From Flavobacteriaceae bacterium (GTDB taxonomy: Bacteria; Bacteroidota; Bacteroidia; Flavobacteriales; Flavobacteriaceae), in the NCBI GenBank assembly GCA_029243245.1, contig JAQWSK010000013.1, forward strand, positions 16,025 to 80,024: a stretch of 64,000 bases of DNA. The letters run 5' to 3'. The position numbers and the translations under genes were made by a program. The notes under the pieces are model-generated. The model saw only the letters and a program-made list of their open reading frames with translations. It made no database searches and had not been told where the DNA came from. Each line of letters opens with the position of its first letter. Position 1 is the stretch's first letter. Of the stretch, positions 1-64,000 are shown piece after piece.

Positions 1-843
1 TTCATTAGAAAAAACCGCACGACGAACACCTAAAAGAACTAAGCCCCAAAACCCACCAGTAACAGCAGTATTTGTATTAAATGCCTCAACAAATATAAGC
101 TTAAACGTGGGCATGATATCGGAGGAGTTATTTAACAAAATAAAAATACCCATTAAAAAATATAGACAAACCATAAATGGAACTAGATTTGAAGTCACTT
201 TGATTATGGATTTGAGGCCTCCGAATATAACTGAAGCACTTATAATAGATAATAGGATACCAATAAGAATTTTCCAACCCAAATCACCTAATAAAATATA
301 TTGATTTGGGTCAATGACATTCATAAATGTTTGAGTTAATTGATTTGCTGTAAATGCTGGGAGAACTCCAAAAAAACCAGCAATGGCAAATGCTATAGCT
401 AAGGGTTTACCCCATTTTTTAATTCCTAAAGTCATGTAATACATTGGACCTCCTAAAGGATCTCCATTAGGTTCTTTTTCTCTAAGCTGAACGGATAAAG
501 AGCATGAAAAAAACTTTATGATAGAACCAATAATAGCCGTTAGCCACATCCATACTAAGACTCCTGGCCCACCCATATGAATAGCAATAGCAACGCCTGA
601 GATATTTCCTAAACCTACCGTTGCAGCAAGAACAGCTGATAGAGCTTGAAATCTTGATATTCCTTGATCGGCTTCATTTTTAAGCAATAAATTAAAAGCC
701 TTTTTTATCTGAGTAAGAGGGTAAGCCTTAGAATAAAATAAAAGAAACATACCACCTCCAATTACAAAAAATAACATTATCCATTCTAAGGGTGTAATAA
801 GTTGAGAAAGGATTGTTTCTATCGATGCAATTATTTCGTTCAT
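1..843 (-). CDS. Alanine/glycine:cation symporter (AGCS family), N-terminal 281 codons; the gene continues past the window edge
   Basis: Absent from the ORF track because it stays open to position 1. My minus-strand translation from ATG 843-841 reads MNEIIASIETILSQL...SRFQALSAVLAATVGLGNISGVAIAIHMGGPGVLVWMW...GVRRAVFSNE. This matches AGCS signature regions (VGxGNIxGVAxAI, GGPGxxxWMW, FSNEAG). Confidence 0.85.
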   Translation of the reverse strand, partial: MNEIIASIETILSQLITPLEWIMLFFVIGGGMFLLFYSKAYPLTQIKKAFNLLLKNEADQGISRFQALSAVLAATVGLGNISGVAIAIHMGGPGVLVWMWLTAIIGSIIKFFSCSLSVQLREKEPNGDPLGGPMYYMTLGIKKWGKPLAIAFAIAGFFGVLPAFTANQLTQTFMNVIDPNQYILLGDLGWKILIGILLSIISASVIFGGLKSIIKVTSNLVPFMVCLYFLMGIFILLNNSSDIMPTFKLIFVEAFNTNTAVTGGFWGLVLLGVRRAVFSNE

Positions 844-865
844 TTGGGGAATTTACAAAAACCCC

Positions 866-1528
866 TTATTCTTTCACAACTATGTATGTAGCTTTTACGC
901 CAGTTGCTAGATTCCAACGATTTGAACCCACAAGTTTTCCTGAATGAGTATATACTTTAAGTTCAGCAGTATTAGGACCGCTTTCGCCTTGATTTAAAGC
1001 TATAAAATCAATTCGATTGAAACCTTTTTCCAACTCTATATTTACTCCTTTAAATTGCTCTTCAAGTAATATGTTTCCCATAACAACTTTATCATTTACT
1101 TTAATTTGAATTCTGTCTCCATCAGGATACTCATGATCTCTAAACACGACATTAATATTTTGTTCGCCGGTTTTAAAATCTCCAAGATACATGTCATTTT
1201 TGTAGTGATCAGGAGTTTTATTTTTCTCTCCTCTTTTTTTATTCATCCTTGATGTGTAATAATCATTTGGGTTTATAAACTTTTCTTGATCTATCATATT
1301 TATGTTTGGACCATTTTCTTTTTTAGGACTTAAGTCATTTAATTTAAAATTAAGAGACTTGTTTTTTTTTGGATTCAACAACAGAGGAGATTTTTCATTA
1401 GGAATTATGACAATTTTCTCTCTCTTCTCAGTTTGAGAAAATGTATTTATAGAAAATAAAATAATTATTAAAGAAATTAGATTAATAATATACTTATAAA
1501 CCATCTTTAAAATCGAATTAGTTGTCAT
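866..1528 (-). CDS. Hypothetical secreted or membrane-anchored protein
   Basis: 220-aa ORF with hydrophobic N-terminus IINLISLIIILFSINTFSQ, a Lys/Asn-rich linker and a beta-rich C-terminal half. Its stop lies 22 nt upstream of the AGCS start on the same strand. Alternative start at Met9 (1504). No family recognised. Confidence 0.45.
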   Translation of the reverse strand: MTTNSILKMVYKYIINLISLIIILFSINTFSQTEKREKIVIIPNEKSPLLLNPKKNKSLNFKLNDLSPKKENGPNINMIDQEKFINPNDYYTSRMNKKRGEKNKTPDHYKNDMYLGDFKTGEQNINVVFRDHEYPDGDRIQIKVNDKVVMGNILLEEQFKGVNIELEKGFNRIDFIALNQGESGPNTAELKVYTHSGKLVGSNRWNLATGVKATYIVVKE

Positions 1529-1683
1529 TTGTAAATATATTTTATTAGCTCTATAATAAATAAAAATTCATCAATCTTAACATATTGTTTAACAAAACCT
1601 ATGCCATTTTATGAAAATTTAATTAACATCATCGTATATATAATCGATTATTAATATAACTTATGCCTTTTAAAATTTAAAAC

Positions 1684-3474
1684 ATGAAACTTGAAATCAT
1701 TGACTGGTCAATTCTTGCGATTTTTTTTATAATACTTTTATCGATTGGGTTTTTTGCATCAAAAAAGGCAGGTAAAAGTGTAAATGAGTTTTTCCTTTCT
1801 GGAAGAAATATGCCTTGGTGGCTACTTGGAATTTCAATGGTAGCAACTACTTTTTCAGCCGACACTCCAAACCTTGTTACAGATATTGTTCGGACTAATG
1901 GTGTTTCTGGTAATTGGGTTTGGTGGGCATTTTTACTTACAGGAATGTTAACGGTATTTGTTTATGCTAAATTATGGAGAAGATCTGAGGTGCTTACTGA
2001 TCTAGAATTTTATGAATTGAGATATGGAGGAAAAGGGGCTGCTTTTTTAAGGGGTTTTAGGGCGATTTATTTAGGTGTGTTTTTTAATATTATGATCATG
2101 GCAACAGTTTGTTTAGCAGGTATTAAAATTGGAAGTGTAATGCTTGGCTTGACTCCTATTCAAACTCTTTTGATAGCATCAAGTGTTACTGTTATTTATA
2201 GTTCTCTTGGAGGTCTTAAGGGGGTGATTATGACAGATTTTTTTCAATTTACCTTGGCAATGATAGCGACTTTTTGGGCCGCAATAGTAATTGTTAATTT
2301 GCCTGAAATTGGTGGCTTGAAAACTCTTATTTCTCATCCTAATATAATTCCAAAACTTGACTTAATACCTGATATTTCTAACAGAGAATTATTTTTAGTT
2401 GTTTTTCTACTACCCATAGCTGTTCAATGGTGGAGCGTATGGTATCCTGGAGCTGAACCTGGTGGAGGGGGATATGTTGCACAAAGAATGCTTTCTGCAA
2501 AAGATGAAAATCATGCTGTATGGGCAACGCTACTTTTTAATTTTATGCATTATGCAGTTCGACCTTGGCCGTGGATTTTAATTGCATTGGCATCTTTGAT
2601 TGTTTTTCCAAACCTTAATGATTTACAGACTGCATTTCCTGAAATTGATAAAGGTATAATTGGGCATGATCTAGCGTACCCAGCTATGATGACATTATTA
2701 CCTCCGGGCCTTCTAGGATTACTCTTAGCTTCTTTAGCTGCAGCATTTATGTCTACTATTGCATCTCATTTGAATTGGGGGTCATCGTATGTTGTTAACG
2801 ATTTTTACAAAAGATTTTTTAATCCTGAAGCTTCTGATAAAAAATTAGTTTTTTTGGGTCGTATTACTACCGTTTTTTTAATGCTATTATCTTGTCTGCT
2901 TGCACTTTTATTAAGCAATGCACTTCAAGCATTTTCTATTTTATTACAAATTGGAGCCGGTACGGGACTACTTTTTATTTTAAGGTGGTTTTGGCATAGG
3001 ATTAATATTTACAGTGAGATTTCAGCAATGATAATTTCGTTTCTAGTCGCTCTTTATTTGCAGATAATTCATCCAATTATAGGTTTTGAAATTATATCTC
3101 CAGAAAGTCAGTTAATCATTGGAGTTACAATCACCACCTTCTCATGGGTTTTAATTACTTATATAACTCCATCAGAGGATAAAGAAACATTAAGAGAGTT
3201 TTATAAAAAAATTCAACCAGGAGGTTTTGGTTGGAAAAAAGTTGTAGACCAGGCAAATGAAGAGGGAATTAACATCAAAGGTAAAAAGGAAGCTTGGGAT
3301 GTGCCTACAGGAATTATTTGTATGATTTTAGGCTGTATGTTTGTCTATAGCATACTTTTTTCAATAGGTCATTTTATTTATGCAAATTATATGTTTGCAT
3401 GTTTTTTACTTACTGTATCTGTAATTTCTCTATTTTTTCTACAAAAAGCATGGAAGAGATTGAAAATGAATTAA
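1684..3474 (+). CDS. Sodium:solute symporter family (SSF) transporter
   Basis: 596 aa, polytopic. SSF-like core with PGAEPGGGGYVAQRMLSAKDE and about 13 hydrophobic segments. Confidence 0.8.
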   Translation: MKLEIIDWSILAIFFIILLSIGFFASKKAGKSVNEFFLSGRNMPWWLLGISMVATTFSADTPNLVTDIVRTNGVSGNWVWWAFLLTGMLTVFVYAKLWRRSEVLTDLEFYELRYGGKGAAFLRGFRAIYLGVFFNIMIMATVCLAGIKIGSVMLGLTPIQTLLIASSVTVIYSSLGGLKGVIMTDFFQFTLAMIATFWAAIVIVNLPEIGGLKTLISHPNIIPKLDLIPDISNRELFLVVFLLPIAVQWWSVWYPGAEPGGGGYVAQRMLSAKDENHAVWATLLFNFMHYAVRPWPWILIALASLIVFPNLNDLQTAFPEIDKGIIGHDLAYPAMMTLLPPGLLGLLLASLAAAFMSTIASHLNWGSSYVVNDFYKRFFNPEASDKKLVFLGRITTVFLMLLSCLLALLLSNALQAFSILLQIGAGTGLLFILRWFWHRINIYSEISAMIISFLVALYLQIIHPIIGFEIISPESQLIIGVTITTFSWVLITYITPSEDKETLREFYKKIQPGGFGWKKVVDQANEEGINIKGKKEAWDVPTGIICMILGCMFVYSILFSIGHFIYANYMFACFLLTVSVISLFFLQKAWKRLKMN

Positions 3475-4787
3475 CCAATGAGCATACCTGCAATAGCTGC
3501 TGAAAGAAGTGAAACTAAAGTTCCAGCAATCATGGCTTTAAAGCCTAATTCAATTAAAAGTGGTTTTATTTTTGGCGCAATAATTCCAATACCTCCAATT
3601 TGTATTCCTATAGAAGCAAAATTTGCAAAACCACACAACATATAAGTCGCCATAATAACTGATTTTTCATAATTAAAATGAATGATACTTTCGATATTTT
3701 TAAGATCCGTCAATTGAGCGTATGCAACAAATTCGTTTGCAGCTATTTTTATACCAAGTAGTTGTCCCATTAATAAAGTGTCATTACCAGAAACACCGAT
3801 AACCCACATTAAAGGTGAAAAAAGAATTCCTAAAATAAATTCAACCGATAGTTCAGAGTATGGAGTATTTTCAGAGACCCAAGAATTTAATCCAAACCCT
3901 CCAAAAAAAGAAAGAAAGCCATTTATAAGCGCTATTAATGCAATAAAAACTAAAAGCATTGCAGCGACATTAACAGCCATTTTAACTCCTTCGCTTGTTC
4001 CTTTTGAAACAGCCGAAAGAAAATTTTCTCCAATCTGAGATTTGCTAATTGAAATGTCTGTATTAACCTCATCAACTTGTGGATATATAATTTTAGAAAT
4101 AACAACAGCTCCTGGAGCAGCCATTACTGATGCAGCTAATAAACTTTTTGCAAAAGCTAATCTAGCTATGGGATCATCACCTCCCAAAAATGCAATATAG
4201 GCACCTAATACACTTCCAGCTAAAGTAGCCATTCCTCCAACCATAACTAAAAATAATTCTGATCGATTCATTTTTTCCAAGTAGGCTTTAATTAAAAGAG
4301 GGGTCTCAGTTTGACCTAGGAAAATATTTCCTGCAACAGAAAGGCTTTCAGGACCATTGATTCCTAAAACTTTTGTTAATCCCCACGCAAGTGTTCTAAC
4401 TATTTTTTGAATTATACCAAAATAATATCCAATTGAGGTTAGCGCTGAAAAGAAAATAATAACAGGGAGAACTTGAAAAGCAAAAATATAACCCGTTTTT
4501 TCAATATCACTAAAATCTCCTAATAACATACTAGTTCCAGCTTCTGTAAACTCTAAAATTTTAATAAAAAATTTGCCAAAAAACTCAAAAGAAGCTGCTA
4601 CCCAGTTAATTTTTATAACACCTATTGCAATTATTAATTGAGCTAAAAGGCCTAAAAAAACAGTTTTCCATTTAATAGCTTTTTTATTAGTGCTAATGGT
4701 GTAGGATAAAGCTATTAAAACAGTCATTCCAAGAACTCCTCTTAAAATAGATTCAATTGTTACTCCGCTGCTTGGTATTAATTCCAT
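3471..4787 (-). CDS. Concentrative nucleoside transporter (NupC/CNT family)
   Basis: 438 aa. Contains GNIFLGQTETPLLIKAYLEKMNRSELFLVMVGGMATLAGSVLGAY, typical of the NupC/CNT core. The stop overlaps the convergent SSF gene by 4 nt. Confidence 0.8.
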   Translation of the reverse strand: MELIPSSGVTIESILRGVLGMTVLIALSYTISTNKKAIKWKTVFLGLLAQLIIAIGVIKINWVAASFEFFGKFFIKILEFTEAGTSMLLGDFSDIEKTGYIFAFQVLPVIIFFSALTSIGYYFGIIQKIVRTLAWGLTKVLGINGPESLSVAGNIFLGQTETPLLIKAYLEKMNRSELFLVMVGGMATLAGSVLGAYIAFLGGDDPIARLAFAKSLLAASVMAAPGAVVISKIIYPQVDEVNTDISISKSQIGENFLSAVSKGTSEGVKMAVNVAAMLLVFIALIALINGFLSFFGGFGLNSWVSENTPYSELSVEFILGILFSPLMWVIGVSGNDTLLMGQLLGIKIAANEFVAYAQLTDLKNIESIIHFNYEKSVIMATYMLCGFANFASIGIQIGGIGIIAPKIKPLLIELGFKAMIAGTLVSLLSAAIAGMLIG

Positions 4788-4826
4788 TAATTAGGTTTTT
4801 TCAAATATAACAAACTGAGTAAAAAG

Positions 4827-4970
4827 TTAATCCTTCTCTTTTAAGAGTTTGATAATCATATCTCTTGCTGTCATTAATTTAATTTTATGTACCGAATCTG
4901 TGTATAATCCATTTGAGATTCGATTTTCAAATATTAAAACAGCTTCTTTTAAAGTTATTTCTTTTTTCAT
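4827..4970 (-). CDS. Small hypothetical ORF (47 aa), translationally coupled to the upstream 88-aa ORF
   Basis: Not in the ORF track (<60 aa). My translation is MKKEITLKEAVLIFENRISNGLYTDSVHKIKLMTARDMIIKLLKEKD. Its ATG overlaps the TGA of the 88-aa ORF (ATGA at 4970-4967, minus strand). Confidence 0.25.
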   Translation of the reverse strand: MKKEITLKEAVLIFENRISNGLYTDSVHKIKLMTARDMIIKLLKEKD

Positions 4971-5233
4971 TTAGATTTTGTATTATTCAAGCCCTTTTTT
5001 TTATCATCTAATTTTTTTTGGGCATCCACAACGCTATTAATTAGTTCTGATTTGGTATCTATATATTTTATAAGATCTTTTACCTTTTTTTCTTCTTGTT
5101 TTTGTTGATTGTATTTTTCTTTTTCCTCTAATACAGTTTCACGAATGTTTTGAATTGTAGTAGCTATAAAGCCAATGACAATAAGAAAACAAATTAAAAT
5201 TGCAAACCATTCTTCTGTTTCTGATAAATACAT
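4967..5233 (-). CDS. Hypothetical single-pass membrane protein with a Lys/Glu-rich coiled-coil tail
   Basis: 88 aa. TM segment WFAILICFLIVIGFIATTI followed by EEKEKYNQQKQEEKKVKD. Confidence 0.4.
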   Translation of the reverse strand: MYLSETEEWFAILICFLIVIGFIATTIQNIRETVLEEKEKYNQQKQEEKKVKDLIKYIDTKSELINSVVDAQKKLDDKKKGLNNTKSK

Positions 5234-5336
5234 AAACTTAAATTAGCACTAATTTATAAGCTATTTTATTAAAAAAGCATGCATTTTAAAACTTAACACA
5301 TTAATTCCAGTCATTCTGTTTTTGTATTTTTAGTAA

Positions 5337-6608
5337 ATGAGAAAACTTATTTTTATTTTTTTTATCACCTCTAACCTTTTTGGTCAACGCATAAGTTCAA
5401 GCAAAATATCGAGATTAATAAATAAGAATCCAATATTTTCCAGATCTCATGTTGCTATTGCTATTCAGCCTTTAGGATCTGATAAAAAAATTAAGGGTAC
5501 TGAGTTTTCAAAATACATGACACCTGCTTCAAACACAAAACTTCTAACTTTTCTTGGCGCTATTCAGACTTTTGATTCTCTTCCATTAATTAATTATTCA
5601 ATAATAAATAAAGAATTACATATTAAAGCTATCGGATATCCACTTCTTTTTCACCCTCTTTATCCTGATAAAAAGCTAGAAGAGTTTTTAAATTCTTATG
5701 AGAGAATTATTTATCACAGCAGTAGTTCAAAAGTCACAAGATATGGGCCTGGATGGGCTTGGGATGATTATCCTTATTATTTTTCTGCTCAAACTTCTAT
5801 TTTTCCACTATTTGGAAATGTTGTTCGATTTACAAAATCTGATGATAATGAATTCTTTATATACCCTAATCTATTTAATACAGTTGAAGACAAATTATTA
5901 AATAATAGTATAATTAGAAATGAGACAAATAATACGTTTATAATAAACCCAATAAAACCTTTCCAAAAAGACACGATTTATATTCCATTTAAAACATCTG
6001 AGAAATTAACAGTTGATCTATTAAATTATAGATTGAACTCAGATGTTCGCTATGATTCAAATGATAATGAAGCTTATAAAACTTTATATTCAAAAGATTT
6101 TAATAAAATATATCAATCTATTTTAAAAGACTCAGACAACTTAATTGCTGAGTCATTACTAATAATGATAGGTAAGAAGTTGAATGATAGTTTTTTAACT
6201 TCAGACGTGATAGACAAATTTAAAAAAGACTGGAGCTCTTGGATCCCGGACCCTCTTTTATGGTATGATGGTTCTGGAATGTCAAGGTATTCAATGATTA
6301 CACCAAGAACTTTAGTTGCTGTTCTTCAAAAAATACATAAGCTAATTGGTTTAAGTGGGATACAAAAGTACTTTGCTGCTGGAGGTGAATCGGGGACCAT
6401 CAAGAATTTTTATCAAATAGGAGAAGCTCCTTTTGTTTACGCTAAAACAGGAACATTAAGAAATAACCATAATCTTTCAGGATATTTAATTTCTGAAAAA
6501 GGAAATTGGTATGTATTTTCAATCATGGTGAATCATTTTGAAAGCCCAACAAATGAAATTCGTATAGCAATCGGAGATTTACTAGATTATATTTATAAAA
6601 AAGGTTAA
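5337..6608 (+). CDS. D-alanyl-D-alanine carboxypeptidase/endopeptidase, PBP4 (peptidase S13) family
   Basis: SxxK motif in MTPASNTKLLTF, PBP4-type YDGSGMSRYS, and KTG motif in YAKTGTLRNNHNLSGY. N-terminal signal peptide. Confidence 0.75.
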   Translation: MRKLIFIFFITSNLFGQRISSSKISRLINKNPIFSRSHVAIAIQPLGSDKKIKGTEFSKYMTPASNTKLLTFLGAIQTFDSLPLINYSIINKELHIKAIGYPLLFHPLYPDKKLEEFLNSYERIIYHSSSSKVTRYGPGWAWDDYPYYFSAQTSIFPLFGNVVRFTKSDDNEFFIYPNLFNTVEDKLLNNSIIRNETNNTFIINPIKPFQKDTIYIPFKTSEKLTVDLLNYRLNSDVRYDSNDNEAYKTLYSKDFNKIYQSILKDSDNLIAESLLIMIGKKLNDSFLTSDVIDKFKKDWSSWIPDPLLWYDGSGMSRYSMITPRTLVAVLQKIHKLIGLSGIQKYFAAGGESGTIKNFYQIGEAPFVYAKTGTLRNNHNLSGYLISEKGNWYVFSIMVNHFESPTNEIRIAIGDLLDYIYKKG

Positions 6609-6610
6609 AA

Positions 6611-7882
6611 TTATTTTTCCTGAAGCTTTTTTGAAACATTTTCTACTTCTTCCATTACTCTAAGTAAGTTATCTCCCCAAATTTTTCGTATTTCCTGCTG
6701 ATTATACCCTCTATTAAGTAATTCTTTTGTAACATTCAAAGTCTCGGAAGCATCGCTCCAACCTTCTATTCCTCCACCGCCATCAAAATCCGAACTGATT
6801 CCTACATGGTTTATGCCCATGGTTTTTACTAGATAGTCAATATGATTTACAAAATCAATTACGCTTACTGGAGGGGCTATTTTTTTAATTTCTTCAATTT
6901 CACTTTTAGAAGCGGCTACTATTTTTTTATAGTTAGCCCTGTATTTTGAAATTTCTGATACAGGAAGTCTTCTTAACTCTCTCATGGAAATCATTTCGAC
7001 TCCTATTTTAGAAGCTGAGTTTTTATAAATGCTATCTCTAAGAAGATTAAAGGATTTGACTTTTTCTGCATTTAAATAAGATCCAAGGGCTACTGTTTGA
7101 ACAACTCCTCCATTTTTTTTAATAGCTAATAATTGCTCGTCATCAAGGTTTCTAGGGTGTTCACATAAAGCCCTTGCAGATGAGTGAGAAGCAATAACAG
7201 GGGCTTTTGAAAGAGCAAGCATTTCTAGATTTGCTTTTTTGGATGGATGAGACAAATCAATCATGATTCCATAATAATTCATTTTTTCTACCATTTGTCT
7301 TCCTAAATTACTCAAACCATCATGCAACCAAATACTATCTCGCTCACCGGTATTAGAATCCGCAAATTGACTGTGGCCATTATGGGCTAAGGAAACATAT
7401 CTTGCTCCTCGATCGTAATATTTTTTCATATTTGCTGTGTCTAGACCCATTGGATAGGCATTTTCAACACCAATCATTGCCGCTTTTTTTCCTGATTTCC
7501 AAATGCGTCTAACATCTTTAGCAGATAGAGCTAACTCTATTTGATCAGGAGCATAATCATTCACAAGACGATCAATTGCATTAAATTTTGCTTCAGCATT
7601 TTCAGCTGCTTTGGCGTACCCTTCTGTTGTTAAAGCACCCTGTCCGGTATAAACTATAAACCAAGACACATCAAGGCCTCCTTTGATCATTTTAGGTAAA
7701 TTAACTTGGGTGTCTGTGTCTAAGGTGTAATTTAAGCTGTCTGTAAAATTATTTACATCGATATCGTCGTGGGTATCAATTGTTATAACGTTACTATGAA
7801 TCTCTTTAGCAGTAAGTTTTTTAACAGGAGCTTGACAATTAATAAATAAAAGGCATAGGATAATAGCTTTTGATTTTCTCAT
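6611..7882 (-). CDS. Membrane dipeptidase (peptidase M19), probable lipoprotein
   Basis: VITIDTHDDI, VIASHSSARALCEHPRNLDDEQL and GISSDFDGGGGIEGW are M19 hallmarks. Signal peptide with LFINC lipobox-like Cys. Confidence 0.85.
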   Translation of the reverse strand: MRKSKAIILCLLFINCQAPVKKLTAKEIHSNVITIDTHDDIDVNNFTDSLNYTLDTDTQVNLPKMIKGGLDVSWFIVYTGQGALTTEGYAKAAENAEAKFNAIDRLVNDYAPDQIELALSAKDVRRIWKSGKKAAMIGVENAYPMGLDTANMKKYYDRGARYVSLAHNGHSQFADSNTGERDSIWLHDGLSNLGRQMVEKMNYYGIMIDLSHPSKKANLEMLALSKAPVIASHSSARALCEHPRNLDDEQLLAIKKNGGVVQTVALGSYLNAEKVKSFNLLRDSIYKNSASKIGVEMISMRELRRLPVSEISKYRANYKKIVAASKSEIEEIKKIAPPVSVIDFVNHIDYLVKTMGINHVGISSDFDGGGGIEGWSDASETLNVTKELLNRGYNQQEIRKIWGDNLLRVMEEVENVSKKLQEK

Positions 7883-8021
7883 AATTTAAGAATGTGTTGT
7901 TATAGAATTATACGTAATTGTTATTTTGATACTAGGTATCATTATGAAACCTGAAATCTAAAATAACAACATTTTTTCAACAAATAATCAATCGTGGCAT
8001 AGTATTTGCATTTACGCAAGG

Positions 8022-8060
8022 GTACGATTATTATTGATAGTCGATATTAAAGAATCGTAC
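8022..8060 (+). promoter_or_regulatory. 5'-leader hairpin upstream of the surface lipoprotein gene
   Basis: GTACGATT (8022-8029) is the perfect reverse complement of AATCGTAC (8053-8060), with a 23-nt loop. It ends 30 nt before the ATG at 8090. Confidence 0.3.
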
Positions 8061-8089
8061 AATAATTAATATTAATTAAATTTTATCAA

Positions 8090-10498
8090 ATGAAAAAAAG
8101 TTTATTAAGTATTTTGACCCTTGCTCTTGTAGCTGTTGGATGTCAAAATTATGATGATCAATTTGACAGTTTAAATGCAAGTATTGCTTCTTTAACCACA
8201 AAGGTTAATGGAATAGATACTGCTCTTGCTGCTCAAATTACTCAGGTTGGCAATAATGTTTCTTCTTTATCAACAGATGTAACAGCTCTTGCTAATTCAG
8301 CGCTTACGGCTGCGGATTTAACAGCATCTCTTGTAGGTGTGTTGGAGAATATTGCAACTGTTAGTGCAGCTTTAACTGCTTTAGACACTCAAGTTGCATC
8401 TGATATTGCTGGTGTAAATACTACTGTAGGTGATTTATCAACTCAGCTTACTGCGGTTCAAACTGCTGCTTTAACTGCTGCTGATATTGCTGCTCTTGAC
8501 GAAGTTACAAACTTGAATGCTGAAATGGTAGCTGTTCAATCAGCTCTTGACGAGTTGCTTACTGCAAGTGCTTCAGTTAACGGAATTTCTATTAGTAATC
8601 AAGCAACACTTGATTACGTTGAGACTCTAATTGAGACTGATGGTACTCCTGAAAGTTATATAGTTAATGGTGATGTGAACATAGTTGCTTCATCTGCTAC
8701 TGGATATGATGCAGGATATACTGCTGCAATTTCTGCAATTACAGCAAGACTTTCTTCTGTAATTGGAACGGTAACTATTACGACTGCATCGGCTGATGCT
8801 ACTGCTGTTGATATTGCTAGGTTAACTTATGTTAGTGGTAATTTAGCACTTACAGGTAAGATGCCAAGTGGTTTCGCTGTTTCTACTGCTGCAAGTTTAG
8901 CTTTAGATGTTGAAGAGGCTGATATTACTTTAGCTAGTTTAACTTCTGCCGCTGGTGGTGTTACTATTTCTGCTGGTACTACAACTATTACTAATGTAGC
9001 TATTGCTAACTTAACTAATGGTGCTGTAACTACTTCAGCTAATACTCTTGCTTTAGCTAATGCTGATGTTAACCTTGGAGCGGGTCATCCTGCTGCAACT
9101 ACTACAGCTAAAAGTTTAATTGGTGGAAACGCAACAGATGCATTAACTGGAGCTACTTTAACAATTACTAATGGAGTTACTCTAGGTTCTAAAGTTGTTA
9201 CAAATACTGTTATAGATGCTGGTGGTGATGTTACTTTAAGTAATGGTACTGCTTCTTCTTTAGGTTCATCTACAATTACTTCTGGTGGAAACATTTCTAT
9301 TAGCGCTCTTACTTTAGGTGCTGCTGGTGCAAGTGCATTAACTATAACTACTGATGGAGGTTCTGGTGGATCGATTACTTTAGGAGCTACTAGTTCTGGA
9401 GCTGCGTTTACTGCAACTGCTTCTGGAAGCACTGTTAATGCTGGAAGTCTAGCTGATATTGGTGCTGGACTTGCAACTCTTGCTGCAACAGGTGTAACAT
9501 TAACAGGCTTATCATCAAATACTGGTGGTTTAACTGTTAATACTGCTACATCACTTGACCTTCCTGCTTTACAAAGTTCTGCAGGAGCGATTACTGGTGC
9601 TGCTGTTACTTCGCTTTCTGCGCCGTTATTAACGACTGATGGAAATGTTGATATTGCTGCTTTATCTACTATAGCTGTTAAAGCTTTAGGTGCTCAAGCA
9701 GACTTAGTTGATATAGCTACAGTTGCAAATTTAACTGTTACTGAACAAGATGTAGATTTAGATTTAACAACTGCTGTTAAGCTTGTTACTCTTACATATA
9801 CTGGAGCTGCTGTTACTGCTGCTGCTAGTGAAGATACTGATTTAACGTATGCAATATATACTTCAGTATCGTCTTTAACATCTGTAAGTCTTGCTGGTGG
9901 AATGGGTGATGTTTTAATTAAAGCTCCTTTACTAACTAGTTTATCTACGGCTGCTGGTAGTACTGCTAGAACTTTAACTACATCAGGTACTGCTTTAGCT
10001 ACTGTATCTCTTGGGCACCAAGGATATAATGGAGGAGCTAGAAGTGGAATAAGTATTGTTGATACAAAAGCGACTTCTTTAGACTTATCTTCTTTAAAAT
10101 GGATAGGATTAATTACTGTTACAGGAAATACTTCAATGACATCTATTACTATGCCTACAGCTATTGCTGCTGCAGATAATGTTAATGTTGCTGCAGGAGG
10201 TAATATTGATGTTTCCATATCTAATAATGCCTTAACTGGTGCATGGACTGCATCTGTTTCTGCTACTGCTTCTAATTTATATACAGAAGGTTCATTCTCT
10301 ACTGCTCCAGGTATTACTGGCGCCAAGACATGGTTAACCCCATTACTTGCTAATGTTGTTGTTGCGGTTTCATCTGTTACTTATTCAATTGAAATTGATG
10401 CTGCTGATGCTGCATTGTTTGCTAACAATAACAGTACTGCCCTTAACGCTACAGGTGCAATTGATACTGCTACTGAAGTAGCATTATTACCTAACTAA
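8090..10498 (+). CDS. Ala/Thr/Ser/Gly-rich cell-surface lipoprotein (S-layer-like or adhesin-like), 802 aa
   Basis: Signal peptide with lipobox LALVAVGC, followed by the acidic stretch CQNYDDQFD. N-terminal ~170 aa has coiled-coil-like heptads; the rest has beta-helix-like short repeats (TLTITNGVTLGS, ITSGGNISISALTLG). No Cys after the lipid Cys and almost no charged or aromatic residues. Strong GCT/ACT/GTT/TCT codon preference. Followed by a strong terminator. Confidence 0.7.
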   Translation: MKKSLLSILTLALVAVGCQNYDDQFDSLNASIASLTTKVNGIDTALAAQITQVGNNVSSLSTDVTALANSALTAADLTASLVGVLENIATVSAALTALDTQVASDIAGVNTTVGDLSTQLTAVQTAALTAADIAALDEVTNLNAEMVAVQSALDELLTASASVNGISISNQATLDYVETLIETDGTPESYIVNGDVNIVASSATGYDAGYTAAISAITARLSSVIGTVTITTASADATAVDIARLTYVSGNLALTGKMPSGFAVSTAASLALDVEEADITLASLTSAAGGVTISAGTTTITNVAIANLTNGAVTTSANTLALANADVNLGAGHPAATTTAKSLIGGNATDALTGATLTITNGVTLGSKVVTNTVIDAGGDVTLSNGTASSLGSSTITSGGNISISALTLGAAGASALTITTDGGSGGSITLGATSSGAAFTATASGSTVNAGSLADIGAGLATLAATGVTLTGLSSNTGGLTVNTATSLDLPALQSSAGAITGAAVTSLSAPLLTTDGNVDIAALSTIAVKALGAQADLVDIATVANLTVTEQDVDLDLTTAVKLVTLTYTGAAVTAAASEDTDLTYAIYTSVSSLTSVSLAGGMGDVLIKAPLLTSLSTAAGSTARTLTTSGTALATVSLGHQGYNGGARSGISIVDTKATSLDLSSLKWIGLITVTGNTSMTSITMPTAIAAADNVNVAAGGNIDVSISNNALTGAWTASVSATASNLYTEGSFSTAPGITGAKTWLTPLLANVVVAVSSVTYSIEIDAADAALFANNNSTALNATGAIDTATEVALLPN

Positions 10499-10547
10499 TA
10501 TTTAGGAAAAGTATTTTCTCTAAAAGTTTAAAGAGATTTATAATACT

Positions 10548-10577
10548 AAAAAACCCCCTCATTTGAGGGGGTTTTTT
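10548..10577. terminator. Bidirectional intrinsic terminator between convergent genes
   Basis: AAAAAACCCCCTC-ATTT-GAGGGGGTTTTTT. The G/C-rich core stem is 7 bp (10554-10560 / 10565-10571). It is flanked by an A-run and a T-run, so it can terminate on both strands. Confidence 0.75.
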
Positions 10578-10596
10578 ATTGCTTAACTTTTTTACG

Positions 10597-11532
10597 TCAT
10601 AAGACTTTAAATAAAAAGATAATTAAGGCGCCTATAATTAAAAACCCAAAAGGAAGAATAAGTGATATTTTAAAGTGAGAGATTCTCTTATTTAGTAAAA
10701 TATGATGTAGGTGATTATTATCAGGTCTAAAAGGAGATTTTTTATTTTTAATACGTATAATAAATACACGAAGTAGATCTATAAGGGGAAATAAAAGAAT
10801 AAGTATACTAAGTAAAGGTTTGTTAAAAGCAAAATCTAGATTATAGTCAGGACCCAGAAAGTAAAAAGTATAAATAGCAATTAGGGCACCTAGAAACAAT
10901 GATCCTGCATCACCTAGAAATACTTTATTGGTGCTTTTAAAGTTATAGAAATATAGAGGGAGTAAACTAGCAAGGGTTAAGCTTCCTAAAGCAAATAAAT
11001 TTGAATTCCCAGAATGAAAAAATTCAAAAAGAAGTATGATTTTAAATACTTCAGTTAAGGCTAGTCCATCAATTCCATCAATGAAGTTTATGCTATTAAC
11101 AATAACTAAAAAAACAAAAATGGTAAATAATTGAGCAGCAATTCTAGGAATTTCATTAAGTCCTAAAACTCCATAGAAATTATCAATTACCAGGCCTTGA
11201 TCAATAATCATTTTTGCAACTATAATTTGGATAAAAAATTTCAGTTTAAAGTCAGCATTATAAAAATCATCATAAACACCAATTATAAACATCATACTAA
11301 TTGGGACAAGTAAAGAAAAGTCATACGGTTCAATTCCGATCAAATACCAAAACAAACTGATAATAAATATTACTAAAAAACTCGAAGCACCTCCTGTTCG
11401 AGTTGCTTTTACAGAATGAGAGGATCTCGGGTTGATTAAATCAACTTTATTTATATTAATAAATATCCTTTGAACAATTGGAGTGCAAATAGCTGAAAGA
11501 GCAATTACACTAAATAAAATATATAAATCCAT
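10597..11532 (-). CDS. Undecaprenyl-phosphate sugar-1-phosphate transferase (MraY/WecA family, GT4 polyprenyl-P transferases)
   Basis: Polytopic 311 aa with IGVYDDFYNADFKLKF, NSINFIDGIDGLA and VFLGDAGSLFLGA, which are MraY/WecA/WbpL signature motifs. Confidence 0.85.
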   Translation of the reverse strand: MDLYILFSVIALSAICTPIVQRIFININKVDLINPRSSHSVKATRTGGASSFLVIFIISLFWYLIGIEPYDFSLLVPISMMFIIGVYDDFYNADFKLKFFIQIIVAKMIIDQGLVIDNFYGVLGLNEIPRIAAQLFTIFVFLVIVNSINFIDGIDGLALTEVFKIILLFEFFHSGNSNLFALGSLTLASLLPLYFYNFKSTNKVFLGDAGSLFLGALIAIYTFYFLGPDYNLDFAFNKPLLSILILLFPLIDLLRVFIIRIKNKKSPFRPDNNHLHHILLNKRISHFKISLILPFGFLIIGALIIFLFKVL

Positions 11533-11599
11533 GGTCGTAAAGTTATAAATTATCTTTTTGTAGTAAATTGTCTTAAATTTATCGCCTTAAAACCTCTTC

Positions 11600-13939
11600 A
11601 TGCGAAGTGTCCAGACTAATCAAAGAATAGAGACTAAAAATTTTGTTCCGTCACTTTTAATTATTGCTTTTTTATTAGTAGGATTTGTTCCAAACATTGA
11701 AGCTGTTGATAAAGTGGCTCCTCAATGGGTTTATTTAACTGTAATAAATATCATATCATCAATTTATTTATTTTTTAACAGAAATGAATACGAGAAAATT
11801 ATTTATAATGTCATTAATACTGGAATATCTCTTTTCTATATAGGTTTTTTAGTTTGGGTAGGTCTTTCTTATTTCTATTCACTAAATAATATTGAAGCAC
11901 TTGTAAATATACCAAGACACTTAAACACAGTGTTAATGTATTTACATATTGGAATTTTTTTGTATAACATAAAAGAAAAAAACATATTGATTTCGTGGCT
12001 AATTGCTATTTTCCTTGCAATAGAGTCTTATGCTGTTTTATCCCAAGCATTAGAAATGATTGACTCATCTGGAATGATTGAGCCTGTATTGCTAAAAGGT
12101 ATTACAGCCAATAGGAATATTACGGCATTTTCTATAGCAATAAAAATTCCATTTCTTTTATATATTTTAGATAGAATAAAAAATAAATATCTTTTTTCTG
12201 TTTTTATATTTATAGTATTTATCTCTCTTTTAAGCCTTACTTTAATTCAAAGTAGAGCATCATTCATTGCAGTTGGGATTAGTCTTATTGGTTATTTTTC
12301 AATTTTAGTTTATAAATTTTATAAACTTCAAAATAGTAAAAAAGTTTTTTTTACTCTGTTTTATTTTTTAGCACCTCTTTTGGTAGCAATTATTGTCAAT
12401 CAAACATATTTTTCTGGAAAGATTGAAACAGATGCTTTAGAAAGAGCAGGTACAATTGAACTGAATACAACGGATGATTCTATTTCCAAACGATTAAGAT
12501 ATTATGAAGACGTTTTAACTCACATGTTAGATAATCCAATTTTTGGAACAGGTATAGGAAATTGGAAATTTGAATCAATTAAATATGATCGGTTACAAGT
12601 TGACGGATATATTGTACCCTATCATGCTCATAGTGATTTCATTCAGCTTGGAGCAGAACTTGGCTTTATAGGATTTTTTTTGTACCTATTTATTTTTTTA
12701 AGTGCAATTTATTTTGTGTTTCATATTTTATTTAAGTCTAAAATTGAGACTCAAGACAAACTGTTTTCATTTTTTTTAATTATTTCTTTAGGAGTCTATC
12801 TAATAGACGCTAATTTAAATTTTCCAATTGCTCGTCCACAAGAATTAGCTCCTTGGGCATTAGTAATGGCATGTATAAACTTTTATTTTATTAAGTCTAA
12901 TGAGAATCAAGAATTATTAAATAAAAAGTCTGTTTCAATAATTAAAATGGCTTTTCCAATTGGATCTCTTCTTTTTTTAATTCCAAGCCTTTCAATAACT
13001 CATCAAACTTATAGCTCTCAGGTATTTCAAATGGTAATTTTAAGTGATTTTAATGCTGATCAATACAACATACCTCTTAATAAAATTGAATCAGATATAC
13101 CATCTTTTCCAAATGTTACAGTTACAACAATTCCTATGGATGCAATAAAAGCTAGGTATTACTTCCACTATAAGAAGTATGACAAAGCTTTGGAGTATGC
13201 CTTAAAAGGTGAATCAGCAAACCCCTACTTACATTATGGTGATATTATTGCTTCCAGAGTTTATAATATAAGAGGTGATGAAGAAAAGGCTCTAAAATTT
13301 GCTAAAAAAGCTTTTTTTGGAATGCCAAACAATAATCTCCATATAGGGGAATATCTAAATAATATATTAAATCAAAAAGACGATGAGTCATTAGAAAAAG
13401 CATATCCATTACTAACAGGTACAAATAAAATAACTGGATGGAAATCTTATTTAGTTACTAAAGCTGGTTTAACCCAGCCTGGAGATCCAATTTTTATAAA
13501 AAGGGCGGAAAAAGCCCAAAAATTATTTTCCTATGATGATCAATTTAGACAAATACTTAAAACTGCAAAAATAGGAAATGTTAGAGTTAATAATGCTTTT
13601 ACTATAAGTCAACAAGCTCAAATTAAATATACAGAACAATCTTATAGTGAAGCTGCTGAATTATATGACAGATCGATTGAGATTGACCCTTTTGAATATT
13701 CCTATTATGAAAATGCTGCTTTATGCTATTATGCAATTAATGATATAGATAATGCACTTGATAGAATAAATACTGTTGTTGATAAAATGAATCCTTTAAA
13801 TGGAAAATGCGAATATGTAAAGGGATTAATTTTCATAAAGTTTGGTCTAATTAATGATGCGTGTGAGTTATTTGAAACTTCAGTCTCTAGTGGCTTTCAA
13901 ATCGCCGAAGCAGTTCAAAAACAATTTTGTAATAAATAA
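11600..13939 (+). CDS. O-antigen ligase/polymerase-like (Wzy_C domain) membrane protein with a C-terminal TPR domain
   Basis: About 11 TM segments and a loop with PYHAHSDFIQLGAELGFIGFFLY (Wzy_C hallmark). The C-terminal ~300 aa are soluble with TPR-like repeats (YSEAAELYDRSIEIDPFEYSYYENAALCYYAINDIDNAL). Confidence 0.7.
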   Translation: MRSVQTNQRIETKNFVPSLLIIAFLLVGFVPNIEAVDKVAPQWVYLTVINIISSIYLFFNRNEYEKIIYNVINTGISLFYIGFLVWVGLSYFYSLNNIEALVNIPRHLNTVLMYLHIGIFLYNIKEKNILISWLIAIFLAIESYAVLSQALEMIDSSGMIEPVLLKGITANRNITAFSIAIKIPFLLYILDRIKNKYLFSVFIFIVFISLLSLTLIQSRASFIAVGISLIGYFSILVYKFYKLQNSKKVFFTLFYFLAPLLVAIIVNQTYFSGKIETDALERAGTIELNTTDDSISKRLRYYEDVLTHMLDNPIFGTGIGNWKFESIKYDRLQVDGYIVPYHAHSDFIQLGAELGFIGFFLYLFIFLSAIYFVFHILFKSKIETQDKLFSFFLIISLGVYLIDANLNFPIARPQELAPWALVMACINFYFIKSNENQELLNKKSVSIIKMAFPIGSLLFLIPSLSITHQTYSSQVFQMVILSDFNADQYNIPLNKIESDIPSFPNVTVTTIPMDAIKARYYFHYKKYDKALEYALKGESANPYLHYGDIIASRVYNIRGDEEKALKFAKKAFFGMPNNNLHIGEYLNNILNQKDDESLEKAYPLLTGTNKITGWKSYLVTKAGLTQPGDPIFIKRAEKAQKLFSYDDQFRQILKTAKIGNVRVNNAFTISQQAQIKYTEQSYSEAAELYDRSIEIDPFEYSYYENAALCYYAINDIDNALDRINTVVDKMNPLNGKCEYVKGLIFIKFGLINDACELFETSVSSGFQIAEAVQKQFCNK

Positions 13940-14005
13940 TATTTGTTTTATTTATATATTTTAAGTACTTTTGGTACTTGATAAGTATTAATATTAAATG
14001 GTAAA

Positions 14006-14013
14006 TAATTTTG
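14006..14013 (+). promoter_or_regulatory. Candidate Bacteroidota -7 promoter box (TAnnTTTG) for the glycan operon
   Basis: TAATTTTG at 14006-14013, 110 nt upstream of the upxY-like ATG. Only a weak CTTG/TTTG upstream element at imperfect spacing, so this is tentative. Confidence 0.3.
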
Positions 14014-14024
14014 TAAAGACTATT

Positions 14025-14074
14025 ACTCGGTTATTCTTTGAGTCACAATTAAAATTTTCTCAGATTAACCGAGT
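14025..14074 (+). promoter_or_regulatory. Leader-RNA hairpin upstream of the UpxY-like antiterminator gene
   Basis: ACTCGGTTA (14025-14033) pairs perfectly with TAACCGAGT (14066-14074). The pairing extends to 12 bp with one mismatch. It lies between the candidate -7 box and the ATG at 14123. Confidence 0.3.
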
Positions 14075-14122
14075 TTACCTAATAAATTTTAGCATACTTA
14101 TTTTTAAACAACCTAAGTTGTC

Positions 14123-14590
14123 ATGAAATGGTTTGTACTTTATACAAAGCCAAACTTTGAAATCAAAGTAGCGCAAGGGATTAAAGCTCTTGGGATTAAT
14201 GCATACTGCCCCGTTTACACCCAAATAAAACAATATTCTGATCGTAAAAAAAAAATTGAAAAACCCTTGCTGCCCTCTTATGTGCTAGTAGAACTATCTG
14301 AGAAAGATCGACCAAAAGTTTTTACAATCTACGGAGTGGTACGTTATCTTTTTTGGTTAGGAAAACCAGCAGAAGTAAGGGAGGAAGATATAGAATTGTT
14401 AAAAAGCAATTTAAACGGATGTTATGATGACATATTAATTTCTAAACTATCAAAAGGAAAAGAATATACCATTTCTTCAGGACCCTTAAAAGGGCAAACA
14501 GGAAAGGTTTTAGATATACTAAAGAATAAATTAAGGTTAGAGCTCTCTAGTTTAGGAATCTTGGTTACGCTTACAAGAGGAGCAGCTTAA
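14123..14590 (+). CDS. UpxY-family (NusG/RfaH-like) transcription antiterminator
   Basis: NGN-type N-terminus MKWFVLYTKPNFEIKVAQGIKALGINAYCPVY and a KOW-like C-terminus GKEYTISSGPLKGQTGKVL. It is the first gene of a long unidirectional polysaccharide locus, as in Bacteroides capsule loci. Confidence 0.8.
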   Translation: MKWFVLYTKPNFEIKVAQGIKALGINAYCPVYTQIKQYSDRKKKIEKPLLPSYVLVELSEKDRPKVFTIYGVVRYLFWLGKPAEVREEDIELLKSNLNGCYDDILISKLSKGKEYTISSGPLKGQTGKVLDILKNKLRLELSSLGILVTLTRGAA

Positions 14591-14687
14591 TTTAAATTAA
14601 ATGTAAAATTTATTAGTTTGTTTTCTGGGACAGACTAAGCGAAGCTATGAAAAAATTAAGTCAAACACGTAAACATATTACTATCCA

Positions 14688-15206
14688 ATGTTAGGTGAAC
14701 TGATTACTTCTAAAACACGCTTACGTCTTTTGATAAAGTTTTTTATATCACAGGCTAATAGGGGCTATTTAAATGGTTTAGCTTCTGAAATGGGAGAATC
14801 TACAAACTCCATAAGAAAGGAATTAAATCATTTACATGGTGCTGGATATCTTGATAAAGTAAAATCAGATAATAAAATTGAATATAGAGCAAATACCAAA
14901 CACCCATTGTTTAATGTTCTTAGAAAGGTAGTTTTAAAACACCTTGGCCTAGAAGATATGGTTGAAACCGTTTTGGGAAGAATGGGTAATGCAAAACAAA
15001 TTATTCTTGTTGGTGATTATGCTAAAGGAATTGACTCTGGTAAAATTGAAGTTTTTTTAATTGGAGATAATTTAGATATGGAGTATATAGTTCAATTAGA
15101 AGATAAAATTGAAAAATTAATCAAAAGAAAAGTTAGTTTTTATTTAGCTAACAAGTTTTTAAGTGATCAACAGCACATTGTTTTATTTAACATAAATGAC
15201 AGATAA
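14688..15206 (+). CDS. Winged-helix (ArsR/MarR-like) transcriptional regulator
   Basis: N-terminal wHTH LASEMGESTNSIRKELNHLHGAGYL. The C-terminal ~80 aa is an uncharacterised alpha/beta domain. Confidence 0.5.
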   Translation: MLGELITSKTRLRLLIKFFISQANRGYLNGLASEMGESTNSIRKELNHLHGAGYLDKVKSDNKIEYRANTKHPLFNVLRKVVLKHLGLEDMVETVLGRMGNAKQIILVGDYAKGIDSGKIEVFLIGDNLDMEYIVQLEDKIEKLIKRKVSFYLANKFLSDQQHIVLFNINDR

Positions 15207-15556
15207 TGATTTCAATTGAGAAACAAGAATGCCCATGGGGACGTTTTTTTGTATTACATGATGAGCCAAACTATAAATTAAAAAGGATAGAGGTCGATCC
15301 TGGAGGTAGGTTATCATATCAATATCATTACAAGCGATCAGAGACTTGGATTATAGTAGATGGGGTTGGTACTATTACATTAAATGATGATATAAAAGAT
15401 TATAGAACTGGAGACACAGTACTAATTCCTCAGGGTGTAAAACATCGCATACAAAATAATACCAATTTAAAAGTAGTTTTTATTGAGGTACAAACAGGTT
15501 CTTATTTTGGTGAAGATGATATTGTTAGGATTGAAGATGATTATGACAGAAAATAG
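15206..15556 (+). CDS. Stand-alone cupin, type II phosphomannose-isomerase-like (ManC C-terminal domain homolog)
   Basis: PWGRFFVLHDEPNYKLKRIEVDPGGRLSYQYHYKRSETWIIV and GDTVLIPQGVKHRIQN match the PMI cupin motifs. TAATG overlap with the upstream gene. Confidence 0.7.
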   Translation: MISIEKQECPWGRFFVLHDEPNYKLKRIEVDPGGRLSYQYHYKRSETWIIVDGVGTITLNDDIKDYRTGDTVLIPQGVKHRIQNNTNLKVVFIEVQTGSYFGEDDIVRIEDDYDRK

Positions 15557-15559
15557 CTT

Positions 15560-15979
15560 ATGAAAAAAGCAGTTATTGTTTCAGGATATTTTAATCCTTT
15601 ACATAAAGGACATATAGAATACTTTAAACTTGCAAAAGCTCAAGCAGATGTTTTGTTTGTTATCGTAAATAATGATTTTCAAAGGGAGTTAAAAAAATCA
15701 AAAGAATTTATGTTTGAGGATGAAAGATGTTTAATTATTAATGAGATTAAAGTTGTTGACAAAGTTTTTTTATCTATTGATAAAGATAAAAGTGTTTGCA
15801 GAACCATTGAAAAAATTTACTCTAAATTATCTAAAAAATATCAATTGTTTTTTGCAAATGGTGGGGATCAAAATAATAATTCCTCACCTGAAGTTCCTGT
15901 TTGTAAAATTTTGGGTATTGGATTAATTGATGGACTTGGAGATAAAATCCAATCTTCTTCTTGGCTTTTAAAAAAATAA
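15560..15979 (+). CDS. Small cytidylyl/adenylyl-transferase (HxGH nucleotidyltransferase; RfaE-II/TagD-like)
   Basis: 139 aa. VSGYFNPLHKGHIEYF is the (T/H)xGH motif of the cytidylyltransferase superfamily. Confidence 0.7.
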   Translation: MKKAVIVSGYFNPLHKGHIEYFKLAKAQADVLFVIVNNDFQRELKKSKEFMFEDERCLIINEIKVVDKVFLSIDKDKSVCRTIEKIYSKLSKKYQLFFANGGDQNNNSSPEVPVCKILGIGLIDGLGDKIQSSSWLLKK

Positions 15980-15980
15980 T

Positions 15981-17342
15981 ATGCATATAAAAAATATTTG
16001 TTGTATTGGAGCTGGATATGTAGGGGGGCCAACTATGGCAGTAATCGCTTTAAAGTGCCCTGACATTAAAGTGACAGTTGTTGATTTAAATAAAGAACGA
16101 ATTGCAGAATGGAACGGTCCTTTGGAAAACCTTCCTGTATTTGAACCCGGTTTACAGGAGGTGGTTAAAGAAGCTAGAGGACGAAATCTATTTTTCTCAA
16201 CAGAAGTAAATAAATTCATTAATGAGGCGGAAATGATTTTTATGGCCGTAAATACGCCAACTAAAACTGAGGGTGAGGGTGCAGGTATGGCTGCAGATCT
16301 TCGACATGTTGAGGCCTGTGCTAAAATGATTGCTAAGGTCGCCAAAACAGGTAAGATTGTTGTTGAAAAATCGACCTTACCAGTTCGAACAGCAGAAAAA
16401 ATAAAAGAAATATTAAATATCGAGGGGAACGGAATTCATTTCGAAATTTTATCAAACCCTGAATTCTTAGCTGAAGGAACAGCCATTAATGACCTTTTTA
16501 AATCAGATCGAGTATTAATTGGCGGGGATGACACTTTAAAAGGAAAAGAGGCTGTAAACGCCCTAGTTGATATTTATTCAAACTGGATTCCTAGAGAAAA
16601 AATATTAACAACAAATGTTTGGTCGTCTGAACTTGCAAAATTAGCTTCCAATGCCATGCTAGCACAAAGAATATCTTCCATTAATAGTCTTTCAGCACTT
16701 TGCGAAAAAACAGGAGCAGATATTGATGAGCTATCAAAAGCCGTTGGGATGGACCACAGAATTGGTTCTCATTTTTTAAAGGCTTCTGTTGGATTTGGAG
16801 GAAGTTGTTTTCAAAAGGATATTTTAAATTTGGTATATCTATGTCGTCATTACGGATTAGATGAAGTTGCACAATATTGGTATCAGGTAGTCAAAATTAA
16901 TGACTATCAAAAAAATCGTTTTGCTCAAAAGATTATTGATGGTTTAGGAGGAGGCGTAAAAGATAAAAGGATTGCTATTCTAGGATGGGCGTTTAAAGCA
17001 AACACGAATGATAGTAGGGAGAGCCCTGCCATCTATGTGGTTTTAAGATTACTAGAGTTAGGCGCTATTCTGCAGATCTATGACCCAATGGTTTCAGAAA
17101 AAAGAATTAAGGATGATTTAAAAAGACTATATAAAGATCAAAAGAAAGCAAACTCAAATATAGAATTTATCTTAGAAAAAGTCACTGTTTTCGAGAATAT
17201 TGAAGAGACTATTAATAATTCTAAAGCTATAGGGGTTTTAACAGATTGGGAGGAATTCAAATATATAAAATGGCCATCACAACTTTTAGTTTTTGATGGA
17301 AGAAATATTATTGAAAACGCATTCTATTCAATTGGAAAATAA
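15981..17342 (+). CDS. ugd: UDP-glucose 6-dehydrogenase (eukaryote-like long form)
   Basis: ICCIGAGYVGGPTMAVIALKCPDIKVTVVD and the catalytic-Cys region GFGGSCFQKDI. The N-terminus is very similar to animal UGDH. Confidence 0.9.
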   Translation: MHIKNICCIGAGYVGGPTMAVIALKCPDIKVTVVDLNKERIAEWNGPLENLPVFEPGLQEVVKEARGRNLFFSTEVNKFINEAEMIFMAVNTPTKTEGEGAGMAADLRHVEACAKMIAKVAKTGKIVVEKSTLPVRTAEKIKEILNIEGNGIHFEILSNPEFLAEGTAINDLFKSDRVLIGGDDTLKGKEAVNALVDIYSNWIPREKILTTNVWSSELAKLASNAMLAQRISSINSLSALCEKTGADIDELSKAVGMDHRIGSHFLKASVGFGGSCFQKDILNLVYLCRHYGLDEVAQYWYQVVKINDYQKNRFAQKIIDGLGGGVKDKRIAILGWAFKANTNDSRESPAIYVVLRLLELGAILQIYDPMVSEKRIKDDLKRLYKDQKKANSNIEFILEKVTVFENIEETINNSKAIGVLTDWEEFKYIKWPSQLLVFDGRNIIENAFYSIGK

Positions 17343-19064
17343 ATGAAAAATATTTTTTTTAAATTAAATTTCATTATTACTAGTAAAAGAAGATTACAAC
17401 TTCTTGTATTGATTTTTCTTTTACTAGTAGGAATAATTTTAGAAATTTTTGGAATTACAATGATTCTTCCAATTATTGGTTTTATATCTGATGAAAAAGT
17501 ATTTGAAAATTATCCAAAATTAATTAACTTTTTGAATAACCTTAATCTAAATAGCAGTATAAGTATCCAAATATTTTTATTGATAACCTTAGGAGTTGTT
17601 TATTTTATAAAAACCTTTTTTCTTATTGTATTAAGTTTTTTTCAAAACAAATTTATTTATGTTACAATCAGAGATTTACATAATTCTCTTTTTAAATCAT
17701 ACATAAACCAACCATATGAAACTTTTCATAAAAAAAATTCTTCTGATTATATAAAAGTCCTTCAAACTGAAACAGGCTATTTTACTACATATTTAGGTGC
17801 AATTATTAATCTAATTACTGAGTCAGCACTTTCATTAGCTGTTTTGTTAGTGTTAATTTATATTGAGCCTATTGGTGCATTTACTTTAGTCACTTTTTTC
17901 TTAATAGTATCATATTCTTTTTATCAATTAACAAGAGGCAAATTAAAAATTTGGGGAACTTCAAGAGAAAAGTTAGACAGAAATATTTCTCAAATTATTC
18001 ACGAAGGGTTTAGTAACATAAGAGAAATAAAAATTTTTGATACAAGTACTTATTTTTTAAACAAATTAAAAAACAATAATTTTCTTAAAGCTAAAATTAC
18101 TTATTTACAGACAACACTAATTCAATCTCCAAGATTTTTTTTAGAATTAGTTTCAGTTATTGGATTAATCTTATTCATATTATCTTTAATTTTTCAAGAA
18201 TCAGATTTAAATAAACTTATTTCTACACTCGGAGTATTCGTTGCAGGATCTTTTAGAATATTACCATCTTTAAATAGAATTATTACTTCAAGACAATATT
18301 TAAAATATTATGACAACATTTTAGATGTTATATATAATGAACTACATGGAGCAAATGATAATTTAAAAGAAGAATTACCTCCCATTAGATTTAATGAAAA
18401 AATTCATTTTTCTAATATTTCATTTAAATATCTAGGAACTGAAAAAAATGTTCTAGAGAACATTAACATGGAAATTAAAAAAGGGTCGTTAGTAGGAGTA
18501 ATTGGTGATTCAGGCTCTGGTAAAAGCACATTAATAGATATTTTATCAGGACTCTTAAAACTTCAGGGTGGAGAGATAAGAATTGATAATAAAAAACTAG
18601 ATTTTGACAACTATAGTCTTTCAAGAATTATCGGCTATGTAAGTCAGAGAACAAATTTATTAGATAGTACAATTATTGAAAACATAGCTTTTGGTGATAT
18701 AGATCCCAATATAGAAGAAGTTAAAAACTCTTTAATAGATTCTCAACTCATGGAGTTTATAAACACATTACCTAATGGAATATATACAAAAATTGGAGAG
18801 AATGGTGTAAATTTTTCTGGTGGACAAATACAACGAATTTCAATTGCTAGAGCATTATATAGAAAGCCTCAAATTTTAATTTTTGACGAAGCAACTAGTG
18901 CTTTGGATAGTAATACAGAAAGAAAACTTATTGAATCAATAGGTAAATTAAAAGGTAAAATGACAATTATTATGATAGCACATAGACTTACTTCCTTAAG
19001 TAAATGTGATTACGTTTATGAACTTAAAAAATCTAACATTATTCTTAAAAACAATATAAAATGA
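17343..19064 (+). CDS. ABC half-transporter (fused TMD-NBD exporter, MsbA/PglK-like)
   Basis: Six N-terminal TM segments, then Walker A GDSGSGKSTL, signature FSGGQIQRISIARAL and Walker B ILIFDEATSALD. Confidence 0.85.
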   Translation: MKNIFFKLNFIITSKRRLQLLVLIFLLLVGIILEIFGITMILPIIGFISDEKVFENYPKLINFLNNLNLNSSISIQIFLLITLGVVYFIKTFFLIVLSFFQNKFIYVTIRDLHNSLFKSYINQPYETFHKKNSSDYIKVLQTETGYFTTYLGAIINLITESALSLAVLLVLIYIEPIGAFTLVTFFLIVSYSFYQLTRGKLKIWGTSREKLDRNISQIIHEGFSNIREIKIFDTSTYFLNKLKNNNFLKAKITYLQTTLIQSPRFFLELVSVIGLILFILSLIFQESDLNKLISTLGVFVAGSFRILPSLNRIITSRQYLKYYDNILDVIYNELHGANDNLKEELPPIRFNEKIHFSNISFKYLGTEKNVLENINMEIKKGSLVGVIGDSGSGKSTLIDILSGLLKLQGGEIRIDNKKLDFDNYSLSRIIGYVSQRTNLLDSTIIENIAFGDIDPNIEEVKNSLIDSQLMEFINTLPNGIYTKIGENGVNFSGGQIQRISIARALYRKPQILIFDEATSALDSNTERKLIESIGKLKGKMTIIMIAHRLTSLSKCDYVYELKKSNIILKNNIK

Positions 19065-19834
19065 AAGTTGTAATTCTTGCAGGGGGACTAGGCACACGTT
19101 TATCAGAAGAAACAGATGTAAAACCAAAGCCAATGGTCGAAATAGGTGGTATGCCAATTATTTGGCATATTATGAAAATATACTCATATTATGGATATAA
19201 TGATTTTTTGATTTGTTTGGGATATAAGGGTTATGTTATAAAAGAATTTTTTGCAAATTATTTTCTACATAGAACAGATGTCACCATAGACCTTAAAGCA
19301 AATCAAATTTTAGAACATAGCACTGATACAGAACCTTGGAAAATAACCTTGGTTGACACAGGAAAAGATTCTATGACAGGAGGAAGAATAAAAAGAATCC
19401 AAAAACATATTGGAAAAGCTACTTTCATGTTAACCTATGGTGATGGTGTTAGTAATGTAAACATCAATGAATTAATTGCCCAACATAACAATAATGATTC
19501 AGCCTGTACGATCACTTCGGTTCAACCTCCAGCCCGATTTGGAGCCCTCCTGATTGACTCACAAAATAAGATCAATTCATTCCATGAAAAGCCTAAAGGG
19601 GATGGCGTATGGATCAATGGTGGTTTTATGGTTTGTGAACCAGAAGTGTTTGATTATATTGAAAATGACGCTACAAATTGGGAACAATATTCTTTACCAA
19701 AATTAGCTGAAGAAGGAAAACTTTCGTCTTATAAGCATTCAGGTTTTTGGAGACCAATGGACACCTTACAAGATAAATATAAGCTGAACGATCTTTGGAA
19801 ATCGAATAATCCTCAATGGAAACTATGGGATTGA
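19061..19834 (+). CDS. rfbF: Glucose-1-phosphate cytidylyltransferase
   Basis: VILAGGLGTRLSEETDVKPKPMVEIGGMPIIWHIMK, 257 aa. ATGA overlap with the ABC gene. Confidence 0.9.
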   Translation: MKVVILAGGLGTRLSEETDVKPKPMVEIGGMPIIWHIMKIYSYYGYNDFLICLGYKGYVIKEFFANYFLHRTDVTIDLKANQILEHSTDTEPWKITLVDTGKDSMTGGRIKRIQKHIGKATFMLTYGDGVSNVNINELIAQHNNNDSACTITSVQPPARFGALLIDSQNKINSFHEKPKGDGVWINGGFMVCEPEVFDYIENDATNWEQYSLPKLAEEGKLSSYKHSGFWRPMDTLQDKYKLNDLWKSNNPQWKLWD

Positions 19835-20886
19835 TAAATGCTTTAAATCAATTTAAGAATAAAAAAATTTTTATTACCGGTCATACTGGTTTTAAAGGCT
19901 CTTGGTTGACCTTTCTTTTAGATCATTATGGAGCTATTACCAGAGGATATGCCCTTAAACCTAAAACAAACCCTTCTCTTTATTTAAAACTTACTTTCAG
20001 CAAGAAACATTCATCTATTTATGCAGACATCAATGATTTTAATAGATTACAAAAAGAAGTTATATCTTTTAAACCAGATTTTATTTTTCATCTAGCAGCA
20101 CAGCCTATTGTATTGCAATCCTATGAAGATCCAAGAACAACGTTTAACACTAATTTTAACGGGACCTTAAACCTTTTAGAGGTTTTAAGGAACGGAGCAC
20201 TTTCTTGTACAGCAATTTTTATAACAACGGATAAAGTTTATGAAAACAAAGAATTAAATATTGCTTTTTCTGAAGAAGATAAATTGGGAGGAAATGATCC
20301 TTATAGCGCTAGTAAAGCTGCTTGTGAGATATTAATTCACTCTTATCAAAGATCATTTTTTAAAGATTCAAAAATAAATATTGCTAGTGTTCGTGCTGGT
20401 AATGTAATAGGTGGAGGAGATTGGTCTGAAAACAGATTGATACCTGATATTATTCATTCTGTTTTTAATAAAAAGCCCTTAGAAATCAGAAACCTAAAGG
20501 CGACAAGACCTTGGCAGCATGTTTTAGAGCCTTTATACGGTTATTTGATGTTAGCAACAGCTTTATCAAAAAACCCATCAATCTATTCAACAGCATGGAA
20601 TTTTGGACCAGAAATTGAGGATGTTAAGACTGTAAAAGAAATTATTCAGATTGCAAAAACTTTTGATTTTCAAATAAAAATGCAAAGTGTTAAAAATGTT
20701 AAAAAACAAGAAGCAAAATACTTATCCTTAAACATTGATAAAGTAAAACAAAAATTAAATTGGAATCCTAAGTGGAATTCTGAATTAGCCATTCAGAAGA
20801 CTCTAAATTGGTATCAAAAATTTTATCAAGGTGAAACCGCAAATAAACTTATTGAAGAAAATTTAAAAATGTATAATAATATTTAA
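19816..20886 (+). CDS. rfbG: CDP-glucose 4,6-dehydratase
   Basis: SDR Rossmann motif KIFITGHTGFKGSWL and YxxxK in YSASKAACE. Length and position after rfbF fit. The start may be Met4 (19825). Confidence 0.85.
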   Translation: METMGLINALNQFKNKKIFITGHTGFKGSWLTFLLDHYGAITRGYALKPKTNPSLYLKLTFSKKHSSIYADINDFNRLQKEVISFKPDFIFHLAAQPIVLQSYEDPRTTFNTNFNGTLNLLEVLRNGALSCTAIFITTDKVYENKELNIAFSEEDKLGGNDPYSASKAACEILIHSYQRSFFKDSKINIASVRAGNVIGGGDWSENRLIPDIIHSVFNKKPLEIRNLKATRPWQHVLEPLYGYLMLATALSKNPSIYSTAWNFGPEIEDVKTVKEIIQIAKTFDFQIKMQSVKNVKKQEAKYLSLNIDKVKQKLNWNPKWNSELAIQKTLNWYQKFYQGETANKLIEENLKMYNNI

Positions 20887-22196
20887 TGAAAGAATTTAAA
20901 AATATAAACGAAACACTTAGAAATTCCTTAGAAGAAGTCATTAAAAATAATGTGTCTAAAAAGATCAAACCGGGAGAAGACTATATATCAGTTACTGGAA
21001 AAATGATCGATTCAAATGATATTCTATATGGCGTAGATGCAACTCTTGATGGTTGGTTAACAACGGGAAGATATGCCAAGCAATTTGAAACAAAATTAGC
21101 TACCTATATTGGGGCTAAAAAATCCATTTTGGTAAACTCAGGCTCCTCTGCAAATCTGGTTGCTTTTTATACTTTAACATCTCCTTCGTTAGGAAAAAGA
21201 GCTATACAAAAAGGCGATGAGGTGATTACTGTTGCAGCTGGTTTTCCAACCACTATAAATCCGCTAATTCAATATGGATGTGTGCCTGTTTTTGTTGATA
21301 TAGAAATTCCTACTTATAATATTGACGTGAATCAAATAGAAGCTGCTATATCACCGAAGACAAAAGCTATTATGATTGCCCATTCATTGGGAAACCCTTT
21401 TAATCTCAGAGTGGTTAAAGAAATTACAGATAAATATAAGTTATGGCTTATTGAGGACGATTGTGATTCTTTAGGCGCAACCTATGATGGAAATAAAACA
21501 GGATCTTTTGGTGATGCTGCAACCGTATCTTTTTATCCCGCACATCATATTACAATGGGAGAAGGAGGAGCAGTTTTAATTAACAACAGAAAATTACAAA
21601 TGCCTGCATTAAGTTTAAGAGACTGGGGAAGAGCTTGTTATTGTGATACCGGTTGTGATAATACGTGTAACAAACGATTTGATTGGCAGCTGGGAGACCT
21701 ACCTCAAGGCTATGATCATAAATATATCTATTCTCATATAGGATTTAATTTAAAAGTCACCGATACACAAGCTGCTATTGGCTTGAATCAATTGTCTAAA
21801 GTGGATCATTTCGTTCAAAAACGAAGAGAAAATCACAAAATTCTTAAAGAACTTTTCAAGTCGTTAGAAGAGCATTTTATTCTTCCTGAACCTACTCCCA
21901 ACAGTAACCCTAGTTGGTTTGGATTTATGTTAACTGTAAGAGATCCAAAATATATTGATCGGAATAAATTGGTACGTTACTTGGAGAACCAAAAAATTGG
22001 CACACGTTTATTTTTTGGAGGAAATATCCTCAAGCAACCTGCTTATAAAAATATTTCAAAAAGACTAATTGGAGAATTAATTAATTCAGATAAGGCAATG
22101 AATGATTCATTCTGGATTGGAGTTTGGCCTGGAATAGAAAAGATTCATCTAGAGTATATAAAAAACAAATTAGATAAATATATTTCAAACATATGA
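20886..22196 (+). CDS. rfbH: CDP-6-deoxy-L-threo-D-glycero-4-hexulose 3-dehydrase (E1, RfbH/DdhC type)
   Basis: DegT-fold protein in which the Schiff-base Lys is replaced by His (SFYPAHHITMGEGG), plus Cys cluster RACYCDTGCDNTC. Both are E1 hallmarks. Confidence 0.85.
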   Translation: MKEFKNINETLRNSLEEVIKNNVSKKIKPGEDYISVTGKMIDSNDILYGVDATLDGWLTTGRYAKQFETKLATYIGAKKSILVNSGSSANLVAFYTLTSPSLGKRAIQKGDEVITVAAGFPTTINPLIQYGCVPVFVDIEIPTYNIDVNQIEAAISPKTKAIMIAHSLGNPFNLRVVKEITDKYKLWLIEDDCDSLGATYDGNKTGSFGDAATVSFYPAHHITMGEGGAVLINNRKLQMPALSLRDWGRACYCDTGCDNTCNKRFDWQLGDLPQGYDHKYIYSHIGFNLKVTDTQAAIGLNQLSKVDHFVQKRRENHKILKELFKSLEEHFILPEPTPNSNPSWFGFMLTVRDPKYIDRNKLVRYLENQKIGTRLFFGGNILKQPAYKNISKRLIGELINSDKAMNDSFWIGVWPGIEKIHLEYIKNKLDKYISNI

Positions 22197-23983
22197 AAAC
22201 AAAAGTAAGCGATGTTATTGCTAGGTTTCTAAAAGAAAAAAAAATTGAAGTAGTTTTTGGAATTATTGGGTCTGCAAATTCTCACATATTTGATTCAATA
22301 AATAACTTGGGTTTTACTCAGATTGTTAACACACACCATGAGCAGGTTGCTGTAATGGCAGCCGGAGCATATTTTAGATCATCTGGAAAACTTTCGGCAG
22401 CAATTGTGACTGCTGGGGCAGGAGCAAGTAATGCGATAACAGGGGTAATTAGTAATTGGGCAGATTCAACTCCATGTTTAATAATTTCAGGTCAAGAACC
22501 TATACGATATGTTAAAAAAAATGAATCTTTAAGAATGTATGGGACACAAGGATTTAACATTATAAAGATGATTAAAGATGTTGTTAAATACGGTGTTTCA
22601 ATTGCGGATCCAAAAGAGATCTATACAGAATTAAGTAAAATTTACAGGCATACAACCGAAGGAAGACCAGGACCATGTTGGGTAGATATTCCTTTTGATA
22701 TTCAAGGAAGATTTGTTGAAGATATTGATTTTCCTGTTTTTGAAGAAATTAATACTGAGTCATTTATGGATGAGGCTAAATCTGTAATTGAATCTTTAAA
22801 AAAAAGCAAAAGACCAGTAATATTGGGAGGGAATGGGATTAAACTATCTAACGGAAAATCAGAATTTCAAAAATTTACTAGTGCTATTAAAGCTCCTACT
22901 CTATTGACTTGGTCTGGAATAGATTTGTTAAATGATGACAATCCAGAATTTTTTGGAAGGTTTGGCATTTATGGTCAGCGATGTGCAAATTTTATTATAC
23001 AGAACTCTGATCTAGTTTTGGTCTTTGGAAGTCGTTTAGCTCTCCCTCAAATTGGTTATGATATTGGCCAGTTTGCAAGAAGCGCTAAAATAATTATAAT
23101 TGATATTGATGAGACAGAAGGTAATAAGTATGATGTTCATAAATTTATAGAAGCTGATTGTAAAACATTTTTAAATGATTTAAATACCTTGATAACGGGA
23201 ATGCTATTTGACTTTTCAAAATGGACAGAATATTGTTCAAAGTTAAAAATAGAATTTCCATTGATTGGAAAAGAACATGAAACAAAAGGTTATGAAAACT
23301 CCTACAAGTTTATAGACACTTTTTCTGATCTTTTAGGAAATGATGACATCATTGTTACTGATATGGGAACTGCTTTGCTCAGTGGTCACCAAGCAATAAA
23401 GCTGAAGTCAAATCAAATAATGTTTACTTCGCTTGGCCTTGGCGAAATGGGTTATGGATTAGCGGGAGCTATTGGAGCTAGTTTTGCGTGTCCAAGCCGT
23501 CAAGTGATTTGTTTGAATTGTGATGGTGGAATTATGATGAACCTTCAAGAACTACATACAATTGTTGAAAATAAACTTAAAATCAAAATTGTCATATTTA
23601 ATAATGATGGATATTTAATGATCAAACATACACAAAAAATGTTGTTCAAAGGAAATTATAATAGTGTTAATAAAAACACAGGGATAGGGCTTCCAAATTT
23701 TGAAAAATTATTACCCGCTTTCGGATATAACTACTATTGTTTTGACGAAAATGCTAGAGAGAATTCAATTACAGCATTTTTGGAAGATCCCAATCAGTCT
23801 GTTTTAGAGGTGTTTATGCATCCAGAACAGGGATTCTTACCTAAAGTTAAAGGAGTTTTAAATAACGATAACACTATTTTATCTCCTCCTTTAGAAGAAA
23901 TGTCACCAATTATACCCTTAGATCTTCTCAAAGAGAAGATGTTAATTGAATTAGATGATAAATCATATAAAATAAAAAGATGA
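22193..23983 (+). CDS. Thiamine-diphosphate-dependent enzyme, acetolactate-synthase large-subunit-like (YerE-like candidate)
   Basis: 596 aa. ThDP-binding motif region GLGEMGYGLAGAIGAS...CLNCDGGIMMNLQEL...IFNNDGY. ATGA overlaps at both ends. Confidence 0.8.
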   Translation: MKTKVSDVIARFLKEKKIEVVFGIIGSANSHIFDSINNLGFTQIVNTHHEQVAVMAAGAYFRSSGKLSAAIVTAGAGASNAITGVISNWADSTPCLIISGQEPIRYVKKNESLRMYGTQGFNIIKMIKDVVKYGVSIADPKEIYTELSKIYRHTTEGRPGPCWVDIPFDIQGRFVEDIDFPVFEEINTESFMDEAKSVIESLKKSKRPVILGGNGIKLSNGKSEFQKFTSAIKAPTLLTWSGIDLLNDDNPEFFGRFGIYGQRCANFIIQNSDLVLVFGSRLALPQIGYDIGQFARSAKIIIIDIDETEGNKYDVHKFIEADCKTFLNDLNTLITGMLFDFSKWTEYCSKLKIEFPLIGKEHETKGYENSYKFIDTFSDLLGNDDIIVTDMGTALLSGHQAIKLKSNQIMFTSLGLGEMGYGLAGAIGASFACPSRQVICLNCDGGIMMNLQELHTIVENKLKIKIVIFNNDGYLMIKHTQKMLFKGNYNSVNKNTGIGLPNFEKLLPAFGYNYYCFDENARENSITAFLEDPNQSVLEVFMHPEQGFLPKVKGVLNNDNTILSPPLEEMSPIIPLDLLKEKMLIELDDKSYKIKR

Positions 23984-24825
23984 TTAGGGCAGGAATTATT
24001 GGTACTGGAAATATAGGGACTGATTTGTTATTGAAATTAATAAAAACTGATTTTATAAATCTAGTAATATTTTCAGGCAGAAGATTAAATTCAAATGGCA
24101 TGAAAGTTGCCAAAAAAAATAACATCGAAATAACAGATACTGGAATTCAATTTTTCATTGATAATCCTAATTTTTGCGATGTGATATATGATTGTACAAA
24201 TGCGTTCGATGCTAAAAAACACGCTAGAATATTTGATAAACAGCAAATTAAAGTAATTGATTTAACCCCAGCTAAGGTTGGAGCTTTTAGCGTACCAAGT
24301 TTAAATATACCTATTAATGAAATGAATATAAATATGATAACATGTGGTGGTCAAGCATCAATTCCTTTATTACATTCAATCTCAAAACATTGTGATAAGT
24401 TATCTTATATTGAGGTTGTTTCACAAATTGCATCAGATAGTGCAGGTATGGCAACTAGACTTAATATTGATAATTATATAGAAACTACAGAGAATGCAAT
24501 TTTTCAATTTACCGGCACTGAAAAATGTAAAGTAATATTGAATTTGAACCCTGCTATACCACAAGTAGATATGCAAACAACAATGTTTGTTAAAGCCAAT
24601 AGTTTTGATTTTGAACCATTGGTAGGAAATATTTATGAAAAAATAATGGATCTCAGAAAATATATTTCTCATTATGAATTAGTTATGCCTCCCACTATAA
24701 ACAACAATATTTTGGTTTTAAGTGTAAGAGTTAAAGGAGCTGGTGATTACCTTCCCAAATATGCGGGGAATCTAGATATTATTAATTGTGCTGCTATTGA
24801 AGCGACAAAGAAAATGTATGAATGA
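23980..24825 (+). CDS. Acetaldehyde dehydrogenase (acylating), DmpF/MhpF family
   Basis: RAGIIGTGNIGTDLLLKL (NAD fold) and the catalytic-Cys motif MITCGGQASIPL. About 280 aa. Confidence 0.8.
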   Translation: MIRAGIIGTGNIGTDLLLKLIKTDFINLVIFSGRRLNSNGMKVAKKNNIEITDTGIQFFIDNPNFCDVIYDCTNAFDAKKHARIFDKQQIKVIDLTPAKVGAFSVPSLNIPINEMNINMITCGGQASIPLLHSISKHCDKLSYIEVVSQIASDSAGMATRLNIDNYIETTENAIFQFTGTEKCKVILNLNPAIPQVDMQTTMFVKANSFDFEPLVGNIYEKIMDLRKYISHYELVMPPTINNNILVLSVRVKGAGDYLPKYAGNLDIINCAAIEATKKMYE

Positions 24826-25831
24826 AATCATTATAACGGATTCTAGTCTAAGAGACGGAAACCATAGCGTAAAGCACCAAATTAGTTTAAAAAGCATCAA
24901 AAAGTATTGTCAATTTGCAGACAGTGCTAAAATACCAATTGTAGAGGTAGGACATGGTAACGGGTTAGGGGCTTCTTCAATACTTATTGGGGAATCTCCT
25001 TATTCGGATAAAGAAATATTATCTACAGCTCGAAAACATTTGATAAATTCAAAATTAGGTGTACATATTATTCCTGGCCTTGCTACAATAAGAAAAGATA
25101 TAGATCAAGCAATTGATTTAGGAGTAGATGTTTTTAGAGTTGCCTCTCATTGTACTGAAGCTACAATTACAAGGTCACACATTGAATATTTAAAAAAGAA
25201 TAACAAAACAGTCTTTGGAGTTTTAATGATGACTGCATTGACTGGTGTTAAAGAATTGGTTGTTAATGCTAAAATAATGGAAGATTATGGAGCAGAAGCA
25301 TTAATAATTATGGATTCAACAGGAACTTACCTCCCATATGATGTTGAAGAAAGAATCAGAGCTTTATCAGATAAATTATCAATTAAAATAGGTTTTCATG
25401 CACATAATAATTTGGGTATGTCTGTTTATAATTCAATAGTAGCCATTCAAAATGGGGCAACCTATATTGATGCATGCATAAGAGGATTCGGTGCTGGTGC
25501 TGGAAATACGCCGCTGGAAGTATTAGTCCCTGTAATGGAAAAATACAACTATCAATTAGACATTGATTTTAACTGTTTGATTAAAGAGGCAGACAATGTA
25601 ATGGAATATCTAATTCCAAGCACACCGCATATAAGCCCAGTAAATGTTCTTACAGGACTTAATCGTTTATTTTCTGGGTTTGAAAAACCAATAATACAAG
25701 CCTCTAAGATGAATAATTTGGAATATTCGTCTCTTATTTTTGAGTTGGGAAACCGAAAACTAGTTGCAGGTCAGGAAGATCTTATTCTTGAAATTGCTGA
25801 AAATTTTAAATCAGTAAGGAATAATGGTTAG
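24818..25831 (+). CDS. 4-hydroxy-2-oxovalerate aldolase-like (DmpG/MhpE, HMGL-like TIM barrel)
   Basis: IIITDSSLRDGNHSVKH and GFHAHNNLGMSV metal-binding motifs. I place the start at ATG 24818 (MNEIII), an 8-nt overlap with the dmpF-like gene, rather than the ORF-track start at 24788. Confidence 0.8.
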   Translation: MNEIIITDSSLRDGNHSVKHQISLKSIKKYCQFADSAKIPIVEVGHGNGLGASSILIGESPYSDKEILSTARKHLINSKLGVHIIPGLATIRKDIDQAIDLGVDVFRVASHCTEATITRSHIEYLKKNNKTVFGVLMMTALTGVKELVVNAKIMEDYGAEALIIMDSTGTYLPYDVEERIRALSDKLSIKIGFHAHNNLGMSVYNSIVAIQNGATYIDACIRGFGAGAGNTPLEVLVPVMEKYNYQLDIDFNCLIKEADNVMEYLIPSTPHISPVNVLTGLNRLFSGFEKPIIQASKMNNLEYSSLIFELGNRKLVAGQEDLILEIAENFKSVRNNG

Positions 25832-26492
25832 TAAATTGGGAATAATTTCAAAATTGAAATCTTTGAAAAGCAGTAAATCAAATACTGAAATTATAAACGT
25901 TTATAAAGGAGAAGATTTACTTTGCTATTTAAAACCTATTCAAGAAAATTTCACTGACCTCAATTATAATTTATGTTTCTTATTGTCTAAATGGAGGATA
26001 GAAAATCCAACAATTTCGACAGGAACTTTTCAAGTAACAGAAGAAAGAACTAAAAAATGGTTAATAGATTTAGTAATAAATAGAGAGGATAGATTAATAT
26101 TTATGATTCATGGATTGAATGATGATCCAATAGGTCATATAGGCTTGTCAAATATTAATTTTAGTAATAACAGCGTTGAATTAGACAGTGTGCTGAGGGG
26201 AAAAAAAAATATTTTAAAAGGACTAATGAGTCAATGCGTGAAAAGAGTTGTAAAATTTGGACTTAAAGAATTGAGATTTTCGGAAATTGACTTAAGTGTT
26301 TTCTCAGATAATAATCACGCAGTAGATTTTTATAAAAAATTAAATTTTAAAATAATTGATAAAATTCCACTTTTAAAAGTAATTAAGGACAATGAAACTA
26401 AATATGAAATTGTAAAAGACGTAAGTAATCAAAAAATAGAAAAGTATTATTTTAAAATGAGATTTCAAAAAGAACTTCAAAAGAAAATATAA
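25824..26492 (+). CDS. GNAT-family N-acetyl/acyl-transferase
   Basis: HIGLSNINFSNNSVELDSVLRG...AVDFYKKLNFKI resembles RimL/WecD-type GNAT motifs A/B. 8-nt overlap with the upstream gene. Confidence 0.6.
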   Translation: MVSKLGIISKLKSLKSSKSNTEIINVYKGEDLLCYLKPIQENFTDLNYNLCFLLSKWRIENPTISTGTFQVTEERTKKWLIDLVINREDRLIFMIHGLNDDPIGHIGLSNINFSNNSVELDSVLRGKKNILKGLMSQCVKRVVKFGLKELRFSEIDLSVFSDNNHAVDFYKKLNFKIIDKIPLLKVIKDNETKYEIVKDVSNQKIEKYYFKMRFQKELQKKI

Positions 26493-27635
26493 ATGGATCT
26501 GAATGCATTAACTCAATCTGAAATAAGGAATATGACCCTCGAGTGTGATAAAATTGGAGGAATTAATTTATCACAAGGCATTAGTAACCTGAAATTAGAT
26601 GTAACCCTTTCAAATCAAGCTAATGAATCAATCCTTAATGGATATAATTATTACACTCAATTTGATGGAGTAGACGAATTAAAAAAAGCGATATGTGCTA
26701 AGGCTCAAAATTATAATAATATAACTTGTGATAGTTCTAAAAATATTGTTGTTTCTTCTGGAGCAACAGGGGCTTTTTATTCTTCATGTTTCGCTTTGTT
26801 AAAGCCCGAAGATGAAGTAATAGTATTCGAACCTTTTTATGGTTATCATGTTAATACGTTACGAGCCGTTGGAGTAAGACCAATTTTTGTGAGTTTAGAA
26901 CTACCAACTCTTCAAATTAATTATGATGAGATTATTAAAAGAATCACGAAAAAAACTAAAGCAATTTTAATATGTACACCCGCTAATCCATCTGGAAAAA
27001 TATTTTCTGAACAAGAATTATTAAAACTGGGGGAAATCTGCAAGACCCATAATTTGTTAGTATTCACAGATGAAATTTATGAATATTTCTTGTATGACGG
27101 GAAAAAGCATATTAGTCCAGCTTCACTAGAGATCTTCAAAGATAATACAATTACCATATCAGGGTTTTCTAAAACATTCAGCATAACTGGTTGGAGAGTT
27201 GGATACTGCATTGTTCCTGAAGAATATCATGAAATAATAGGACATATAAGTGATTTAATATATGTATGTAGTCCTTCACCATTTCAATATGCAGTTGCCC
27301 AAGGAATTAATAAAATTGGGGATTCTTTTTACATGAACATCATAAATAACTTTACTAAAAAAAGAAACTTATTGTCTGATACATTAACTGATATCAGATT
27401 AACGCCTCTTATTCCGGAAGGAGCTTATTATATTCTAGCAGATGTATCTCCTGTAAAGGGAGATTCAATAAAAGAGAAGGCAATGAGGATTTTAGATCAA
27501 ACTAAAATTGCTTGTGTTCCAGGCTCAGCTTTTTATTCCTCTAAAAAAGGGAATAATATAGTTAGGTTTTGTTTTGCTAAAGAAGATTATGAATTAGAAA
27601 AAGCATGTGAAAATTTATTAAAATTAAAAATATGA
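26493..27635 (+). CDS. Class I/II (aspartate-type) PLP aminotransferase
   Basis: PLP-lysine motif ISGFSKTFSITGWRVGYC and PANPSGK upstream of it. Confidence 0.8.
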   Translation: MDLNALTQSEIRNMTLECDKIGGINLSQGISNLKLDVTLSNQANESILNGYNYYTQFDGVDELKKAICAKAQNYNNITCDSSKNIVVSSGATGAFYSSCFALLKPEDEVIVFEPFYGYHVNTLRAVGVRPIFVSLELPTLQINYDEIIKRITKKTKAILICTPANPSGKIFSEQELLKLGEICKTHNLLVFTDEIYEYFLYDGKKHISPASLEIFKDNTITISGFSKTFSITGWRVGYCIVPEEYHEIIGHISDLIYVCSPSPFQYAVAQGINKIGDSFYMNIINNFTKKRNLLSDTLTDIRLTPLIPEGAYYILADVSPVKGDSIKEKAMRILDQTKIACVPGSAFYSSKKGNNIVRFCFAKEDYELEKACENLLKLKI

Positions 27636-28738
27636 GAAAAAAAATCCCTTTCGCAGGTCCTTCAATAACACAAAAGGAAATTGATTATGTAATAGATGGA
27701 GTCAAAAATGGTTTTTATGAAACTTTTAATATGCATGTTGAAAAATTAGAAACAGAAATTTCAGATTACTGTGGCACTGAATATGCAATTGCTACTCATA
27801 CTTGTACGCTAGCAATGCATTTAGCTTGTCTATGTTTAGACCTAAAAGAAGACGATGAGGTTATTTGTACTGATTTTTCATGGGTTGCAACTGCCTATGC
27901 AATTTCGTACACAGGAGCAACACCAATATTGGTTGATATTGACCCTGACACATGGTGTATTGATCCAAAAAAAATTAAAAGTGCTATTACAAATAAAACA
28001 AAAGCAATTATGTTAGTTCATTCTTTTGGAGTGCCTGCTAAAATGGATGAAATCATGGCTATTGCAAAAGAATATAACCTTAAGGTTATTGAAGATGCAG
28101 CTCCCTCACTAGGCGCAGAGTTTAATGGAAAAAAAGTAGGGTCATTTGGGGATTTTGGTTGTTTTAGCTTTCATGGTGCTAAAATTGCTGTTACAGGTGA
28201 AGGGGGAATGCTTTTGACAAATAATAAAAAACTATATGAGAAAGCCAGATTGTTTGTTGCAATGGGAAGAACAGATCGCAAAGCAGTATTCTGGTCTGAT
28301 AGTATTGGTTATCAATATACAATGGGAAACTTAACAGCGGCTCTAGCTTTAGCTCAAGTTCAACGGATAGAAGAACTTGTGTCCATGAAGAGATCAATAT
28401 TTGACAGATATGAAAAAAACCTTTCAGGAATTGAAGGTATTAAGATGATAAAAGAAAAAGAAAATACTAGAGCTAATTATTGCTATCCTTCTCTTCTTCT
28501 TCAACCCTCAATTAAAACAAATAGAGATGACATATTAAAACATTTTAAAGAGAACAATATTCATGCAAGACCCGGTTTTCCTAGAATGAGTGAATTCCCT
28601 TCCCTTAAAAAAACCTATGAAAACCCAGTTGCAGAAATGGCTGAAAAAAGAGGAATTTCACTTCCTTCAGCAGCAAACATAACAAATAATGATATTGATT
28701 TTGTATGTGAAAGATTAATTTATATGATCAAAAACTAA
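27632..28738 (+). CDS. DegT/DnrJ/EryC1/StrS-family sugar aminotransferase
   Basis: GCFSFHGAKIAVTGEGGML with the PLP Lys retained. 368 aa. Confidence 0.85.
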   Translation: MRKKIPFAGPSITQKEIDYVIDGVKNGFYETFNMHVEKLETEISDYCGTEYAIATHTCTLAMHLACLCLDLKEDDEVICTDFSWVATAYAISYTGATPILVDIDPDTWCIDPKKIKSAITNKTKAIMLVHSFGVPAKMDEIMAIAKEYNLKVIEDAAPSLGAEFNGKKVGSFGDFGCFSFHGAKIAVTGEGGMLLTNNKKLYEKARLFVAMGRTDRKAVFWSDSIGYQYTMGNLTAALALAQVQRIEELVSMKRSIFDRYEKNLSGIEGIKMIKEKENTRANYCYPSLLLQPSIKTNRDDILKHFKENNIHARPGFPRMSEFPSLKKTYENPVAEMAEKRGISLPSAANITNNDIDFVCERLIYMIKN

Positions 28739-28748
28739 TTAATTTAAA

Positions 28749-29804
28749 ATGAATCGACTTTCTCAAATTAAACTATCAATCATAATTGCTACTTTTAATA
28801 GGGAAAAAAGACTTAAAAAGAGTCTTCCATTGTTGTTGTCTGAAGATTCAGATCAATTTGAATTTATAATTATTGACAATAATTCTTCTGATAAAACTCA
28901 GCAATTAGTTTCCTCTTTTTCTAAAAATGACAATAGGATAAGATACTTTAAAAATCATTCAAACATTGGAGCTAATAGAAATTATTATAGAGGATATTTA
29001 GAGGCGAAATCAAATTGGATTTGTTTTATGTCGGACGACGATTTTATTCAACATGGGTTTTTGTCTGAACTTATTCAAATAATAGATAAAAATCAAGATT
29101 GTGGTTTAATCATAAACTCAAATGATAATAGTGGTGATCTTAATCTAACTCAATCCAGAAGAATTAAATCAGGAATAGATGCTTTAAAACTTTCATTTAA
29201 GCTTTCGGGAGTTTTAACTGGATTAACTATTAACAAGAAACTTATTAAACAAGAATACTGGACTCTAGACAACAGTATATATCCACAGATAAGCTTGGCT
29301 TCAAATTTATCATTAAAGAATGACTTATATATAAACATTCCTAAAAATAAAATTATAATTGGTAAAGAGGACACTATTAATTTTATAATTAGTAATAGAC
29401 CTCTAGATTTAGGAATATTTGAAAGATTAGAAATTCTTTTGCAGGTGTCAAATAATTTAAATAATAATCAACGATTAAAATTTATAAATTCTTTATCAGT
29501 CACATTGTTTAATTGGGCAATTAATACTTCAAAAGAAATGTATTCAGTAAATAAAAATTATAGTTTATTTTTTTTAAAAAATCTGATGAAAAACTCTTTT
29601 ATAAAGAGTTCTATTTCCTTTCACGTAATTTTAATTATTAAATATATTTTTAATAAAAAAATTAATTTAATAATTAAAATTACAATTGGATTACACATTT
29701 TAAAATCTCTTTTTTTATCAATATTTAATAAAAATTTATACCAAAGTCTTTATTATACAGCTTATAACTTTAATAATAAAAAATTGAAAAATTTAAAGAC
29801 ATGA
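28749..29804 (+). CDS. Glycosyltransferase family 2
   Basis: LSIIIATFNREKRL, FIIIDNNSSDKT and CFMSDDDF (DxD region). Confidence 0.75.
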   Translation: MNRLSQIKLSIIIATFNREKRLKKSLPLLLSEDSDQFEFIIIDNNSSDKTQQLVSSFSKNDNRIRYFKNHSNIGANRNYYRGYLEAKSNWICFMSDDDFIQHGFLSELIQIIDKNQDCGLIINSNDNSGDLNLTQSRRIKSGIDALKLSFKLSGVLTGLTINKKLIKQEYWTLDNSIYPQISLASNLSLKNDLYINIPKNKIIIGKEDTINFIISNRPLDLGIFERLEILLQVSNNLNNNQRLKFINSLSVTLFNWAINTSKEMYSVNKNYSLFFLKNLMKNSFIKSSISFHVILIIKYIFNKKINLIIKITIGLHILKSLFLSIFNKNLYQSLYYTAYNFNNKKLKNLKT

Positions 29805-30703
29805 AAATTATTAGCAAACTAAATTTATTTTTAAAAAATAATAATCTTAAATTCAATTATGTTGATGTAGGTGCTAGATGGGATATTTCTAATTTATGGA
29901 AAAAATTAGAAGATAATACCAGAGTTTTTGGTTTTGAGACTGATCCAGATGAAATAAAAGTATTAAAGAAACAATTTCCATCAAGAACTTATTATGAATT
30001 TGGTTTATGGAGCAAAGAAGAAAATTTAAAACTATATATAACAAAAAATGCTGCATCTTCATCAATATATAAGCCTAATTTAGTTGAAAATCAAAAGTAT
30101 AAGATTAAATATCATGATGGTCGAAATTTGAATAAAGCAGTAAATGTAAAATGTAAAAAAATGGATGATTTATTAGAAATCATCCCTGACTTTATAAAAA
30201 TTGACACTCAGGGCTCTGAATATGAAATAATTAAGGGATCCAAAAAACTACTTATTTCTAACTGTCCTTTGGTTTCCCTTGAAACTTGGACAAGAGATGT
30301 TTATAAAAACTCTCCAAGAATGGATCAAATAATTTCATTAATGTATGAGTATGGTTATGAAATTCTGGATATGGAATTGTGTGCTTCAGAAAAACATAAA
30401 ACTAGGTTTAAAACAATTTCCAAACAAACAATTAGTGGATATGAAATTACATTTGGGAAGAAAAACCTTGAAGATATTGAAGATTTTAATTCAAAAATAA
30501 AATATGTTTTATTGCTTGATCTTTTTGGTTATAAGGACATGTCGTTATACTTAAATGAAAATTATATTAAAAATTCGGACATAAACTCATACTTATTATC
30601 CAGTAGTAGAGTAAAAAATAATTTTGGTGTATTATTTAGAAAATTTATAAAAATCTTTTGGATGAGAGTCATAGGAGAACCTTATTTTAAGATTAGTGAC
30701 TAA
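29801..30703 (+). CDS. FkbM-family methyltransferase
   Basis: FIKIDTQGSEYEIIKGS is the FkbM-type motif. ATGA overlap with the GT2 gene. Confidence 0.7.
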   Translation: MKIISKLNLFLKNNNLKFNYVDVGARWDISNLWKKLEDNTRVFGFETDPDEIKVLKKQFPSRTYYEFGLWSKEENLKLYITKNAASSSIYKPNLVENQKYKIKYHDGRNLNKAVNVKCKKMDDLLEIIPDFIKIDTQGSEYEIIKGSKKLLISNCPLVSLETWTRDVYKNSPRMDQIISLMYEYGYEILDMELCASEKHKTRFKTISKQTISGYEITFGKKNLEDIEDFNSKIKYVLLLDLFGYKDMSLYLNENYIKNSDINSYLLSSSRVKNNFGVLFRKFIKIFWMRVIGEPYFKISD

Positions 30704-30869
30704 AATTATATGTTATTACTAAATTATATAATGTAGAAAATATAATTACTATTTATACTGCAAGGGAATCTGTTTCAAAAATTGATTATTTTAATTAATG
30801 ATAAAGCAATCTCAGACAAGTCTTTTTTTAAAGATTAATTGATATAAAATTCAATTATTTTAATAATTC

Positions 30870-31844
30870 ATGATAAAATTTAAAGATAAAACTATAAAGA
30901 AATTAATTTCAAAAAGGCAAATAAATAATTTAAACTCAATTGCATTTATTTCATCTCCTTTACAAATGATATGCTTAAAAGAATTATTATTTTATAAAAG
31001 TATTAATAATTTAAAAGTAGTAATTGTAAATAAAAATGATTACGATGATAATGTTAATCAGATAAAAAAAGTTGCTGAAAATTTGCAAATTCATATATCA
31101 AATATATTTATCCATAATAAAAGATTAAGTTATTTCAAACTTTTTTTTAAATATGCATTAAGAAAAGAAAATATTTTAATCCTTGGTGCCTATTATAATT
31201 CTGTATTTTATTTTTTGAGTAAAATAATTAATTATAAAAAATTATTATTTGTTGACGATGGATTGGAAACAGCTTTTATTGGAAGGTTAAATGTTACAAA
31301 TGAGTTTTTGACAAACAAAATATTTAAATGGAAATATCCTTCATCTAGAATGCATTTTAGTGCTTTTAAAGATCTTGATATCAATTATTTTAGTCAGAAT
31401 AATTTTTTATTTATAAAAAAACGAATAAAATTTAAAACTATTAATAATTCTATTTTTTTATTAGGAAGTAACTTTATTGAATCTGATATGTTAACTTTTG
31501 ATCAATATCAATATTATATTAAAAAAATAAAAAACAGATATTCTTCTAAAAATATTTTTTATTTACCCCATAGAAGAGAAGATGCTTCAAACTTTAGTAG
31601 GTATGGAATAGAAATATTGAAGCCCGAAGTTTGTTTTGAAGTTTATCTATCTTTAATAGAGAGTCTTCCGAAATGTATTATAGGATTTTATTCTACAGCA
31701 CTAATAACTTCTAAAATTATTTTATCAGAAAACGATAAAGTTGAAATTATAAATGTTCCTATAAAATTTAATGAAAATGATGATGAAAGAAAAAATATAT
31801 ATAACGAAGTTTTAATTAAAAACAAAATAAAAAATATTTTTTAA
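30870..31844 (+). CDS. Hypothetical protein, possibly a GT52/GT38 (sialyl-/polysialyltransferase-like) glycosyltransferase
   Basis: N-terminus IAFISSPLQMICLKELL, later YLPHRRED and PEVCFEVYL...GFYSTALITS. These resemble the SPLQ...HP...E pattern of GT52/polyST families. The match is by eye only. Confidence 0.3.
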   Translation: MIKFKDKTIKKLISKRQINNLNSIAFISSPLQMICLKELLFYKSINNLKVVIVNKNDYDDNVNQIKKVAENLQIHISNIFIHNKRLSYFKLFFKYALRKENILILGAYYNSVFYFLSKIINYKKLLFVDDGLETAFIGRLNVTNEFLTNKIFKWKYPSSRMHFSAFKDLDINYFSQNNFLFIKKRIKFKTINNSIFLLGSNFIESDMLTFDQYQYYIKKIKNRYSSKNIFYLPHRREDASNFSRYGIEILKPEVCFEVYLSLIESLPKCIIGFYSTALITSKIILSENDKVEIINVPIKFNENDDERKNIYNEVLIKNKIKNIF

Positions 31845-31866
31845 ATGTCAATTAAATAAATTTATT

Positions 31867-32997
31867 ATGATTGAGCTTACCACCCCATGTAAAGAAGGAT
31901 GTGAGATTAAATATATTAATAAAGCTCTAGAGAGCAATGATTTTTCTGGAAGTGGGACTTTTAATAACATGTGTCAGAATTGGTTTAAGGATTATCTAGG
32001 AGCATCTATAGCGCTTACCACAAGCTCATGTTCACATGCATTAGACATGTCAGCCCTTATTCTGGATATTAAAAAAGGTGATGAGGTTATTATGAGTAGT
32101 TTCAACTTTGTGAGTGCAGCAAATTCTTTTGCTGCCAGGGGTGCAAAAATTATTTTTATTGATGTAAATCCTGACACAATGAACCTAAATGAAGAATTAC
32201 TTGAAAAAGCAATTTCTAAAAAAACTAAAGCTATAGTAGTAATGCATTATGCTGGATTATCTTGTGAAATGGATTTGATTTGTGAAATTGCCAGAAAGTA
32301 TGAAATACCTATTATTGAAGACTGTGCCCATTCAATTGGAAGTAAGTATAAAAATAAATTTTTAGGAACATTTGGAGAAATAAGCACATTTAGTTTTCAT
32401 AGCACTAAAAATCTAACTAGTGGAGGTGAAGGAGGTTTATTATGTTTAAATAACAAAAAACATATAAAATTAGCTGAAATTATTAGAGAAAAGGGAACAA
32501 ATAGATCTCAATTTATAAGAGGTGAAATTGATAAATATTCATGGGTAAATCTTGGAAGTAGTTATTTGATGAATGATTTAAGTGCTGCATACCTGTATGG
32601 CCAACTTACCAAATTTGAATTAATTCAAAATAAACGACATGATCTATATAATCAATATAATGAAGAGTTAAAGGCTCTGGTAGAAAAAGATATTATTAGT
32701 ATTCAAAAAAAAATCAAAAACACTGAACATAGCGCACATCTATTTTATATTATTTTAAAAACACCTCAAATACTTAATAGATTAAAAATCTTTTTAAAAA
32801 AACATAAAATAGAAGCTTCTACTCATTATGTGCCCCTTCATTCTTCATATGCAGGAAAAAAATATGGAGATTTTCATGGAAATGATAATTATACATCAAA
32901 ATTAAGTGTAAGATTATTAAGACTTCCTCTTCACTATGCTTTAAAAAAAGAAGAAGTTAGTTATGTATGTCAAAAAGTAAAAGAGTTTTTTAAATAA
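31867..32997 (+). CDS. dTDP-4-amino-4,6-dideoxyhexose aminotransferase (WecE/RffA-like, DegT family)
   Basis: STFSFHSTKNLTSGGEGGLL and SWVNLGSSYLMNDLSAAYLYGQL are WecE-type motifs. Confidence 0.8.
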   Translation: MIELTTPCKEGCEIKYINKALESNDFSGSGTFNNMCQNWFKDYLGASIALTTSSCSHALDMSALILDIKKGDEVIMSSFNFVSAANSFAARGAKIIFIDVNPDTMNLNEELLEKAISKKTKAIVVMHYAGLSCEMDLICEIARKYEIPIIEDCAHSIGSKYKNKFLGTFGEISTFSFHSTKNLTSGGEGGLLCLNNKKHIKLAEIIREKGTNRSQFIRGEIDKYSWVNLGSSYLMNDLSAAYLYGQLTKFELIQNKRHDLYNQYNEELKALVEKDIISIQKKIKNTEHSAHLFYIILKTPQILNRLKIFLKKHKIEASTHYVPLHSSYAGKKYGDFHGNDNYTSKLSVRLLRLPLHYALKKEEVSYVCQKVKEFFK

Positions 32998-33038
32998 TTC
33001 GATAACTTATACATAGAAATACTTTACAAATATTATAA

Positions 33039-33800
33039 ATGAAAAATTCACATAAATTAACTGATGTTATTTTCAAAATAAATAGAGAGGGATATTATGT
33101 TCTTGATCGATTTTTTGATAAAGCATTTTGTGAGGAAACAATTAATGAAATTAATTATTTGTCAAACAAAACCCCAAATAAATTTAAAACCTCTAGAAAA
33201 GAAAACTCATCAGGAGATATTAGAATTTTTAAGTTTGAAAAAATAAGTTTAAATGCAATAAAATTTAAAAATAATATTTTTTTTAAAAATATTTTATTGA
33301 AATTATCAGACGTAAAGAGCCTTTTTGTTTTGGCAGGAAGAGTGGACTTTGACAATGAAAATGAAACAAATAGTGGAGGAGGATGGCACAGAGATTCCTT
33401 TTTCTCTCAATATAAAGTAATGGTTTATTTGTCAGACGTTAATACTAGAAATGGACCTTTTTTATTTTTGCCAAACTCTAAAAATTTTGATTTTAAAAAT
33501 TTTCGTAAAATTAAATTAAATTTTTTTCAACGATTTAAAAGTGTGATTTTAAGAAAGCAATTAGTAGATCTTCGAATAGATGAAAATGACATAAGCAGAT
33601 TCAAAGAAAAATATAAAATACAACCAATTGAAATTATTGGGAAGCAGGGAACAGTAATAATATTTGATGGTTCATATACGCACAAAGCAAAGAATATCGA
33701 GAAGGAATCAAGATATACCCTAACAAATTATTTTTTTAAAAAAAATAAAATTTCATACTTTTTAAAGTATTTACAGTTTAAAGATAAATTTATAAAGTGA
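33039..33800 (+). CDS. Phytanoyl-CoA dioxygenase (PhyH)-like Fe(II)/2-oxoglutarate oxygenase
   Basis: [35 protein letters not shown] (HxD) and the distal His in [16 protein letters not shown]. Confidence 0.55.
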
Positions 33801-34882
33801 AAAAGAAAGCAATTATTACAGGAGTCACAGGTCAAGACGGGGCCTACTTATCAGAGTTACTTTTATCTAAAGGATATGAGGTACATGGATTTAAAAGACG
33901 CTCATCTTTATTTAACACACAACGGATTGATTATCTATATCAAGACCCCCATCAAGAGAATATTAATTTTATTTTGCATTATAGTGATATGACCGATACT
34001 AGTAATTTAATTAGGCTTGTTAAGAAGATAATGCCTGATGAAATTTATAATTTAGGCGCAATGAGTCATGTTGGAGTTTCTTTTGAAACTCCAGAATATA
34101 CAGCAAATGTTGATGGTATTGGAACTTTGAGACTTTTAGAGGCAATTAGAATTTTAGATCTAGAAAAAAAGACAAAAATATACCAAGCTTCAACATCTGA
34201 ATTGTATGGTAAAGTTCAAGAAACTCCTCAAACCGAAACAACTCCATTTTACCCAAGAAGTCCTTATGGAGTTTCAAAATTATATGCATATTGGATAACT
34301 GTAAATTATAGAGAGGCGTATAATATTTTTGCATGCAATGGTATTTTATTTAATCATGAATCACCAATTCGTGGAGAAACTTTTGTCACCAGAAAGATTA
34401 CTAGAGCGGTCTCTAAAATTGCTTATGGACTTCAAAATGAATTTTTTGTAGGTAACCTTGATGCTAAAAGAGATTGGGGACATGCTAAAGATTATGTAAA
34501 AATGATGTGGTTAATTTTACAAGCTCCGGAGCCCGAAGACTGGGTAATAGCAACTGGAAAAACCACATCAGTAAGAGACTTTATAATCATGACTTTTGAT
34601 TATATTGGTGTTGAACTAGAGTTTAAAGGAAAAGGTTATAATGAAGTCGGGTTTATTGTTTCTTCAAATAATCCAAATTATAAATTAAAGCTAGGCAAAA
34701 AAGTTGTGTCGGTTAATCCAAAATATTACAGACCTACAGAGGTTGATTCTTTAGTGGGAGATGCTAGTAAGGCACATAAAAAATTAGGATGGAAACCAGA
34801 AAATGATTTAAAATCATTAATTAAAGACATGATGGTGTCAGATTTAAAAATAATGGAAAAAGAAAAACTTCAAAAGGATTAG
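33797..34882 (+). CDS. gmd: GDP-mannose 4,6-dehydratase
   Basis: GTG start overlapping the upstream TGA (GTGA). [27 protein letters not shown] and [10 protein letters not shown]. Confidence 0.9.
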
Positions 34883-34907
34883 GGTTTATTAAAAACACAA
34901 AAATAAA

Positions 34908-35843
34908 ATGCTTAATAAAAACTTAAAAATTTTTATAGCTGGTCATAAAGGAATGGTGGGTTCTTCTTGTTGGAGAAAATTTAATGATCTTGGATTTAAA
35001 AACCTTATTGGAGTTTCTAGAAAAGAATTAAACTTAACAAATCAATTTGATGTTTATAGTTTTTTTAGAGATAAAAAACCTGATATAGTAATTGATGCTG
35101 CAGCTAGAGTTGGTGGTATATGGGCAAATAATGAATACGCGTATGAGTTTTTAATGGAAAACATGTTAATTCAGAATAATTTGATTAATGCCTCACTTAT
35201 TAATGAAGTAAGCAAATTTGTTTTTTTAGGATCATCATGTATATATCCCAAGAATGCACCTCAGCCAATAAATGAAGATTATATTTTAACAAGCTCTTTG
35301 GAAAAAACTAATGAATCTTATGCATTGGCTAAAATAACAGGTGTTAAGTTGTGTGAATCTATTTTCACTAAACAGAGCAAGCAGTTTATAAGTCTAATGC
35401 CAACAAATCTTTACGGACCAAATGATAATTTTGATTTAAAAACATCTCATGTCTTACCCGCAATGATTAGAAAGTTTCATGAAGCTAAAATTTATAATAA
35501 GCAGAATGTTGAATTATGGGGAGATGGCTCTCCTATTCGAGAATTCATGTATGTAGATGATTTAGTTGATGCAATTTTATCTGTATGCGAAAATAAAATG
35601 GATAGTTATATTTACAATATTGGAAGTGGCATTGAAATTAGTATAAGTCAATTAGCTGATTTAATAAAAAATATTATTTCTTTTAAAGGTAATGTGGTTT
35701 GGAAAAAAGAAATGCCTAATGGAACACCAAGAAAATTTTTAAATTCTGATAGAATAAAAAAATACGGATGGAGATCTAATACCAATATTATAGAAGGAAT
35801 TGAAAAAACATATAACTGGTATATTAACAATGTCTTAAATTGA
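34908..35843 (+). CDS. fcl: GDP-L-fucose synthase (GDP-4-keto-6-deoxymannose 3,5-epimerase/4-reductase)
   Basis: IFIAGHKGMVGSS and YALAKITGVKLCE. 311 aa, directly after gmd. Confidence 0.9.
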   Translation: MLNKNLKIFIAGHKGMVGSSCWRKFNDLGFKNLIGVSRKELNLTNQFDVYSFFRDKKPDIVIDAAARVGGIWANNEYAYEFLMENMLIQNNLINASLINEVSKFVFLGSSCIYPKNAPQPINEDYILTSSLEKTNESYALAKITGVKLCESIFTKQSKQFISLMPTNLYGPNDNFDLKTSHVLPAMIRKFHEAKIYNKQNVELWGDGSPIREFMYVDDLVDAILSVCENKMDSYIYNIGSGIEISISQLADLIKNIISFKGNVVWKKEMPNGTPRKFLNSDRIKKYGWRSNTNIIEGIEKTYNWYINNVLN

Positions 35844-36952
35844 AAACAGTATATTACTTTACTAATGTTTTTCCCCATTATAGAAAACCAATATGGGAAC
35901 TTTTAGTTAATGAGAATAAGTACGATTTTAACATTTTCTATTCAAAAAAAAAATTAAATGGTATTGAGTCAATTGACAATAAATCTAAGAGTTTAAAAAA
36001 TTTACATTTAATAAATAATTATTTTTTCTTTGGAAGATTAATTTGGCAGACTAGAGTTATAAGAACAATTATAAAGAATGATTTTGATATTGCAATATTT
36101 ATGGGTGAAATGAACGTTCTTTCTAATTGGATTGGAGCTGTAATATGTAGAATTTTGAATAAAAAGGTTTTTTTTTGGGGACATGGCCTTTATGGAAATG
36201 AAAATTTCGGAAAAAAATATATTCGAATACTATTTTTAAAATTAGCAGATATTAATATTTTATATGAAAATAGATCTATGAATTTAATGATTAAAGCGGG
36301 ATTTGATAAAAGTCAAATGAAAGTGATTTTTAATTCATTAAACTATGACCTGCAGCTGAAATTATTTAATGAATTAGAACTTAGTTCTGAAAAGGGAATG
36401 TCTCAATTTAAAAACAATCTTAAAACTATAATTTTTGTTGGTCGATTAACAAAAATGAAAAATATTAAATTACTAATTAATACCGTTAATTTAATTAATA
36501 CCGAGAGTCCCAGAGTAAACTTGCTTATCGTGGGTGATGGTCCAGAAAAATTAGATTTAGAAAAATATGCTAAAAGACATTTATCATCTAAAACTTTTAA
36601 ATTTATTGGATCTATTTATGATGAAAAAAAGTTATCAAAGTATTTTTATGCTTCATCATTAACTGTTTCTCCCGGAAATATTGGTTTAACCGCAATTCAT
36701 TCATTAAGTTATGGGACACCAGTAGCATCTCATGATAATTTAAAGAATCAAATGCCAGAGGTTGAATCAATTATAGATGGAGACAATGGTTTTTTATTCA
36801 AAGAGAATGACCAAAAGGACCTAGCTCATAAACTTTTATGTTGGATTTTAAAAAAAGAGCCTAAAAAGAGGGTTGTTCGTAAAATTATTGATGAAAAGTA
36901 TAATCAGTATTTTCAGAAAAAAATTATGGATGAATTAATCCTAGATTTATGA
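35840..36952 (+). CDS. Glycosyltransferase, GT4 (Glycos_transf_1) family
   Basis: IIFVGRLTKMKNIKLLI and the E-x7-E region EVESIIDGDNGFLF. Apparent TTG start overlapping the fcl stop; the first in-frame ATG is ~88 codons in. Confidence 0.7.
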   Translation: MKTVYYFTNVFPHYRKPIWELLVNENKYDFNIFYSKKKLNGIESIDNKSKSLKNLHLINNYFFFGRLIWQTRVIRTIIKNDFDIAIFMGEMNVLSNWIGAVICRILNKKVFFWGHGLYGNENFGKKYIRILFLKLADINILYENRSMNLMIKAGFDKSQMKVIFNSLNYDLQLKLFNELELSSEKGMSQFKNNLKTIIFVGRLTKMKNIKLLINTVNLINTESPRVNLLIVGDGPEKLDLEKYAKRHLSSKTFKFIGSIYDEKKLSKYFYASSLTVSPGNIGLTAIHSLSYGTPVASHDNLKNQMPEVESIIDGDNGFLFKENDQKDLAHKLLCWILKKEPKKRVVRKIIDEKYNQYFQKKIMDELILDL

Positions 36953-38208
36953 TCAAAATTATAAATATATCTACAACAAATAGAGGAGGTGCAGGAAACG
37001 CTGTTGATAGAATTAATAATATATTAAATCAATTTTCAGATTCATGGGTAATTTTATTAGCTGGAAAAAAGAAAGCCAAAACAGTAATTATTCCAAACTT
37101 TGATTTCTATTTTATTATAATTAAATTAAAAAGATATTTAACTCACTTTTATCATAGGTTTTTTTCAAGAAAGTATATTAAAAAATATAATTATTACAAT
37201 TACAATGAGTTTAATAATTATATCATTTCAAATAAATTAATAAAGTATTTTTCATTTAGTCCAGACATAATAATAGTTCATTATACATCACATTTTATAA
37301 ATTTTAAAACTATTTATGAGCTGCAAAAGCTGACTGGAGCTTTTATACTTTTTAACATGTTAGATACTGCTTTTTTGACCGGAGGTTGTCATTACTCGTG
37401 GGATTGTATTGGGTATACCAAAAGCTGTAAAAAATGCCCTGCATTGACTCGTAAATCAGAAACTAATTATTCTTTAGTTAACTTTCGAGAAAAATTAAAA
37501 TATCTTAAAAAAATTGATTATGCAATAAATGTATCTTCTTCATGGGCTTTAGATCAAGTAAAAATGAGTAGTCTTTTTGATATAAAAAAAGCTAGTTTAA
37601 TTTTTTATCCGATAGATGAAAAAATTTATAAGTCAAAAAAAATAGATTCTTTAATAGGGATTAGTAGTTTTAATAAAAAAATCATATTAGTTGGTTCCCA
37701 AGACTTGAATGATGAACGTAAAGGGGGAGAATATTTAGTTAAATCTTTGGATTATACATATGAATCTCTAAGTGAAAACAGAAGATCAGAAGTAATTGTT
37801 TTGATAGCTGGAACTAAACCGAAAAAATTTAAATGTAAATTTTCATATTACTTTTGTGGACATCTTAATACTAATGAGCTTATTGATGCTTATAATTTTG
37901 CAGATGTTTTTCTTTGCTCATCTATTGAAGATAATGGACCAATGATGATTAACGAATCTTTAATGTGTGGAACACCAGTTGTTTCTTTTGATGTAGGAAT
38001 CTCTGGCGATCTTATAAATAAAAGTAATGGGTTTATTGCAGAAAATAAAAACAGTATTGAGCTATCAAAAGGAGTTATACATGTTTTATTTAATAATAAA
38101 ACAAATAGTTTTTCAAAAGCTTCAAGAGAATTCGCTTTAAAAAATTACAATAATGAAAAAATTAAAAATGACTGGAAAAAACTTATTTATAACTTTATAA
38201 AAACGTAG
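36949..38208 (+). CDS. Glycosyltransferase, GT-B fold (GT4-like)
   Basis: C-terminal VFLCSSIEDNGPMMINESLMCGTPVVSFDVG. ATGA overlap with the upstream GT gene. Confidence 0.6.
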   Translation: MIKIINISTTNRGGAGNAVDRINNILNQFSDSWVILLAGKKKAKTVIIPNFDFYFIIIKLKRYLTHFYHRFFSRKYIKKYNYYNYNEFNNYIISNKLIKYFSFSPDIIIVHYTSHFINFKTIYELQKLTGAFILFNMLDTAFLTGGCHYSWDCIGYTKSCKKCPALTRKSETNYSLVNFREKLKYLKKIDYAINVSSSWALDQVKMSSLFDIKKASLIFYPIDEKIYKSKKIDSLIGISSFNKKIILVGSQDLNDERKGGEYLVKSLDYTYESLSENRRSEVIVLIAGTKPKKFKCKFSYYFCGHLNTNELIDAYNFADVFLCSSIEDNGPMMINESLMCGTPVVSFDVGISGDLINKSNGFIAENKNSIELSKGVIHVLFNNKTNSFSKASREFALKNYNNEKIKNDWKKLIYNFIKT

Positions 38209-38240
38209 TTTTGAAATTGTACAAAAAGCATTAATTAATT

Positions 38241-38879
38241 ATGGATGAAATTTTATTACAAGAAGATTTTGTTACAGAAGTGAATTATTTAAGAGTTTTA
38301 ATTGCTGTCGTTATATCTCTTATTTCAACTTATATTATTGAAAAAAATTATTTAAAATATTCTAATTCCAGAGAAAATAAGATATACTTCACCAGAAACT
38401 TATATCCATTTTCTCTGGCGATGTTATTAATAGTAATCACTATTAAGTCTTCCCTAGCATTATCTCTAGGTTTAGTAGGAGCCCTTTCAATAATTAGATT
38501 CAGAACAGCAGTTAAAGAGCCTGAACAACTCACTACATTGTTAATAATAATGGCTATATCAGTTTCATTAGCAGCAGAGAAGGAACTTTTAGGAATTATG
38601 TTTTTATTTATTTACATCATATTCTATCCAAGAAAGAAAGTAGATGCAATTTCAGCTAATTCAACTAATCAAATTCTACAAGTATCGTTTTTAAAGGATG
38701 ATAAATCAATAATTTCTAAAATTATGATCAATGATTTTTCTGATAAAATAAATAGAGTTTACAAGACTAAAGAAAAAATTATTATAGAATACACTGTTAC
38801 AGATAAAGCGTTATTCGAAGACATTTTAAATTACTTTAATAATAATTTGAAAATAGATATTGATTTTGAAATTTTTTAA
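38241..38879 (+). CDS. DUF4956-family membrane protein
   Basis: 4-5 TM segments with the family hallmark LVGALSIIRFRTAVKEPEQL. Confidence 0.7.
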   Translation: MDEILLQEDFVTEVNYLRVLIAVVISLISTYIIEKNYLKYSNSRENKIYFTRNLYPFSLAMLLIVITIKSSLALSLGLVGALSIIRFRTAVKEPEQLTTLLIIMAISVSLAAEKELLGIMFLFIYIIFYPRKKVDAISANSTNQILQVSFLKDDKSIISKIMINDFSDKINRVYKTKEKIIIEYTVTDKALFEDILNYFNNNLKIDIDFEIF

Positions 38880-38882
38880 ATC

Positions 38883-40394
38883 ATGAAAAAAAAATATATA
38901 ATATCAATTACATCTATTATTGTTTTATATTTTTTAGCCTTTACTTTTTTTTCAAACTACTATTCTAATGTTAAAAGTGATTTTTTGTGGAGACTTCCTG
39001 GGTTTAGTTATTTTGATAAAGTTTTTCAAAAAATTCCAACAAAAATTTTTTATTTTAATCCAGAATATACAAATAAAAAAAACGCTGATTTCATAGTTTT
39101 ATTTAGTGAAAATGATCAAAGAATAAATGATTCATTAATAAAGGTAGCAATTAATAACATTGAACTTTCTGATGATCAAAAAATTTACAGACAAGCCAAT
39201 GCAATTTTTAATAATCAAAAATTCAATATAAAGTACAAGTTTCATGGAACCTCAATCACGCCTTATTTGGATCATAGAAGGTTAAGCTACTCAATTAAGT
39301 CTCAAAATAAAATATTTGAAACAAAAGATTTTAAGCTTATAATTTCATATGAAATGGATTATAAAAATATTTTTTTAAATTATTTATCCAATGAGCTTGG
39401 TCTAATTTCTGAAGATTCGGGAAGAATTGTTTCAGTAAATTTAGGAAATAAGATTAATGATTATTTTATGTATGAGGATTTTGATAGATCATACATTAAA
39501 AAAAAATATGGATTTATAAACCCATTAGTTGTTCGAAATCTAACTTTTTATAATGAAGTTAATTCTCATTTTTCTGAAATTGATAAATATTCATATGATT
39601 TAGACTTAACCGAAATGTCATATGATTATTTTTTGAGATGGGATAAATTAAAATCACTTAGCTATTATAACTATTCCGATAAAGAAAAATTGATTTATGG
39701 TAATTTTTTAGCTTTCATATATTTTTTTGGAAATCCCCATCAAATAACAGGAAATAATGATAAGTGGATAATAACAAAAAATTATATATTACCTGTTTAT
39801 AGAAATGAAGGGGTTATTCAAGAATATAATTATGGATTAGATTCAAATTTTGATAATCAAGTTTTTGAAAATTATTTTTCAAGTAATACCCATAATGTGT
39901 ATAAACAATATGTGCTTGACGATGAAATCAGACATGAAAGAAATAAAAAACTATTTGAATTATATAAAAATGAAGATAAAATAATTGATATTTTTGATTC
40001 TATCTATAATGCAAATATTGATAAACATAAAAGGTATAATACTAATTATTTTAAAATAAAAAACAATCATTTTAATTATAAAAATATTATTTCTAAAAAC
40101 ACAAATAATATAAGTAAACACCTTAAAACAGGAAAAGTAATTTCTTTGTTAATTGAAGATACACTTAAAATATCAATGGAGTCATATATGAAAATGCATG
40201 TAAATGTAAATGATGAAATATATGATTATAATCCAATAAAACTTGAATTGAAAAACAATAAAATAATTTCAAAAAGAAAAGAGTTTAAGATTCACATAAA
40301 TAAAGAAATAAAAAAACTTGAAATTGTTAACAGAGTTACTAATGACACTTTAAAATTATCAGAAGATTTTAAACTTCTGGAAGTTTCAAAATAA
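38883..40394 (+). CDS. CotH-like (atypical kinase family) protein with an N-terminal membrane anchor
   Basis: Anchor IISITSIIVLYFLAFTFF. Core FKLIISYEMDYKNIFLNYLSNELGLISEDSGRIVSVNLGNKINDYFMYEDFDRSYIKKKYG follows the CotH pattern (K-x-sf-L..D.s.lre.la..l..G, NG.y.GlY.l.E). The match is by eye. Confidence 0.55.
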   Translation: MKKKYIISITSIIVLYFLAFTFFSNYYSNVKSDFLWRLPGFSYFDKVFQKIPTKIFYFNPEYTNKKNADFIVLFSENDQRINDSLIKVAINNIELSDDQKIYRQANAIFNNQKFNIKYKFHGTSITPYLDHRRLSYSIKSQNKIFETKDFKLIISYEMDYKNIFLNYLSNELGLISEDSGRIVSVNLGNKINDYFMYEDFDRSYIKKKYGFINPLVVRNLTFYNEVNSHFSEIDKYSYDLDLTEMSYDYFLRWDKLKSLSYYNYSDKEKLIYGNFLAFIYFFGNPHQITGNNDKWIITKNYILPVYRNEGVIQEYNYGLDSNFDNQVFENYFSSNTHNVYKQYVLDDEIRHERNKKLFELYKNEDKIIDIFDSIYNANIDKHKRYNTNYFKIKNNHFNYKNIISKNTNNISKHLKTGKVISLLIEDTLKISMESYMKMHVNVNDEIYDYNPIKLELKNNKIISKRKEFKIHINKEIKKLEIVNRVTNDTLKLSEDFKLLEVSK

Positions 40395-41983
40395 TGAAAA
40401 AGGTAATATTTTTTTGTTTGATAATTTGCCTGTGTTTAGGATGTGAGAATAGTAATAATTCGAAAGATAAATTTTTGAAATTTGATTTCAAAAACAAAAA
40501 TCTACATAAATTATTTTATGGTAATATTTATTATAAAGTAAATGGCTTTTCATCAACTTATAAAGGGGTAAAATACAGATTAAGTAAACCAAACAATTTT
40601 TTTATTTTGGAGTCTGAATTAAATGAGTTTAATAATAACAACAAAATTATTTTATTTGATGAGGATGTGGACTTTGAATTATACATACATGACTTGGATA
40701 CACTTAAAACTGAAAAATTAGTAATTGAATTTAACAATTATTTAAAAAAAACTTTTTCATATTTTCCTGTTTTTAGCTTAGAGTTTTTGGAAAAGGCTAA
40801 AAACAGAAACTCAAAAATTTATACAATTTCCAATGAAAAACTCGAACCTTTTTTCATTGATGATTTAAATTATCAATCTTTAGATGAGCTTAAGAGCATA
40901 AAGTTTTATAATAAAACATTAAAAAACTTGAAATCACTTGGCGCATTTAATTTATTTCCTAAATCATACTCAGATGTTTTTATAATTCACAACCCCATAA
41001 CAAATTATTATTCTTTATTTCCTGATATTAAAAATTTTAAAAACCTTAACAACAAATTATTATTTCCTGAATACTCAAAAAAAATAAATAAAATCGTTTT
41101 GAAAAAAAAATTGCATTTAAAAAATGATACAATTATTAAGAATGATTGGAAGGAGTCAAGCATAGACTTAACAGTTTCAAAGGGAGTTAAAATTATTCTT
41201 GAAAATAACGCCTCTATTTTTATAAAAAATTCAAATATTATTTTTGAGGGAGATTATAAAAATAATGTTGTTTTTTTTGCTAAGGGAACCAATTCCCTTT
41301 ATTTTGATAACATTTCTGATGCTAAAATTCTTTATACGAAGTTTCAAGGATTTAGCAACCTCAAGAATGATTCAATTGCTTTGCCTTCAGGAATAACATT
41401 TTATAATTCTAATGTTGAAATAAATCATTCTTTATTTTCAAATAATAAAAGAGGGGATGATTTTTTAAATTTGTATAATTCAGATTTCAACATTTCAAAC
41501 ACTACTTTTCAAAACGTTATTTCCGATGCAATAGATTCTGATTTTTCTAATGGCACTATACTGAACTCTAAATTTATTAATATAGGAAATGATGCTATTG
41601 ACTTAAGTGGGTCTAAAGTAATTGTAAAGCAAAATTTATTCAATAAAATAGGAGATAAATCTGTAAGTGCAGGAGAAAACTCAATATTGAAAGTAAAATC
41701 TAATACTTTTAAAAATTCTGAGCTCGGAATTGTGGTTAAAGATGGTTCCGAGGTGATATCAGAAAATAATATTTATAACTTTAATAAATTAGATATTGCA
41801 GTTTTTAGAAAGAAAAATTATTATGATCAGCCCATTTTAAAAATGAATGAAAATTTAAAAAGTCTCAAATATTTAATTCAAAACAAATCAAAAATAATTA
41901 GTAAATCTACAGATAGTATTATTTACACAAAAAAAGTTGAACAAAGACTTTATGGAAATGAATATGGAAAATCAAGTAACTAA
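40394..41983 (+). CDS. Lipoprotein with a right-handed parallel beta-helix (pectin-lyase-fold) domain
   Basis: Lipobox ICLCLGC. The C-terminal half has PbH1-like repeats NVISDAIDSDFSNGTILNSKFINIGNDAIDLSGSKVIVKQNLFNKIGDKSVSAG. Confidence 0.55.
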   Translation: MKKVIFFCLIICLCLGCENSNNSKDKFLKFDFKNKNLHKLFYGNIYYKVNGFSSTYKGVKYRLSKPNNFFILESELNEFNNNNKIILFDEDVDFELYIHDLDTLKTEKLVIEFNNYLKKTFSYFPVFSLEFLEKAKNRNSKIYTISNEKLEPFFIDDLNYQSLDELKSIKFYNKTLKNLKSLGAFNLFPKSYSDVFIIHNPITNYYSLFPDIKNFKNLNNKLLFPEYSKKINKIVLKKKLHLKNDTIIKNDWKESSIDLTVSKGVKIILENNASIFIKNSNIIFEGDYKNNVVFFAKGTNSLYFDNISDAKILYTKFQGFSNLKNDSIALPSGITFYNSNVEINHSLFSNNKRGDDFLNLYNSDFNISNTTFQNVISDAIDSDFSNGTILNSKFINIGNDAIDLSGSKVIVKQNLFNKIGDKSVSAGENSILKVKSNTFKNSELGIVVKDGSEVISENNIYNFNKLDIAVFRKKNYYDQPILKMNENLKSLKYLIQNKSKIISKSTDSIIYTKKVEQRLYGNEYGKSSN

Positions 41984-42587
41984 ATATAGGTCTGAATTAA
42001 AATATGTTTTTAAATCAAGTGAATACTCATTGATTAAAAATCAAATAATTAGTTATGGGTTTGAAAAGGCACATGATTATAATATTGTTAACAATATTTA
42101 TTTTGATTATAATCAAAATTCTTTGATAGATAATATTGAAGGTGAATCATTAAGAACAAAATTTCGAATTAGATGGTATAATGATTTTAATGGAAAGTGT
42201 ATATTTGAAAATAAAAGCAAAATTGGTAATTCTGGAACAAAAACTAGAATAAATCTTAAAATAAAAAATATTCAAGATGCCAATGAATTAAAAAAAAAGG
42301 TTAAACCTATAATTAATGTAAATAAATTTAAACCAAATATTCAAAATCGATACTTTAGAGAATATTTTATAAATAATGGGATTAGAATTACTCTAGATTC
42401 TAATATTAAGTACTTTAGATATGGAGAGTCAAACTTTAATATTTATGAACCTAAAAACATAATGGAAGTCAAGTTTGATAATCATGAAAGTTTTGAATTA
42501 GATTTTTTAAATAAAATAATTTATTTAAAACTTGACAAATATTCTAAATATTTAAATGCTATGAATCTTTTAAAAGTATATAATTAA
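41952..42587 (+). CDS. VTC-domain (polyphosphate-polymerase-like / triphosphate tunnel) protein
   Basis: YRSELKYVF...NNIYFDYNQNSLIDNIEGESLRTKFRIRWYND matches the bacterial VTC-domain pattern (E.KY..., YFD, K.RiR.Y). No signal peptide. The ORF track starts at TTG 41937; in-frame ATGs are at 41952, 41958 and 41964. Confidence 0.7.
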   Translation: MEMNMENQVTKYRSELKYVFKSSEYSLIKNQIISYGFEKAHDYNIVNNIYFDYNQNSLIDNIEGESLRTKFRIRWYNDFNGKCIFENKSKIGNSGTKTRINLKIKNIQDANELKKKVKPIINVNKFKPNIQNRYFREYFINNGIRITLDSNIKYFRYGESNFNIYEPKNIMEVKFDNHESFELDFLNKIIYLKLDKYSKYLNAMNLLKVYN

Positions 42588-42620
42588 AAAATTTAATTTT
42601 ATTCCTTAAAACTAATAAAA

Positions 42621-42752
42621 ATGATTTTATTTTATATTGATCCTGGTACAGGAATGATTATTATTCAGTTAATTGTTGCTGGGTTTGCAAGTGTCTTAAT
42701 TTTTTTTAAATCTATAAAACAAAAAATCAAAGATTTTTTTAAAAGAAAATGA
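42621..42752 (+). CDS. Micro-ORF (43 aa) encoding a single-TM peptide, translationally coupled to the downstream gene
   Basis: Not in the ORF track. My translation is MILFYIDPGTGMIIIQLIVAGFASVLIFFKSIKQKIKDFFKRK. Its TGA overlaps the ATG of the 456-aa ORF (ATGA at 42749-42752). Confidence 0.35.
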   Translation: MILFYIDPGTGMIIIQLIVAGFASVLIFFKSIKQKIKDFFKRK

Positions 42753-44119
42753 GAGATAAAGGTTCTTTTAGAGACCCTTCAGGGTATGTTTTTGTTGAAG
42801 ATGATAAAATTTATCGGTTAGTTAATAAATGTTATAAAGATAATTTTGAAAAACTTCAAGATTCTGGCCTATTGAAAGACCTTTTCCAGAAGGAACTTCT
42901 TGTAAGGCATGAAATTGTTAAATATTCCAAAAGTTATGATCAAAATCAATATTTAGTTTTAGATGTTGAGAAAATTAAAACAATCACATATGCATATGAG
43001 TGGTCATTCTCTCAACTTAAGGATGCAGCTTTAAGCACTCTTGAAATTCAATTAATCTCTGTAAGCAAGGGTATGACTTTAAAAGATGCTACCCCATTTA
43101 ACATTCAATTCAAAGAAAATAAACCAATTTTTATCGATACTTTAAGTTTTGAAGAAATTAAAGATGAAAATTATTCTTGGAAGCCATATAAGCAATTTTG
43201 TGAGAATTTTCTTTCACCATTAGTTTTAATGAGTTATACTGATCCAAGACTAAATAAAATTTTGATGAATGATATAAATGGAATACCAATAGATTTGTCA
43301 CTTAAGTTGATTCCCTTAATTAAGAAATTTATTCCTTCTATCTTTATTCATTTTGTTTTGCCCAGCCTTTTTACATCCAAAAAAAAATCTAATTCTGATT
43401 TAAAATCAAAAAAAATATCTAAAAGCCAACATTTAAGTATTATTAATCAATTAATTGATTTTATTAGTTCTCTTAAATTACACGACAGTCTAAGTGAATG
43501 GGGTGATTATTATAATGAAACAGTTAATGAAAAAAAAGATTATGTTATAAATAAAGAAAAATTATTAAAGTCATTTACAGAAGGTATGATTATTTCAACT
43601 ACTTGGGATATAGGATCAAACGATGGTTTTTTTAGTAGTGTAATAGCCAATTCATCTAATTCATATGTTTATTCCTTAGATATTGATTGGAGAAGTGTAG
43701 AGTATAATTATTTAAGAAATAAAAAAAATAAAACCAAAAACATTCATCCAATAATATTTGATTTTTCAAATCCTACTCCTGCCTTGGGATGGTTAAATAT
43801 AGAAAGAAAAAACCTTTTTGAAAGGCTTGACGAGCCAGATTTAATAATGTGCTTAGCTTTAATGCATCACGTAATTAATGCTAATATTCCTTTTGATCAA
43901 TTTATCAATTTTTTAAAAAAAACTAATAAATATGTTATCATTGAATACATTCCATTTAATGATCCAAAATGTCAAGAAATTTATAAAACTAGAAAAGAAG
44001 AAATTATATATCCAACAGAAAAAGAATTTATTAATTTGATTTCAGAATCTTTTAAAGTTATTTTAAAGGGGATAATTGAACCAACGGAAAGAAAACTTTT
44101 TTTAATTGAAAAAAAATAA
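42749..44119 (+). CDS. Two-domain protein: kinase-like N-domain fused to a class I SAM-dependent methyltransferase
   Basis: N-terminus GSFRDPSGYVF. Catalytic-loop-like LKDATPFNIQF (D-x4-N) followed by PIFIDTLSFE (DFG-equivalent Asp). The C-domain has TWDIGSNDGFFSSV (SAM motif I) and LIMCLALMHHV. Confidence 0.5.
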   Translation: MRDKGSFRDPSGYVFVEDDKIYRLVNKCYKDNFEKLQDSGLLKDLFQKELLVRHEIVKYSKSYDQNQYLVLDVEKIKTITYAYEWSFSQLKDAALSTLEIQLISVSKGMTLKDATPFNIQFKENKPIFIDTLSFEEIKDENYSWKPYKQFCENFLSPLVLMSYTDPRLNKILMNDINGIPIDLSLKLIPLIKKFIPSIFIHFVLPSLFTSKKKSNSDLKSKKISKSQHLSIINQLIDFISSLKLHDSLSEWGDYYNETVNEKKDYVINKEKLLKSFTEGMIISTTWDIGSNDGFFSSVIANSSNSYVYSLDIDWRSVEYNYLRNKKNKTKNIHPIIFDFSNPTPALGWLNIERKNLFERLDEPDLIMCLALMHHVINANIPFDQFINFLKKTNKYVIIEYIPFNDPKCQEIYKTRKEEIIYPTEKEFINLISESFKVILKGIIEPTERKLFLIEKK

Positions 44120-45470
44120 TAATTATTTTTTATCGCCATCTATTTTTATAGTTTTCTTACCATATTTTATGTTTTATTTTAATTATAAATTCTACATAGA
44201 AAATTTTTTAATTATTATTTCCATTTTTTTAATTGATAAATTTTTATATCAAAAACTCAAGTCAAATTATAAAATGTTAATTCTATTTATAATTAACATT
44301 TGTTTTTATTGTCTTAACGTTTATTATGATTCATTTTATATAATTCATGAGCTTAGACTAAGGTATTTTCTTTTATTATATTCTTTTACAACTTCTCTTT
44401 TTTATTTAATTATATACCTGAATAGAGATTTAATTAAAATTCATAATGTATTTTTTATAATTCTTTCAATAACCTATTTGTTTCGTTTTTCAATCGAATA
44501 TTATAATCAATTAAATTTTTCTAAAACAGAATTTCTGCAAAAAATCAAATTTAATTTTACAAAAATAAATTTGAGTGATACTGATTCAAATCATCCTATT
44601 TTATTAATTGTTTTAGACGAATATGCAGGGTCAAATGAAATATTCAACTATACTAATAATGATATTGACAAAGAATTTGATTCATCTCTTTTAGAAATGG
44701 ATTTTTTAATAAAGCCTGAATTTGAATCTAAAACAGAAAGAACAACTTTTTCTTTACCTTCTATTTTTAATTTTAATTTTCACAACAGTAAAATTGATAG
44801 TATCCAAAATTTAGATAAAGAATTTAAAAAGGTTAAAGGTTTTGATAATTTATTAGAAGACAACCTTTTAGTTGATTCATTAAATTCAAAAGATGTTAAG
44901 TCTTTTTCATATGGTTTAATGGCATTTAAAAATGGAGAACTTCCAGATTCAAATTTTTATTTCTGGTGGAATGATCAAAATCCCGATTTAAATTTCATAA
45001 GTGCCTTTTTTAGACATTCAATATTTTATTTTATTCAAAACGAATTTTTTAGAAAAAACACTTATATAGATTTATTTAGAAAAGATGCATTGAATAGTTT
45101 AGAAAAAGTTAGTTTTCAAAATCGTTCGTTTTATTATTTTCATTTGTATTTTCCACATGATCCATATTCATATTATGAAGAATACCCATATGTAGATTTA
45201 AATTACCCTATAATATCAGAAGAAAAATATCTTAATGAATATATTAAATACAGAAGATGGTTTTTGTCAAAGTTTGAGAAAATATTAAAAAATAAGAAGT
45301 TTGAAAATACAAGAATAATAATTGTAGGTGACCATGGATTTAGACATCATAAAGATTTCAACTCCTTAAACACGACTGGATATTTCAAAGGATTTAAAAG
45401 TGAAGATCTTGATAAGATTAAAAGCGTACAAGATTTAGGTTATTTGATTAACTCTTCGTTTAAAAAATGA
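44106..45470 (+). CDS. Polytopic membrane protein with an alkaline-phosphatase-superfamily (sulfatase/LtaS/EptA-like) domain
   Basis: About 5 N-terminal TM segments, then PILLIVLDEYAG, YFPHDPY and IIIVGDHGFRH (metal-binding motifs of the AP superfamily). The start is uncertain (TTG 44106 or ATG 44169). Confidence 0.6.
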   Translation: MKKNNNYFLSPSIFIVFLPYFMFYFNYKFYIENFLIIISIFLIDKFLYQKLKSNYKMLILFIINICFYCLNVYYDSFYIIHELRLRYFLLLYSFTTSLFYLIIYLNRDLIKIHNVFFIILSITYLFRFSIEYYNQLNFSKTEFLQKIKFNFTKINLSDTDSNHPILLIVLDEYAGSNEIFNYTNNDIDKEFDSSLLEMDFLIKPEFESKTERTTFSLPSIFNFNFHNSKIDSIQNLDKEFKKVKGFDNLLEDNLLVDSLNSKDVKSFSYGLMAFKNGELPDSNFYFWWNDQNPDLNFISAFFRHSIFYFIQNEFFRKNTYIDLFRKDALNSLEKVSFQNRSFYYFHLYFPHDPYSYYEEYPYVDLNYPIISEEKYLNEYIKYRRWFLSKFEKILKNKKFENTRIIIVGDHGFRHHKDFNSLNTTGYFKGFKSEDLDKIKSVQDLGYLINSSFKK

Positions 45471-46138
45471 CTACATCTAAAATATAATTCTGATCTTTCC
45501 AGATACTTAGGCTCATAAATTTCAACTTCTTGAAAATATTTTTTTAAAAAATTTGTCAATTCTTCTTTTGATTCAAACTCATATTTGTGATGAGATATTT
45601 TCTTATTGTCCTTTCTTCGTTTGACAGTCATACCTGTAAAAGATCCACTAGTCTTTAAAGATTTAGTTACTTTTAATAAAAAAGAGGGCATATTTTCCTT
45701 TTTAAAATATTGAATTACAGCATCAGCTATAATAACGTCATATTTTTTTTTGAAATCATATAGCATGAAATCATCACAAATAAATTTTATTTTTTTGGAA
45801 GTTTTATAATAAGATAATGCATGTTTTGAACTATCTACACAGTCAATAGATTTAACTGTGTTTGAATAAAAGAATTTTGAAAAAAAACCATCTCCCGAAC
45901 CTATTTCAAGAACAACATCTCCTGGATTAATTGATTTTATGTTATGAAAGCCACGTAGCATAAAAAAATAATTTTTATCTCTAATAGAAAGATAATTCAA
46001 GTCTATTTGGTGATTAAAAAACTTTGGGACGGGTTTAATATACCACTGAACATAATACAAGATTTTATAGAAAAAGAACGTCAGTTTTGAAAACAAGATT
46101 GAAAAAATATTGAGAAAAAATAAAAGGATTATCTTCAT
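45440..46138 (-). CDS. Class I SAM-dependent methyltransferase with an N-terminal TM segment
   Basis: VVLEIGSGDGFFSKFF (motif I) and VIIADAVIQYF. Only minus-strand gene inside the locus. I prefer ATG 46138 over the TTG at 46156. Its 3' end overlaps the convergent gene by 31 nt. Confidence 0.7.
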   Translation of the reverse strand: MKIILLFFLNIFSILFSKLTFFFYKILYYVQWYIKPVPKFFNHQIDLNYLSIRDKNYFFMLRGFHNIKSINPGDVVLEIGSGDGFFSKFFYSNTVKSIDCVDSSKHALSYYKTSKKIKFICDDFMLYDFKKKYDVIIADAVIQYFKKENMPSFLLKVTKSLKTSGSFTGMTVKRRKDNKKISHHKYEFESKEELTNFLKKYFQEVEIYEPKYLERSELYFRCSHFLNEELIK

Positions 46139-46267
46139 AACTTTGTTGAATTTCAAATAAGGACTAATTGTACAAATATATAGGTATCCAGGTTAATTAT
46201 TTTTATAAAGTACAACATAAAATAATTATTAAGTTTTAGTTTGTGTAAAAAATATTATTGAAAAAAA

Positions 46268-47089
46268 ATGAAAAAATTTATAAAAAAAATCAAACTTATT
46301 AGACGACTATATGATATCTATATTGCATCTAGATATTTTAATCATAAATATTTTCAAATTATAAAATGGGCTTTTAATTCTAATGAAGATACTAACTATA
46401 CATATAACTTATCAAATAAAAACAAGCTTGAATTATTAAAGTTATTCGAGATCATTTTTAAAAATATAAATTATGAAGAAATTAAATATTATTTGGATGA
46501 AATTGAAAATGACCATGACATTATAAAAGATATTAAAACTCGAATTTTGAATTCTAAATATAAAAACTTTACCGATTTAGAAGTAAATTTTTCCAGAAGA
46601 TTAGGTTGGTATATATGTGTAAGAATACTTAAACCTAAGACAGTAGTTGAAACTGGCGTTGACAAAGGACTGGGGTCTTTAGTTATTACAAAAGCATTGA
46701 TGAAAAATAAAGAGGATGGCTGTTCTGGGTATTATTATGGGACAGACATCAATCCAGATGCGGGGTATTTATTTTCTGGCAATTATAAAAAATTTGGAAA
46801 GATTTTATACGGAGATTCAATTAAATCGTTAAAAAAAATAGAAAAAGAGATTGATTTATTTATAAATGACTCTGATCATTCTGCAGACTATGAATACTCT
46901 GAGTATCAAACAATTAGAAATAAACTTTCCAAAAATGCTATTATTCTAGGCGATAACTCGCATGTAACAGATAGACTTCTAAAATTTAGTATAGAGAATA
47001 AAAGAAACTATATAATTTTTAAAGAAGAACCATTAAATCATTGGTACCCAGGAGCTGGAATTGGAATTTCATATCCAAGAAATAAATGA
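46268..47089 (+). CDS. SAM-dependent O-methyltransferase (Methyltransf_24/CmcI-like)
   Basis: VVETGVDKGLGSLVITKA and LFINDSDHSADYE. Confidence 0.6.
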   Translation: MKKFIKKIKLIRRLYDIYIASRYFNHKYFQIIKWAFNSNEDTNYTYNLSNKNKLELLKLFEIIFKNINYEEIKYYLDEIENDHDIIKDIKTRILNSKYKNFTDLEVNFSRRLGWYICVRILKPKTVVETGVDKGLGSLVITKALMKNKEDGCSGYYYGTDINPDAGYLFSGNYKKFGKILYGDSIKSLKKIEKEIDLFINDSDHSADYEYSEYQTIRNKLSKNAIILGDNSHVTDRLLKFSIENKRNYIIFKEEPLNHWYPGAGIGISYPRNK

Positions 47090-47817
47090 AAGTATCAATA
47101 ATTACCATATCATATAATTCTGTAAACACAATTCAGGGAACATTAGAATCTGTCTTAAATCAAACTTATAAAAACATAGAGCACATTGTGATTGATGGTA
47201 ATTCAAATGACAATACTGTAAGTATTTGCAAAAACTATTCTCATTTATTTAAAATAATTTCAGAGAAAGATAAAGGAGTTTATGATGCTTTTAATAAAGG
47301 TTTAAAAATAGCCAGTGGTGACATAGTAGGGTTTTTAAATTCAGATGACATATTTTATAATATAGACTCTCTAAAAACTATAGTAGATGAATTTGATACA
47401 AATACTGATGCTGTTTTTGGAAACTTAAAGTTTTACAATAAAAAAAATAAAGTTATTAGGAAATGGATTTCAAAACCGTATAAAAAAGGTGCGTTTGAAA
47501 GGGCTTGGATGCCTCCGCACCCAACATTTTATTGTAGAAAGAGTATTTATAATGAGCTTGGCTTTTACAATGACTCATTTAAAATTGCAGGAGACTTTGA
47601 ATTAATGTTAAGGTTCATTGAATTAAATAATATTAAAACTAAGTTTATTAATAAAAACTTAATTAAAATGAAGGCTGGAGGAATAAGTAATTCGGGTTTA
47701 ATAAGTAAAATAAAAATTTTAGAAGAAGAGTTTAAGGCTTTTAAAATTAACAAAATAAGCTTAAACAAATTCTTTTATATTATCAATAAAGGCTTTAAAA
47801 TAAAGGAGTTTTTATGA
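47086..47817 (+). CDS. Glycosyltransferase family 2 (WcaE-like short form)
   Basis: KVSIITISYNSVNTIQGTLESVLNQTY, VIDGNSNDNT and GFLNSDDIF. Confidence 0.8.
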   Translation: MKVSIITISYNSVNTIQGTLESVLNQTYKNIEHIVIDGNSNDNTVSICKNYSHLFKIISEKDKGVYDAFNKGLKIASGDIVGFLNSDDIFYNIDSLKTIVDEFDTNTDAVFGNLKFYNKKNKVIRKWISKPYKKGAFERAWMPPHPTFYCRKSIYNELGFYNDSFKIAGDFELMLRFIELNNIKTKFINKNLIKMKAGGISNSGLISKIKILEEEFKAFKINKISLNKFFYIINKGFKIKEFL

Positions 47818-47849
47818 TTGTATTATCTTTAATAAAATTATAAATCATA

Positions 47850-48734
47850 ATGAAAGGTATAATTTTAGCGGGTGGAATGGGATCTAGATTATTTCCTGTG
47901 ACCAAAGGTGTTTCTAAGCAGTTATTACCTGTGTATGATAAGCCTATGGTTTATTATCCTCTATCTGTTCTTATGCAAGCTGAGATAAAAGAAATTCTTT
48001 TAATAAGTACCCCTCAGGACTTGGGCCAATATCAAAGACTTCTTGGAGACGGAAGTCGATGGGGTATTAACTTGAGTTATCTAAAACAGGATAAACCAAA
48101 TGGATTAGCTGAAGCTTTTATTATTGGAGAAAATTTTATTAAAAATGATTCAGTATGTTTGGTTCTTGGAGATAATATTTTCTATGGATCCGATTTAATT
48201 AGCCATCTAAAATTTGCAATTAATCAAATAAATGAAAGTCAAAAAGCAACAGTTTTCGGTGTTAAAGTAAAAGACCCTCAAAGATATGGTGTAATAAGCT
48301 TTGATGAGAAAGGAAATCCAAATGAAATTATAGAAAAGCCTAAAATTCCTTCAAGTGATTATGCTGTGGCTGGATTATATTTTTATCCAAACTCAGTAAT
48401 TGAAATTGCAAAAACAATTAAACCTTCGGATAGAGGTGAGCTTGAAATAACTTCAGTTAATCAAATTTATTTAAATAAAAAAAAACTTTGTGTTGAAAAG
48501 TTAGACAGAGGTTTTACTTGGTTGGATACTGGGACTCACGAGTCCTTATTAGAAGCTAGTCAGTTTATTCAGACAATTGAAAAAAGACAAGGCTTAAAGG
48601 TTGGTTGTTTAGAAGAAGTAGCATTTCAAAACGGATGGATTTCAAAACAATTGTTGATTAAAACAGCTAATTCATTTAAAAACACTGGGTACGGAGAATA
48701 TCTAATAAACAAATATTCTGGTAATGATAATTGA
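47850..48734 (+). CDS. rfbA: Glucose-1-phosphate thymidylyltransferase
   Basis: KGIILAGGMGSRLFPVTKGVSKQLLPVYDKPMVYYP. Confidence 0.92.
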   Translation: MKGIILAGGMGSRLFPVTKGVSKQLLPVYDKPMVYYPLSVLMQAEIKEILLISTPQDLGQYQRLLGDGSRWGINLSYLKQDKPNGLAEAFIIGENFIKNDSVCLVLGDNIFYGSDLISHLKFAINQINESQKATVFGVKVKDPQRYGVISFDEKGNPNEIIEKPKIPSSDYAVAGLYFYPNSVIEIAKTIKPSDRGELEITSVNQIYLNKKKLCVEKLDRGFTWLDTGTHESLLEASQFIQTIEKRQGLKVGCLEEVAFQNGWISKQLLIKTANSFKNTGYGEYLINKYSGNDN

Positions 48735-49296
48735 GACCACCGAATTCAAAGATGTTCTAAAAATAACAACTAAATCTTTTAAAGATGATAGGGGATCTGT
48801 TCGTGAGAACTTTCGTTTGGATAAGCTTGAAAATTTTATTGAAAGAAAAATATTCTTTTGTCAAGATAATTTATCACATTCTAAAAAAGGAGTAATTAGA
48901 GGTCTCCATTATCAAACACATCCATATAGCCAATCAAAATTGGTATCTGTCATTAAAGGAGAAGTGTTGGATGTTATTGTTGACATTAGAAAGGGTTCTT
49001 CAAATTTTGGAAAGCACATTTCGTTTAAGCTTAACGAACATAATCAACAACATTTATTTATTCCGAGAGGTTTCGCTCATGGATATATCACTCTTAGTGA
49101 TGAATCTATTTTTCATTATAAAGTTGACAATTATTATAATAAGATTAGTGAGGGAAGTATAGCTTTTGACGATTTAAAACTTAAAATTAACTGGAGATTA
49201 CCAAAATCTGAATGGATTATTTCAGAAAAAGATCAAAACCACCCTGTTTTAGATAAAGCTGAGTTGTTTGATTATAATTCTAATCTATATGATTAA
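48724..49296 (+). CDS. rfbC: dTDP-4-dehydrorhamnose 3,5-epimerase
   Basis: GVIRGLHYQ and IPRGFAHGY. Confidence 0.9.
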   Translation: MIIETTEFKDVLKITTKSFKDDRGSVRENFRLDKLENFIERKIFFCQDNLSHSKKGVIRGLHYQTHPYSQSKLVSVIKGEVLDVIVDIRKGSSNFGKHISFKLNEHNQQHLFIPRGFAHGYITLSDESIFHYKVDNYYNKISEGSIAFDDLKLKINWRLPKSEWIISEKDQNHPVLDKAELFDYNSNLYD

Positions 49297-50146
49297 TGTT
49301 TTAGTAACAGGTGGTAATGGTCAAATGGGAAGATGCCTAGATCATATAAAGTCTAAACATTCTTCTATTAAATTTCTTTTTTTAAGTAAAGATAAATTAG
49401 ACATTACAATTTATAAATCACTTTTAAACTTTATACAAGAGCATGAAGTAGATGTTATAATTAATTGTGCTGCTTATACAAAAGTAGATAAAGCAGAAGA
49501 GGAGCCTGCTAATGCAAAAATAATTAATGTTTTAGGAGTAAAAAACTTAATAAAAATTTCAGAAACATTTCATATTAAATTAATTCATATTTCCACTGAT
49601 TATGTTTTTGATGGTTATAGTGTAAACAATTTAAAAGAAGAAGATAAAACAAACCCTCTTGGAGTTTATGGAAAAACTAAACTTGAAGGAGAAAATCTAG
49701 TTTTAGATTCAAATTCAGAAGCAATAATTATTAGAACGTCATGGTTATTTAGTCCATTTGGAAATAATTTTGTTAAGACAATTTTAAAACGATCTCATTT
49801 AAAACAAAAGATCTCAGTAATAAATGATCAACGGGGAAAGCCAACATATGGTATAGATTTAGCCGAAACAATTATTAAATTAATCCATTCGTCAAAGTCA
49901 TTTAAAAATAAAATTTATCATTTTTCAAACAAAGGAGTTACTACTTGGTATGATTTCGCAAAATCTATAATTAAATTAAGTGGATCGAAATGTGATTTGG
50001 CTCCCATTAAAACTGAAAACTACCCCTTAAAAGGATTAAGACCAAAAAATTTAGATTTGAACACTGAGCTTATTGAAACTACTCTTAACTTGCAAATTCC
50101 TAATTGGAAAGACTCTCTAAATGAGTGCTTAAAAATGATTAAATGA
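49289..50146 (+). CDS. rfbD: dTDP-4-dehydrorhamnose reductase
   Basis: MINVLVTGGNGQMG and YGKTKLEGE. I place the start at ATG 49289 (8-nt overlap with rfbC) rather than 49268. Confidence 0.85.
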   Translation: MINVLVTGGNGQMGRCLDHIKSKHSSIKFLFLSKDKLDITIYKSLLNFIQEHEVDVIINCAAYTKVDKAEEEPANAKIINVLGVKNLIKISETFHIKLIHISTDYVFDGYSVNNLKEEDKTNPLGVYGKTKLEGENLVLDSNSEAIIIRTSWLFSPFGNNFVKTILKRSHLKQKISVINDQRGKPTYGIDLAETIIKLIHSSKSFKNKIYHFSNKGVTTWYDFAKSIIKLSGSKCDLAPIKTENYPLKGLRPKNLDLNTELIETTLNLQIPNWKDSLNECLKMIK

Positions 50147-51150
50147 GTAATTATAAGAAAAACATATTAATTACAGGAGGCGCAGGCTTTATTGGATCCC
50201 ATCTAGTAATTCAATTAGTAAAAGAGTATTCCGATTATAGAATAATTAACATTGATTCATTAACATATGCTTCTAATATTAAGAATTTAGTTGATATCGA
50301 AAAATCATCAAATTATGTTTTTGAAAAGATTGACATTAGAGATAAAAAATCAATTTATGAAGTTATAGTTAAATATGATATTGATAATATAATACATTTA
50401 GCTGCAGAATCTCACGTTGACAATTCAATCAAAGAGCCTTTAGAGTTTGCAAAAACAAATGTAATAGGGACTTTAAATCTTTTAGAATCAGCAAGAGAAT
50501 TATGGAAAAATGATTTTTCGAATAAATGTTTTTATCATGTATCTACAGATGAGGTATATGGAAGTTTAGGCCAGCAGGGATCGTTCTCTGAAACAACAGC
50601 CTATGATCCAAGATCACCATATTCTGCATCTAAAGCCTCCTCAGATCATTTTGTTAAAGCTTATTTTCACACATATAAAATACCAATAATTATTTCAAAC
50701 TGCTCAAATAATTATGGCCCTAATCAGCATTCAGAAAAACTCATACCACTTATGGTAAGTAAAATTTTCAAAAATGAAAGCTTACCAATTTATGGTGACG
50801 GAAAGAATATAAGAGATTGGCTTTTCGTGAAAGATCATATTTATGCGATTGATTTAATTTTTCATAAGGGAAAAAAAGGTGAGACTTATAATATTGGAGG
50901 AAACAATGAATTAAATAATATTGACCTTGTAAATAAAATAATATTTGAGGTAGATGCAGCTCTTGAAAGGCCATTTGGCTCCTCAAAAAAATTAATTTCC
51001 TTTGTAGCCGACCGAAAAGGCCATGATTTTAGATATTCCATCGACTCTTCTAAATTAAAAAATGAATTAGGATGGATTCCCAGAATATCATTTGAAAAAG
51101 GACTGCAATTAACAGTAGAATGGTACCTTAAAAGTCTAAAAAGAAATTAA
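50143..51150 (+). CDS. rfbB: dTDP-glucose 4,6-dehydratase
   Basis: ILITGGAGFIGSH and YSASKASSDHF. ATGA overlap with rfbD. Confidence 0.92.
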   Translation: MSNYKKNILITGGAGFIGSHLVIQLVKEYSDYRIINIDSLTYASNIKNLVDIEKSSNYVFEKIDIRDKKSIYEVIVKYDIDNIIHLAAESHVDNSIKEPLEFAKTNVIGTLNLLESARELWKNDFSNKCFYHVSTDEVYGSLGQQGSFSETTAYDPRSPYSASKASSDHFVKAYFHTYKIPIIISNCSNNYGPNQHSEKLIPLMVSKIFKNESLPIYGDGKNIRDWLFVKDHIYAIDLIFHKGKKGETYNIGGNNELNNIDLVNKIIFEVDAALERPFGSSKKLISFVADRKGHDFRYSIDSSKLKNELGWIPRISFEKGLQLTVEWYLKSLKRN

Positions 51151-51178
51151 TTTTTATATTTATCAAAAAAATAAGATT

Positions 51179-51547
51179 ATGAACACATCTGATATAGGTA
51201 AGCTTGTTTTAAGAGTCTTCTTTTCGTTATTAATGTTAACTCATGGATGGGGAAAACTAAACAGATTGTTTGCTGATGAAGTAGAGTTTGGAGATCCACT
51301 AGGAATAGGTTCTGTTCCTACACTTATTTTGGCTGTTTTTGCTGAATTTATTGCTCCAATACTTATTATAGTTGGATTTAAAACAAGGTGGATTTCATTA
51401 TTACCTATTGCGACTATGACTGTAGCAGTTCTAATAGTACATGCAAGTGACCCATTTAAAAGACAAGAATTACCATTGTTATATCTTACAGGCTTTGTAG
51501 CAATTGCTCTAATTGGTCCTGGAAAATATTCTATTGACAAAAGATAG
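51179..51547 (+). CDS. DoxX-family membrane protein
   Basis: 122 aa, 4 TM segments, LLMLTHGWGKL motif. Confidence 0.7.
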   Translation: MNTSDIGKLVLRVFFSLLMLTHGWGKLNRLFADEVEFGDPLGIGSVPTLILAVFAEFIAPILIIVGFKTRWISLLPIATMTVAVLIVHASDPFKRQELPLLYLTGFVAIALIGPGKYSIDKR

Positions 51548-51569
51548 TTATAAAAGTAGTTGTTTTTGT

Positions 51570-51599
51570 TTTGATTAATTCCTAAAAAACATATCTTTG
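51570..51599 (+). promoter_or_regulatory. Candidate Bacteroidota sigma-A promoter for rplU-rpmA
   Basis: TTTG at 51570-51573 and TATCTTTG (TAnnTTTG) at 51592-51599, with an 18-nt spacer. It sits 21 nt upstream of the rplU ATG. Confidence 0.45.
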
Positions 51600-51619
51600 C
51601 CGTCCGAAATAACATAAAA

Positions 51620-52165
51620 ATGTACGCAATAGTAGATATAGCAGGGCAGCAATTTAAAGTTGAAAAAGATCAAAAAATCTTTGTACATCGTCTAAACGAA
51701 AAAGAAGGATCAAAAGTTTCTTTTGGAAAGATTTTACTTTTAGATGATGGTAAAGATGTTAAAATTGGCGCTCCGACTGTAGATGGCGCATCTGTTGACG
51801 CTAAAGTTATTAATCATTTAAAAGGAGATAAAGTAATTATTTTCAAGAAAAAAAGAAGAAAAGGATATCGCGTTAAAAATGGACATCGTCAGTACTTATC
51901 CGAAATCCAAATTTCTAATATTTCTTCTTCGGGAAGTAAATCTGTAAAAAAAGCAGAAGAATCTAAATCAGAGCTAAAAGCCAAACCTGAAACAAAAGCT
52001 AAATCAGCTTCAAAAGCTAAACCAAAAAAAGTTTCTGAACCAAAGCTTCAAAAGCAAGATTTATCTTCTATGAGTGTTACGGAACTTAAGGTTTTAGCAA
52101 AAGACAAAGGATTAACAGGTATTTCTAAAATGAAAAAAGCAGACTTAATAAAAGCTTTAAGTTAA
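51620..52165 (+). CDS. rplU: Ribosomal protein L21 with a ~78-aa C-terminal extension (Lys-rich linker plus Rho_N/SAP-like motif)
   Basis: MYAIVDIAGQQFKVEKDQKIFVHRL...GHRQYLSEIQI is a canonical L21 core (~103 aa). It is followed by KAKPETKAKSASKAKPKK and MSVTELKVLAKDKGLTGISKMKKADLIKAL. Confidence 0.85.
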   Translation: MYAIVDIAGQQFKVEKDQKIFVHRLNEKEGSKVSFGKILLLDDGKDVKIGAPTVDGASVDAKVINHLKGDKVIIFKKKRRKGYRVKNGHRQYLSEIQISNISSSGSKSVKKAEESKSELKAKPETKAKSASKAKPKKVSEPKLQKQDLSSMSVTELKVLAKDKGLTGISKMKKADLIKALS

Positions 52166-52182
52166 AATAAAAGAAATTAATC

Positions 52183-52443
52183 ATGGCACATAAAAAAGGA
52201 GTTGGTAGTTCAAAAAACGGAAGAGAATCAGAATCAAAACGTCTGGGGGTTAAAATTTTTGGAGGTCAAGCTGCTCGTGCAGGAAATATTATAGTTCGTC
52301 AACGAGGAACTGCTCATAATCCAGGAGAAAATGTTTATTTAGGAAAAGATCATACGCTTCATGCTCAAATTGATGGCTTAGTTGAGTTTTCTAAAAAGAA
52401 AAATAATAAATCATATGTTTCTATACTTCCTTTTGAGGCATAG
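52183..52443 (+). CDS. rpmA: Ribosomal protein L27
   Basis: [24 protein letters not shown], 86 aa. Confidence 0.95.
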
Positions 52444-52470
52444 TAAATAGAAGTAGCTTATTAAGATAAC

Positions 52471-52500
52471 AAACCCCTCAATTGATTGAGGGGTTTCTTT
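52471..52500. terminator. Bidirectional intrinsic terminator between rpmA and ahcY
   Basis: AAACCCCTCAA-TTGA-TTGAGGGGTTT, an 11-bp stem (52471-52481 / 52486-52496), followed by CTTT. Between convergent genes. Confidence 0.7.
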
Positions 52501-52514
52501 ATTATTTAAAGAAT

Positions 52515-53837
52515 TTAATATCTATAATAATCAGGCTTATAAGGGCCTTCTAAAGTAACACCTATGTATTTTGCTTGCTCTTCAGACAATGATTCTAATT
52601 CTACGCTTAAATGTTCTAGATGAAGCTTTGCAACCTTTTCATCTAAATGTTTTGGTAGCATATATACCTTATTTTCATATTTTTCAGGATGTTGCCACAA
52701 TTCTATTTGAGCCAATGTTTGATTTGTAAATGAATTACTCATTACAAAACTTGGATGACCAGTAGCACATCCAAGGTTAACTAGACGTCCTTCAGCAAGG
52801 ATAATCAATTCATTTCCGTTTTTAAGAGTATATAGGTCAACTTGGGGTTTGATCTCAGTTTTTGTATGACCATACTGTTTGTTTAACCAGTTCATATCAA
52901 TTTCATTATCAAAGTGACCTATATTACAAATAATAGATTTGTCTTTCATTTTTAAAAAAGCATCTTTACCAATAATATCTTTGTTCCCTGTAGCAGTAAT
53001 AACTATATCAGTATTATCAATAACGGACATTATTTTCTTAACTTCAAATCCATCCATTGCTGCTTGTAAAGCACATATTGGATCAATTTCACTAATAGTA
53101 ACTAAAGCTCCAGCTCCAGCAAAAGATGCGGCAGTGCCTTTACCTACATCTCCATAACCTGCTACAAGAACTCTTTTACCGGCCAACATTATATCAGTTG
53201 CTCTCCTAACAGCATCAACAGCACTTTCTTTACAACCGTATTTATTATCAAATTTTGATTTAGTTACAGAGTCATTAACATTTATTGCAGGAAGTGGCAG
53301 AGCTCCATTTTTCATTCTTTCATATAAACGATGAACTCCAGTTGTAGTTTCCTCAGAAAGACCTTTTATATTATCTATTAACTCAGGATACTTATCTAAA
53401 ACCATATTTGTTAAATCTCCACCATCATCAAGAATTAAATTAAGAGGTTTTTGATCTTCTCCAAAAAACAAGGTTTGTTTAATACACCAGTCAAATTCTT
53501 TTTCATTCATTCCTTTCCAAGCATATACCGGAATTCCTGCAGCAGCAATAGCAGCTGCTGCATGATCTTGAGTAGAAAATATATTACAAGAACTCCAAGT
53601 TACATCAGCTCCTAGAGCAATAAGCGTTTCAATTAAAACCGCAGTTTGAATTGTCATATGAAGACAACCAGCAATTCTTGCTCCTTTGAGAGGTTTATGT
53701 TTCCCATATTGTTCCCTAAGGGACATTAATCCAGGCATTTCAGCTTCAGCTAATGTTATTTCTTTTCTACCCCATTCTGCTAGATTAATATCTTTAACTT
53801 TATAAGGGGAATAGTTAACTTTTGCTTTTAATTCCAT
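52515..53837 (-). CDS. ahcY: Adenosylhomocysteinase
   Basis: [18 protein letters not shown] motif GYGDVGKG, and C-terminal PYKPDYYRY. Confidence 0.95.
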
Positions 53838-53892
53838 AGTATATTTGTATATATATTTTATTCAAAAATACACACAAAATCTGCCATTAACA

Positions 53893-54510
53893 ATGCCATT
53901 TATATCAAAAACTAATTTTAACAACTTTAACCTCTATTTGTGGAAAATAGAAGAGAGTGAAGTAACATTAGAAAATGGGATTGCTATTTCCTCAGCCTTA
54001 AGAGAAAGATTGAAAAGTGCGCGAAGTGAAGAACATAGAAAAGGAATTCTTTCAGTACATCAATTAATGAAAGTCGCAGATGTTTTAGAAAGTGATCTTT
54101 ATTACGATTCTGATGGATGTCCTAACTTAAAATTTAACAAATATATATCTATTTCACATTCAAAATATTTTTCAGCAATAGTTTTAAGTGAATTTCAGAT
54201 AGGTGTTGATATAGAATTTTGTCGAGAAAAAATTATTAGAATAGCTCCTAGGTTTCTTCATAATAAAGAGCACTTTGCTTTAGGAAAAATAGAAGAGTTA
54301 ACATATGTCTGGACTGCGAAAGAGGCAATTTATAAAGCATTTCGTACTTCAGGCATCAACTTTTCAAAACAAATATATATCGATAAACCTTTTGATGAGG
54401 GAAAAGTACGAGAGGGTAAAGTTGTTTATAATGATCAACACAAATTATTTGAATTATCATCTATCAAATTCGACTCTCACTTTGTAACTATTGCTTATGA
54501 AAAAAACTAG
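53893..54510 (+). CDS. 4'-phosphopantetheinyl transferase (Sfp type)
   Basis: IGVDIEF and WTAKEAIYKA motifs. I prefer ATG 53893 (MPFISK) over the upstream TTG at 53845. Confidence 0.7.
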   Translation: MPFISKTNFNNFNLYLWKIEESEVTLENGIAISSALRERLKSARSEEHRKGILSVHQLMKVADVLESDLYYDSDGCPNLKFNKYISISHSKYFSAIVLSEFQIGVDIEFCREKIIRIAPRFLHNKEHFALGKIEELTYVWTAKEAIYKAFRTSGINFSKQIYIDKPFDEGKVREGKVVYNDQHKLFELSSIKFDSHFVTIAYEKN

Positions 54511-54552
54511 TCTATGGAATTATATATTATTTAACTTATATTTTTTCTTCAA

Positions 54553-55179
54553 ATGTCTTCTATTTTAGATTTTTTATTTTCCCCATATAATGAATATTCT
54601 ACTCTAGATGTTTTACTAGAATTAACAGCTGTTATTTTAGGGTTTATGAGTGTTTGGTTTTCAAAAAAAAACAATATATGGGTTTACCCAACTGGAATGG
54701 TCTCAACTGCTATATATGTTTATCTTCTTTTTTATTTGGGATTACTAGGAGACATGCTTATTAATGCATACTATTTTTCTATGAGTATTTATGGATGGTA
54801 CTATTGGACTCGTTCTAAAGATGGAATGGATTTAAACCCAATTTCTAAAATCAATAATAGTGAATATAAAACCTCTCAAATATTATTTGCCTTTGCCATT
54901 GTATTTGTTTATTTAGTGTATAATATTTTTGATATGTGGAATAATATGATTGCATACATTGATACGATAACTACAGCTATTTTTTTTGTTGGAATGTGGT
55001 TAATGGCAAGAAGAAAAATAGAAAATTGGTTATTTTGGATAGTTGGAGACCTAATATCTATTCCGCTTTATTTATATAAAGGATTAGCCTTGACAAGTTT
55101 TCAATATTTAGTTTTTACTTTTATAGCTATAGCTGGATATTTTGCATGGAAAAATGAAATTTTGAATGTCGAAAAATAA
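54553..55179 (+). CDS. pnuC: PnuC-family nicotinamide riboside (or related vitamin) transporter
   Basis: 208 aa, 7 TM segments. SVWFSKKNNIWVYPTGMVSTAIYVYL and WIVGDLISIPLY are PnuC-type motifs. Confidence 0.8.
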   Translation: MSSILDFLFSPYNEYSTLDVLLELTAVILGFMSVWFSKKNNIWVYPTGMVSTAIYVYLLFYLGLLGDMLINAYYFSMSIYGWYYWTRSKDGMDLNPISKINNSEYKTSQILFAFAIVFVYLVYNIFDMWNNMIAYIDTITTAIFFVGMWLMARRKIENWLFWIVGDLISIPLYLYKGLALTSFQYLVFTFIAIAGYFAWKNEILNVEK

Positions 55180-55714
55180 ATGCATAAGAATCGTTTTAAT
55201 TGGACCAGAGTCTACAGGGAAAACTTCCCTTGCAAATCATTTGGCTGAGCACTATAAAACTAAATATGTTCCTGAATTTGCTAGAGGCTATCTTCAGAGA
55301 AAATGGAATGATAACAATGAAGTTTGTGGTCTTGATGATCTACCAATTATTGTCAATGGACAGAAAAATCTTGAAAAGAAACTTATAAAAAGTGCTACCA
55401 ATGTTATTTTTTGCGATACAAATGTTGTCGTAACACAAATATGGTCCCAAACACATTTTAATGGGTACTGTTCTCCAGAGATATTAAAAGCAGCGAAGAA
55501 GTCCAATTATGATTTTTATTTATTGACAAACATCGATGTGCCATGGCAAAAAGATGATCTAAGAGATCGCCCAAATGACAGAAAAAAAATGTTAAAAATT
55601 TTTCAAAAAACTCTTGAAACATATAATTTTCCATACAAATTGATTTCAGGTGATATAAATAGCCGATTAAAATCTTCTATTGAAATTATAGACAGACGTA
55701 TTTTAAACTTATAG
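55166..55714 (+). CDS. P-loop ATPase, NadR C-terminal ribosylnicotinamide-kinase-like
   Basis: Walker A IVLIGPESTGKTSLANHLAEHY...VPEFARGY. 14-nt overlap with pnuC. Confidence 0.7.
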   Translation: MSKNKCIRIVLIGPESTGKTSLANHLAEHYKTKYVPEFARGYLQRKWNDNNEVCGLDDLPIIVNGQKNLEKKLIKSATNVIFCDTNVVVTQIWSQTHFNGYCSPEILKAAKKSNYDFYLLTNIDVPWQKDDLRDRPNDRKKMLKIFQKTLETYNFPYKLISGDINSRLKSSIEIIDRRILNL

Positions 55715-55741
55715 AATGCTTTTATTATTAAATTTTCATAT

Positions 55742-55812
55742 ATTTATAATGTCTCAAAGGGGTGCCAAACTGGCTGAGATTAAACCCATAGAACCTGAGC
55801 AGGTAATGCTGC
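55742..55812 (+). promoter_or_regulatory. TPP (THI-box) riboswitch aptamer
   Basis: GGGGTGCCAAACTGGCTGAGATTAAACCCATAGAACCTGAGCAGGTAATGCTGCTAAGGGAG contains the conserved blocks GGGGUGC, CUGAGA, ACCC, GAACCUGA, GGUAAUGC and AAGGGA in canonical order. It sits 63 nt upstream of the TonB receptor ATG. Confidence 0.85.
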
Positions 55813-55874
55813 TAAGGGAGTTATATTTTTATACATAAAATAATTGCCCCTTTTATTTAAATAAATTTATTTAA

Positions 55875-58064
55875 ATGAAAAAAATAATTAAAGGCTTTAT
55901 ATTTTTTATTTTTTTGAATGGTTTTTCACAAGAATTAGAATTTGAGAAACCGATTGACTCACTTAAAGGCTATATGTTAGAGGAAGTAAGTGTTTCATCT
56001 ATTAGAGCAAGAATAACAGATCCAGTAACGCATACAAATATTAATAAAGAAGATATAAAGTCTCGTAATTTAGGTCAGGATTTACCAATTTTATTAAATT
56101 ATTTACCTGGAGTTGTAACAACGAGTGATGCAGGAGCGGGTATTGGATATACAGGAATACGTATAAGAGGAAGTGATGCCTCTAGGGTAAATGTAACGCT
56201 AAACGGAATACCTTTTAATGACTCTGAATCACAAGGAACATATTGGGTCAACCTTCCAGATTTTGCAAGCTCAATAGAAAGTGTTCAACTACAAAGAGGT
56301 GTGGGTACATCAACTAATGGAGCTGGTGCTTTTGGGGCTAGTTTAAATATACTGACTAATAGTATGCAAAATGAAGCTTCATCATCAATAAGTACAAGTG
56401 TTGGAAGTTTTAAGACATTAAAAAATACATTAAAATTTTCAACGGGAATTTTAAATGATCGTTTCGAATTATCTGGTCGTTTATCTAAAATCACATCTGA
56501 TGGTTATATTGATAGAGCTAGATCTAATTTGAAATCGTATTTTTTACAAGGAGCATTTAAAGATGGAAACACATTAATAAAAGCTATTGTTTTTGGTGGC
56601 CATGAAACAACTTATCAATCTTGGTATGGTATAGAAGATTTATCTAATCGAACATATAATCCTGCTGGTTCAATTTATGACCAGGATGGTTTATTAACTG
56701 GGTTTTATGATTCTCAAGAAGATAATTATCGCCAAGATCATTACCAGTTTCACTGGAATGAGCAAATCAGTTCTTTATGGACTACTTCTTTAGGTATAAA
56801 TTACACATATGGAAGGGGATACTATGAGGAGTATAATGAATCTGCCCCAGAAACAAATTTTTCTTACTTAGGATTAACATCATTTAATATTGGAAGTGAA
56901 ACTATTTCAGAAACTGAAAATGTTACAAGAAAATGGTTAGATAATGATTATTACGTTATAACAGCAAACTCAAATTATATTAAGAACAATACTCGCTTAG
57001 ACATGGGAATATTATTAAGTAGATATATAGGAGATCATTTTGGAAAATTATTATGGGCTCAAAATTCAGGTGATGTATTACCAAGAAAGAAATTTTATGA
57101 AAATCAAGGGGATAAAAAAGAAATAAATATTTATGCAAAATTAGAACAACCTTTAACAGATCAAATTACTGGATTTATTGACCTTCAATACCGAAACGTA
57201 AATTATGATATTAATGGTGTTTTGGCGGGTCCTCAATTTTTTAATGTTGATAGTAAGTATAGTTTTTTTAATCCAAAAGCAGGTTTAACATATGAAACCC
57301 CTGATGATGATCAGCTTTATTTTTCTTATTCAAAAGCACAAAAAGAACCAAGCAGATCTGATTTTGAAAATGGAAATCCAAAGCCCGAAAGATTAAATGA
57401 TTTTGAATTAGGCTGGAGAGTTCATAGAAATACTTTTCAGATATATTCCAACATATATTTAATGGCATATAAAGATCAGCTGGTCTTAACAGGAGCGTTA
57501 GATCATGTTGGAACTCCCATAAGAGAAAATATAGGAGAAAGCACCAGGTTAGGGTTAGAAATTGAGGCTAAGGTTAAGTTATCTGATAAATGGTTACTCC
57601 AGCCTAATATTGCTATTAGTAAAAACACCAATAAAGATTTTTATTTTAAAAGAGATGGTATTATAAATTATCTAGGGAACACTCGTTTGTCATATTCGCC
57701 TGAATTAGTTTTCGGAAATATTTTAACATATAAACATAAAACAAATTTAAATATATCGTTACTAACAAAATATGTTGGAGAACAGTATATGAGTAATATT
57801 GAAGCCGAAGGGTCAAAATTAGTGTCCTATTCAGTAAACGATATTAATATTAGTTATCAATTGAATCCTAAATCTATTATAAGTCAAATGACTCTGAATT
57901 TATTAATTAATAATTTATTTGATAAAAAGTATATTTCAAACGGATTTTTTTATACTTATGATGACAATTGGTCTTCGATAAATCAGATAACAACTGTTGA
58001 GGGAGTAGGATATTACCCTCAGGCTGGAATAAACTTTCTTATAGGGATGACAATTATTTTTTAA
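55875..58064 (+). CDS. TonB-dependent outer-membrane receptor (TPP-riboswitch controlled; probable thiamine or precursor uptake)
   Basis: Signal peptide, plug domain GIRIRGSDASRVNVTLNGIPFND, long beta-barrel, C-terminal aromatic residue (...GMTIIF). Confidence 0.9.
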   Translation: MKKIIKGFIFFIFLNGFSQELEFEKPIDSLKGYMLEEVSVSSIRARITDPVTHTNINKEDIKSRNLGQDLPILLNYLPGVVTTSDAGAGIGYTGIRIRGSDASRVNVTLNGIPFNDSESQGTYWVNLPDFASSIESVQLQRGVGTSTNGAGAFGASLNILTNSMQNEASSSISTSVGSFKTLKNTLKFSTGILNDRFELSGRLSKITSDGYIDRARSNLKSYFLQGAFKDGNTLIKAIVFGGHETTYQSWYGIEDLSNRTYNPAGSIYDQDGLLTGFYDSQEDNYRQDHYQFHWNEQISSLWTTSLGINYTYGRGYYEEYNESAPETNFSYLGLTSFNIGSETISETENVTRKWLDNDYYVITANSNYIKNNTRLDMGILLSRYIGDHFGKLLWAQNSGDVLPRKKFYENQGDKKEINIYAKLEQPLTDQITGFIDLQYRNVNYDINGVLAGPQFFNVDSKYSFFNPKAGLTYETPDDDQLYFSYSKAQKEPSRSDFENGNPKPERLNDFELGWRVHRNTFQIYSNIYLMAYKDQLVLTGALDHVGTPIRENIGESTRLGLEIEAKVKLSDKWLLQPNIAISKNTNKDFYFKRDGIINYLGNTRLSYSPELVFGNILTYKHKTNLNISLLTKYVGEQYMSNIEAEGSKLVSYSVNDINISYQLNPKSIISQMTLNLLINNLFDKKYISNGFFYTYDDNWSSINQITTVEGVGYYPQAGINFLIGMTIIF

Positions 58065-58525
58065 TTAGAAATAATAATTGTATTTCTGAATCTTTCAGCT
58101 TTATAATTTAAAAGGGGGTATTGTGAAGAATTTAGAATCCCTCCTTCTATTAATTGACCAGTTGCAAGGCTATATTTAAAATTATCACAGCTACAAGTAG
58201 CCAGTAATCCTTCAATTGAAAGTTTGGAACAAATTTCTAAATTATGATTTGAGCAACTAGCTTCCCAAGCAAAGATGTCATTTCCATTAATGTTAAAAAT
58301 TAAAATTCCATTAATTCCTCCATATGGGATAAATTTACTACCTCCAGCAAAATTTAAATTATCATATTCAGGTAAATTCAAATTAATACTGTGGCTAAAT
58401 GAAACTTCATTTAGGTAAGGGTTCCTTTTTATAGCGTCCCCGCTACAAGAAAACATGAGAATTAAAACAAATAATATTCCCATTTTTTTCAAAGTATGTA
58501 AACTTAAAAAGGCTTCAATTTTCAT
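58061..58525 (-). CDS. Hypothetical lipoprotein with a degenerate Rieske-like Cys pattern
   Basis: Lipobox LILMFSCSG (likely start at Met15, 58483). C-terminal WEASCSNHNLEICSKLSIEGLLATCSCDNFKYSLATGQL. The stop overlaps the TonB receptor stop by 4 nt. Confidence 0.45.
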   Translation of the reverse strand: MKIEAFLSLHTLKKMGILFVLILMFSCSGDAIKRNPYLNEVSFSHSINLNLPEYDNLNFAGGSKFIPYGGINGILIFNINGNDIFAWEASCSNHNLEICSKLSIEGLLATCSCDNFKYSLATGQLIEGGILNSSQYPLLNYKAERFRNTIIISN

Positions 58526-58587
58526 ATATTTGTTTATTGCCTAGATATTGACATAGGTTTTATCTGGTTTTACCAAAGTACAAAGTT

Positions 58588-59064
58588 ATGAGTAAGGTTT
58601 CATATTATTCTGAAGAAGGTTTAAAAAAACTTCGAGACGAGTTAAATAAGCTAAAAGATATTGAAAGGCCTAAGGCTTCTCAAGCTATTGCTGAGGCTAG
58701 AGATAAAGGTGATTTAAGTGAAAATGCTGAGTATGATGCTGCAAAAGAGGCTCAGGGGATGTTAGAACTCCAAATTTCCAAAATGGAAGAAGTTCTTTCT
58801 AATGCTAGAATAATTGATGAATCTCAATTAGACATGTCTAAAGTTTTAGTTTTATCAACAGTTGAGGTAAAAAATTTAAGTACAGGACAATTAATGAAAT
58901 ATACTTTAGTAGCCCAAACTGAAGCAGATTTGAAAAACGGTAAAATTTCTGTTGAATCACCTATAGGAAGAGGATTGTTAGGTAAAGGTGTTGGTGAAAT
59001 TGCAGAAATTTTGATTCCAAACGGAAAAATAGAATTAGAAATAATTAATATTAATAGAGGTTGA
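58588..59064 (+). CDS. greA: Transcription elongation factor GreA
   Basis: LSENAEYDAAKEAQG, 158 aa. Confidence 0.92.
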   Translation: MSKVSYYSEEGLKKLRDELNKLKDIERPKASQAIAEARDKGDLSENAEYDAAKEAQGMLELQISKMEEVLSNARIIDESQLDMSKVLVLSTVEVKNLSTGQLMKYTLVAQTEADLKNGKISVESPIGRGLLGKGVGEIAEILIPNGKIELEIININRG

Positions 59065-59456
59065 TGGAAAGTGTTTTTTCTAAATTAATCAGTGGAGAGT
59101 TGCCATGTCATAAAGTAGCTGAGTCTGATGATTTTTTAGCATTTTTAGATATTAACCCTAATACTGAAGGCCATACTCTTTGCATTCCTAAAATAGCTGA
59201 AGATAAAATCTTTAATCTGTCAGAACAAGAATACATTAGCTTAATGAGGTTTAGTAGAAAAGTAGCTTTGGCCTTAAGAAAAACAGTTAAATGTGGAAGA
59301 ATTGGAGTTAGTGTTATTGGACTTGAAGTCCCTCATGTTCATGTCCATTTAATTCCAATAAATAGTATTGAGGATATGACTTTTCAAAAAAAAGTGAAAG
59401 TTGATACAAAAACAATGGCCCTATTAGCTAACGCTATAGCTTCGAATTTTAAATAG
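59064..59456 (+). CDS. HIT-family (histidine triad) nucleotide hydrolase
   Basis: VPHVHVHLIP. ATG 59064 overlaps the greA TGA by 1 nt (the ORF-track start at 59061 is a TTG). Confidence 0.85.
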   Translation: MESVFSKLISGELPCHKVAESDDFLAFLDINPNTEGHTLCIPKIAEDKIFNLSEQEYISLMRFSRKVALALRKTVKCGRIGVSVIGLEVPHVHVHLIPINSIEDMTFQKKVKVDTKTMALLANAIASNFK

Positions 59457-60609
59457 CAATTGGTAATTCAATTGCAAAAGTAGTTCCTTTTTCAGGAAAA
59501 GAATTTTTTATATATATATTGCCTCCATGATAATCATTGATTATCCTTTTTGCTAAAGAGAGTCCAAGGCCCCAACCTCTTTTTTTTGTTGTAAAACCTG
59601 GATTAAATATTTTATTAAAGTTTTCAGGTTTAATACCTTCCCCACTGTCTGTTACTAAAATCATTAGACTTTTATCTTTTAAATCTAAAGAAATAATAAT
59701 TTGACCTTCACCTTTCATTGCATCAACTCCATTTTTAATAATATTTTCTAGGGCCCAACTTAATAGCTGTATGTTTACTGGAGCTACAATTGATTCCTTT
59801 GGTATAAGCGTTTTAAAAATAATTAGATTTGAACTTCTTTTTTGAATGTAAAGAACAGTTTCTTTAATTATTAAAGTTACGTTTTGAAATTCTAAAATTG
59901 GTTTTGAACCAATTTTAGAAAATCTTTCGGTTATTATTTTAAGTCGATTAATGTCTTTTTCCATTTCTGCAATGCTTAACTCTGGTTTTCTTCCCTCTTT
60001 CATTAAAGTAGTCCAACCTATTAAAGATGATAAGGGAGTTCCAATCTGGTGAGCAGTTTCTTTAGCCATTGCAGCCCAAAGTTTATTTTGTTCGGAAATT
60101 TTGTTTGTTTTAAAAATAAAATAGAGTAACAAACCAAAAAGCATAATAATTAGAAAAAGAGCTAATGGATAATATTGAAGTTTTTTGAGTAAAATAGAAT
60201 CACCATAATACAATTTTTGATTAACTAAAAGCTTTCCGGAAATCGAATCTTTATATTGAATTATAATTGGGTTGTTTTCTTTTTTAATTTTCTCTAAATT
60301 ATCATAGAGATTAATAGAGTCTGATTCTAATACCCCTTCAAAATTTTTAAAATCAATTATTTTGTCATTAGCATTCACCTGAAACATAGGGTTTATACCA
60401 GTTTGCTGTAGAACCTTAAATGTTAAATTGTTAGGTTTTTTATTTTCAATAAAATCTTTTTGAGCCATGGCCCACAATTCCATTTTGAGCCTTTCTTCAT
60501 TTTTTAATTTTTGAAAAAGAACATTTGTGTTCCACACAATAAGAATTACAATTATAAAGGCAACTAAAGGCCAGATTCGCTTTATAGATAGAGATATTTT
60601 TCTAGTCAC
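59449..60609 (-). CDS. Sensor histidine kinase (2 TM segments, periplasmic loop, HisKA + HATPase_c)
   Basis: H-box ETAHQIGTPLSSL, N-box NIIKNGVDAM, G-boxes DSGEGI and GWGLGLSLAKRII. GTG start. No response regulator gene is adjacent. Confidence 0.8.
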   Translation of the reverse strand: MTRKISLSIKRIWPLVAFIIVILIVWNTNVLFQKLKNEERLKMELWAMAQKDFIENKKPNNLTFKVLQQTGINPMFQVNANDKIIDFKNFEGVLESDSINLYDNLEKIKKENNPIIIQYKDSISGKLLVNQKLYYGDSILLKKLQYYPLALFLIIMLFGLLLYFIFKTNKISEQNKLWAAMAKETAHQIGTPLSSLIGWTTLMKEGRKPELSIAEMEKDINRLKIITERFSKIGSKPILEFQNVTLIIKETVLYIQKRSSNLIIFKTLIPKESIVAPVNIQLLSWALENIIKNGVDAMKGEGQIIISLDLKDKSLMILVTDSGEGIKPENFNKIFNPGFTTKKRGWGLGLSLAKRIINDYHGGNIYIKNSFPEKGTTFAIELPIAI

Positions 60610-60710
60610 GAAAATAATTTACTGCAAGATAATTCAATTTAAATAATCTAATGCTATTCAGTTCATAAGGCAAAAAAGTTTTGTTATTTTTGAAAAATAA
60701 AATAAAACCT

Positions 60711-61085
60711 ATGGAAATTATTGGTAAAATAAAATGGCTTGATGAAACAAAGGAATATGGCTCAAATGGATTTAGAAAAAGAGAAGTGGTTATAACCACT
60801 GAAGAGCAGTACCCTCAGAATATTTTAGTTGAATTTGTTCAAGACAAATGTGATTTGTTAAATTCCTTTCAAATAGGTAAACAAGTAAAAGTTAGTATTA
60901 ACTTAAGAGGAAGAGAATGGACTAATCCTGAAGGTCAAGTAAAGTATTTTAATTCAATTCAGGGATGGCGTATAGAAGAAATAAATGAAGAAATCAATCA
61001 AGAGATACCTCCTATACCTCCACCTACAACTTTTGAGAGTGCTGACGAGGACGATAATGAAGTTGAAGATGACCTGCCATTTTAA
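60711..61085 (+). CDS. DUF3127-family OB-fold protein with an SSB-like acidic C-terminal tip
   Basis: MEIIGKIKWLDETKEYGSNGFRKREVVITTEEQYPQ resembles the DUF3127 N-terminus. The C-terminus is ESADEDDNEVEDDLPF. I prefer ATG 60711 over the TTG at 60681. Confidence 0.6.
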   Translation: MEIIGKIKWLDETKEYGSNGFRKREVVITTEEQYPQNILVEFVQDKCDLLNSFQIGKQVKVSINLRGREWTNPEGQVKYFNSIQGWRIEEINEEINQEIPPIPPPTTFESADEDDNEVEDDLPF

Positions 61086-61648
61086 GATTTAAGTTCTAAA
61101 TATCTAAAGCAGTCAGTTTGATGGCCATTAATTATTCCTGACGCCATTAGATATGCATATGTTATTTTTGGACCTAAAAATTTAAATCCTTTTTTCTTTA
61201 GATCATCACTAATATTTTTTGCCAATGGCGAAAAATTATTTAAAGGGTCAAGGTGATCTTTAGGATTGGAATACTTATTTTTAAAATCAGATAGATATTT
61301 ATAAAAACTTCCATAAGTTTTTTGTACTGAAATGAATGCTTTAGCATTTGAAATAGTTGATATAATTTTTGATCGATTTCTGATGATACCTTTATTATTC
61401 ATAAGCTTTTCAATTTTTCTTATGTCATAAACCGATATTTTATAAAAATCAAACTTGTCAAAAGCATTAATAAAGTTTTTACGTTTTTTAAGAATTGTAT
61501 ACCAGCTAAGACCAGCTTGAAAAGTTTCTAAGATTAAAAACTCAAACAATTTTCGATCATCAGAAATTCGAACACCCCATTCATTGTCATGATAGTTTTT
61601 ATACAAAATATTATTTGAACACCACGAACATCTAACTTTATCTTTCAT
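61082..61648 (-). CDS. tag: DNA-3-methyladenine glycosylase I
   Basis: RCSWCSNNILYKNYHDNEWG, 188 aa. Confidence 0.85.
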   Translation of the reverse strand: MKDKVRCSWCSNNILYKNYHDNEWGVRISDDRKLFEFLILETFQAGLSWYTILKKRKNFINAFDKFDFYKISVYDIRKIEKLMNNKGIIRNRSKIISTISNAKAFISVQKTYGSFYKYLSDFKNKYSNPKDHLDPLNNFSPLAKNISDDLKKKGFKFLGPKITYAYLMASGIINGHQTDCFRYLELKS

Positions 61649-61733
61649 AATGAATTCTCAAATTAATTTAAGATTAATTCAAATAAAAAACTTCAATTTA
61701 AAAACTTTAGTTATTTGAGCTATTAATTTGTAA

Positions 61734-62555
61734 TTAAACGAGAGATAATCTAGCAAATTCAACTACTTTAAGGTTTTTATTAAACGATGAAACATATTGT
61801 GAAACACTTTGCTTCCCATCTTTAATATAATCTTGATTAACAAGCGTATTATCCTTAAAGAATCTTTTTATTTTTCCTTTAGCTATCTTATCTAGCATCA
61901 CTTCCGGCTTGCCCTCTTGACGTAATTGATCTTTAGCAATTTCAATTTCCTTTTCGATTACATTTGAATCGACACCTTCTTCATTAAGAGCGATAGGGTT
62001 CATAGCGGCCGCTTGCATGGCAACATTTTTTGCTATTTCTGCTGCACTATCAACAACCTCAGAAAGACCAGTTAATGTTGCAATTTTATTTCCAGCGTGT
62101 ATGTAAGATCCTACAAATGGAGCCTTTAAGGTTTTAAAACCACCAATTTCAATTTTTTCTCCTATAACTCCAGTTTGCTCAATTAATTTTTCTGAAACTG
62201 TCATTCCTTGAAAGTCAGAGTTTAAAAATGAATCAAGATTGTCATGATTTAAAGCATTCTCAGTTAGTGTATTTGCAAGATCTAAATAGGAATTGTTTTT
62301 AGCAACAAAATCAGTTTCACAATTAATTGAAACTATAACACCTTTTGTGTTTTCCAGATTAACCATAGCCAGGACAGCCCCTTCCGAAGAAACTCTATCA
62401 GCTCTATTTGCAGCTACTTTTTGACCCTTTTTACGAAGATTTTCAATGGCTTTTTCAAAATTTCCTTCAGCCTCCACCAAAGCTTTTTTACAATCCATCA
62501 TACCAGCTCCAGTGGATTGACGGAGTTTATTTACTTCTGCAGCAGTAATTTTCAC
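61734..62555 (-). CDS. tsf: Translation elongation factor Ts
   Basis: KITAAEVNKLRQSTGAGMMDCKKAL. Directly downstream of rpsB. Confidence 0.95.
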   Translation of the reverse strand: MKITAAEVNKLRQSTGAGMMDCKKALVEAEGNFEKAIENLRKKGQKVAANRADRVSSEGAVLAMVNLENTKGVIVSINCETDFVAKNNSYLDLANTLTENALNHDNLDSFLNSDFQGMTVSEKLIEQTGVIGEKIEIGGFKTLKAPFVGSYIHAGNKIATLTGLSEVVDSAAEIAKNVAMQAAAMNPIALNEEGVDSNVIEKEIEIAKDQLRQEGKPEVMLDKIAKGKIKRFFKDNTLVNQDYIKDGKQSVSQYVSSFNKNLKVVEFARLSLV

Positions 62556-62578
62556 AATTTTTTATTTTTATTAAATGT

Positions 62579-63574
62579 TTATTTTTTTTCTTTTGAATTC
62601 CGCTTTCTAGGGCTAGATGCATTTTTTTTGGTAGTAGCTTTTACTTCAGGTGCAATTTCTACTTCAGGCGCAACTTCTGCTTCAGGTGCAGCTTCTACTT
62701 CAGGCGCAGCTTCTACTTCAGGCGCAACTTCTGCTTCAGGTGCAGCTTCTACTTCAGGTGCAGTTTCTACTTCAGGTGCAACTTCTACTTCAGGTGCAGC
62801 TTCTACTTCAGGAGCAACTTCTACTTCAGGAGTAGCTTTTGACACATCTGTTTGACTTTCACCTTTTTCTTGAGCCTCTTTCTCATTTTTTCTTTCTAAC
62901 AATCCTTCTGAAATAGAATCTGTAACAAGACTAAGTATTTTTTCTATAGATTTTGAAGCATCATCGTTAGATGGAATTACAAAGTCAACTTCTCTCGGAT
63001 CAGAGTTTGTATCGACCATTGCAAAAATGGGAATATTTAATTTTTGAGCTTCTTTAATAGCAATATTCTCTCTCTTTATATCAACAACAAAAAGAGCCCC
63101 AGGAAGACGAGTCATGTCAGTAATAGAGCCTAAATTCTTTTCTAGTTTAGCCCTCATTCGCTCAACCTGTAATTTTTCTTTTTTTGAAAGAGTTTCAAAA
63201 GTTCCATCTTTTTTCATTCTATCTACTGCAGTCATTTTTTTAACAGCTTTACGTATGGTTACAAAGTTTGTTAACATACCCCCAGGCCAACGTTCAGTTA
63301 TATAAGGCATGTTAATTTTTTTTACTTTTTCAGCAACGATATCTTTTGCTTGTTTTTTTGTTGCTACAAAAAGGATTTTTCGCCCTGATATAGCAATTTT
63401 TTTGAGTGCTGATTGAGCTTCTTCAATTTTCGCAGCAGTTTTATATAAATTGATTATATGGATTCCATTACGTTCCATATAAATATATGGAGCCATATTT
63501 GGATCCCACTTACGTGTAAGATGACCAAAATGAACACCTGCGTTCAGTAGAGTTTTTACTTTTGTTTGTGCCAT
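62579..63574 (-). CDS. rpsB: Ribosomal protein S2 with a ~95-aa repetitive acidic/basic C-terminal extension
   Basis: LLNAGVHFGHLTRKWDPNMAPYIY core (~235 aa), then the (APEVEx)11 repeat and the tail TTKKNASSPRKRNSKEKK. Confidence 0.95.
   Translation of the reverse strand: MAQTKVKTLLNAGVHFGHLTRKWDPNMAPYIYMERNGIHIINLYKTAAKIEEAQSALKKIAISGRKILFVATKKQAKDIVAEKVKKINMPYITERWPGGMLTNFVTIRKAVKKMTAVDRMKKDGTFETLSKKEKLQVERMRAKLEKNLGSITDMTRLPGALFVVDIKRENIAIKEAQKLNIPIFAMVDTNSDPREVDFVIPSNDDASKSIEKILSLVTDSISEGLLERKNEKEAQEKGESQTDVSKATPEVEVAPEVEAAPEVEVAPEVETAPEVEAAPEAEVAPEVEAAPEVEAAPEAEVAPEVEIAPEVKATTKKNASSPRKRNSKEKK
62636..62833 (-). repeat. In-frame 18-bp tandem repeat, 11 units, encoding (A/T)PE(V/A)(E/K)x hexapeptides inside rpsB
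   Basis: The plus strand reads as contiguous units of the form gcaNcttctNcttcaggN. Translation: TPEVEV APEVEA APEVEV APEVET APEVEA APEAEV APEVEA APEVEA APEAEV APEVEI APEVKA. Confidence 0.9.
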
Positions 63575-63706
63575 AATTTTTAGTTTACGTTCTCTGGTAT
63601 AGTAGCAATAGATATAATCTATTTAGATGCTAAACTTATTTTCGTATTTACGATAAGACAACTTTGATTAATATATAAATGAATTTTCCTCAATTGACAA
63701 ATCAAA

Positions 63707-64000
63707 TTAACGTTTTGAGAATTGGAATTTTTTTCTTGCTTTCTTTTGCCCGAATTTTTTACGTTCAACCATACGAGGATCACGAGTTAACAATCCTTCT
63801 GGTTTTAGAGCAATACGATGTTCTTCATCAACTTTACACAAAGCTCTAGAAATTGCTAATCGAACTGCTTCAGCTTGACCTGTTACACCCCCTCCTTTAA
63901 CCGTAACTTTTAAATCATATGATCCTTCAGTTTCAGTTAGAGAAAATGGTTGAATAATTTTGTATTGCAGTGGGGCAGTAGTAAAATAATCAGTATAGTT
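63707..64000 (-). CDS. rpsI: Ribosomal protein S9, C-terminal 97 codons (the 5' end lies beyond the window)
   Basis: Not in the ORF track (open to the window edge). My translation is ...KVTVKGGGVTGQAEAVRLAISRALCKVDEEHRIALKPEGLLTRDPRMVERKKFGQKKARKKFQFSKR*, the canonical S9 C-terminus. Confidence 0.9.
   Translation of the reverse strand, partial: NYTDYFTTAPLQYKIIQPFSLTETEGSYDLKVTVKGGGVTGQAEAVRLAISRALCKVDEEHRIALKPEGLLTRDPRMVERKKFGQKKARKKFQFSKR

Follow-up and report, generated by a model that had tools for sequence, protein, structure and literature searches.

A putative erwiniose-type pathway with amino tailoring in a surface-glycan locus of a marine Flavobacteriaceae bacterium

Gene content of the locus

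The analysed stretch of 64 kb, referred to below as the window, contains a surface-glycan locus under UpxY control from an uncultured marine Flavobacteriaceae bacterium. A UpxY-family gene stands at the head of this polysaccharide locus (Table 1). Nine translationally coupled ORFs, all on the forward strand, extend from rfbF to the DegT gene (19061-28738). Start and stop codons overlap by 4 nt at rfbH/ThDP, ThDP/dmpF and AT/DegT, and by 8 nt at dmpF/dmpG (with the ATG at 24818, the choice of the gene callers) and dmpG/GNAT. This chain of overlaps links the ThDP, dmpF and dmpG genes to the rfb genes without a break. The nine ORFs with their coordinates, the ATGA and 8-nt overlaps and the motifs quoted in the initial annotation were all found.

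Table 1. Positions and family assignments of the genes in the surface-glycan locus.
Gene product	Position	Strand	Basis of assignment
UpxY-family transcription antiterminator	14123..14590	+	NF033644 113.9 bits (cut-off 100); Pfam NusG
UDP-glucose/GDP-mannose dehydrogenase (Ugd-like)	15981..17342	+	three UDPG_MGDP_dh domains
PglK/MsbA-like ABC exporter	17343..19064	+	ABC_membrane and ABC_tran; nearest family PglK, 346 bits, below cut-off
RfbF, glucose-1-phosphate cytidylyltransferase	19061..19834	+	TIGR02623 413 bits (cut-off 300)
RfbG, CDP-glucose 4,6-dehydratase	19816..20886	+	TIGR02622 443 bits (cut-off 278)
RfbH/E1, PMP- and [2Fe-2S]-dependent CDP-4-keto-6-deoxyglucose 3-dehydrase	20886..22196	+	NF011936 682 bits (cut-off 423)
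YerE/ErwE-like ThDP-dependent carboligase, JanthE 'CDG motif' type	22193..23983	+	596 aa; three TPP domains
ErwJ/DmpF-like acylating acetaldehyde dehydrogenase	23980..24825	+	TIGR03215 300 bits (cut-off 282)
ErwI/DmpG-like class II pyruvate aldolase	24818..25831	+	TIGR03217 322 bits (cut-off 286)
GNAT N-acyltransferase (weakly PseH-like)	25824..26492	+	Pfam Acetyltransf_1/3/4; PseH 34 bits, below cut-off
Class I aminotransferase (AT), KAT/MetAT/DapC-like subgroup	26493..27635	+	Aminotran_1_2 203 bits; below all equivalog cut-offs
DegT-family nucleotide-sugar aminotransferase (DegT1)	27632..28738	+	DegT_DnrJ_EryC1 348 bits; perosamine-synthetase/LegC-like
GT2 glycosyltransferase	28749..29804	+	Glycos_transf_2; directly after the sugar genes
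FkbM-family methyltransferase	29801..30703	+	Methyltransf_21

The ABC exporter, whose stop codon overlaps the start of rfbF, is a probable flippase for a lipid-linked glycan. It is kept in the related loci L016, L019 and L023, as is a GT2 gene after the block, and a Ugd-like gene lies upstream of the matching block in L019 and L023. The adjacent GT2 is a candidate transferase for the sugar product. Contigs carrying P0002 have a 300-aa FkbM protein after the GT2.

A search for the same synteny elsewhere, as suggested in the initial annotation, recovered the block on the independent metagenome contigs L018, L019 and L023 with 58-85% protein identity. Owing to this recurrence the block is not a chance arrangement. 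The order ThDP-DmpF-DmpG is kept in more than 80 glycan loci. The adjacency occurs in loci attributed to Flavobacteriaceae and Ignavibacteria, in unassigned freshwater metagenome contigs and in viral contigs; among the viral contigs of IMG/VR the triad is common.

Enzymes for the keto sugar and its branch

RfbF, RfbG and RfbH are canonical at the sequence level. RfbH matches Yersinia E1 (PDB 3bcx) with 543 bits, has the same His-for-Lys motif (SFYPAHHITMGEGGA) and keeps the Cys cluster CYC..GCDNTC (C-x-C-x7-C). The three enzymes would convert glucose-1-phosphate to CDP-4-keto-3,6-dideoxy-D-glucose, for which an E3-type electron donor encoded elsewhere would be needed. In agreement with the initial annotation, a Pfam scan of the ORFs of at least 120 aa in the 64-kb window (a few short nested ORFs left out) found neither a ferredoxin/FNR-type E3 nor meta-cleavage genes.

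The top NCBIfam names of the 596-aa ThDP enzyme are acetolactate synthases, and DmpF and DmpG pass their equivalog cut-offs, as would be expected if a housekeeping acetolactate synthase and a catabolic meta-cleavage DmpFG lay next to the rfb genes by accident. However, the ThDP enzyme stays under every acetolactate-synthase cut-off (best 312 bits, 538 needed), is about 30% identical to IlvB and has no small subunit with it. With JanthE (PDB 8rph) it shares 43.6% identity across 590 residues at a score of 549 bits, compared with at most 251 bits for acetolactate-synthase-like chains; PpYerE gives 251 bits and acetolactate synthases at most 229 bits. Because of these scores, an identity as acetolactate synthase was rejected. 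The enzyme carries LNCDGG. It is YerE-like, as first proposed, and is assigned to the lyases with the CDG motif of JanthE. The unbroken overlap with the rfb genes, the missing meta-cleavage genes, the conserved synteny in glycan loci and an aldolase without the catabolic Leu/Tyr pair also speak against an accidental neighbourhood. That explanation is refuted as far as sequence can refute it, and we give it practically no credence.

The DmpF-like protein matches PDB 7z3s with 222 bits and DmpF (1nvm_B) with 168 bits, and ITCGGQASIP is kept. For the DmpG-like protein the values are 231 bits (8ih7) and 218 bits (1nvm), with 34% identity to DmpG by alignment and the motifs LRDGNHSV and FHAHNNLGM. 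All metal and catalytic residues are retained in the pair and the communication domain is present; the adjacent, overlapping genes fit a channelling complex. The pair belongs to a distinct clade that is found in glycan loci in every case and without catabolic neighbours. It is dedicated to glycan synthesis, which bears out the recruitment suggested earlier.

Engineering at the sites of BphI Leu87 and Tyr290 inverts the product configuration from 4S to 4R. At these stereo-determining sites (Leu88/Tyr291 in DmpG) the window aldolase has His83 and Phe285. His occupies the Leu87 site in all 89 ThDP-linked aldolases fetched, with Phe, His or Met at the Tyr290 site and Tyr in none of the 89; the four solved catabolic aldolases have Leu or Met together with Tyr. 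The engineered BphI variant L87N/Y290F is 4R-specific (PMC3962088). From His83/Phe285 we predict that the window aldolase yields the (4R) and not the (4S) enantiomer.

A closely related scheme is known from the erwiniose cluster of Pectobacterium atrosepticum SCRI1043, which comprises ErwE, ErwF, ErwI and ErwJ in addition to the genes for CDP-4-keto-3,6-dideoxyglucose (Steitz et al. 2022, PMC9306805). ErwJ makes acetaldehyde, ErwI with pyruvate gives (R)-4-hydroxy-2-oxopentanoate, and ErwE adds this compound to CDP-4-keto-3,6-dideoxyglucose. In vitro, ErwE rejected pyruvate and selected (4R)-HOPA. In erwiniose clusters an SDR reduces the branch ketone. JanthE is described in PMC12188165, citing Lanza et al. 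2024, as accepting 4-hydroxy-2-oxovalerate and ketone acceptors.

By analogy, the DmpF-like enzyme would reduce acetyl-CoA to acetaldehyde, which the DmpG-like aldolase would join with pyruvate to give 4-hydroxy-2-oxopentanoate. The ThDP enzyme is predicted to decarboxylate this acid and to add the resulting acyl anion (equivalent to a 3-hydroxybutanoyl anion) to the sugar at its C4 ketone. The product would have a tertiary alcohol with a keto branch on it. On the grounds of homology and published biochemistry, it is highly probable that RfbFGH, DmpF, DmpG and the ThDP enzyme form this branch. In the initial annotation DmpF/DmpG might supply an acetaldehyde- or pyruvate-derived unit to the ThDP enzyme, which is imprecise: following the erwiniose scheme (PMC9306805), the donor would be 4-hydroxy-2-oxopentanoate itself, and the branch would be C4 and not, as in yersiniose, C2.

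Exchange of a branch reductase for aminotransferases

The closest relative of the locus, L016, has the same frame and an 84%-identical ThDP enzyme. It contains an SDR and a methyltransferase and lacks the aminotransferases. The window shows the opposite arrangement, with the GNAT, the class I aminotransferase and DegT1 in place of a branch ketoreductase. The ThDP gene has a reductase-like SDR no more than 4 kb away in one of eight loci with the aminotransferase pair and in 58 of 66 without it (Fisher p = 2.6e-5, for loci that are not independent), so the two are almost mutually exclusive. This replacement is the unusual feature of the window. In L020 the same pair of aminotransferases stands beside rfbFGH together with a formyltransferase and a split transketolase.

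Since the SDR of the erwiniose clusters is replaced in this way, the branch ketone is most likely transaminated, probably by DegT1, and would then be N-acetylated by the GNAT. The end product would be CDP-3,6-dideoxy-4-C-(1-acetamido-3-hydroxybutyl)hexose, to be transferred by the adjacent GT2. No glycan with such an amino-branched sugar was found in the literature searched, and the locus probably yields an undescribed sugar of this kind. Overall, we favour an erwiniose-type pathway to a C4-acyl-branched 3,6-dideoxyhexose that is amino-tailored on the branch. The amino tailoring itself is put forward tentatively, at slightly less than even chances.

DegT1 counts against it, being most similar to aminotransferases that act on ring C4. 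It matches PDB 7b0m with 253 bits and perosamine synthetase with 236 bits, is LegC/PseC-like below cut-off and keeps the catalytic Lys, as the lysine of FSFHGAK aligns with that of PerA. The GNAT has only weak family-level matches, to PseH and AAC(6'). Like PseC/PseH, both enzymes might instead modify the ring at its C4 ketone and give CDP-4-acetamido-3,4,6-trideoxyhexose. ThDP/DmpFG would independently make a 3-hydroxybutanoyl-branched sugar, with its ketone unreduced or reduced by an enzyme whose gene lies elsewhere, and the class I aminotransferase would have its role in another step. GNAT orthologues adjoin both aminotransferases in L018, L019, L022, L023, L037, L038 and L185, which makes the three genes a portable trio. 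In L185 no ThDP enzyme lies within 10 kb, hence a ThDP-made branch is not necessarily the substrate of the trio. In L022 the trio lies at a distance of four genes from a ThDP enzyme with an adjacent adh_short gene of its own. However, two sugars from one node do not account for the near exclusion of cassette and reductase, and seven of the eight loci of the aminotransferase type would lack a reductase for the branched sugar. There would also be competition between DegT1 and the ThDP enzyme for one substrate inside one translationally coupled operon. Moreover, every Rfb-type locus with enough flank in the aminotransferase-centred sample has a ThDP or transketolase enzyme. We therefore regard two separate sugars as rather unlikely.

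The GNAT and a C4-type DegT in one operon would also suit a trio that builds an N-acyl donor. Acylating aldehyde dehydrogenases are reversible, and N-3-hydroxybutyryl amino sugars are frequent in O-antigens. The ThDP enzyme would convert 4-hydroxy-2-oxopentanoate from DmpG to 3-hydroxybutanal and DmpF would oxidize this to 3-hydroxybutyryl-CoA, in redox balance with acetyl-CoA reduction; the GNAT would then acylate the 4-amino sugar of DegT1 to an N-(3-hydroxybutyryl) amino sugar. However, ErwE carboligates onto a ketone and erwiniose has a C-branch (PMC9306805). SDRs, and neither aminotransferase nor GNAT, accompany the triad in L016 as well as in about 70 viral loci; there it cannot serve N-acylation. 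Such a donor route is very unlikely.

As the acyl branch offers one ketone, there is no obvious need for two aminotransferases in one pathway. The class I enzyme has aromatic aminotransferase 1dju as its top PDB match (181 bits), and Lys227 and the carboxylate-binding Arg358 are invariant. According to the initial annotation, DmpG in the aldol direction might supply this enzyme for synthesis of 4-hydroxynorvaline, which would be joined by an amide bond to a sugar of the amino or uronic type. The 2-oxo acid and an amino-acid-type aminotransferase with the conserved Arg are encoded three genes apart, ugd is within the locus, and the GntC family, with a gamma-hydroxy amino acid substrate, is among the nearer NCBIfam matches below cut-off. 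However, the block contains no amide ligase (ATP-grasp or similar). Orthologues of the aminotransferase mostly occur without DmpFG, next to transketolase (TK) or PDH-E1-type ThDP enzymes, DegT and PglF, while other, housekeeping-like ones adjoin murE/murF. Among the 62 loci that contain DmpFG and have adequate flanks, 58 lack the enzyme, whose companions are DegT1 and the GNAT rather than the aldolase. A hydroxynorvaline product thus has very little probability. Our best guess is that the class I aminotransferase works on amino acids and 2-oxo acids, in the recycling of the amino donor or the supply of keto acid, and not on the sugar.

Comparison with known systems

Catabolic-type DmpFG beside a YerE-like enzyme has already been published (PMC9306805). 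The novelty claimed earlier for rfbFGH, ThDP and dmpFG was overstated, as this combination was described in 2022; the unusual feature is the exchange of the reductase for a GNAT and two aminotransferases. New beyond the erwiniose paper are the His signature of the aldolase, this exchange and the triad on viral contigs. With the erwiniose cluster the locus shares the acceptor genes, a YerE-like ThDP enzyme, a BphI-like aldolase and a BphJ-like dehydrogenase side by side, the glycan context, and 4-hydroxy-2-oxopentanoate as predicted donor for a C4 branch. The likeness rests on the gene combination and not on ErwE/ErwI sequences. In contrast to the erwiniose cluster, the window has a GNAT, a class I aminotransferase and DegT instead of an ErwF-type NAD(P)H reductase, lacks E3 in the neighbourhood and belongs to Bacteroidota, not Enterobacterales.

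JanthE from Janthinobacterium sp. HH01 (PDB 8rph/8rpj) shares the Cys-Asp-Gly ThDP motif and the flanking LNCDGG(I/M)MMNLQEL block with the window enzyme, whereas the solved YerE-like enzyme PpYerE has GDG instead of CDG. The physiological substrates of JanthE are stated as unknown in PMC12188165; for the window enzyme, rfbFGH upstream and dmpFG downstream suggest both substrates. Yersiniose A (YerE/YerF, Yersinia pseudotuberculosis) is built on the same acceptor sugar, likewise by ThDP-dependent branching at C4. However, YerE takes pyruvate for a C2 branch, which YerF reduces, and an aldolase/dehydrogenase pair is not needed. Catabolic DmpFG, BphIJ and HsaFG have the same fold and HMM families as the window pair, which differs by its presumed synthetic direction, by His/Phe for Leu87/Tyr290 and by the absent meta-cleavage context.

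In the amycolose of kibdelomycin, a ThDP-installed branch ketone is transaminated (PMC12247030). This is a precedent for conversion of a ThDP-made acyl branch to an aminoalkyl branch. The likeness is one of reaction, aminotransferase sequences aside. Amycolose belongs to an actinomycete secondary metabolite and has a C2 branch at C3, made by an alpha-KADH2-type enzyme from another ThDP superfamily than the window enzyme.

The carboligase triad and its sugar genes

At its core, the nine-gene block very probably belongs to a kind of pathway that is already published. In Pectobacterium atrosepticum the erwiniose cluster comprises ErwE, ErwF, ErwJ and ErwI beside the genes for CDP-4-keto-3,6-dideoxyglucose (Steitz et al. 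2022, PMC9306805). The BphJ-like ErwJ converts acetyl-CoA to acetaldehyde, from which the BphI-like aldolase ErwI makes 4-hydroxy-2-oxopentanoate with pyruvate. The ThDP enzyme ErwE refuses pyruvate; of the hydroxy-oxo acid it chooses the (4R) form, which it joins to an analogue of the keto sugar, and ErwF reduces the ketone of the branch (PMC9306805). The initial annotation had proposed that a catabolic pair, DmpF/DmpG, was recruited to sugar synthesis in the window. This central inference is correct but not new, because the erwiniose cluster had already been described (PMC9306805); the role of the pair would be making the keto-acid donor.

Nine ORFs fill the whole interval as first read, with boundary overlaps of 4 nt (rfbH/ThDP, ThDP/dmpF, class I aminotransferase/DegT) or 8 nt (dmpG/GNAT and dmpF/dmpG, the latter counted from the start codon at 24818, an ATG picked by gene callers on the source contig). 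RfbF, RfbG and RfbH all score above their NCBIfam equivalog cut-offs (413 bits vs 300, 443 vs 278 and 682 vs 423). Against Yersinia E1 (PDB 3bcx) RfbH reaches 543 bits with SFYPAHHITMGEGGA identical, and the alignment bears out both E1 hallmarks claimed for it, the His replacing the PLP lysine and the C-x-C-x7-C motif of the [2Fe-2S] cluster. A Pfam scan of ORFs of at least 120 aa in the 64-kb window, with a few short nested ORFs outside its range, found no E3 reductase of the Fer2/FNR type, as had been noted initially, and no meta-cleavage genes. GNAT, class I aminotransferase and DegT match Pfam families and reach no equivalog. The block sits within a long glycan locus with all genes in one direction, in a window of ~30% G+C from a metagenome scaffold (ENA ERZ23487772, scaffold_88, 64,988 bp). 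With Gmd and an Fcl-like gene in the locus in addition to a second amino-sugar route, its glycan is likely to include several deoxy sugars.

Features of the window and of comparison loci (L-numbers, from metagenome or viral contigs)
Sequence	Coordinates	Feature	Observation
Window	19061-28738	nine-gene block	+ strand; rfbF, rfbG, rfbH, ThDP enzyme, dmpF, dmpG, GNAT, class I aminotransferase, DegT
Window		UpxY-family antiterminator	head of glycan locus; 114 bits vs cut-off 100
Window		Wzy_C/TPR protein, WecA-like transferase	just upstream
Window		upstream of nine genes	cupin, cytidylyltransferase-like gene, Ugd, then PglK-like ABC exporter
Window		downstream of nine genes	GT2, FkbM methyltransferase, WecE-type aminotransferase, Gmd, Fcl-like gene, more glycosyltransferases, RmlABCD
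Window	31867-32997 and 47850-51150	second, unrelated amino-sugar route in same glycan locus	WecE-type dTDP-4-amino-4,6-dideoxygalactose transaminase (501 bits vs cut-off 375) with RmlA, RmlC, RmlD, RmlB
Window	30000-46000	stretch of low G+C	down to 22-26% vs 29-32% for rfb/ThDP block; polysialyltransferase-like ORF, PhyH-family dioxygenase, DUF4956 and VTC-domain proteins
Window	38883-40394 and 40394-41983	two ORFs of ~500 aa	no Pfam match
Window	51620-52165	ribosomal protein L21	Rho_N-like C-terminal extension
Window	62579-63574	ribosomal protein S2	C-terminal tail (~100 residues) weakly matches acidic-repeat family (Trypan_PARP)
L020	16185-16910	241-aa NAD_binding_1 protein	Ignavibacteria; adjoins RfbH
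L103	2090-7413	glycan locus	DmpF/DmpG (His/Phe type) divergent from NTP-transferase, HpcH/HpaI aldolase, ThDP enzyme
L185	7928-12622	class I aminotransferase, GNAT, DegT	5.2-Mb contig ERZ21831019 ctg34084l; 52-78% identical to orthologues elsewhere; beside 492-aa radical-SAM enzyme, two SDRs, RmlC-like protein, GHMP kinase and 1,819-aa GT/methyltransferase/TPR protein; near flaF
L079	9962-14260	class I homologue	57-58% (with L095) identical to L020 orthologue; directly upstream of murE, murF
L095	4791-9440	class I homologue	as L079

The ThDP enzyme had been read as YerE-like rather than IlvB/IlvI, and this assignment stands. It scores 311.8 against TIGR00118 (cut-off 538.35), likewise stays below the cut-offs of all other ALS models, and is ~30% identical to annotated ilvB genes. 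No ORF resembling the regulatory small subunit (ilvN/ilvH) adjoins its gene. By far the best solved relative is 8rph (549 bits, 43.6% identity, 590 residues), with the YerE-like PpYerE (5ahk) at 251 bits and true ALS chains at 229 bits or less. According to PMC12188165, 8rph is the YerE-like enzyme JanthE, whose ThDP motif is an unusual CDG; it takes 4-hydroxy-2-oxovalerate, and the paper calls its physiological substrates unknown. The CDG motif (Cys for the first Gly of G-D-G) lies in the window enzyme within the block LNCDGGIMMNLQEL shared with JanthE, and also occurs in 113 of its 120 closest homologues. By motif and alignment, the enzyme is a member of the CDG-motif YerE-like lyases.

Both DmpF (TIGR03215, 300 bits vs 282) and DmpG (TIGR03217, 322 vs 286) pass equivalog cut-offs. 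DmpF keeps the nucleophile Cys (in ITCGGQ), and the aldolase, aligned to DmpG (1nvm), keeps Arg17, Asp18, His21, His200 and His202. Its His83 and Phe285 occupy the positions of Leu88/Tyr291 in DmpG and Leu87/Tyr290 in BphI. BphI in its wild-type form gives strictly the 4S product, whereas stereocontrol is lost in Y290F and the L87N/Y290F and L87W/Y290F variants are 4R-specific (PMC3962088). In the fetched loci, the first site is His in all 89 ThDP-linked aldolases, and the second is Phe in 66, His in 14, Met in 9 and Tyr in none. Four solved catabolic aldolases have Leu or Met at the first site and Tyr at the second. Among family-wide representatives, His/Phe prevails from 39% identity with the window aldolase upward, and Leu/Tyr is confined to 37% or less. 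The His/non-Tyr signature fits the need of ErwE for the 4R acid and marks a glycan-specific clade; it may itself cause the 4R selectivity. Indirect support for (R)-4-hydroxy-2-oxopentanoate as predicted donor comes from the His/Phe pair in the partner aldolase and from the acceptance of the compound by JanthE. A housekeeping ALS beside a catabolic DmpFG pair was rejected on HMM cut-offs, PDB ranking, gene context and residue signature.

The triad in other bacteria and on viral contigs

The synteny comparison was drawn from metagenome and viral collections. Searching a genome collection with the ThDP protein alone gave three loci, and plasmid and phage GenBank collections, serving as negative control, yielded just IlvB-like matches of ~30% identity. 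The initial annotation had suggested looking for rfbFGH + ThDP + dmpFG synteny; the ThDP–DmpF–DmpG part of it recurs on freshwater, TARA, Ignavibacteria and viral contigs. The three genes are adjacent on freshwater contigs (ThDP 62-63% identical, SDRs flanking), on a TARA contig (ThDP 84% identical), in an Ignavibacteria MAG and also around an aldolase just 46% identical to that of the window.

A scan of IMG/VR turned up ThDP-enzyme relatives on 110 viral contigs. The 80 that were fetched contain DmpF in 71 cases, DmpG in 70, an E1/ColD-like dehydratase in 65 and Gmd in 26. The triad is common on predicted viral contigs (L105-L184, also L013-L015 and L017); several of the IMG/VR contigs bearing it come from giant-virus MAGs, and there are UViGs of up to 183 kb. 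The triad is usually accompanied by a ColD/E1-like 3-dehydratase and SDRs, and frequently by Gmd, which suggests GDP-4-keto-3,6-dideoxymannose as acceptor. The aminotransferase cassette is absent from all these viral triad contigs. The literature searched makes no mention of virus-encoded synthesis of C4-branched sugars.

In L103 two different pyruvate aldolases beside one ThDP enzyme hint that the branch could be longer or extended twice. The 241-aa protein of the Ignavibacteria locus L020 is possibly a truncated E3-like reductase without ferredoxin domain; the only other E3-like signal in the related loci examined is a weak match in L181, a viral contig.

Aminotransferases and their possible action on the branch ketone

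Where the erwiniose cluster has its branch reductase, the window has a GNAT and two aminotransferases instead, which makes it a variant of that pathway. In the sister locus L016, the closest relative, the order is ABC exporter, RfbF, RfbG, RfbH, SDR, FkbM, ThDP, DmpF, DmpG and GT2, with neither GNAT nor aminotransferases. No window protein is orthologous to its SDR (L016_SDR348), the best match being RmlB with 27%. Here GNAT, class I aminotransferase and DegT are inserted between DmpG and GT2, and three other loci (L018, L019 and L023) have the identical nine-gene arrangement. On related contigs carrying P0002, a 300-aa FkbM follows GT2. In ThDP loci flanked by 3 kb or more on both sides, a reductase-like SDR within 4 kb of the ThDP gene was scored in 1 of 8 with the aminotransferase pair vs 58 of 66 without it (Fisher p = 2.6e-5, which overstates the evidence because the compared loci are mutually related). 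In L020, orthologues of both aminotransferases occur with rfbF/G/H, a split transketolase and a formyltransferase. The exchange of SDR for cassette, together with this pairing, supports the view that the cassette determines what becomes of the branch ketone.

Reduction, methylation and oxidation are all possible for a branch ketone, and in kibdelomycin it is transaminated (PMC12247030). In the window, the cassette enzymes would transaminate the branch ketone and then N-acylate the product. We regard an N-acetylated amino-branched dideoxyhexose as the most likely product, with slightly less than even confidence. The main rival, in which one keto intermediate gives rise to two distinct sugars, seems clearly less likely to us. 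This rival is favoured by the resemblance of DegT1, the DegT-family enzyme encoded at 27632..28738, to ring-C4 aminotransferases (perosamine synthetase, LegC/PseC), and by the L185 trio, which has no ThDP enzyme within 10 kb; against it stands the exchange of SDR for cassette. DegT1 scores 348 bits with the DegT/DnrJ/EryC1/StrS family HMM, and its catalytic lysine aligns with that of PerA. The L185 region may be a flagellin-glycosylation island.

The two aminotransferases are tightly coupled: 16 of the 25 top DegT1 homologues (contigs of at least 5 kb) lie on a contig equal in length to one with a top-120 class I homologue. Loci around 80 class I homologues fall into three settings, namely Rfb/YerE-type loci, a very common arrangement of split transketolase or PDH-E1 alpha/beta with DegT, class I aminotransferase and PglF-like dehydratase, and a housekeeping-like clade immediately upstream of murE/murF. 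The best PDB matches of the window enzyme are aromatic, kynurenine and DapC-type enzymes, and the L020 orthologue is 57% identical to it. Because of these three settings, including the mur-linked clade, the class I enzyme is considered to descend from ordinary amino-acid aminotransferases; the mur-adjoining homologues suggest a housekeeping (possibly DAP-related) clade as source of the glycan-locus recruits.

The second setting is widespread in soil and sediment, with a PglC-like gene first, and accounts for ~35 of the 80 loci (L021, L027, L030, L031, L033, L040-L051, L060-L064, L076, L082, L097, L099 and others). It looks like a ThDP-dependent modification of UDP-4-keto-6-deoxy-GlcNAc; our search found no published description of this cassette.

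Other roles for the class I enzyme fared less well. The idea that it forms a 4-hydroxynorvaline-type amino acid from the aldolase product, raised initially, is unlikely because the enzyme mostly occurs apart from DmpFG and is missing in 58 of 62 DmpFG loci with adequate flanks. Supply of the keto-acid donor to every ThDP enzyme fails as an explanation, since the DmpFG pair beside it already supplies a donor. A role as E3 substitute was rejected because L016 has neither E3 nor the aminotransferase.

Our fuller proposal for the amino-branched sugar is more tentative. The product could be a 3,6-dideoxyhexose with a 4-C-(1-acetamido-3-hydroxybutyl) branch ("amino-erwiniose"), and the trio a portable module that turns ThDP-made acyl branches into N-acylated aminoalkyl groups. 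The class I enzyme could then be a new side-chain nucleotide-sugar aminotransferase, or a partner feeding nitrogen and carbon skeleton of one amino acid into the same sugar. Nothing relevant to an amino-branched sugar was found in the literature searched, which included aurantose and spirochaetose; the catalogue of >200 predicted YerE-like clusters lay outside this search.

Implications and comparison with known systems

Annotation pipelines label the triad acetolactate synthase, acetaldehyde dehydrogenase and 4-hydroxy-2-oxovalerate aldolase, which misleads toward amino-acid synthesis and aromatic catabolism. Reading it as a branched-sugar module mends the annotation of many environmental bacteria and, by the IMG/VR matches, of many viral contigs; a 2025 review puts the YerE-like clusters predicted in silico at more than 200 (PMC12247030). 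The His/non-Tyr pair is an easy sequence test for glycan-type (predicted 4R) vs catabolic (4S) aldolases, and it parallels an engineered stereo-inversion of use in biocatalysis. For the CDG-type JanthE family, the gene context suggests physiological substrates. If the reductase-to-aminotransferase swap yields an amino-branched sugar, this would be a new monosaccharide class in bacterial surface glycans, and its enzymes would be new tools for chiral amino-tertiary-alcohol motifs.

Compared with catabolic DmpG/DmpF and BphI/BphJ, the window pair has HMM membership and catalytic residues in common, but it lacks the 4S-enforcing Leu87/Tyr290 (BphI numbering) and the meta-cleavage context. With the erwiniose cluster, the window shares a YerE-like carboligase beside a BphI-like aldolase and a BphJ-like dehydrogenase, here in overlapping genes. 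Of the genes for CDP-4-keto-3,6-dideoxy-D-glucose (cytidylyltransferase, 4,6-dehydratase, E1 and E3), the window has RfbF, RfbG and RfbH, and no E3 was seen among its scanned ORFs. Unlike the erwiniose cluster, the window has no branch reductase: SDRs are missing from the interval 19061-30703, and those elsewhere in the window are Gmd, the Fcl-like protein, RmlB and RmlD.

What the first reader, a model, noticed from the sequence alone, without database searches (positions are those of the whole stretch)
38241..45470. Phosphate-chemistry module (DUF4956 + CotH-like kinase + beta-helix lipoprotein + VTC domain + kinase-like::methyltransferase + AP-superfamily transferase) embedded in a glycan operon
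Seen: seven same-strand ORFs are packed with 0-3 nt gaps or overlaps (38879/38883; TAATG at 40392-40396; the VTC start overlaps the beta-helix gene; ATGA at 42749-42752; overlap at 44106-44119). Motifs are listed in the features: DUF4956 hallmark IIRFRTAVKEPEQL, CotH-like core behind a membrane anchor, lipoprotein with PbH1 repeats, and a VTC pattern (ELKY...YFD...KFRIRWY) with no signal peptide. There is also a D-x4-N/IDT kinase-like domain fused to a methyltransferase, and a polytopic protein with AP-superfamily motifs (LDEYAG, GDHGFRH). Established: CotH family members are atypical protein kinases (Bacillus spore coat). The VTC domain is the catalytic triphosphate-tunnel of the yeast Vtc4 polyphosphate polymerase, which works coupled to a membrane channel. 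LtaS/EptA/OpgB-type AP-superfamily enzymes add phospho-substituents on the outer face of the inner membrane. To my knowledge no function is assigned to the bacterial VTC/DUF4956/CotH gene trio. Inference: the predicted topology spans the envelope. A cytoplasmic VTC protein plus membrane DUF4956 could synthesise polyphosphate and thread it outward. That would give the anchored, extracytoplasmic CotH-like kinase a phosphoryl donor in an ATP-free compartment. The position inside a glycan operon, next to a phosphotransferase-type enzyme and several methyltransferases, suggests phosphorylated or methyl-phosphorylated glycan or surface-protein products. Campylobacter O-methyl phosphoramidate is a precedent for methylated phosphate decorations.
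Basis: partly seen in the sequence, partly recalled or inferred. Interest (0 to 1): 0.75.

Follow-up and report, generated by a model that had tools for sequence, protein, structure and literature searches.

The report
Envelope polyphosphate/CotH-like cassette in glycan locus
A marine flavobacterium's surface-sugar gene cluster carries a widely conserved but uncharacterised four-gene cassette: a yeast-type polyphosphate polymerase, a membrane protein, an unusual kinase-like enzyme outside the cytoplasm and a sugar-binding lipoprotein. It may be how bacteria phosphorylate surface glycans where there is no ATP.

Summary
The ORFs, junctions and most domain calls are real. The seven genes are two independent conserved modules, not one.

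**Module A (38241-42587)** is DUF4956, a CotH-like protein, a beta-helix lipoprotein and a VTC protein.
- Of 49 reference-genome loci with enough flank around a VTC relative, 46 have DUF4956 and 38 have the CotH-like/beta-helix protein. Three more have a canonical CotH.
- Their neighbours are mostly glycan-synthesis genes.
- In most relatives the CotH-like and beta-helix parts are one fused 850-1030 aa protein. The window has a rarer split form.
- The VTC protein keeps all nine Vtc4 catalytic residues, including the Lys that separates active Vtc4 from inactive Vtc2/3.
- The CotH-like protein is invisible to Pfam but is recovered by predicted fold and by profile searches.
- Family-wide it has His where CotH has its catalytic Asp, plus extra conserved basic residues.
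- Predicted topology spans the envelope.

**Module B (42621-45470)** is a 43-aa membrane peptide, a putatively kinase-like::methyltransferase and an AP-superfamily membrane enzyme. It recurs elsewhere without module A.

The trio of module A was already described beside Gram-positive pel operons, with no function assigned. The polyphosphate-donor model is plausible but untested. The S. intermedius VTC deletion had no phenotype, which argues against it.

The parts
38241..38879 (+). Module A: DUF4956 inner-membrane protein (212 aa). It has several TM helices, the near-invariant KSSLALSLGLVGALSI(I/V)RFR(A/T)A(I/V)KEPE core, and a roughly 80-aa C-terminal soluble domain.
   Evidence: Pfam DUF4956, E 8.8e-9. 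Hydropathy segments at 10-35, 54-85 and 99-128. A 35-sequence alignment shows the invariant core. It lies next to VTC in 46 of 49 loci. No PDB relative by profile search.
38883..40394 (+). Module A: membrane-anchored, extracytoplasmic CotH-like kinase-fold protein (503 aa) with a C-terminal Ig/FN3-like beta-sandwich. It has His286 at the CotH catalytic-Asp position, with N292 and R307-N308-E309.
   Evidence: No Pfam or NCBIfam hit. AF2 model pLDDT 82. Foldseek best hits 5jd9/5jda at E 7e-9, plus Ig-like hits for the C-terminus. Family profile against 5jd9_A gives E 4e-10. hhalign 97.5%. Active-site alignments. Single TM at 4-25 behind MKKK.
40394..41983 (+). Module A: right-handed beta-helix lipoprotein (529 aa). 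It is the split-off counterpart of the C-terminal half of the fused CotH::beta-helix proteins.
   Evidence: No Pfam hit on the protein itself. BLASTP up to 5e-27 to the Beta_helix/NosD-positive C-terminal domains of the fusions. Signal peptide plus conserved lipobox Cys17 in the homologues.
41937..42587 (+). Module A: cytoplasmic VTC-domain triphosphate-tunnel protein (likely start ATG 41952, 211 aa) with the complete Vtc4 catalytic residue set.
   Evidence: Pfam VTC, 86.6 bits. No TM or signal segment. The profile hits Vtc4 3g3q_A at E 1e-10. Aligned pairs are K17=K200, R72=R264, R74=R266, K88=K281, Y134=Y359, R136=R361, E172=E426 and S198-K199=S457-K458. All are invariant in 35 bacterial sequences.
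42621..42752 (+). Module B: conserved 43-aa single-TM peptide (YIDPGTGMIIIQL...), translationally coupled to ORF5 through an ATGA overlap.
   Evidence: ORF. Near-identical peptides precede ORF5 homologues in L001, L096 and (more diverged) Electrothrix L097.
42749..44119 (+). Module B: cytoplasmic two-domain protein (456 aa). The N-domain carries a kinase-type K-D-x4-N...I-D motif. The C-terminal domain is a class I SAM methyltransferase.
   Evidence: Weak Pfam Methyltransf_31 hit. More than 7,600 homologues across bacteria and archaea; 100% identical to an NCBI Flavobacteriaceae MAG protein. Invariant residues. AF2 pLDDT 92. Foldseek finds SAM methyltransferases, WbdD and one protein kinase. 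The N-domain alone has no Pfam or PDB sequence hit.
44106..45470 (+). Module B: polytopic (5 TM) AP/sulfatase-superfamily enzyme with LtaS/EptA/OpgB-like architecture. The start may be Met22 at about 44169.
   Evidence: Pfam Sulfatase, 26.0 bits against a cut-off of 25. Weak sulfatase alignment over the HxP and GDHG motifs. TM segments within residues 7-130. The homologue in L096 is 35% identical, E 3e-68. Alternative start.

Best explanation
The region holds two conserved modules that lie side by side inside a large surface-glycan locus of a low-GC marine Flavobacteriaceae genome.

**Module A (38241-42587)** is an envelope-spanning phosphate-transfer cassette.
1. The cytoplasmic VTC protein is a Vtc4-type triphosphate-tunnel enzyme. 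It most likely polymerises polyphosphate from ATP. (The residue set is shown; the activity is inferred.)
2. VTC is genetically locked to the DUF4956 inner-membrane protein. DUF4956 most likely docks the polymerase and passes or presents its product at the outer face. (Inferred.)
3. On the outer face sit an N-in/C-out anchored CotH-like kinase-fold enzyme and a beta-helix lipoprotein. In most relatives these two are a single polypeptide.
4. The beta-helix is proposed to hold the nascent glycan made by the surrounding locus.
5. The CotH-like domain has His in place of the catalytic Asp and carries extra conserved basic residues. It is proposed to transfer phosphate, or a polyphosphate stretch, from polyphosphate rather than from ATP onto the glycan.

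**Module B (42621-45470)** acts independently.
- It consists of the small DPGTG peptide, the kinase-like::methyltransferase and the AP-superfamily membrane enzyme.
- It probably adds another phospho-type substituent to an envelope component.
For: **Anatomy (shown):**
- Domain identities.
- Topology.
- Fusion of the CotH-like and beta-helix parts in most relatives.

**Co-inheritance (shown):**
- The same four genes occur in a Pelagibacterales MAG at only 38% identity, inside a different sialic-acid/capsule-type locus.
- They also occur in a JGI contig carrying Wzy, glycosyltransferases and Bac_transf, and in cultured Lutimonas halocynthiae.
- Of 49 GTDB loci with at least 5 kb on both sides of a VTC relative, 46 have DUF4956, 38 have the CotH-like/beta-helix protein and 37 have both.
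- Three of the remaining loci have a canonical Pfam CotH protein with secreted-type domains directly after DUF4956-VTC.

**Glycan context (shown):**
- The window's flanks are glycan genes.
- Among 108 immediate neighbours in 19 dereplicated loci, the commonest families are GT1 (11), sugar-nucleotide epimerases/dehydratases (9), GT4 (6), Bac_transf (5), GT2 (5) and Wzx (4).

**Polymerase competence:**
- All nine residues shown by mutagenesis to be needed for Vtc4 polyphosphate synthesis are invariant in the bacterial family.
- This includes K458, which is lost in the inactive Vtc2/3 (bioRxiv 10.1101/2023.01.27.525886).

**Active but altered kinase-fold enzyme:**
- His occupies the catalytic-Asp column in 176 of 182 aligned family members, and Asn292 in 177.
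- R307, E309, K119, K139, H229 and R353 are conserved where Bacillus CotH has W, Y, V, Y, N and E.
- Strong conservation at active-site positions argues against a decayed pseudokinase.
- The added basic residues fit a polyanionic donor. (Inference.)

**Established knowledge:**
- The periplasm lacks ATP.
- CotH is distantly related to Fam20 secretory kinases (PMC7821199, citing Nguyen 2016).
- From my own knowledge, some Fam20-type kinases phosphorylate glycans.
Against: - No biochemical evidence exists for any member.
- In S. intermedius, deleting the VTC homologue gave no aggregation or Pel phenotype. Deleting the CotH and DUF4956 homologues changed Pel levels in opposite directions (PMC12345266). 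This is not expected if CotH depends on VTC-made polyphosphate.
- DUF4956 has no detectable similarity to the yeast VTC channel or to any solved structure. The bacterial VTC protein has no TM segment or SPX domain.
- The active-site mapping rests on sequence alignments. hhalign and MAFFT agree on His286. Only MAFFT and hmmalign place the R-N-E segment on CotH's W-D-Y; hhalign puts the P-W-D-Y-D segment elsewhere, at low confidence. No structural superposition was possible.
- About 8 of 49 loci have DUF4956-VTC with no CotH-type neighbour found. The pair can therefore work without it.
- The acceptor could be a protein rather than a glycan.
Confidence: 0.4

Rival explanations
1. Polyphosphate itself is the product. 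DUF4956-VTC exports or presents polyphosphate at the cell surface. The CotH-like::beta-helix protein is then a non-kinase binder or ligase that captures the chain and tethers it to the glycan layer. The result would be a polyanionic, cation-binding coat.
For: - The DUF4956-VTC pair is the most constant element: 46 of 49 loci, and it sometimes occurs without any CotH.
- The catalytic Asp is replaced, and the conserved basic residues could simply bind polyphosphate.
- The beta-helix and Ig-like domains are typical binding modules.
Against: - His, Asn and Glu or Asp are conserved exactly at the catalytic positions of the kinase fold. That looks catalytic.
- There is no evidence for surface polyphosphate in these taxa.
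Confidence: 0.2
2. The CotH-like protein is an ATP-dependent protein kinase that regulates or modifies proteins of the glycan machinery or surface proteins, as proposed for the pel-linked CotH. VTC and DUF4956 serve phosphate homeostasis or signalling and do not supply a donor.
For: - Canonical CotH is a Ser/Thr protein kinase (PMC7821199).
- The published hypothesis for the Gram-positive trio is regulatory phosphorylation (PMC7112168).
- In S. intermedius the VTC deletion does not phenocopy the CotH deletion (PMC12345266).
- DUF4956 was described there as MgtC-like with an ACT domain, which is a regulator-like architecture.
Against: - The domain lies outside the cytoplasm, behind an N-terminal anchor, where ATP is not available.
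- The catalytic Asp is His throughout the clade.
- Obligate fusion or pairing with a carbohydrate-type beta-helix points to a glycan substrate.
- Tight three-way synteny across phyla is hard to explain if the parts are functionally unlinked.
Confidence: 0.15
3. The bacterial VTC protein is not a polymerase but another triphosphate-tunnel enzyme, such as a triphosphatase, or a cyclase-like or pyrophosphate-forming enzyme. Together with the ACT-domain membrane protein it senses or regulates glycan production.
For: - From my own knowledge, the TTM superfamily includes triphosphatases and cyclases.
- No SPX domain or VTC-type TM region is present.
- Inorganic pyrophosphatase is among the immediate neighbours in 2 of 19 loci.
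Against: - The protein matches Pfam VTC over the whole model.
- It retains every Vtc4 polymerase residue, including the Vtc4-specific K458 equivalent.
Confidence: 0.15
4. The seven genes form one pathway that makes a methyl-phosphorylated glycan, with ORF5 and ORF6 working together with the CotH/VTC genes.
For: - The genes are tightly packed on the same strand in the window and in L001.
- WbdD is a precedent for kinase plus methyltransferase capping of an O antigen (PMC3482155). WbdD also appears among the Foldseek hits for ORF5.
Against: - ORF5 and ORF6 homologues are absent from all other cassette loci.
- The small peptide, ORF5 and ORF6 recur as a unit without module A and outside glycan loci.
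- The methyltransferases that follow VTC in other loci are unrelated to each other.
Confidence: 0.05

Closest known systems
cotH / polyphosphate-polymerase / DUF4956 accessory genes of Gram-positive pel operons (S. intermedius SIR_1594/1593/1592; Whitfield 2020, PMC7112168; PMC12345266)
   Same: - The same three protein families sit together next to exopolysaccharide genes.
- CotH is secreted and followed by a beta-sandwich domain. VTC is cytoplasmic. DUF4956 is a multi-TM protein with a C-terminal soluble domain.
- The function is unknown there too.
   Different: - This is a Gram-negative host, and the locus is not a pel locus.
- Those authors reported not finding the arrangement outside pel.
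- A beta-helix partner is present instead of DUF4832.
- The CotH-like domain falls below Pfam detection and has His at the catalytic Asp position.
- The gene order differs: DUF4956, CotH-like, beta-helix, VTC.
Yeast VTC complex (Vtc4 catalytic subunit with Vtc1/2/3 membrane channel)
   Same: - A Pfam VTC triphosphate-tunnel domain with all nine catalytic residues.
- Obligate genetic pairing with a membrane protein. This suggests synthesis coupled to a membrane.
   Different: - There is no SPX domain and no TM segment on the catalytic protein.
- The membrane partner, DUF4956, is not detectably related to the VTC1/DUF202 helices.
- Translocation is unproven.
Bacillus CotH spore-coat Ser/Thr kinase (PDB 5JD9/5JDA)
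   Same: - An atypical kinase fold, and the best structural match.
- N-lobe sequence homology.
- The Asn of the catalytic loop is conserved.
   Different: - The catalytic Asp (D228) is replaced by His.
- The W-D(251)-Y-D segment is replaced by R-N-E.
- Extra conserved Lys, Arg and His residues are present.
- The protein is membrane-anchored and extracytoplasmic.
- It is paired or fused with a beta-helix.
- It gives no Pfam CotH hit.
WbdD, the bifunctional kinase-methyltransferase that caps the E. coli O9a O antigen (PMC3482155)
   Same: - ORF5 combines a class I SAM methyltransferase with a domain carrying a kinase-type D-x4-N...D motif.
- It lies in a glycan locus.
- WbdD is among the top Foldseek hits.
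   Different: - The domain order is reversed and there is no coiled-coil.
- The kinase fold of the N-domain was not demonstrated.
- The family also occurs outside glycan loci.
LtaS / EptA / OpgB-type membrane-anchored AP-superfamily transferases
   Same: - ORF6 has five N-terminal TM helices followed by a sulfatase-fold domain.
- It has the metal-ligand motifs (LDEY..., GDHG) and a candidate Thr nucleophile before S-L-P-S-I-F.
   Different: - The Pfam score is only marginal.
- No close characterised relative was found.
- Donor and acceptor are unknown.
- It is coupled to a small peptide and to ORF5, not to module A.

Membership tests
CotH kinase family (Pfam PF08757) | Match to the Pfam CotH model above the gathering score | tested here: not met
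   ORF2 gives no CotH hit even at E<=10. Distant fused relatives do pass: P0242 at 41.9 bits and P0173 at 30.5 bits.
CotH kinase family (Pfam PF08757) | CotH-type atypical kinase fold, or profile-level homology to solved CotH | tested here: met
   Foldseek to 5jd9/5jda: E 7e-9, prob 1.0, TM 0.6. Family profile against 5jd9_A: E 4e-10. hhalign: 97.5%.
CotH kinase family (Pfam PF08757) | Catalytic Asp (B. subtilis D228) in the catalytic loop | tested here: not met
   His286 aligns to this Asp in both hhalign and MAFFT. His occupies the column in 176 of 182 aligned family members. D228 is essential in CotH (PMC7821199).
CotH kinase family (Pfam PF08757) | Metal-binding Asp (D251) of the P-W-D motif | tested here: inconclusive
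   The window has P-V-Y-R-N-E. Either N308 or E309 aligns with D251, depending on the alignment. Other clade members keep F-D. A structural superposition is needed.
CotH kinase family (Pfam PF08757) | ATP-dependent Ser/Thr protein kinase activity | not testable with these tools
   A biochemical assay is required.
Vtc4-type polyphosphate polymerase (Pfam VTC, PF09359) | Match to the Pfam VTC model above the gathering score | tested here: met
   86.6 bits against a cut-off of 23, covering model positions 2-234 of 235.
Vtc4-type polyphosphate polymerase (Pfam VTC, PF09359) | Catalytic tunnel residues K200, R264, R266, K281, Y359, R361, E426, S457 and K458 | tested here: met
   The aligned equivalents are K17, R72, R74, K88, Y134, R136, E172, S198 and K199. 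All are invariant in 35 bacterial homologues. The residue list comes from bioRxiv 10.1101/2023.01.27.525886. The C-terminal part of the HMMER alignment (E426, S457, K458) is low-scoring.
Vtc4-type polyphosphate polymerase (Pfam VTC, PF09359) | SPX domain and VTC1-type TM helices forming the polyphosphate channel | tested here: not met
   ORF4 is 211-216 aa with the VTC domain only and no hydrophobic segment. The DUF4956 profile finds no yeast VTC chain in the PDB at E<=10.
Vtc4-type polyphosphate polymerase (Pfam VTC, PF09359) | Synthesis of polyphosphate from ATP | not testable with these tools
   An in vitro assay is needed.
DUF4956 (PF16316) | Match to the Pfam model above the gathering score; hallmark RFR(A/T)A(I/V)KEPE core | tested here: met
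   35.7 bits against a cut-off of 30.6. The invariant core is seen across 35 sequences.
Right-handed beta-helix (Pfam Beta_helix PF13229 / NosD) | Match to the Pfam model | tested here: not met
   ORF3 has no Pfam hit. It is homologous (BLASTP 5e-27) to domains that do pass Beta_helix/NosD in the fused relatives. A JGI homologue has a weak Beta_helix hit.
Bacterial lipoprotein | Signal peptide ending in a lipobox Cys | tested here: met
   The N-terminus MKKVIFFCLIICLCLGC has its Cys conserved after the hydrophobic segment in the L001, L004, L012 and L014 homologues. No dedicated predictor was available.
pel-associated cotH/VTC/DUF4956 accessory cluster | The three families are adjacent | tested here: met
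pel-associated cotH/VTC/DUF4956 accessory cluster | Contiguity with pelDEADAFG genes | tested here: not met
   The neighbours are GT1, GDP-mannose dehydratase, DegT, FkbM, GT2, rml genes and an ABC exporter. No pel families appear.
WbdD-like kinase-methyltransferase | Class I SAM methyltransferase domain | tested here: met
   Foldseek gives E about 1e-7 to many SAM methyltransferases, including WbdD. Pfam Methyltransf_31 is below its cut-off (20.1 against 27).
WbdD-like kinase-methyltransferase | Protein-kinase-like domain with catalytic D-x4-N and metal-binding D | tested here: inconclusive
   K112, D113, N118 and D130 are invariant. The secondary-structure order is compatible with a kinase fold. 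Only one kinase hit was listed (ROCK1, E 2.4e-6, rmsd 19 A). The N-domain profile has no PDB or Pfam hit.
LtaS/EptA/OpgB-type AP-superfamily transferase | Sulfatase/AP fold domain preceded by about 5 TM helices | tested here: met
   Pfam Sulfatase, 26.0 bits against a cut-off of 25. Five hydrophobic segments within residues 7-130. Weak sulfatase alignment over the HxP and GDHG motifs.

The most novel reading that the evidence does not exclude
Module A would be the first bacterial counterpart of the eukaryotic VTC machine.
- A Vtc4-like polymerase docks on DUF4956 and feeds polyphosphate across the inner membrane.
- There a new clade of CotH-fold enzymes, with His in place of the catalytic Asp, uses polyphosphate instead of ATP to phosphorylate or polyphosphorylate surface glycans held by the attached beta-helix.
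- This would be an ATP-independent extracytoplasmic glycan kinase system, widespread in Bacteroidota and present in SAR11-type plankton.
Probability: 0.2. Interest if true: 0.9.

Novelty: new variant of a known kind. Interest (0 to 1): 0.68.

Why it matters
If the model holds, it would answer how bacteria carry out kinase-type chemistry in a compartment without ATP. It would also establish a bacterial VTC-type polyphosphate polymerase distinct from PPK1 and PPK2. And it would reveal a new phosphate decoration route for O-antigens and capsules in abundant marine and gut Bacteroidota.

Without any biochemistry, this analysis already does the following:
- It extends the pel-linked trio to Gram-negative, non-pel glycan loci.
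- It shows that the usual partner is a CotH::beta-helix fusion.
- It defines a family-wide Asp-to-His active-site change.
- It names cultured hosts in which the system can be tested: Lutimonas halocynthiae CECT 8444, Flagellimonas flava DSM 22638 and Agaribacillus aureus.
- It separates out a second, very widespread and unstudied module: the DPGTG peptide, the kinase-like::methyltransferase and the AP-superfamily enzyme.

Tried and rejected
- **Direct family searches.** Pfam and NCBIfam scans of ORF2 and ORF3 found nothing, even at E<=10. PDB sequence searches found nothing useful with ORF2's close-family profile, P0242, ORF4 alone or ORF1 alone.
- **RNA and regulatory signals.** Rfam found no RNA family in the window. 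The promoter and terminator scan was uninformative in this AT-rich DNA: 95 promoter-like sites found against 91 expected.
- **Organism.** An early idea that the window is SAR11 came from the naming of the ORF2 hits. It was dropped after ORF5 proved 100% identical to a Flavobacteriaceae MAG protein.
- **A methyltransferase as a conserved fifth member of module A.** Rejected. The methyltransferases after VTC in different loci are unrelated, and none appears among the 25 commonest neighbour families listed, apart from two FkbM-type proteins.
- **DUF4956 as MgtC-like.** Only a faint Pfam MgtC hit (E 0.58) in one homologue, so not used as evidence.
- **DUF4956 related to the yeast VTC channel.** No PDB hit.
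- **ORF5 N-domain.** Its profile found nothing in the PDB or Pfam.
- **Nguyen et al. 2016 (CotH structure paper).** Not held in the library. The catalytic residues were taken from PMC7821199 instead.
- **Unused resources.** The third homologous-protein search, the metagenome scan, the viral scans and the third fold search were not needed.

Full report
**What is in the window**

- The window is AT-rich. GC is 0.22-0.23 across 38-46 kb, against about 0.30 elsewhere.
- Between 14 kb and 52 kb almost every gene is on the + strand and belongs to a surface-glycan locus. The families found are:
  - UDP-glucose dehydrogenase and an MsbA/PglK-type ABC exporter;
  - nucleotidyltransferases, 4,6-dehydratases and three DegT aminotransferases;
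  - FkbM and other methyltransferases, and a polysialyltransferase-like protein;
  - GDP-mannose dehydratase with an epimerase, two GT1 and one GT2 glycosyltransferases;
  - the rml genes (by synteny with L001).
- ORF5 is 100% identical to an NCBI protein from a "Flavobacteriaceae bacterium" MAG. The same arrangement appears on 110-166 kb marine metagenome scaffolds.

**Checking the observation**

- The ORFs and junctions are as described.
- There is one caveat. The ORF5/ORF6 overlap needs a TTG start, and gene callers prefer Met22.
- Pfam confirms DUF4956, VTC and, marginally, Sulfatase.
- Neither Pfam nor NCBIfam sees CotH in ORF2 or Beta_helix in ORF3.

**ORF2 is a divergent CotH-like protein**

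- ORF2 has only 18 word-index relatives, none with a Pfam domain.
- An AlphaFold2 model built on them (pLDDT 82, pTM 0.84) has B. cereus CotH 5jd9/5jda as its only strong PDB matches (E 7e-9, prob 1.0). It also shows a C-terminal Ig/FN3-like sandwich.
- A profile search of 1.84 billion cluster representatives found just 289 relatives.
- Many of these relatives are 800-950 aa.
  - Eight of ten scanned carry Pfam Beta_helix, five of them also NosD, at the C-terminus.
  - Four hit Pfam CotH, two of them above the cut-off.
- The enlarged family profile hits CotH 5jd9_A at E 4e-10 over the N-lobe. hhalign against three canonical CotH proteins gives 97.5% probability.

**ORF3 is the split-off beta-helix half**

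- ORF3 residues about 220-500 match the beta-helix halves of the fusions (BLASTP to 5e-27).
- The window therefore has a split version of a protein that is usually fused.
- ORF3 homologues keep a lipobox Cys. ORF2 has a single N-terminal TM helix behind MKKK. ORF4 has no hydrophobic segment.

**Active site of the CotH-like clade**

- B. subtilis CotH needs D228 and D251 (PMC7821199).
- Canonical CotH reads NFD-GFVH-N ... IPW-D-YD. ORF2 reads NPH-QITGN-N ... PVYR-N-E.
- hhalign and MAFFT both put His286 on the catalytic Asp.
- A census of 192 family members gives these counts:
  - the catalytic-Asp column is His in 176 of 182 aligned sequences;
  - Asn292 is conserved in 177;
  - 123 have Glu at the 309 column, and 38 have Asp at the 308 column.
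- K119, K139, H229, R307 and R353 are conserved where Bacillus CotH has V, Y, N, W and E.
- CotH proteins that sit next to VTC in Verrucomicrobiota keep the canonical Asp and pass Pfam CotH at 79-94 bits.
- This pattern points to a functional, chemically altered enzyme rather than a decayed pseudokinase. The exact mapping of the R-N-E segment still needs a structural superposition, which I could not do.

**The VTC protein**

- A 35-sequence bacterial profile hits yeast Vtc4 (3g3q_A, E 1e-10) and Vtc2.
- The printed alignment places K17, R72, R74, K88, Y134, R136, E172, S198 and K199 on Vtc4 K200, R264, R266, K281, Y359, R361, E426, S457 and K458.
- All nine are invariant in the bacterial family.
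- The cryo-EM study of yeast VTC shows that these residues are required for polyphosphate synthesis. It also shows that K458 is the one residue lost in the inactive Vtc2/3 (bioRxiv 10.1101/2023.01.27.525886).
- The alignment of the last three residues is low-scoring in HMMER. However, the Pfam match spans the whole model.
- There is no SPX domain and no TM region.

**DUF4956**

- Its core, KSSLALSLGLVGALSI(V/I)RFR(A/T)AIKEPEEL, is almost invariant across phyla.
- Its profile finds nothing in the PDB, including the yeast VTC membrane subunits.

**Co-inheritance of module A**

- The order DUF4956, CotH-like, beta-helix, VTC recurs in:
  - a close relative (L001);
  - a Pelagibacterales MAG at 38% identity, inside a NeuB/CMP-sugar/capsule-type locus;
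  - a JGI contig with Wzy, glycosyltransferases and Bac_transf.
- The fused form lies directly after DUF4956-VTC in L011.
- A scan of one genome per GTDB species with a VTC alignment gave 465 confirmed relatives, of which 80 loci were kept.
- With local HMMs, I examined the 49 loci that have at least 5 kb on both sides.

| Feature near the VTC relative | Loci (of 49) |
|---|---|
| DUF4956 within 6 kb | 46 |
| CotH-like/beta-helix protein within 8 kb | 38 |
| Both | 37 |

- Three of the remaining loci have a canonical CotH fused to LTD, CHB_HEX_C and Fn3_assoc domains, or to an arylsulfotransferase domain.
- The hosts are mostly Bacteroidota, but also Verrucomicrobiota, Planctomycetota, Bdellovibrionota, Bacillota and others.
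- Immediate neighbours in 19 dereplicated loci are dominated by glycan-synthesis families.

**Module B is separate**

- ORF5 belongs to a very large family, with more than 7,600 hits across bacteria and archaea.
- ORF5 and ORF6 homologues are absent from all other cassette loci.
- The trio of a 43-aa YIDPGTG peptide, ORF5 and a sulfatase-family protein occurs on its own among housekeeping genes in L096. A rearranged form occurs in Electrothrix.
- The ORF5 model is confident (pLDDT 92).
  - Its C-domain is a class I SAM methyltransferase, with WbdD among the top hits.
  - Its N-domain has invariant K-D-x4-N and I-D motifs.
  - Only one listed kinase match supports a kinase fold, and there is no sequence-level link to one.

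**Literature**

- The cotH, polyphosphate-polymerase and DUF4956 genes were reported as accessory genes of Gram-positive pel operons (PMC7112168).
- They were then studied in S. intermedius (PMC12345266).
  - Deleting the CotH and DUF4956 genes altered Pel levels and aggregation.
  - Deleting the VTC gene did not.
  - The authors stated that they could not find the arrangement outside pel loci.
- Only five held papers mention DUF4956, and none assigns a function.

**Interpretation**

- *Shown:* the anatomy, the predicted topology, the fusion of the two outer-face parts, the co-inheritance and the glycan context.
- *Inferred:* that the VTC protein makes polyphosphate, that DUF4956 passes it outward, and that the CotH-like/beta-helix pair uses it to modify the glycan.
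- I rate this model at about 0.4. It explains four things:
  - the three-way synteny;
  - the extracytoplasmic location of a kinase-fold enzyme;
  - the added basic residues;
  - the carbohydrate-type partner domain.
- The S. intermedius data and the lack of any biochemistry weigh against it.
- The rivals are polyphosphate as the final surface product, a regulatory protein kinase, and a non-polymerase TTM enzyme. All remain open.

**Verdict**

- Part of its interpretation does not hold. The genes form two modules, not one, and the trio has been reported before.
- It is best filed as a new variant of a described but functionally unassigned gene cluster: Gram-negative, non-pel, split, with His in the active site.

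Noticed in passing
window 38000-46000: GC falls to 0.22-0.23 here, against about 0.30 in the rest of the window. Module A of this Flavobacteriaceae genome is closer to the copy in a Pelagibacterales MAG (phmmer E 4e-83) than to the copy in the flavobacterium Lutimonas (E 6e-43). This suggests lateral transfer among marine plankton, or mis-binning of the MAG.
   Followed up: partly
window 42621-45470; L096 5873-8731; L097 3787-7389: A second conserved module: a 43-aa YIDPGTGMIIIQL membrane peptide, a 455-aa kinase-motif::SAM-methyltransferase and a 5-TM sulfatase-family enzyme. It occurs without module A, even among housekeeping genes. The family is very large and apparently unstudied.
   Followed up: partly
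L093 110-2633: In one metagenome variant of the same genome, the VTC gene is split into 42-aa and 180-aa ORFs, and the ORF2 gene is truncated. This could be a frameshift, pseudogenisation or an assembly error.
   Followed up: no
window 22193-25831: A TPP-dependent enzyme, an acetaldehyde dehydrogenase and an HMGL/DmpG-like aldolase sit inside the glycan locus. This hints at an unusual branched or acylated sugar pathway.
   Followed up: no
L064 11548-15009: A CotH domain is fused to an arylsulfotransferase (ASST) domain directly next to DUF4956-VTC. From my own knowledge, ASST is a periplasmic, nucleotide-independent group-transfer enzyme, so this is an interesting parallel.
   Followed up: no
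L040, L061, L070, L080, L083: Some genomes carry two CotH::beta-helix paralogues, or two whole cassettes, within 20 kb.
   Followed up: no
L019, L051, L084, L090 (Lewinellaceae); L067, L072 (Bdellovibrionaceae): DUF4956-VTC pairs occur with no CotH-type neighbour detected. In L019 the pair lies among sugar-nucleotide genes, next to a DUF4910/M28-like protein and a T9SS-secreted beta-helix protein. In L072 an MMPL/RND-type transporter precedes the pair.
   Followed up: partly
window 45440-46156 (- strand): This is the only minus-strand gene in the block, a Methyltransf_25-type SAM methyltransferase. Its mechanical ORF overlaps the end of ORF6, but gene callers give a shorter 173-aa product.
   Followed up: no
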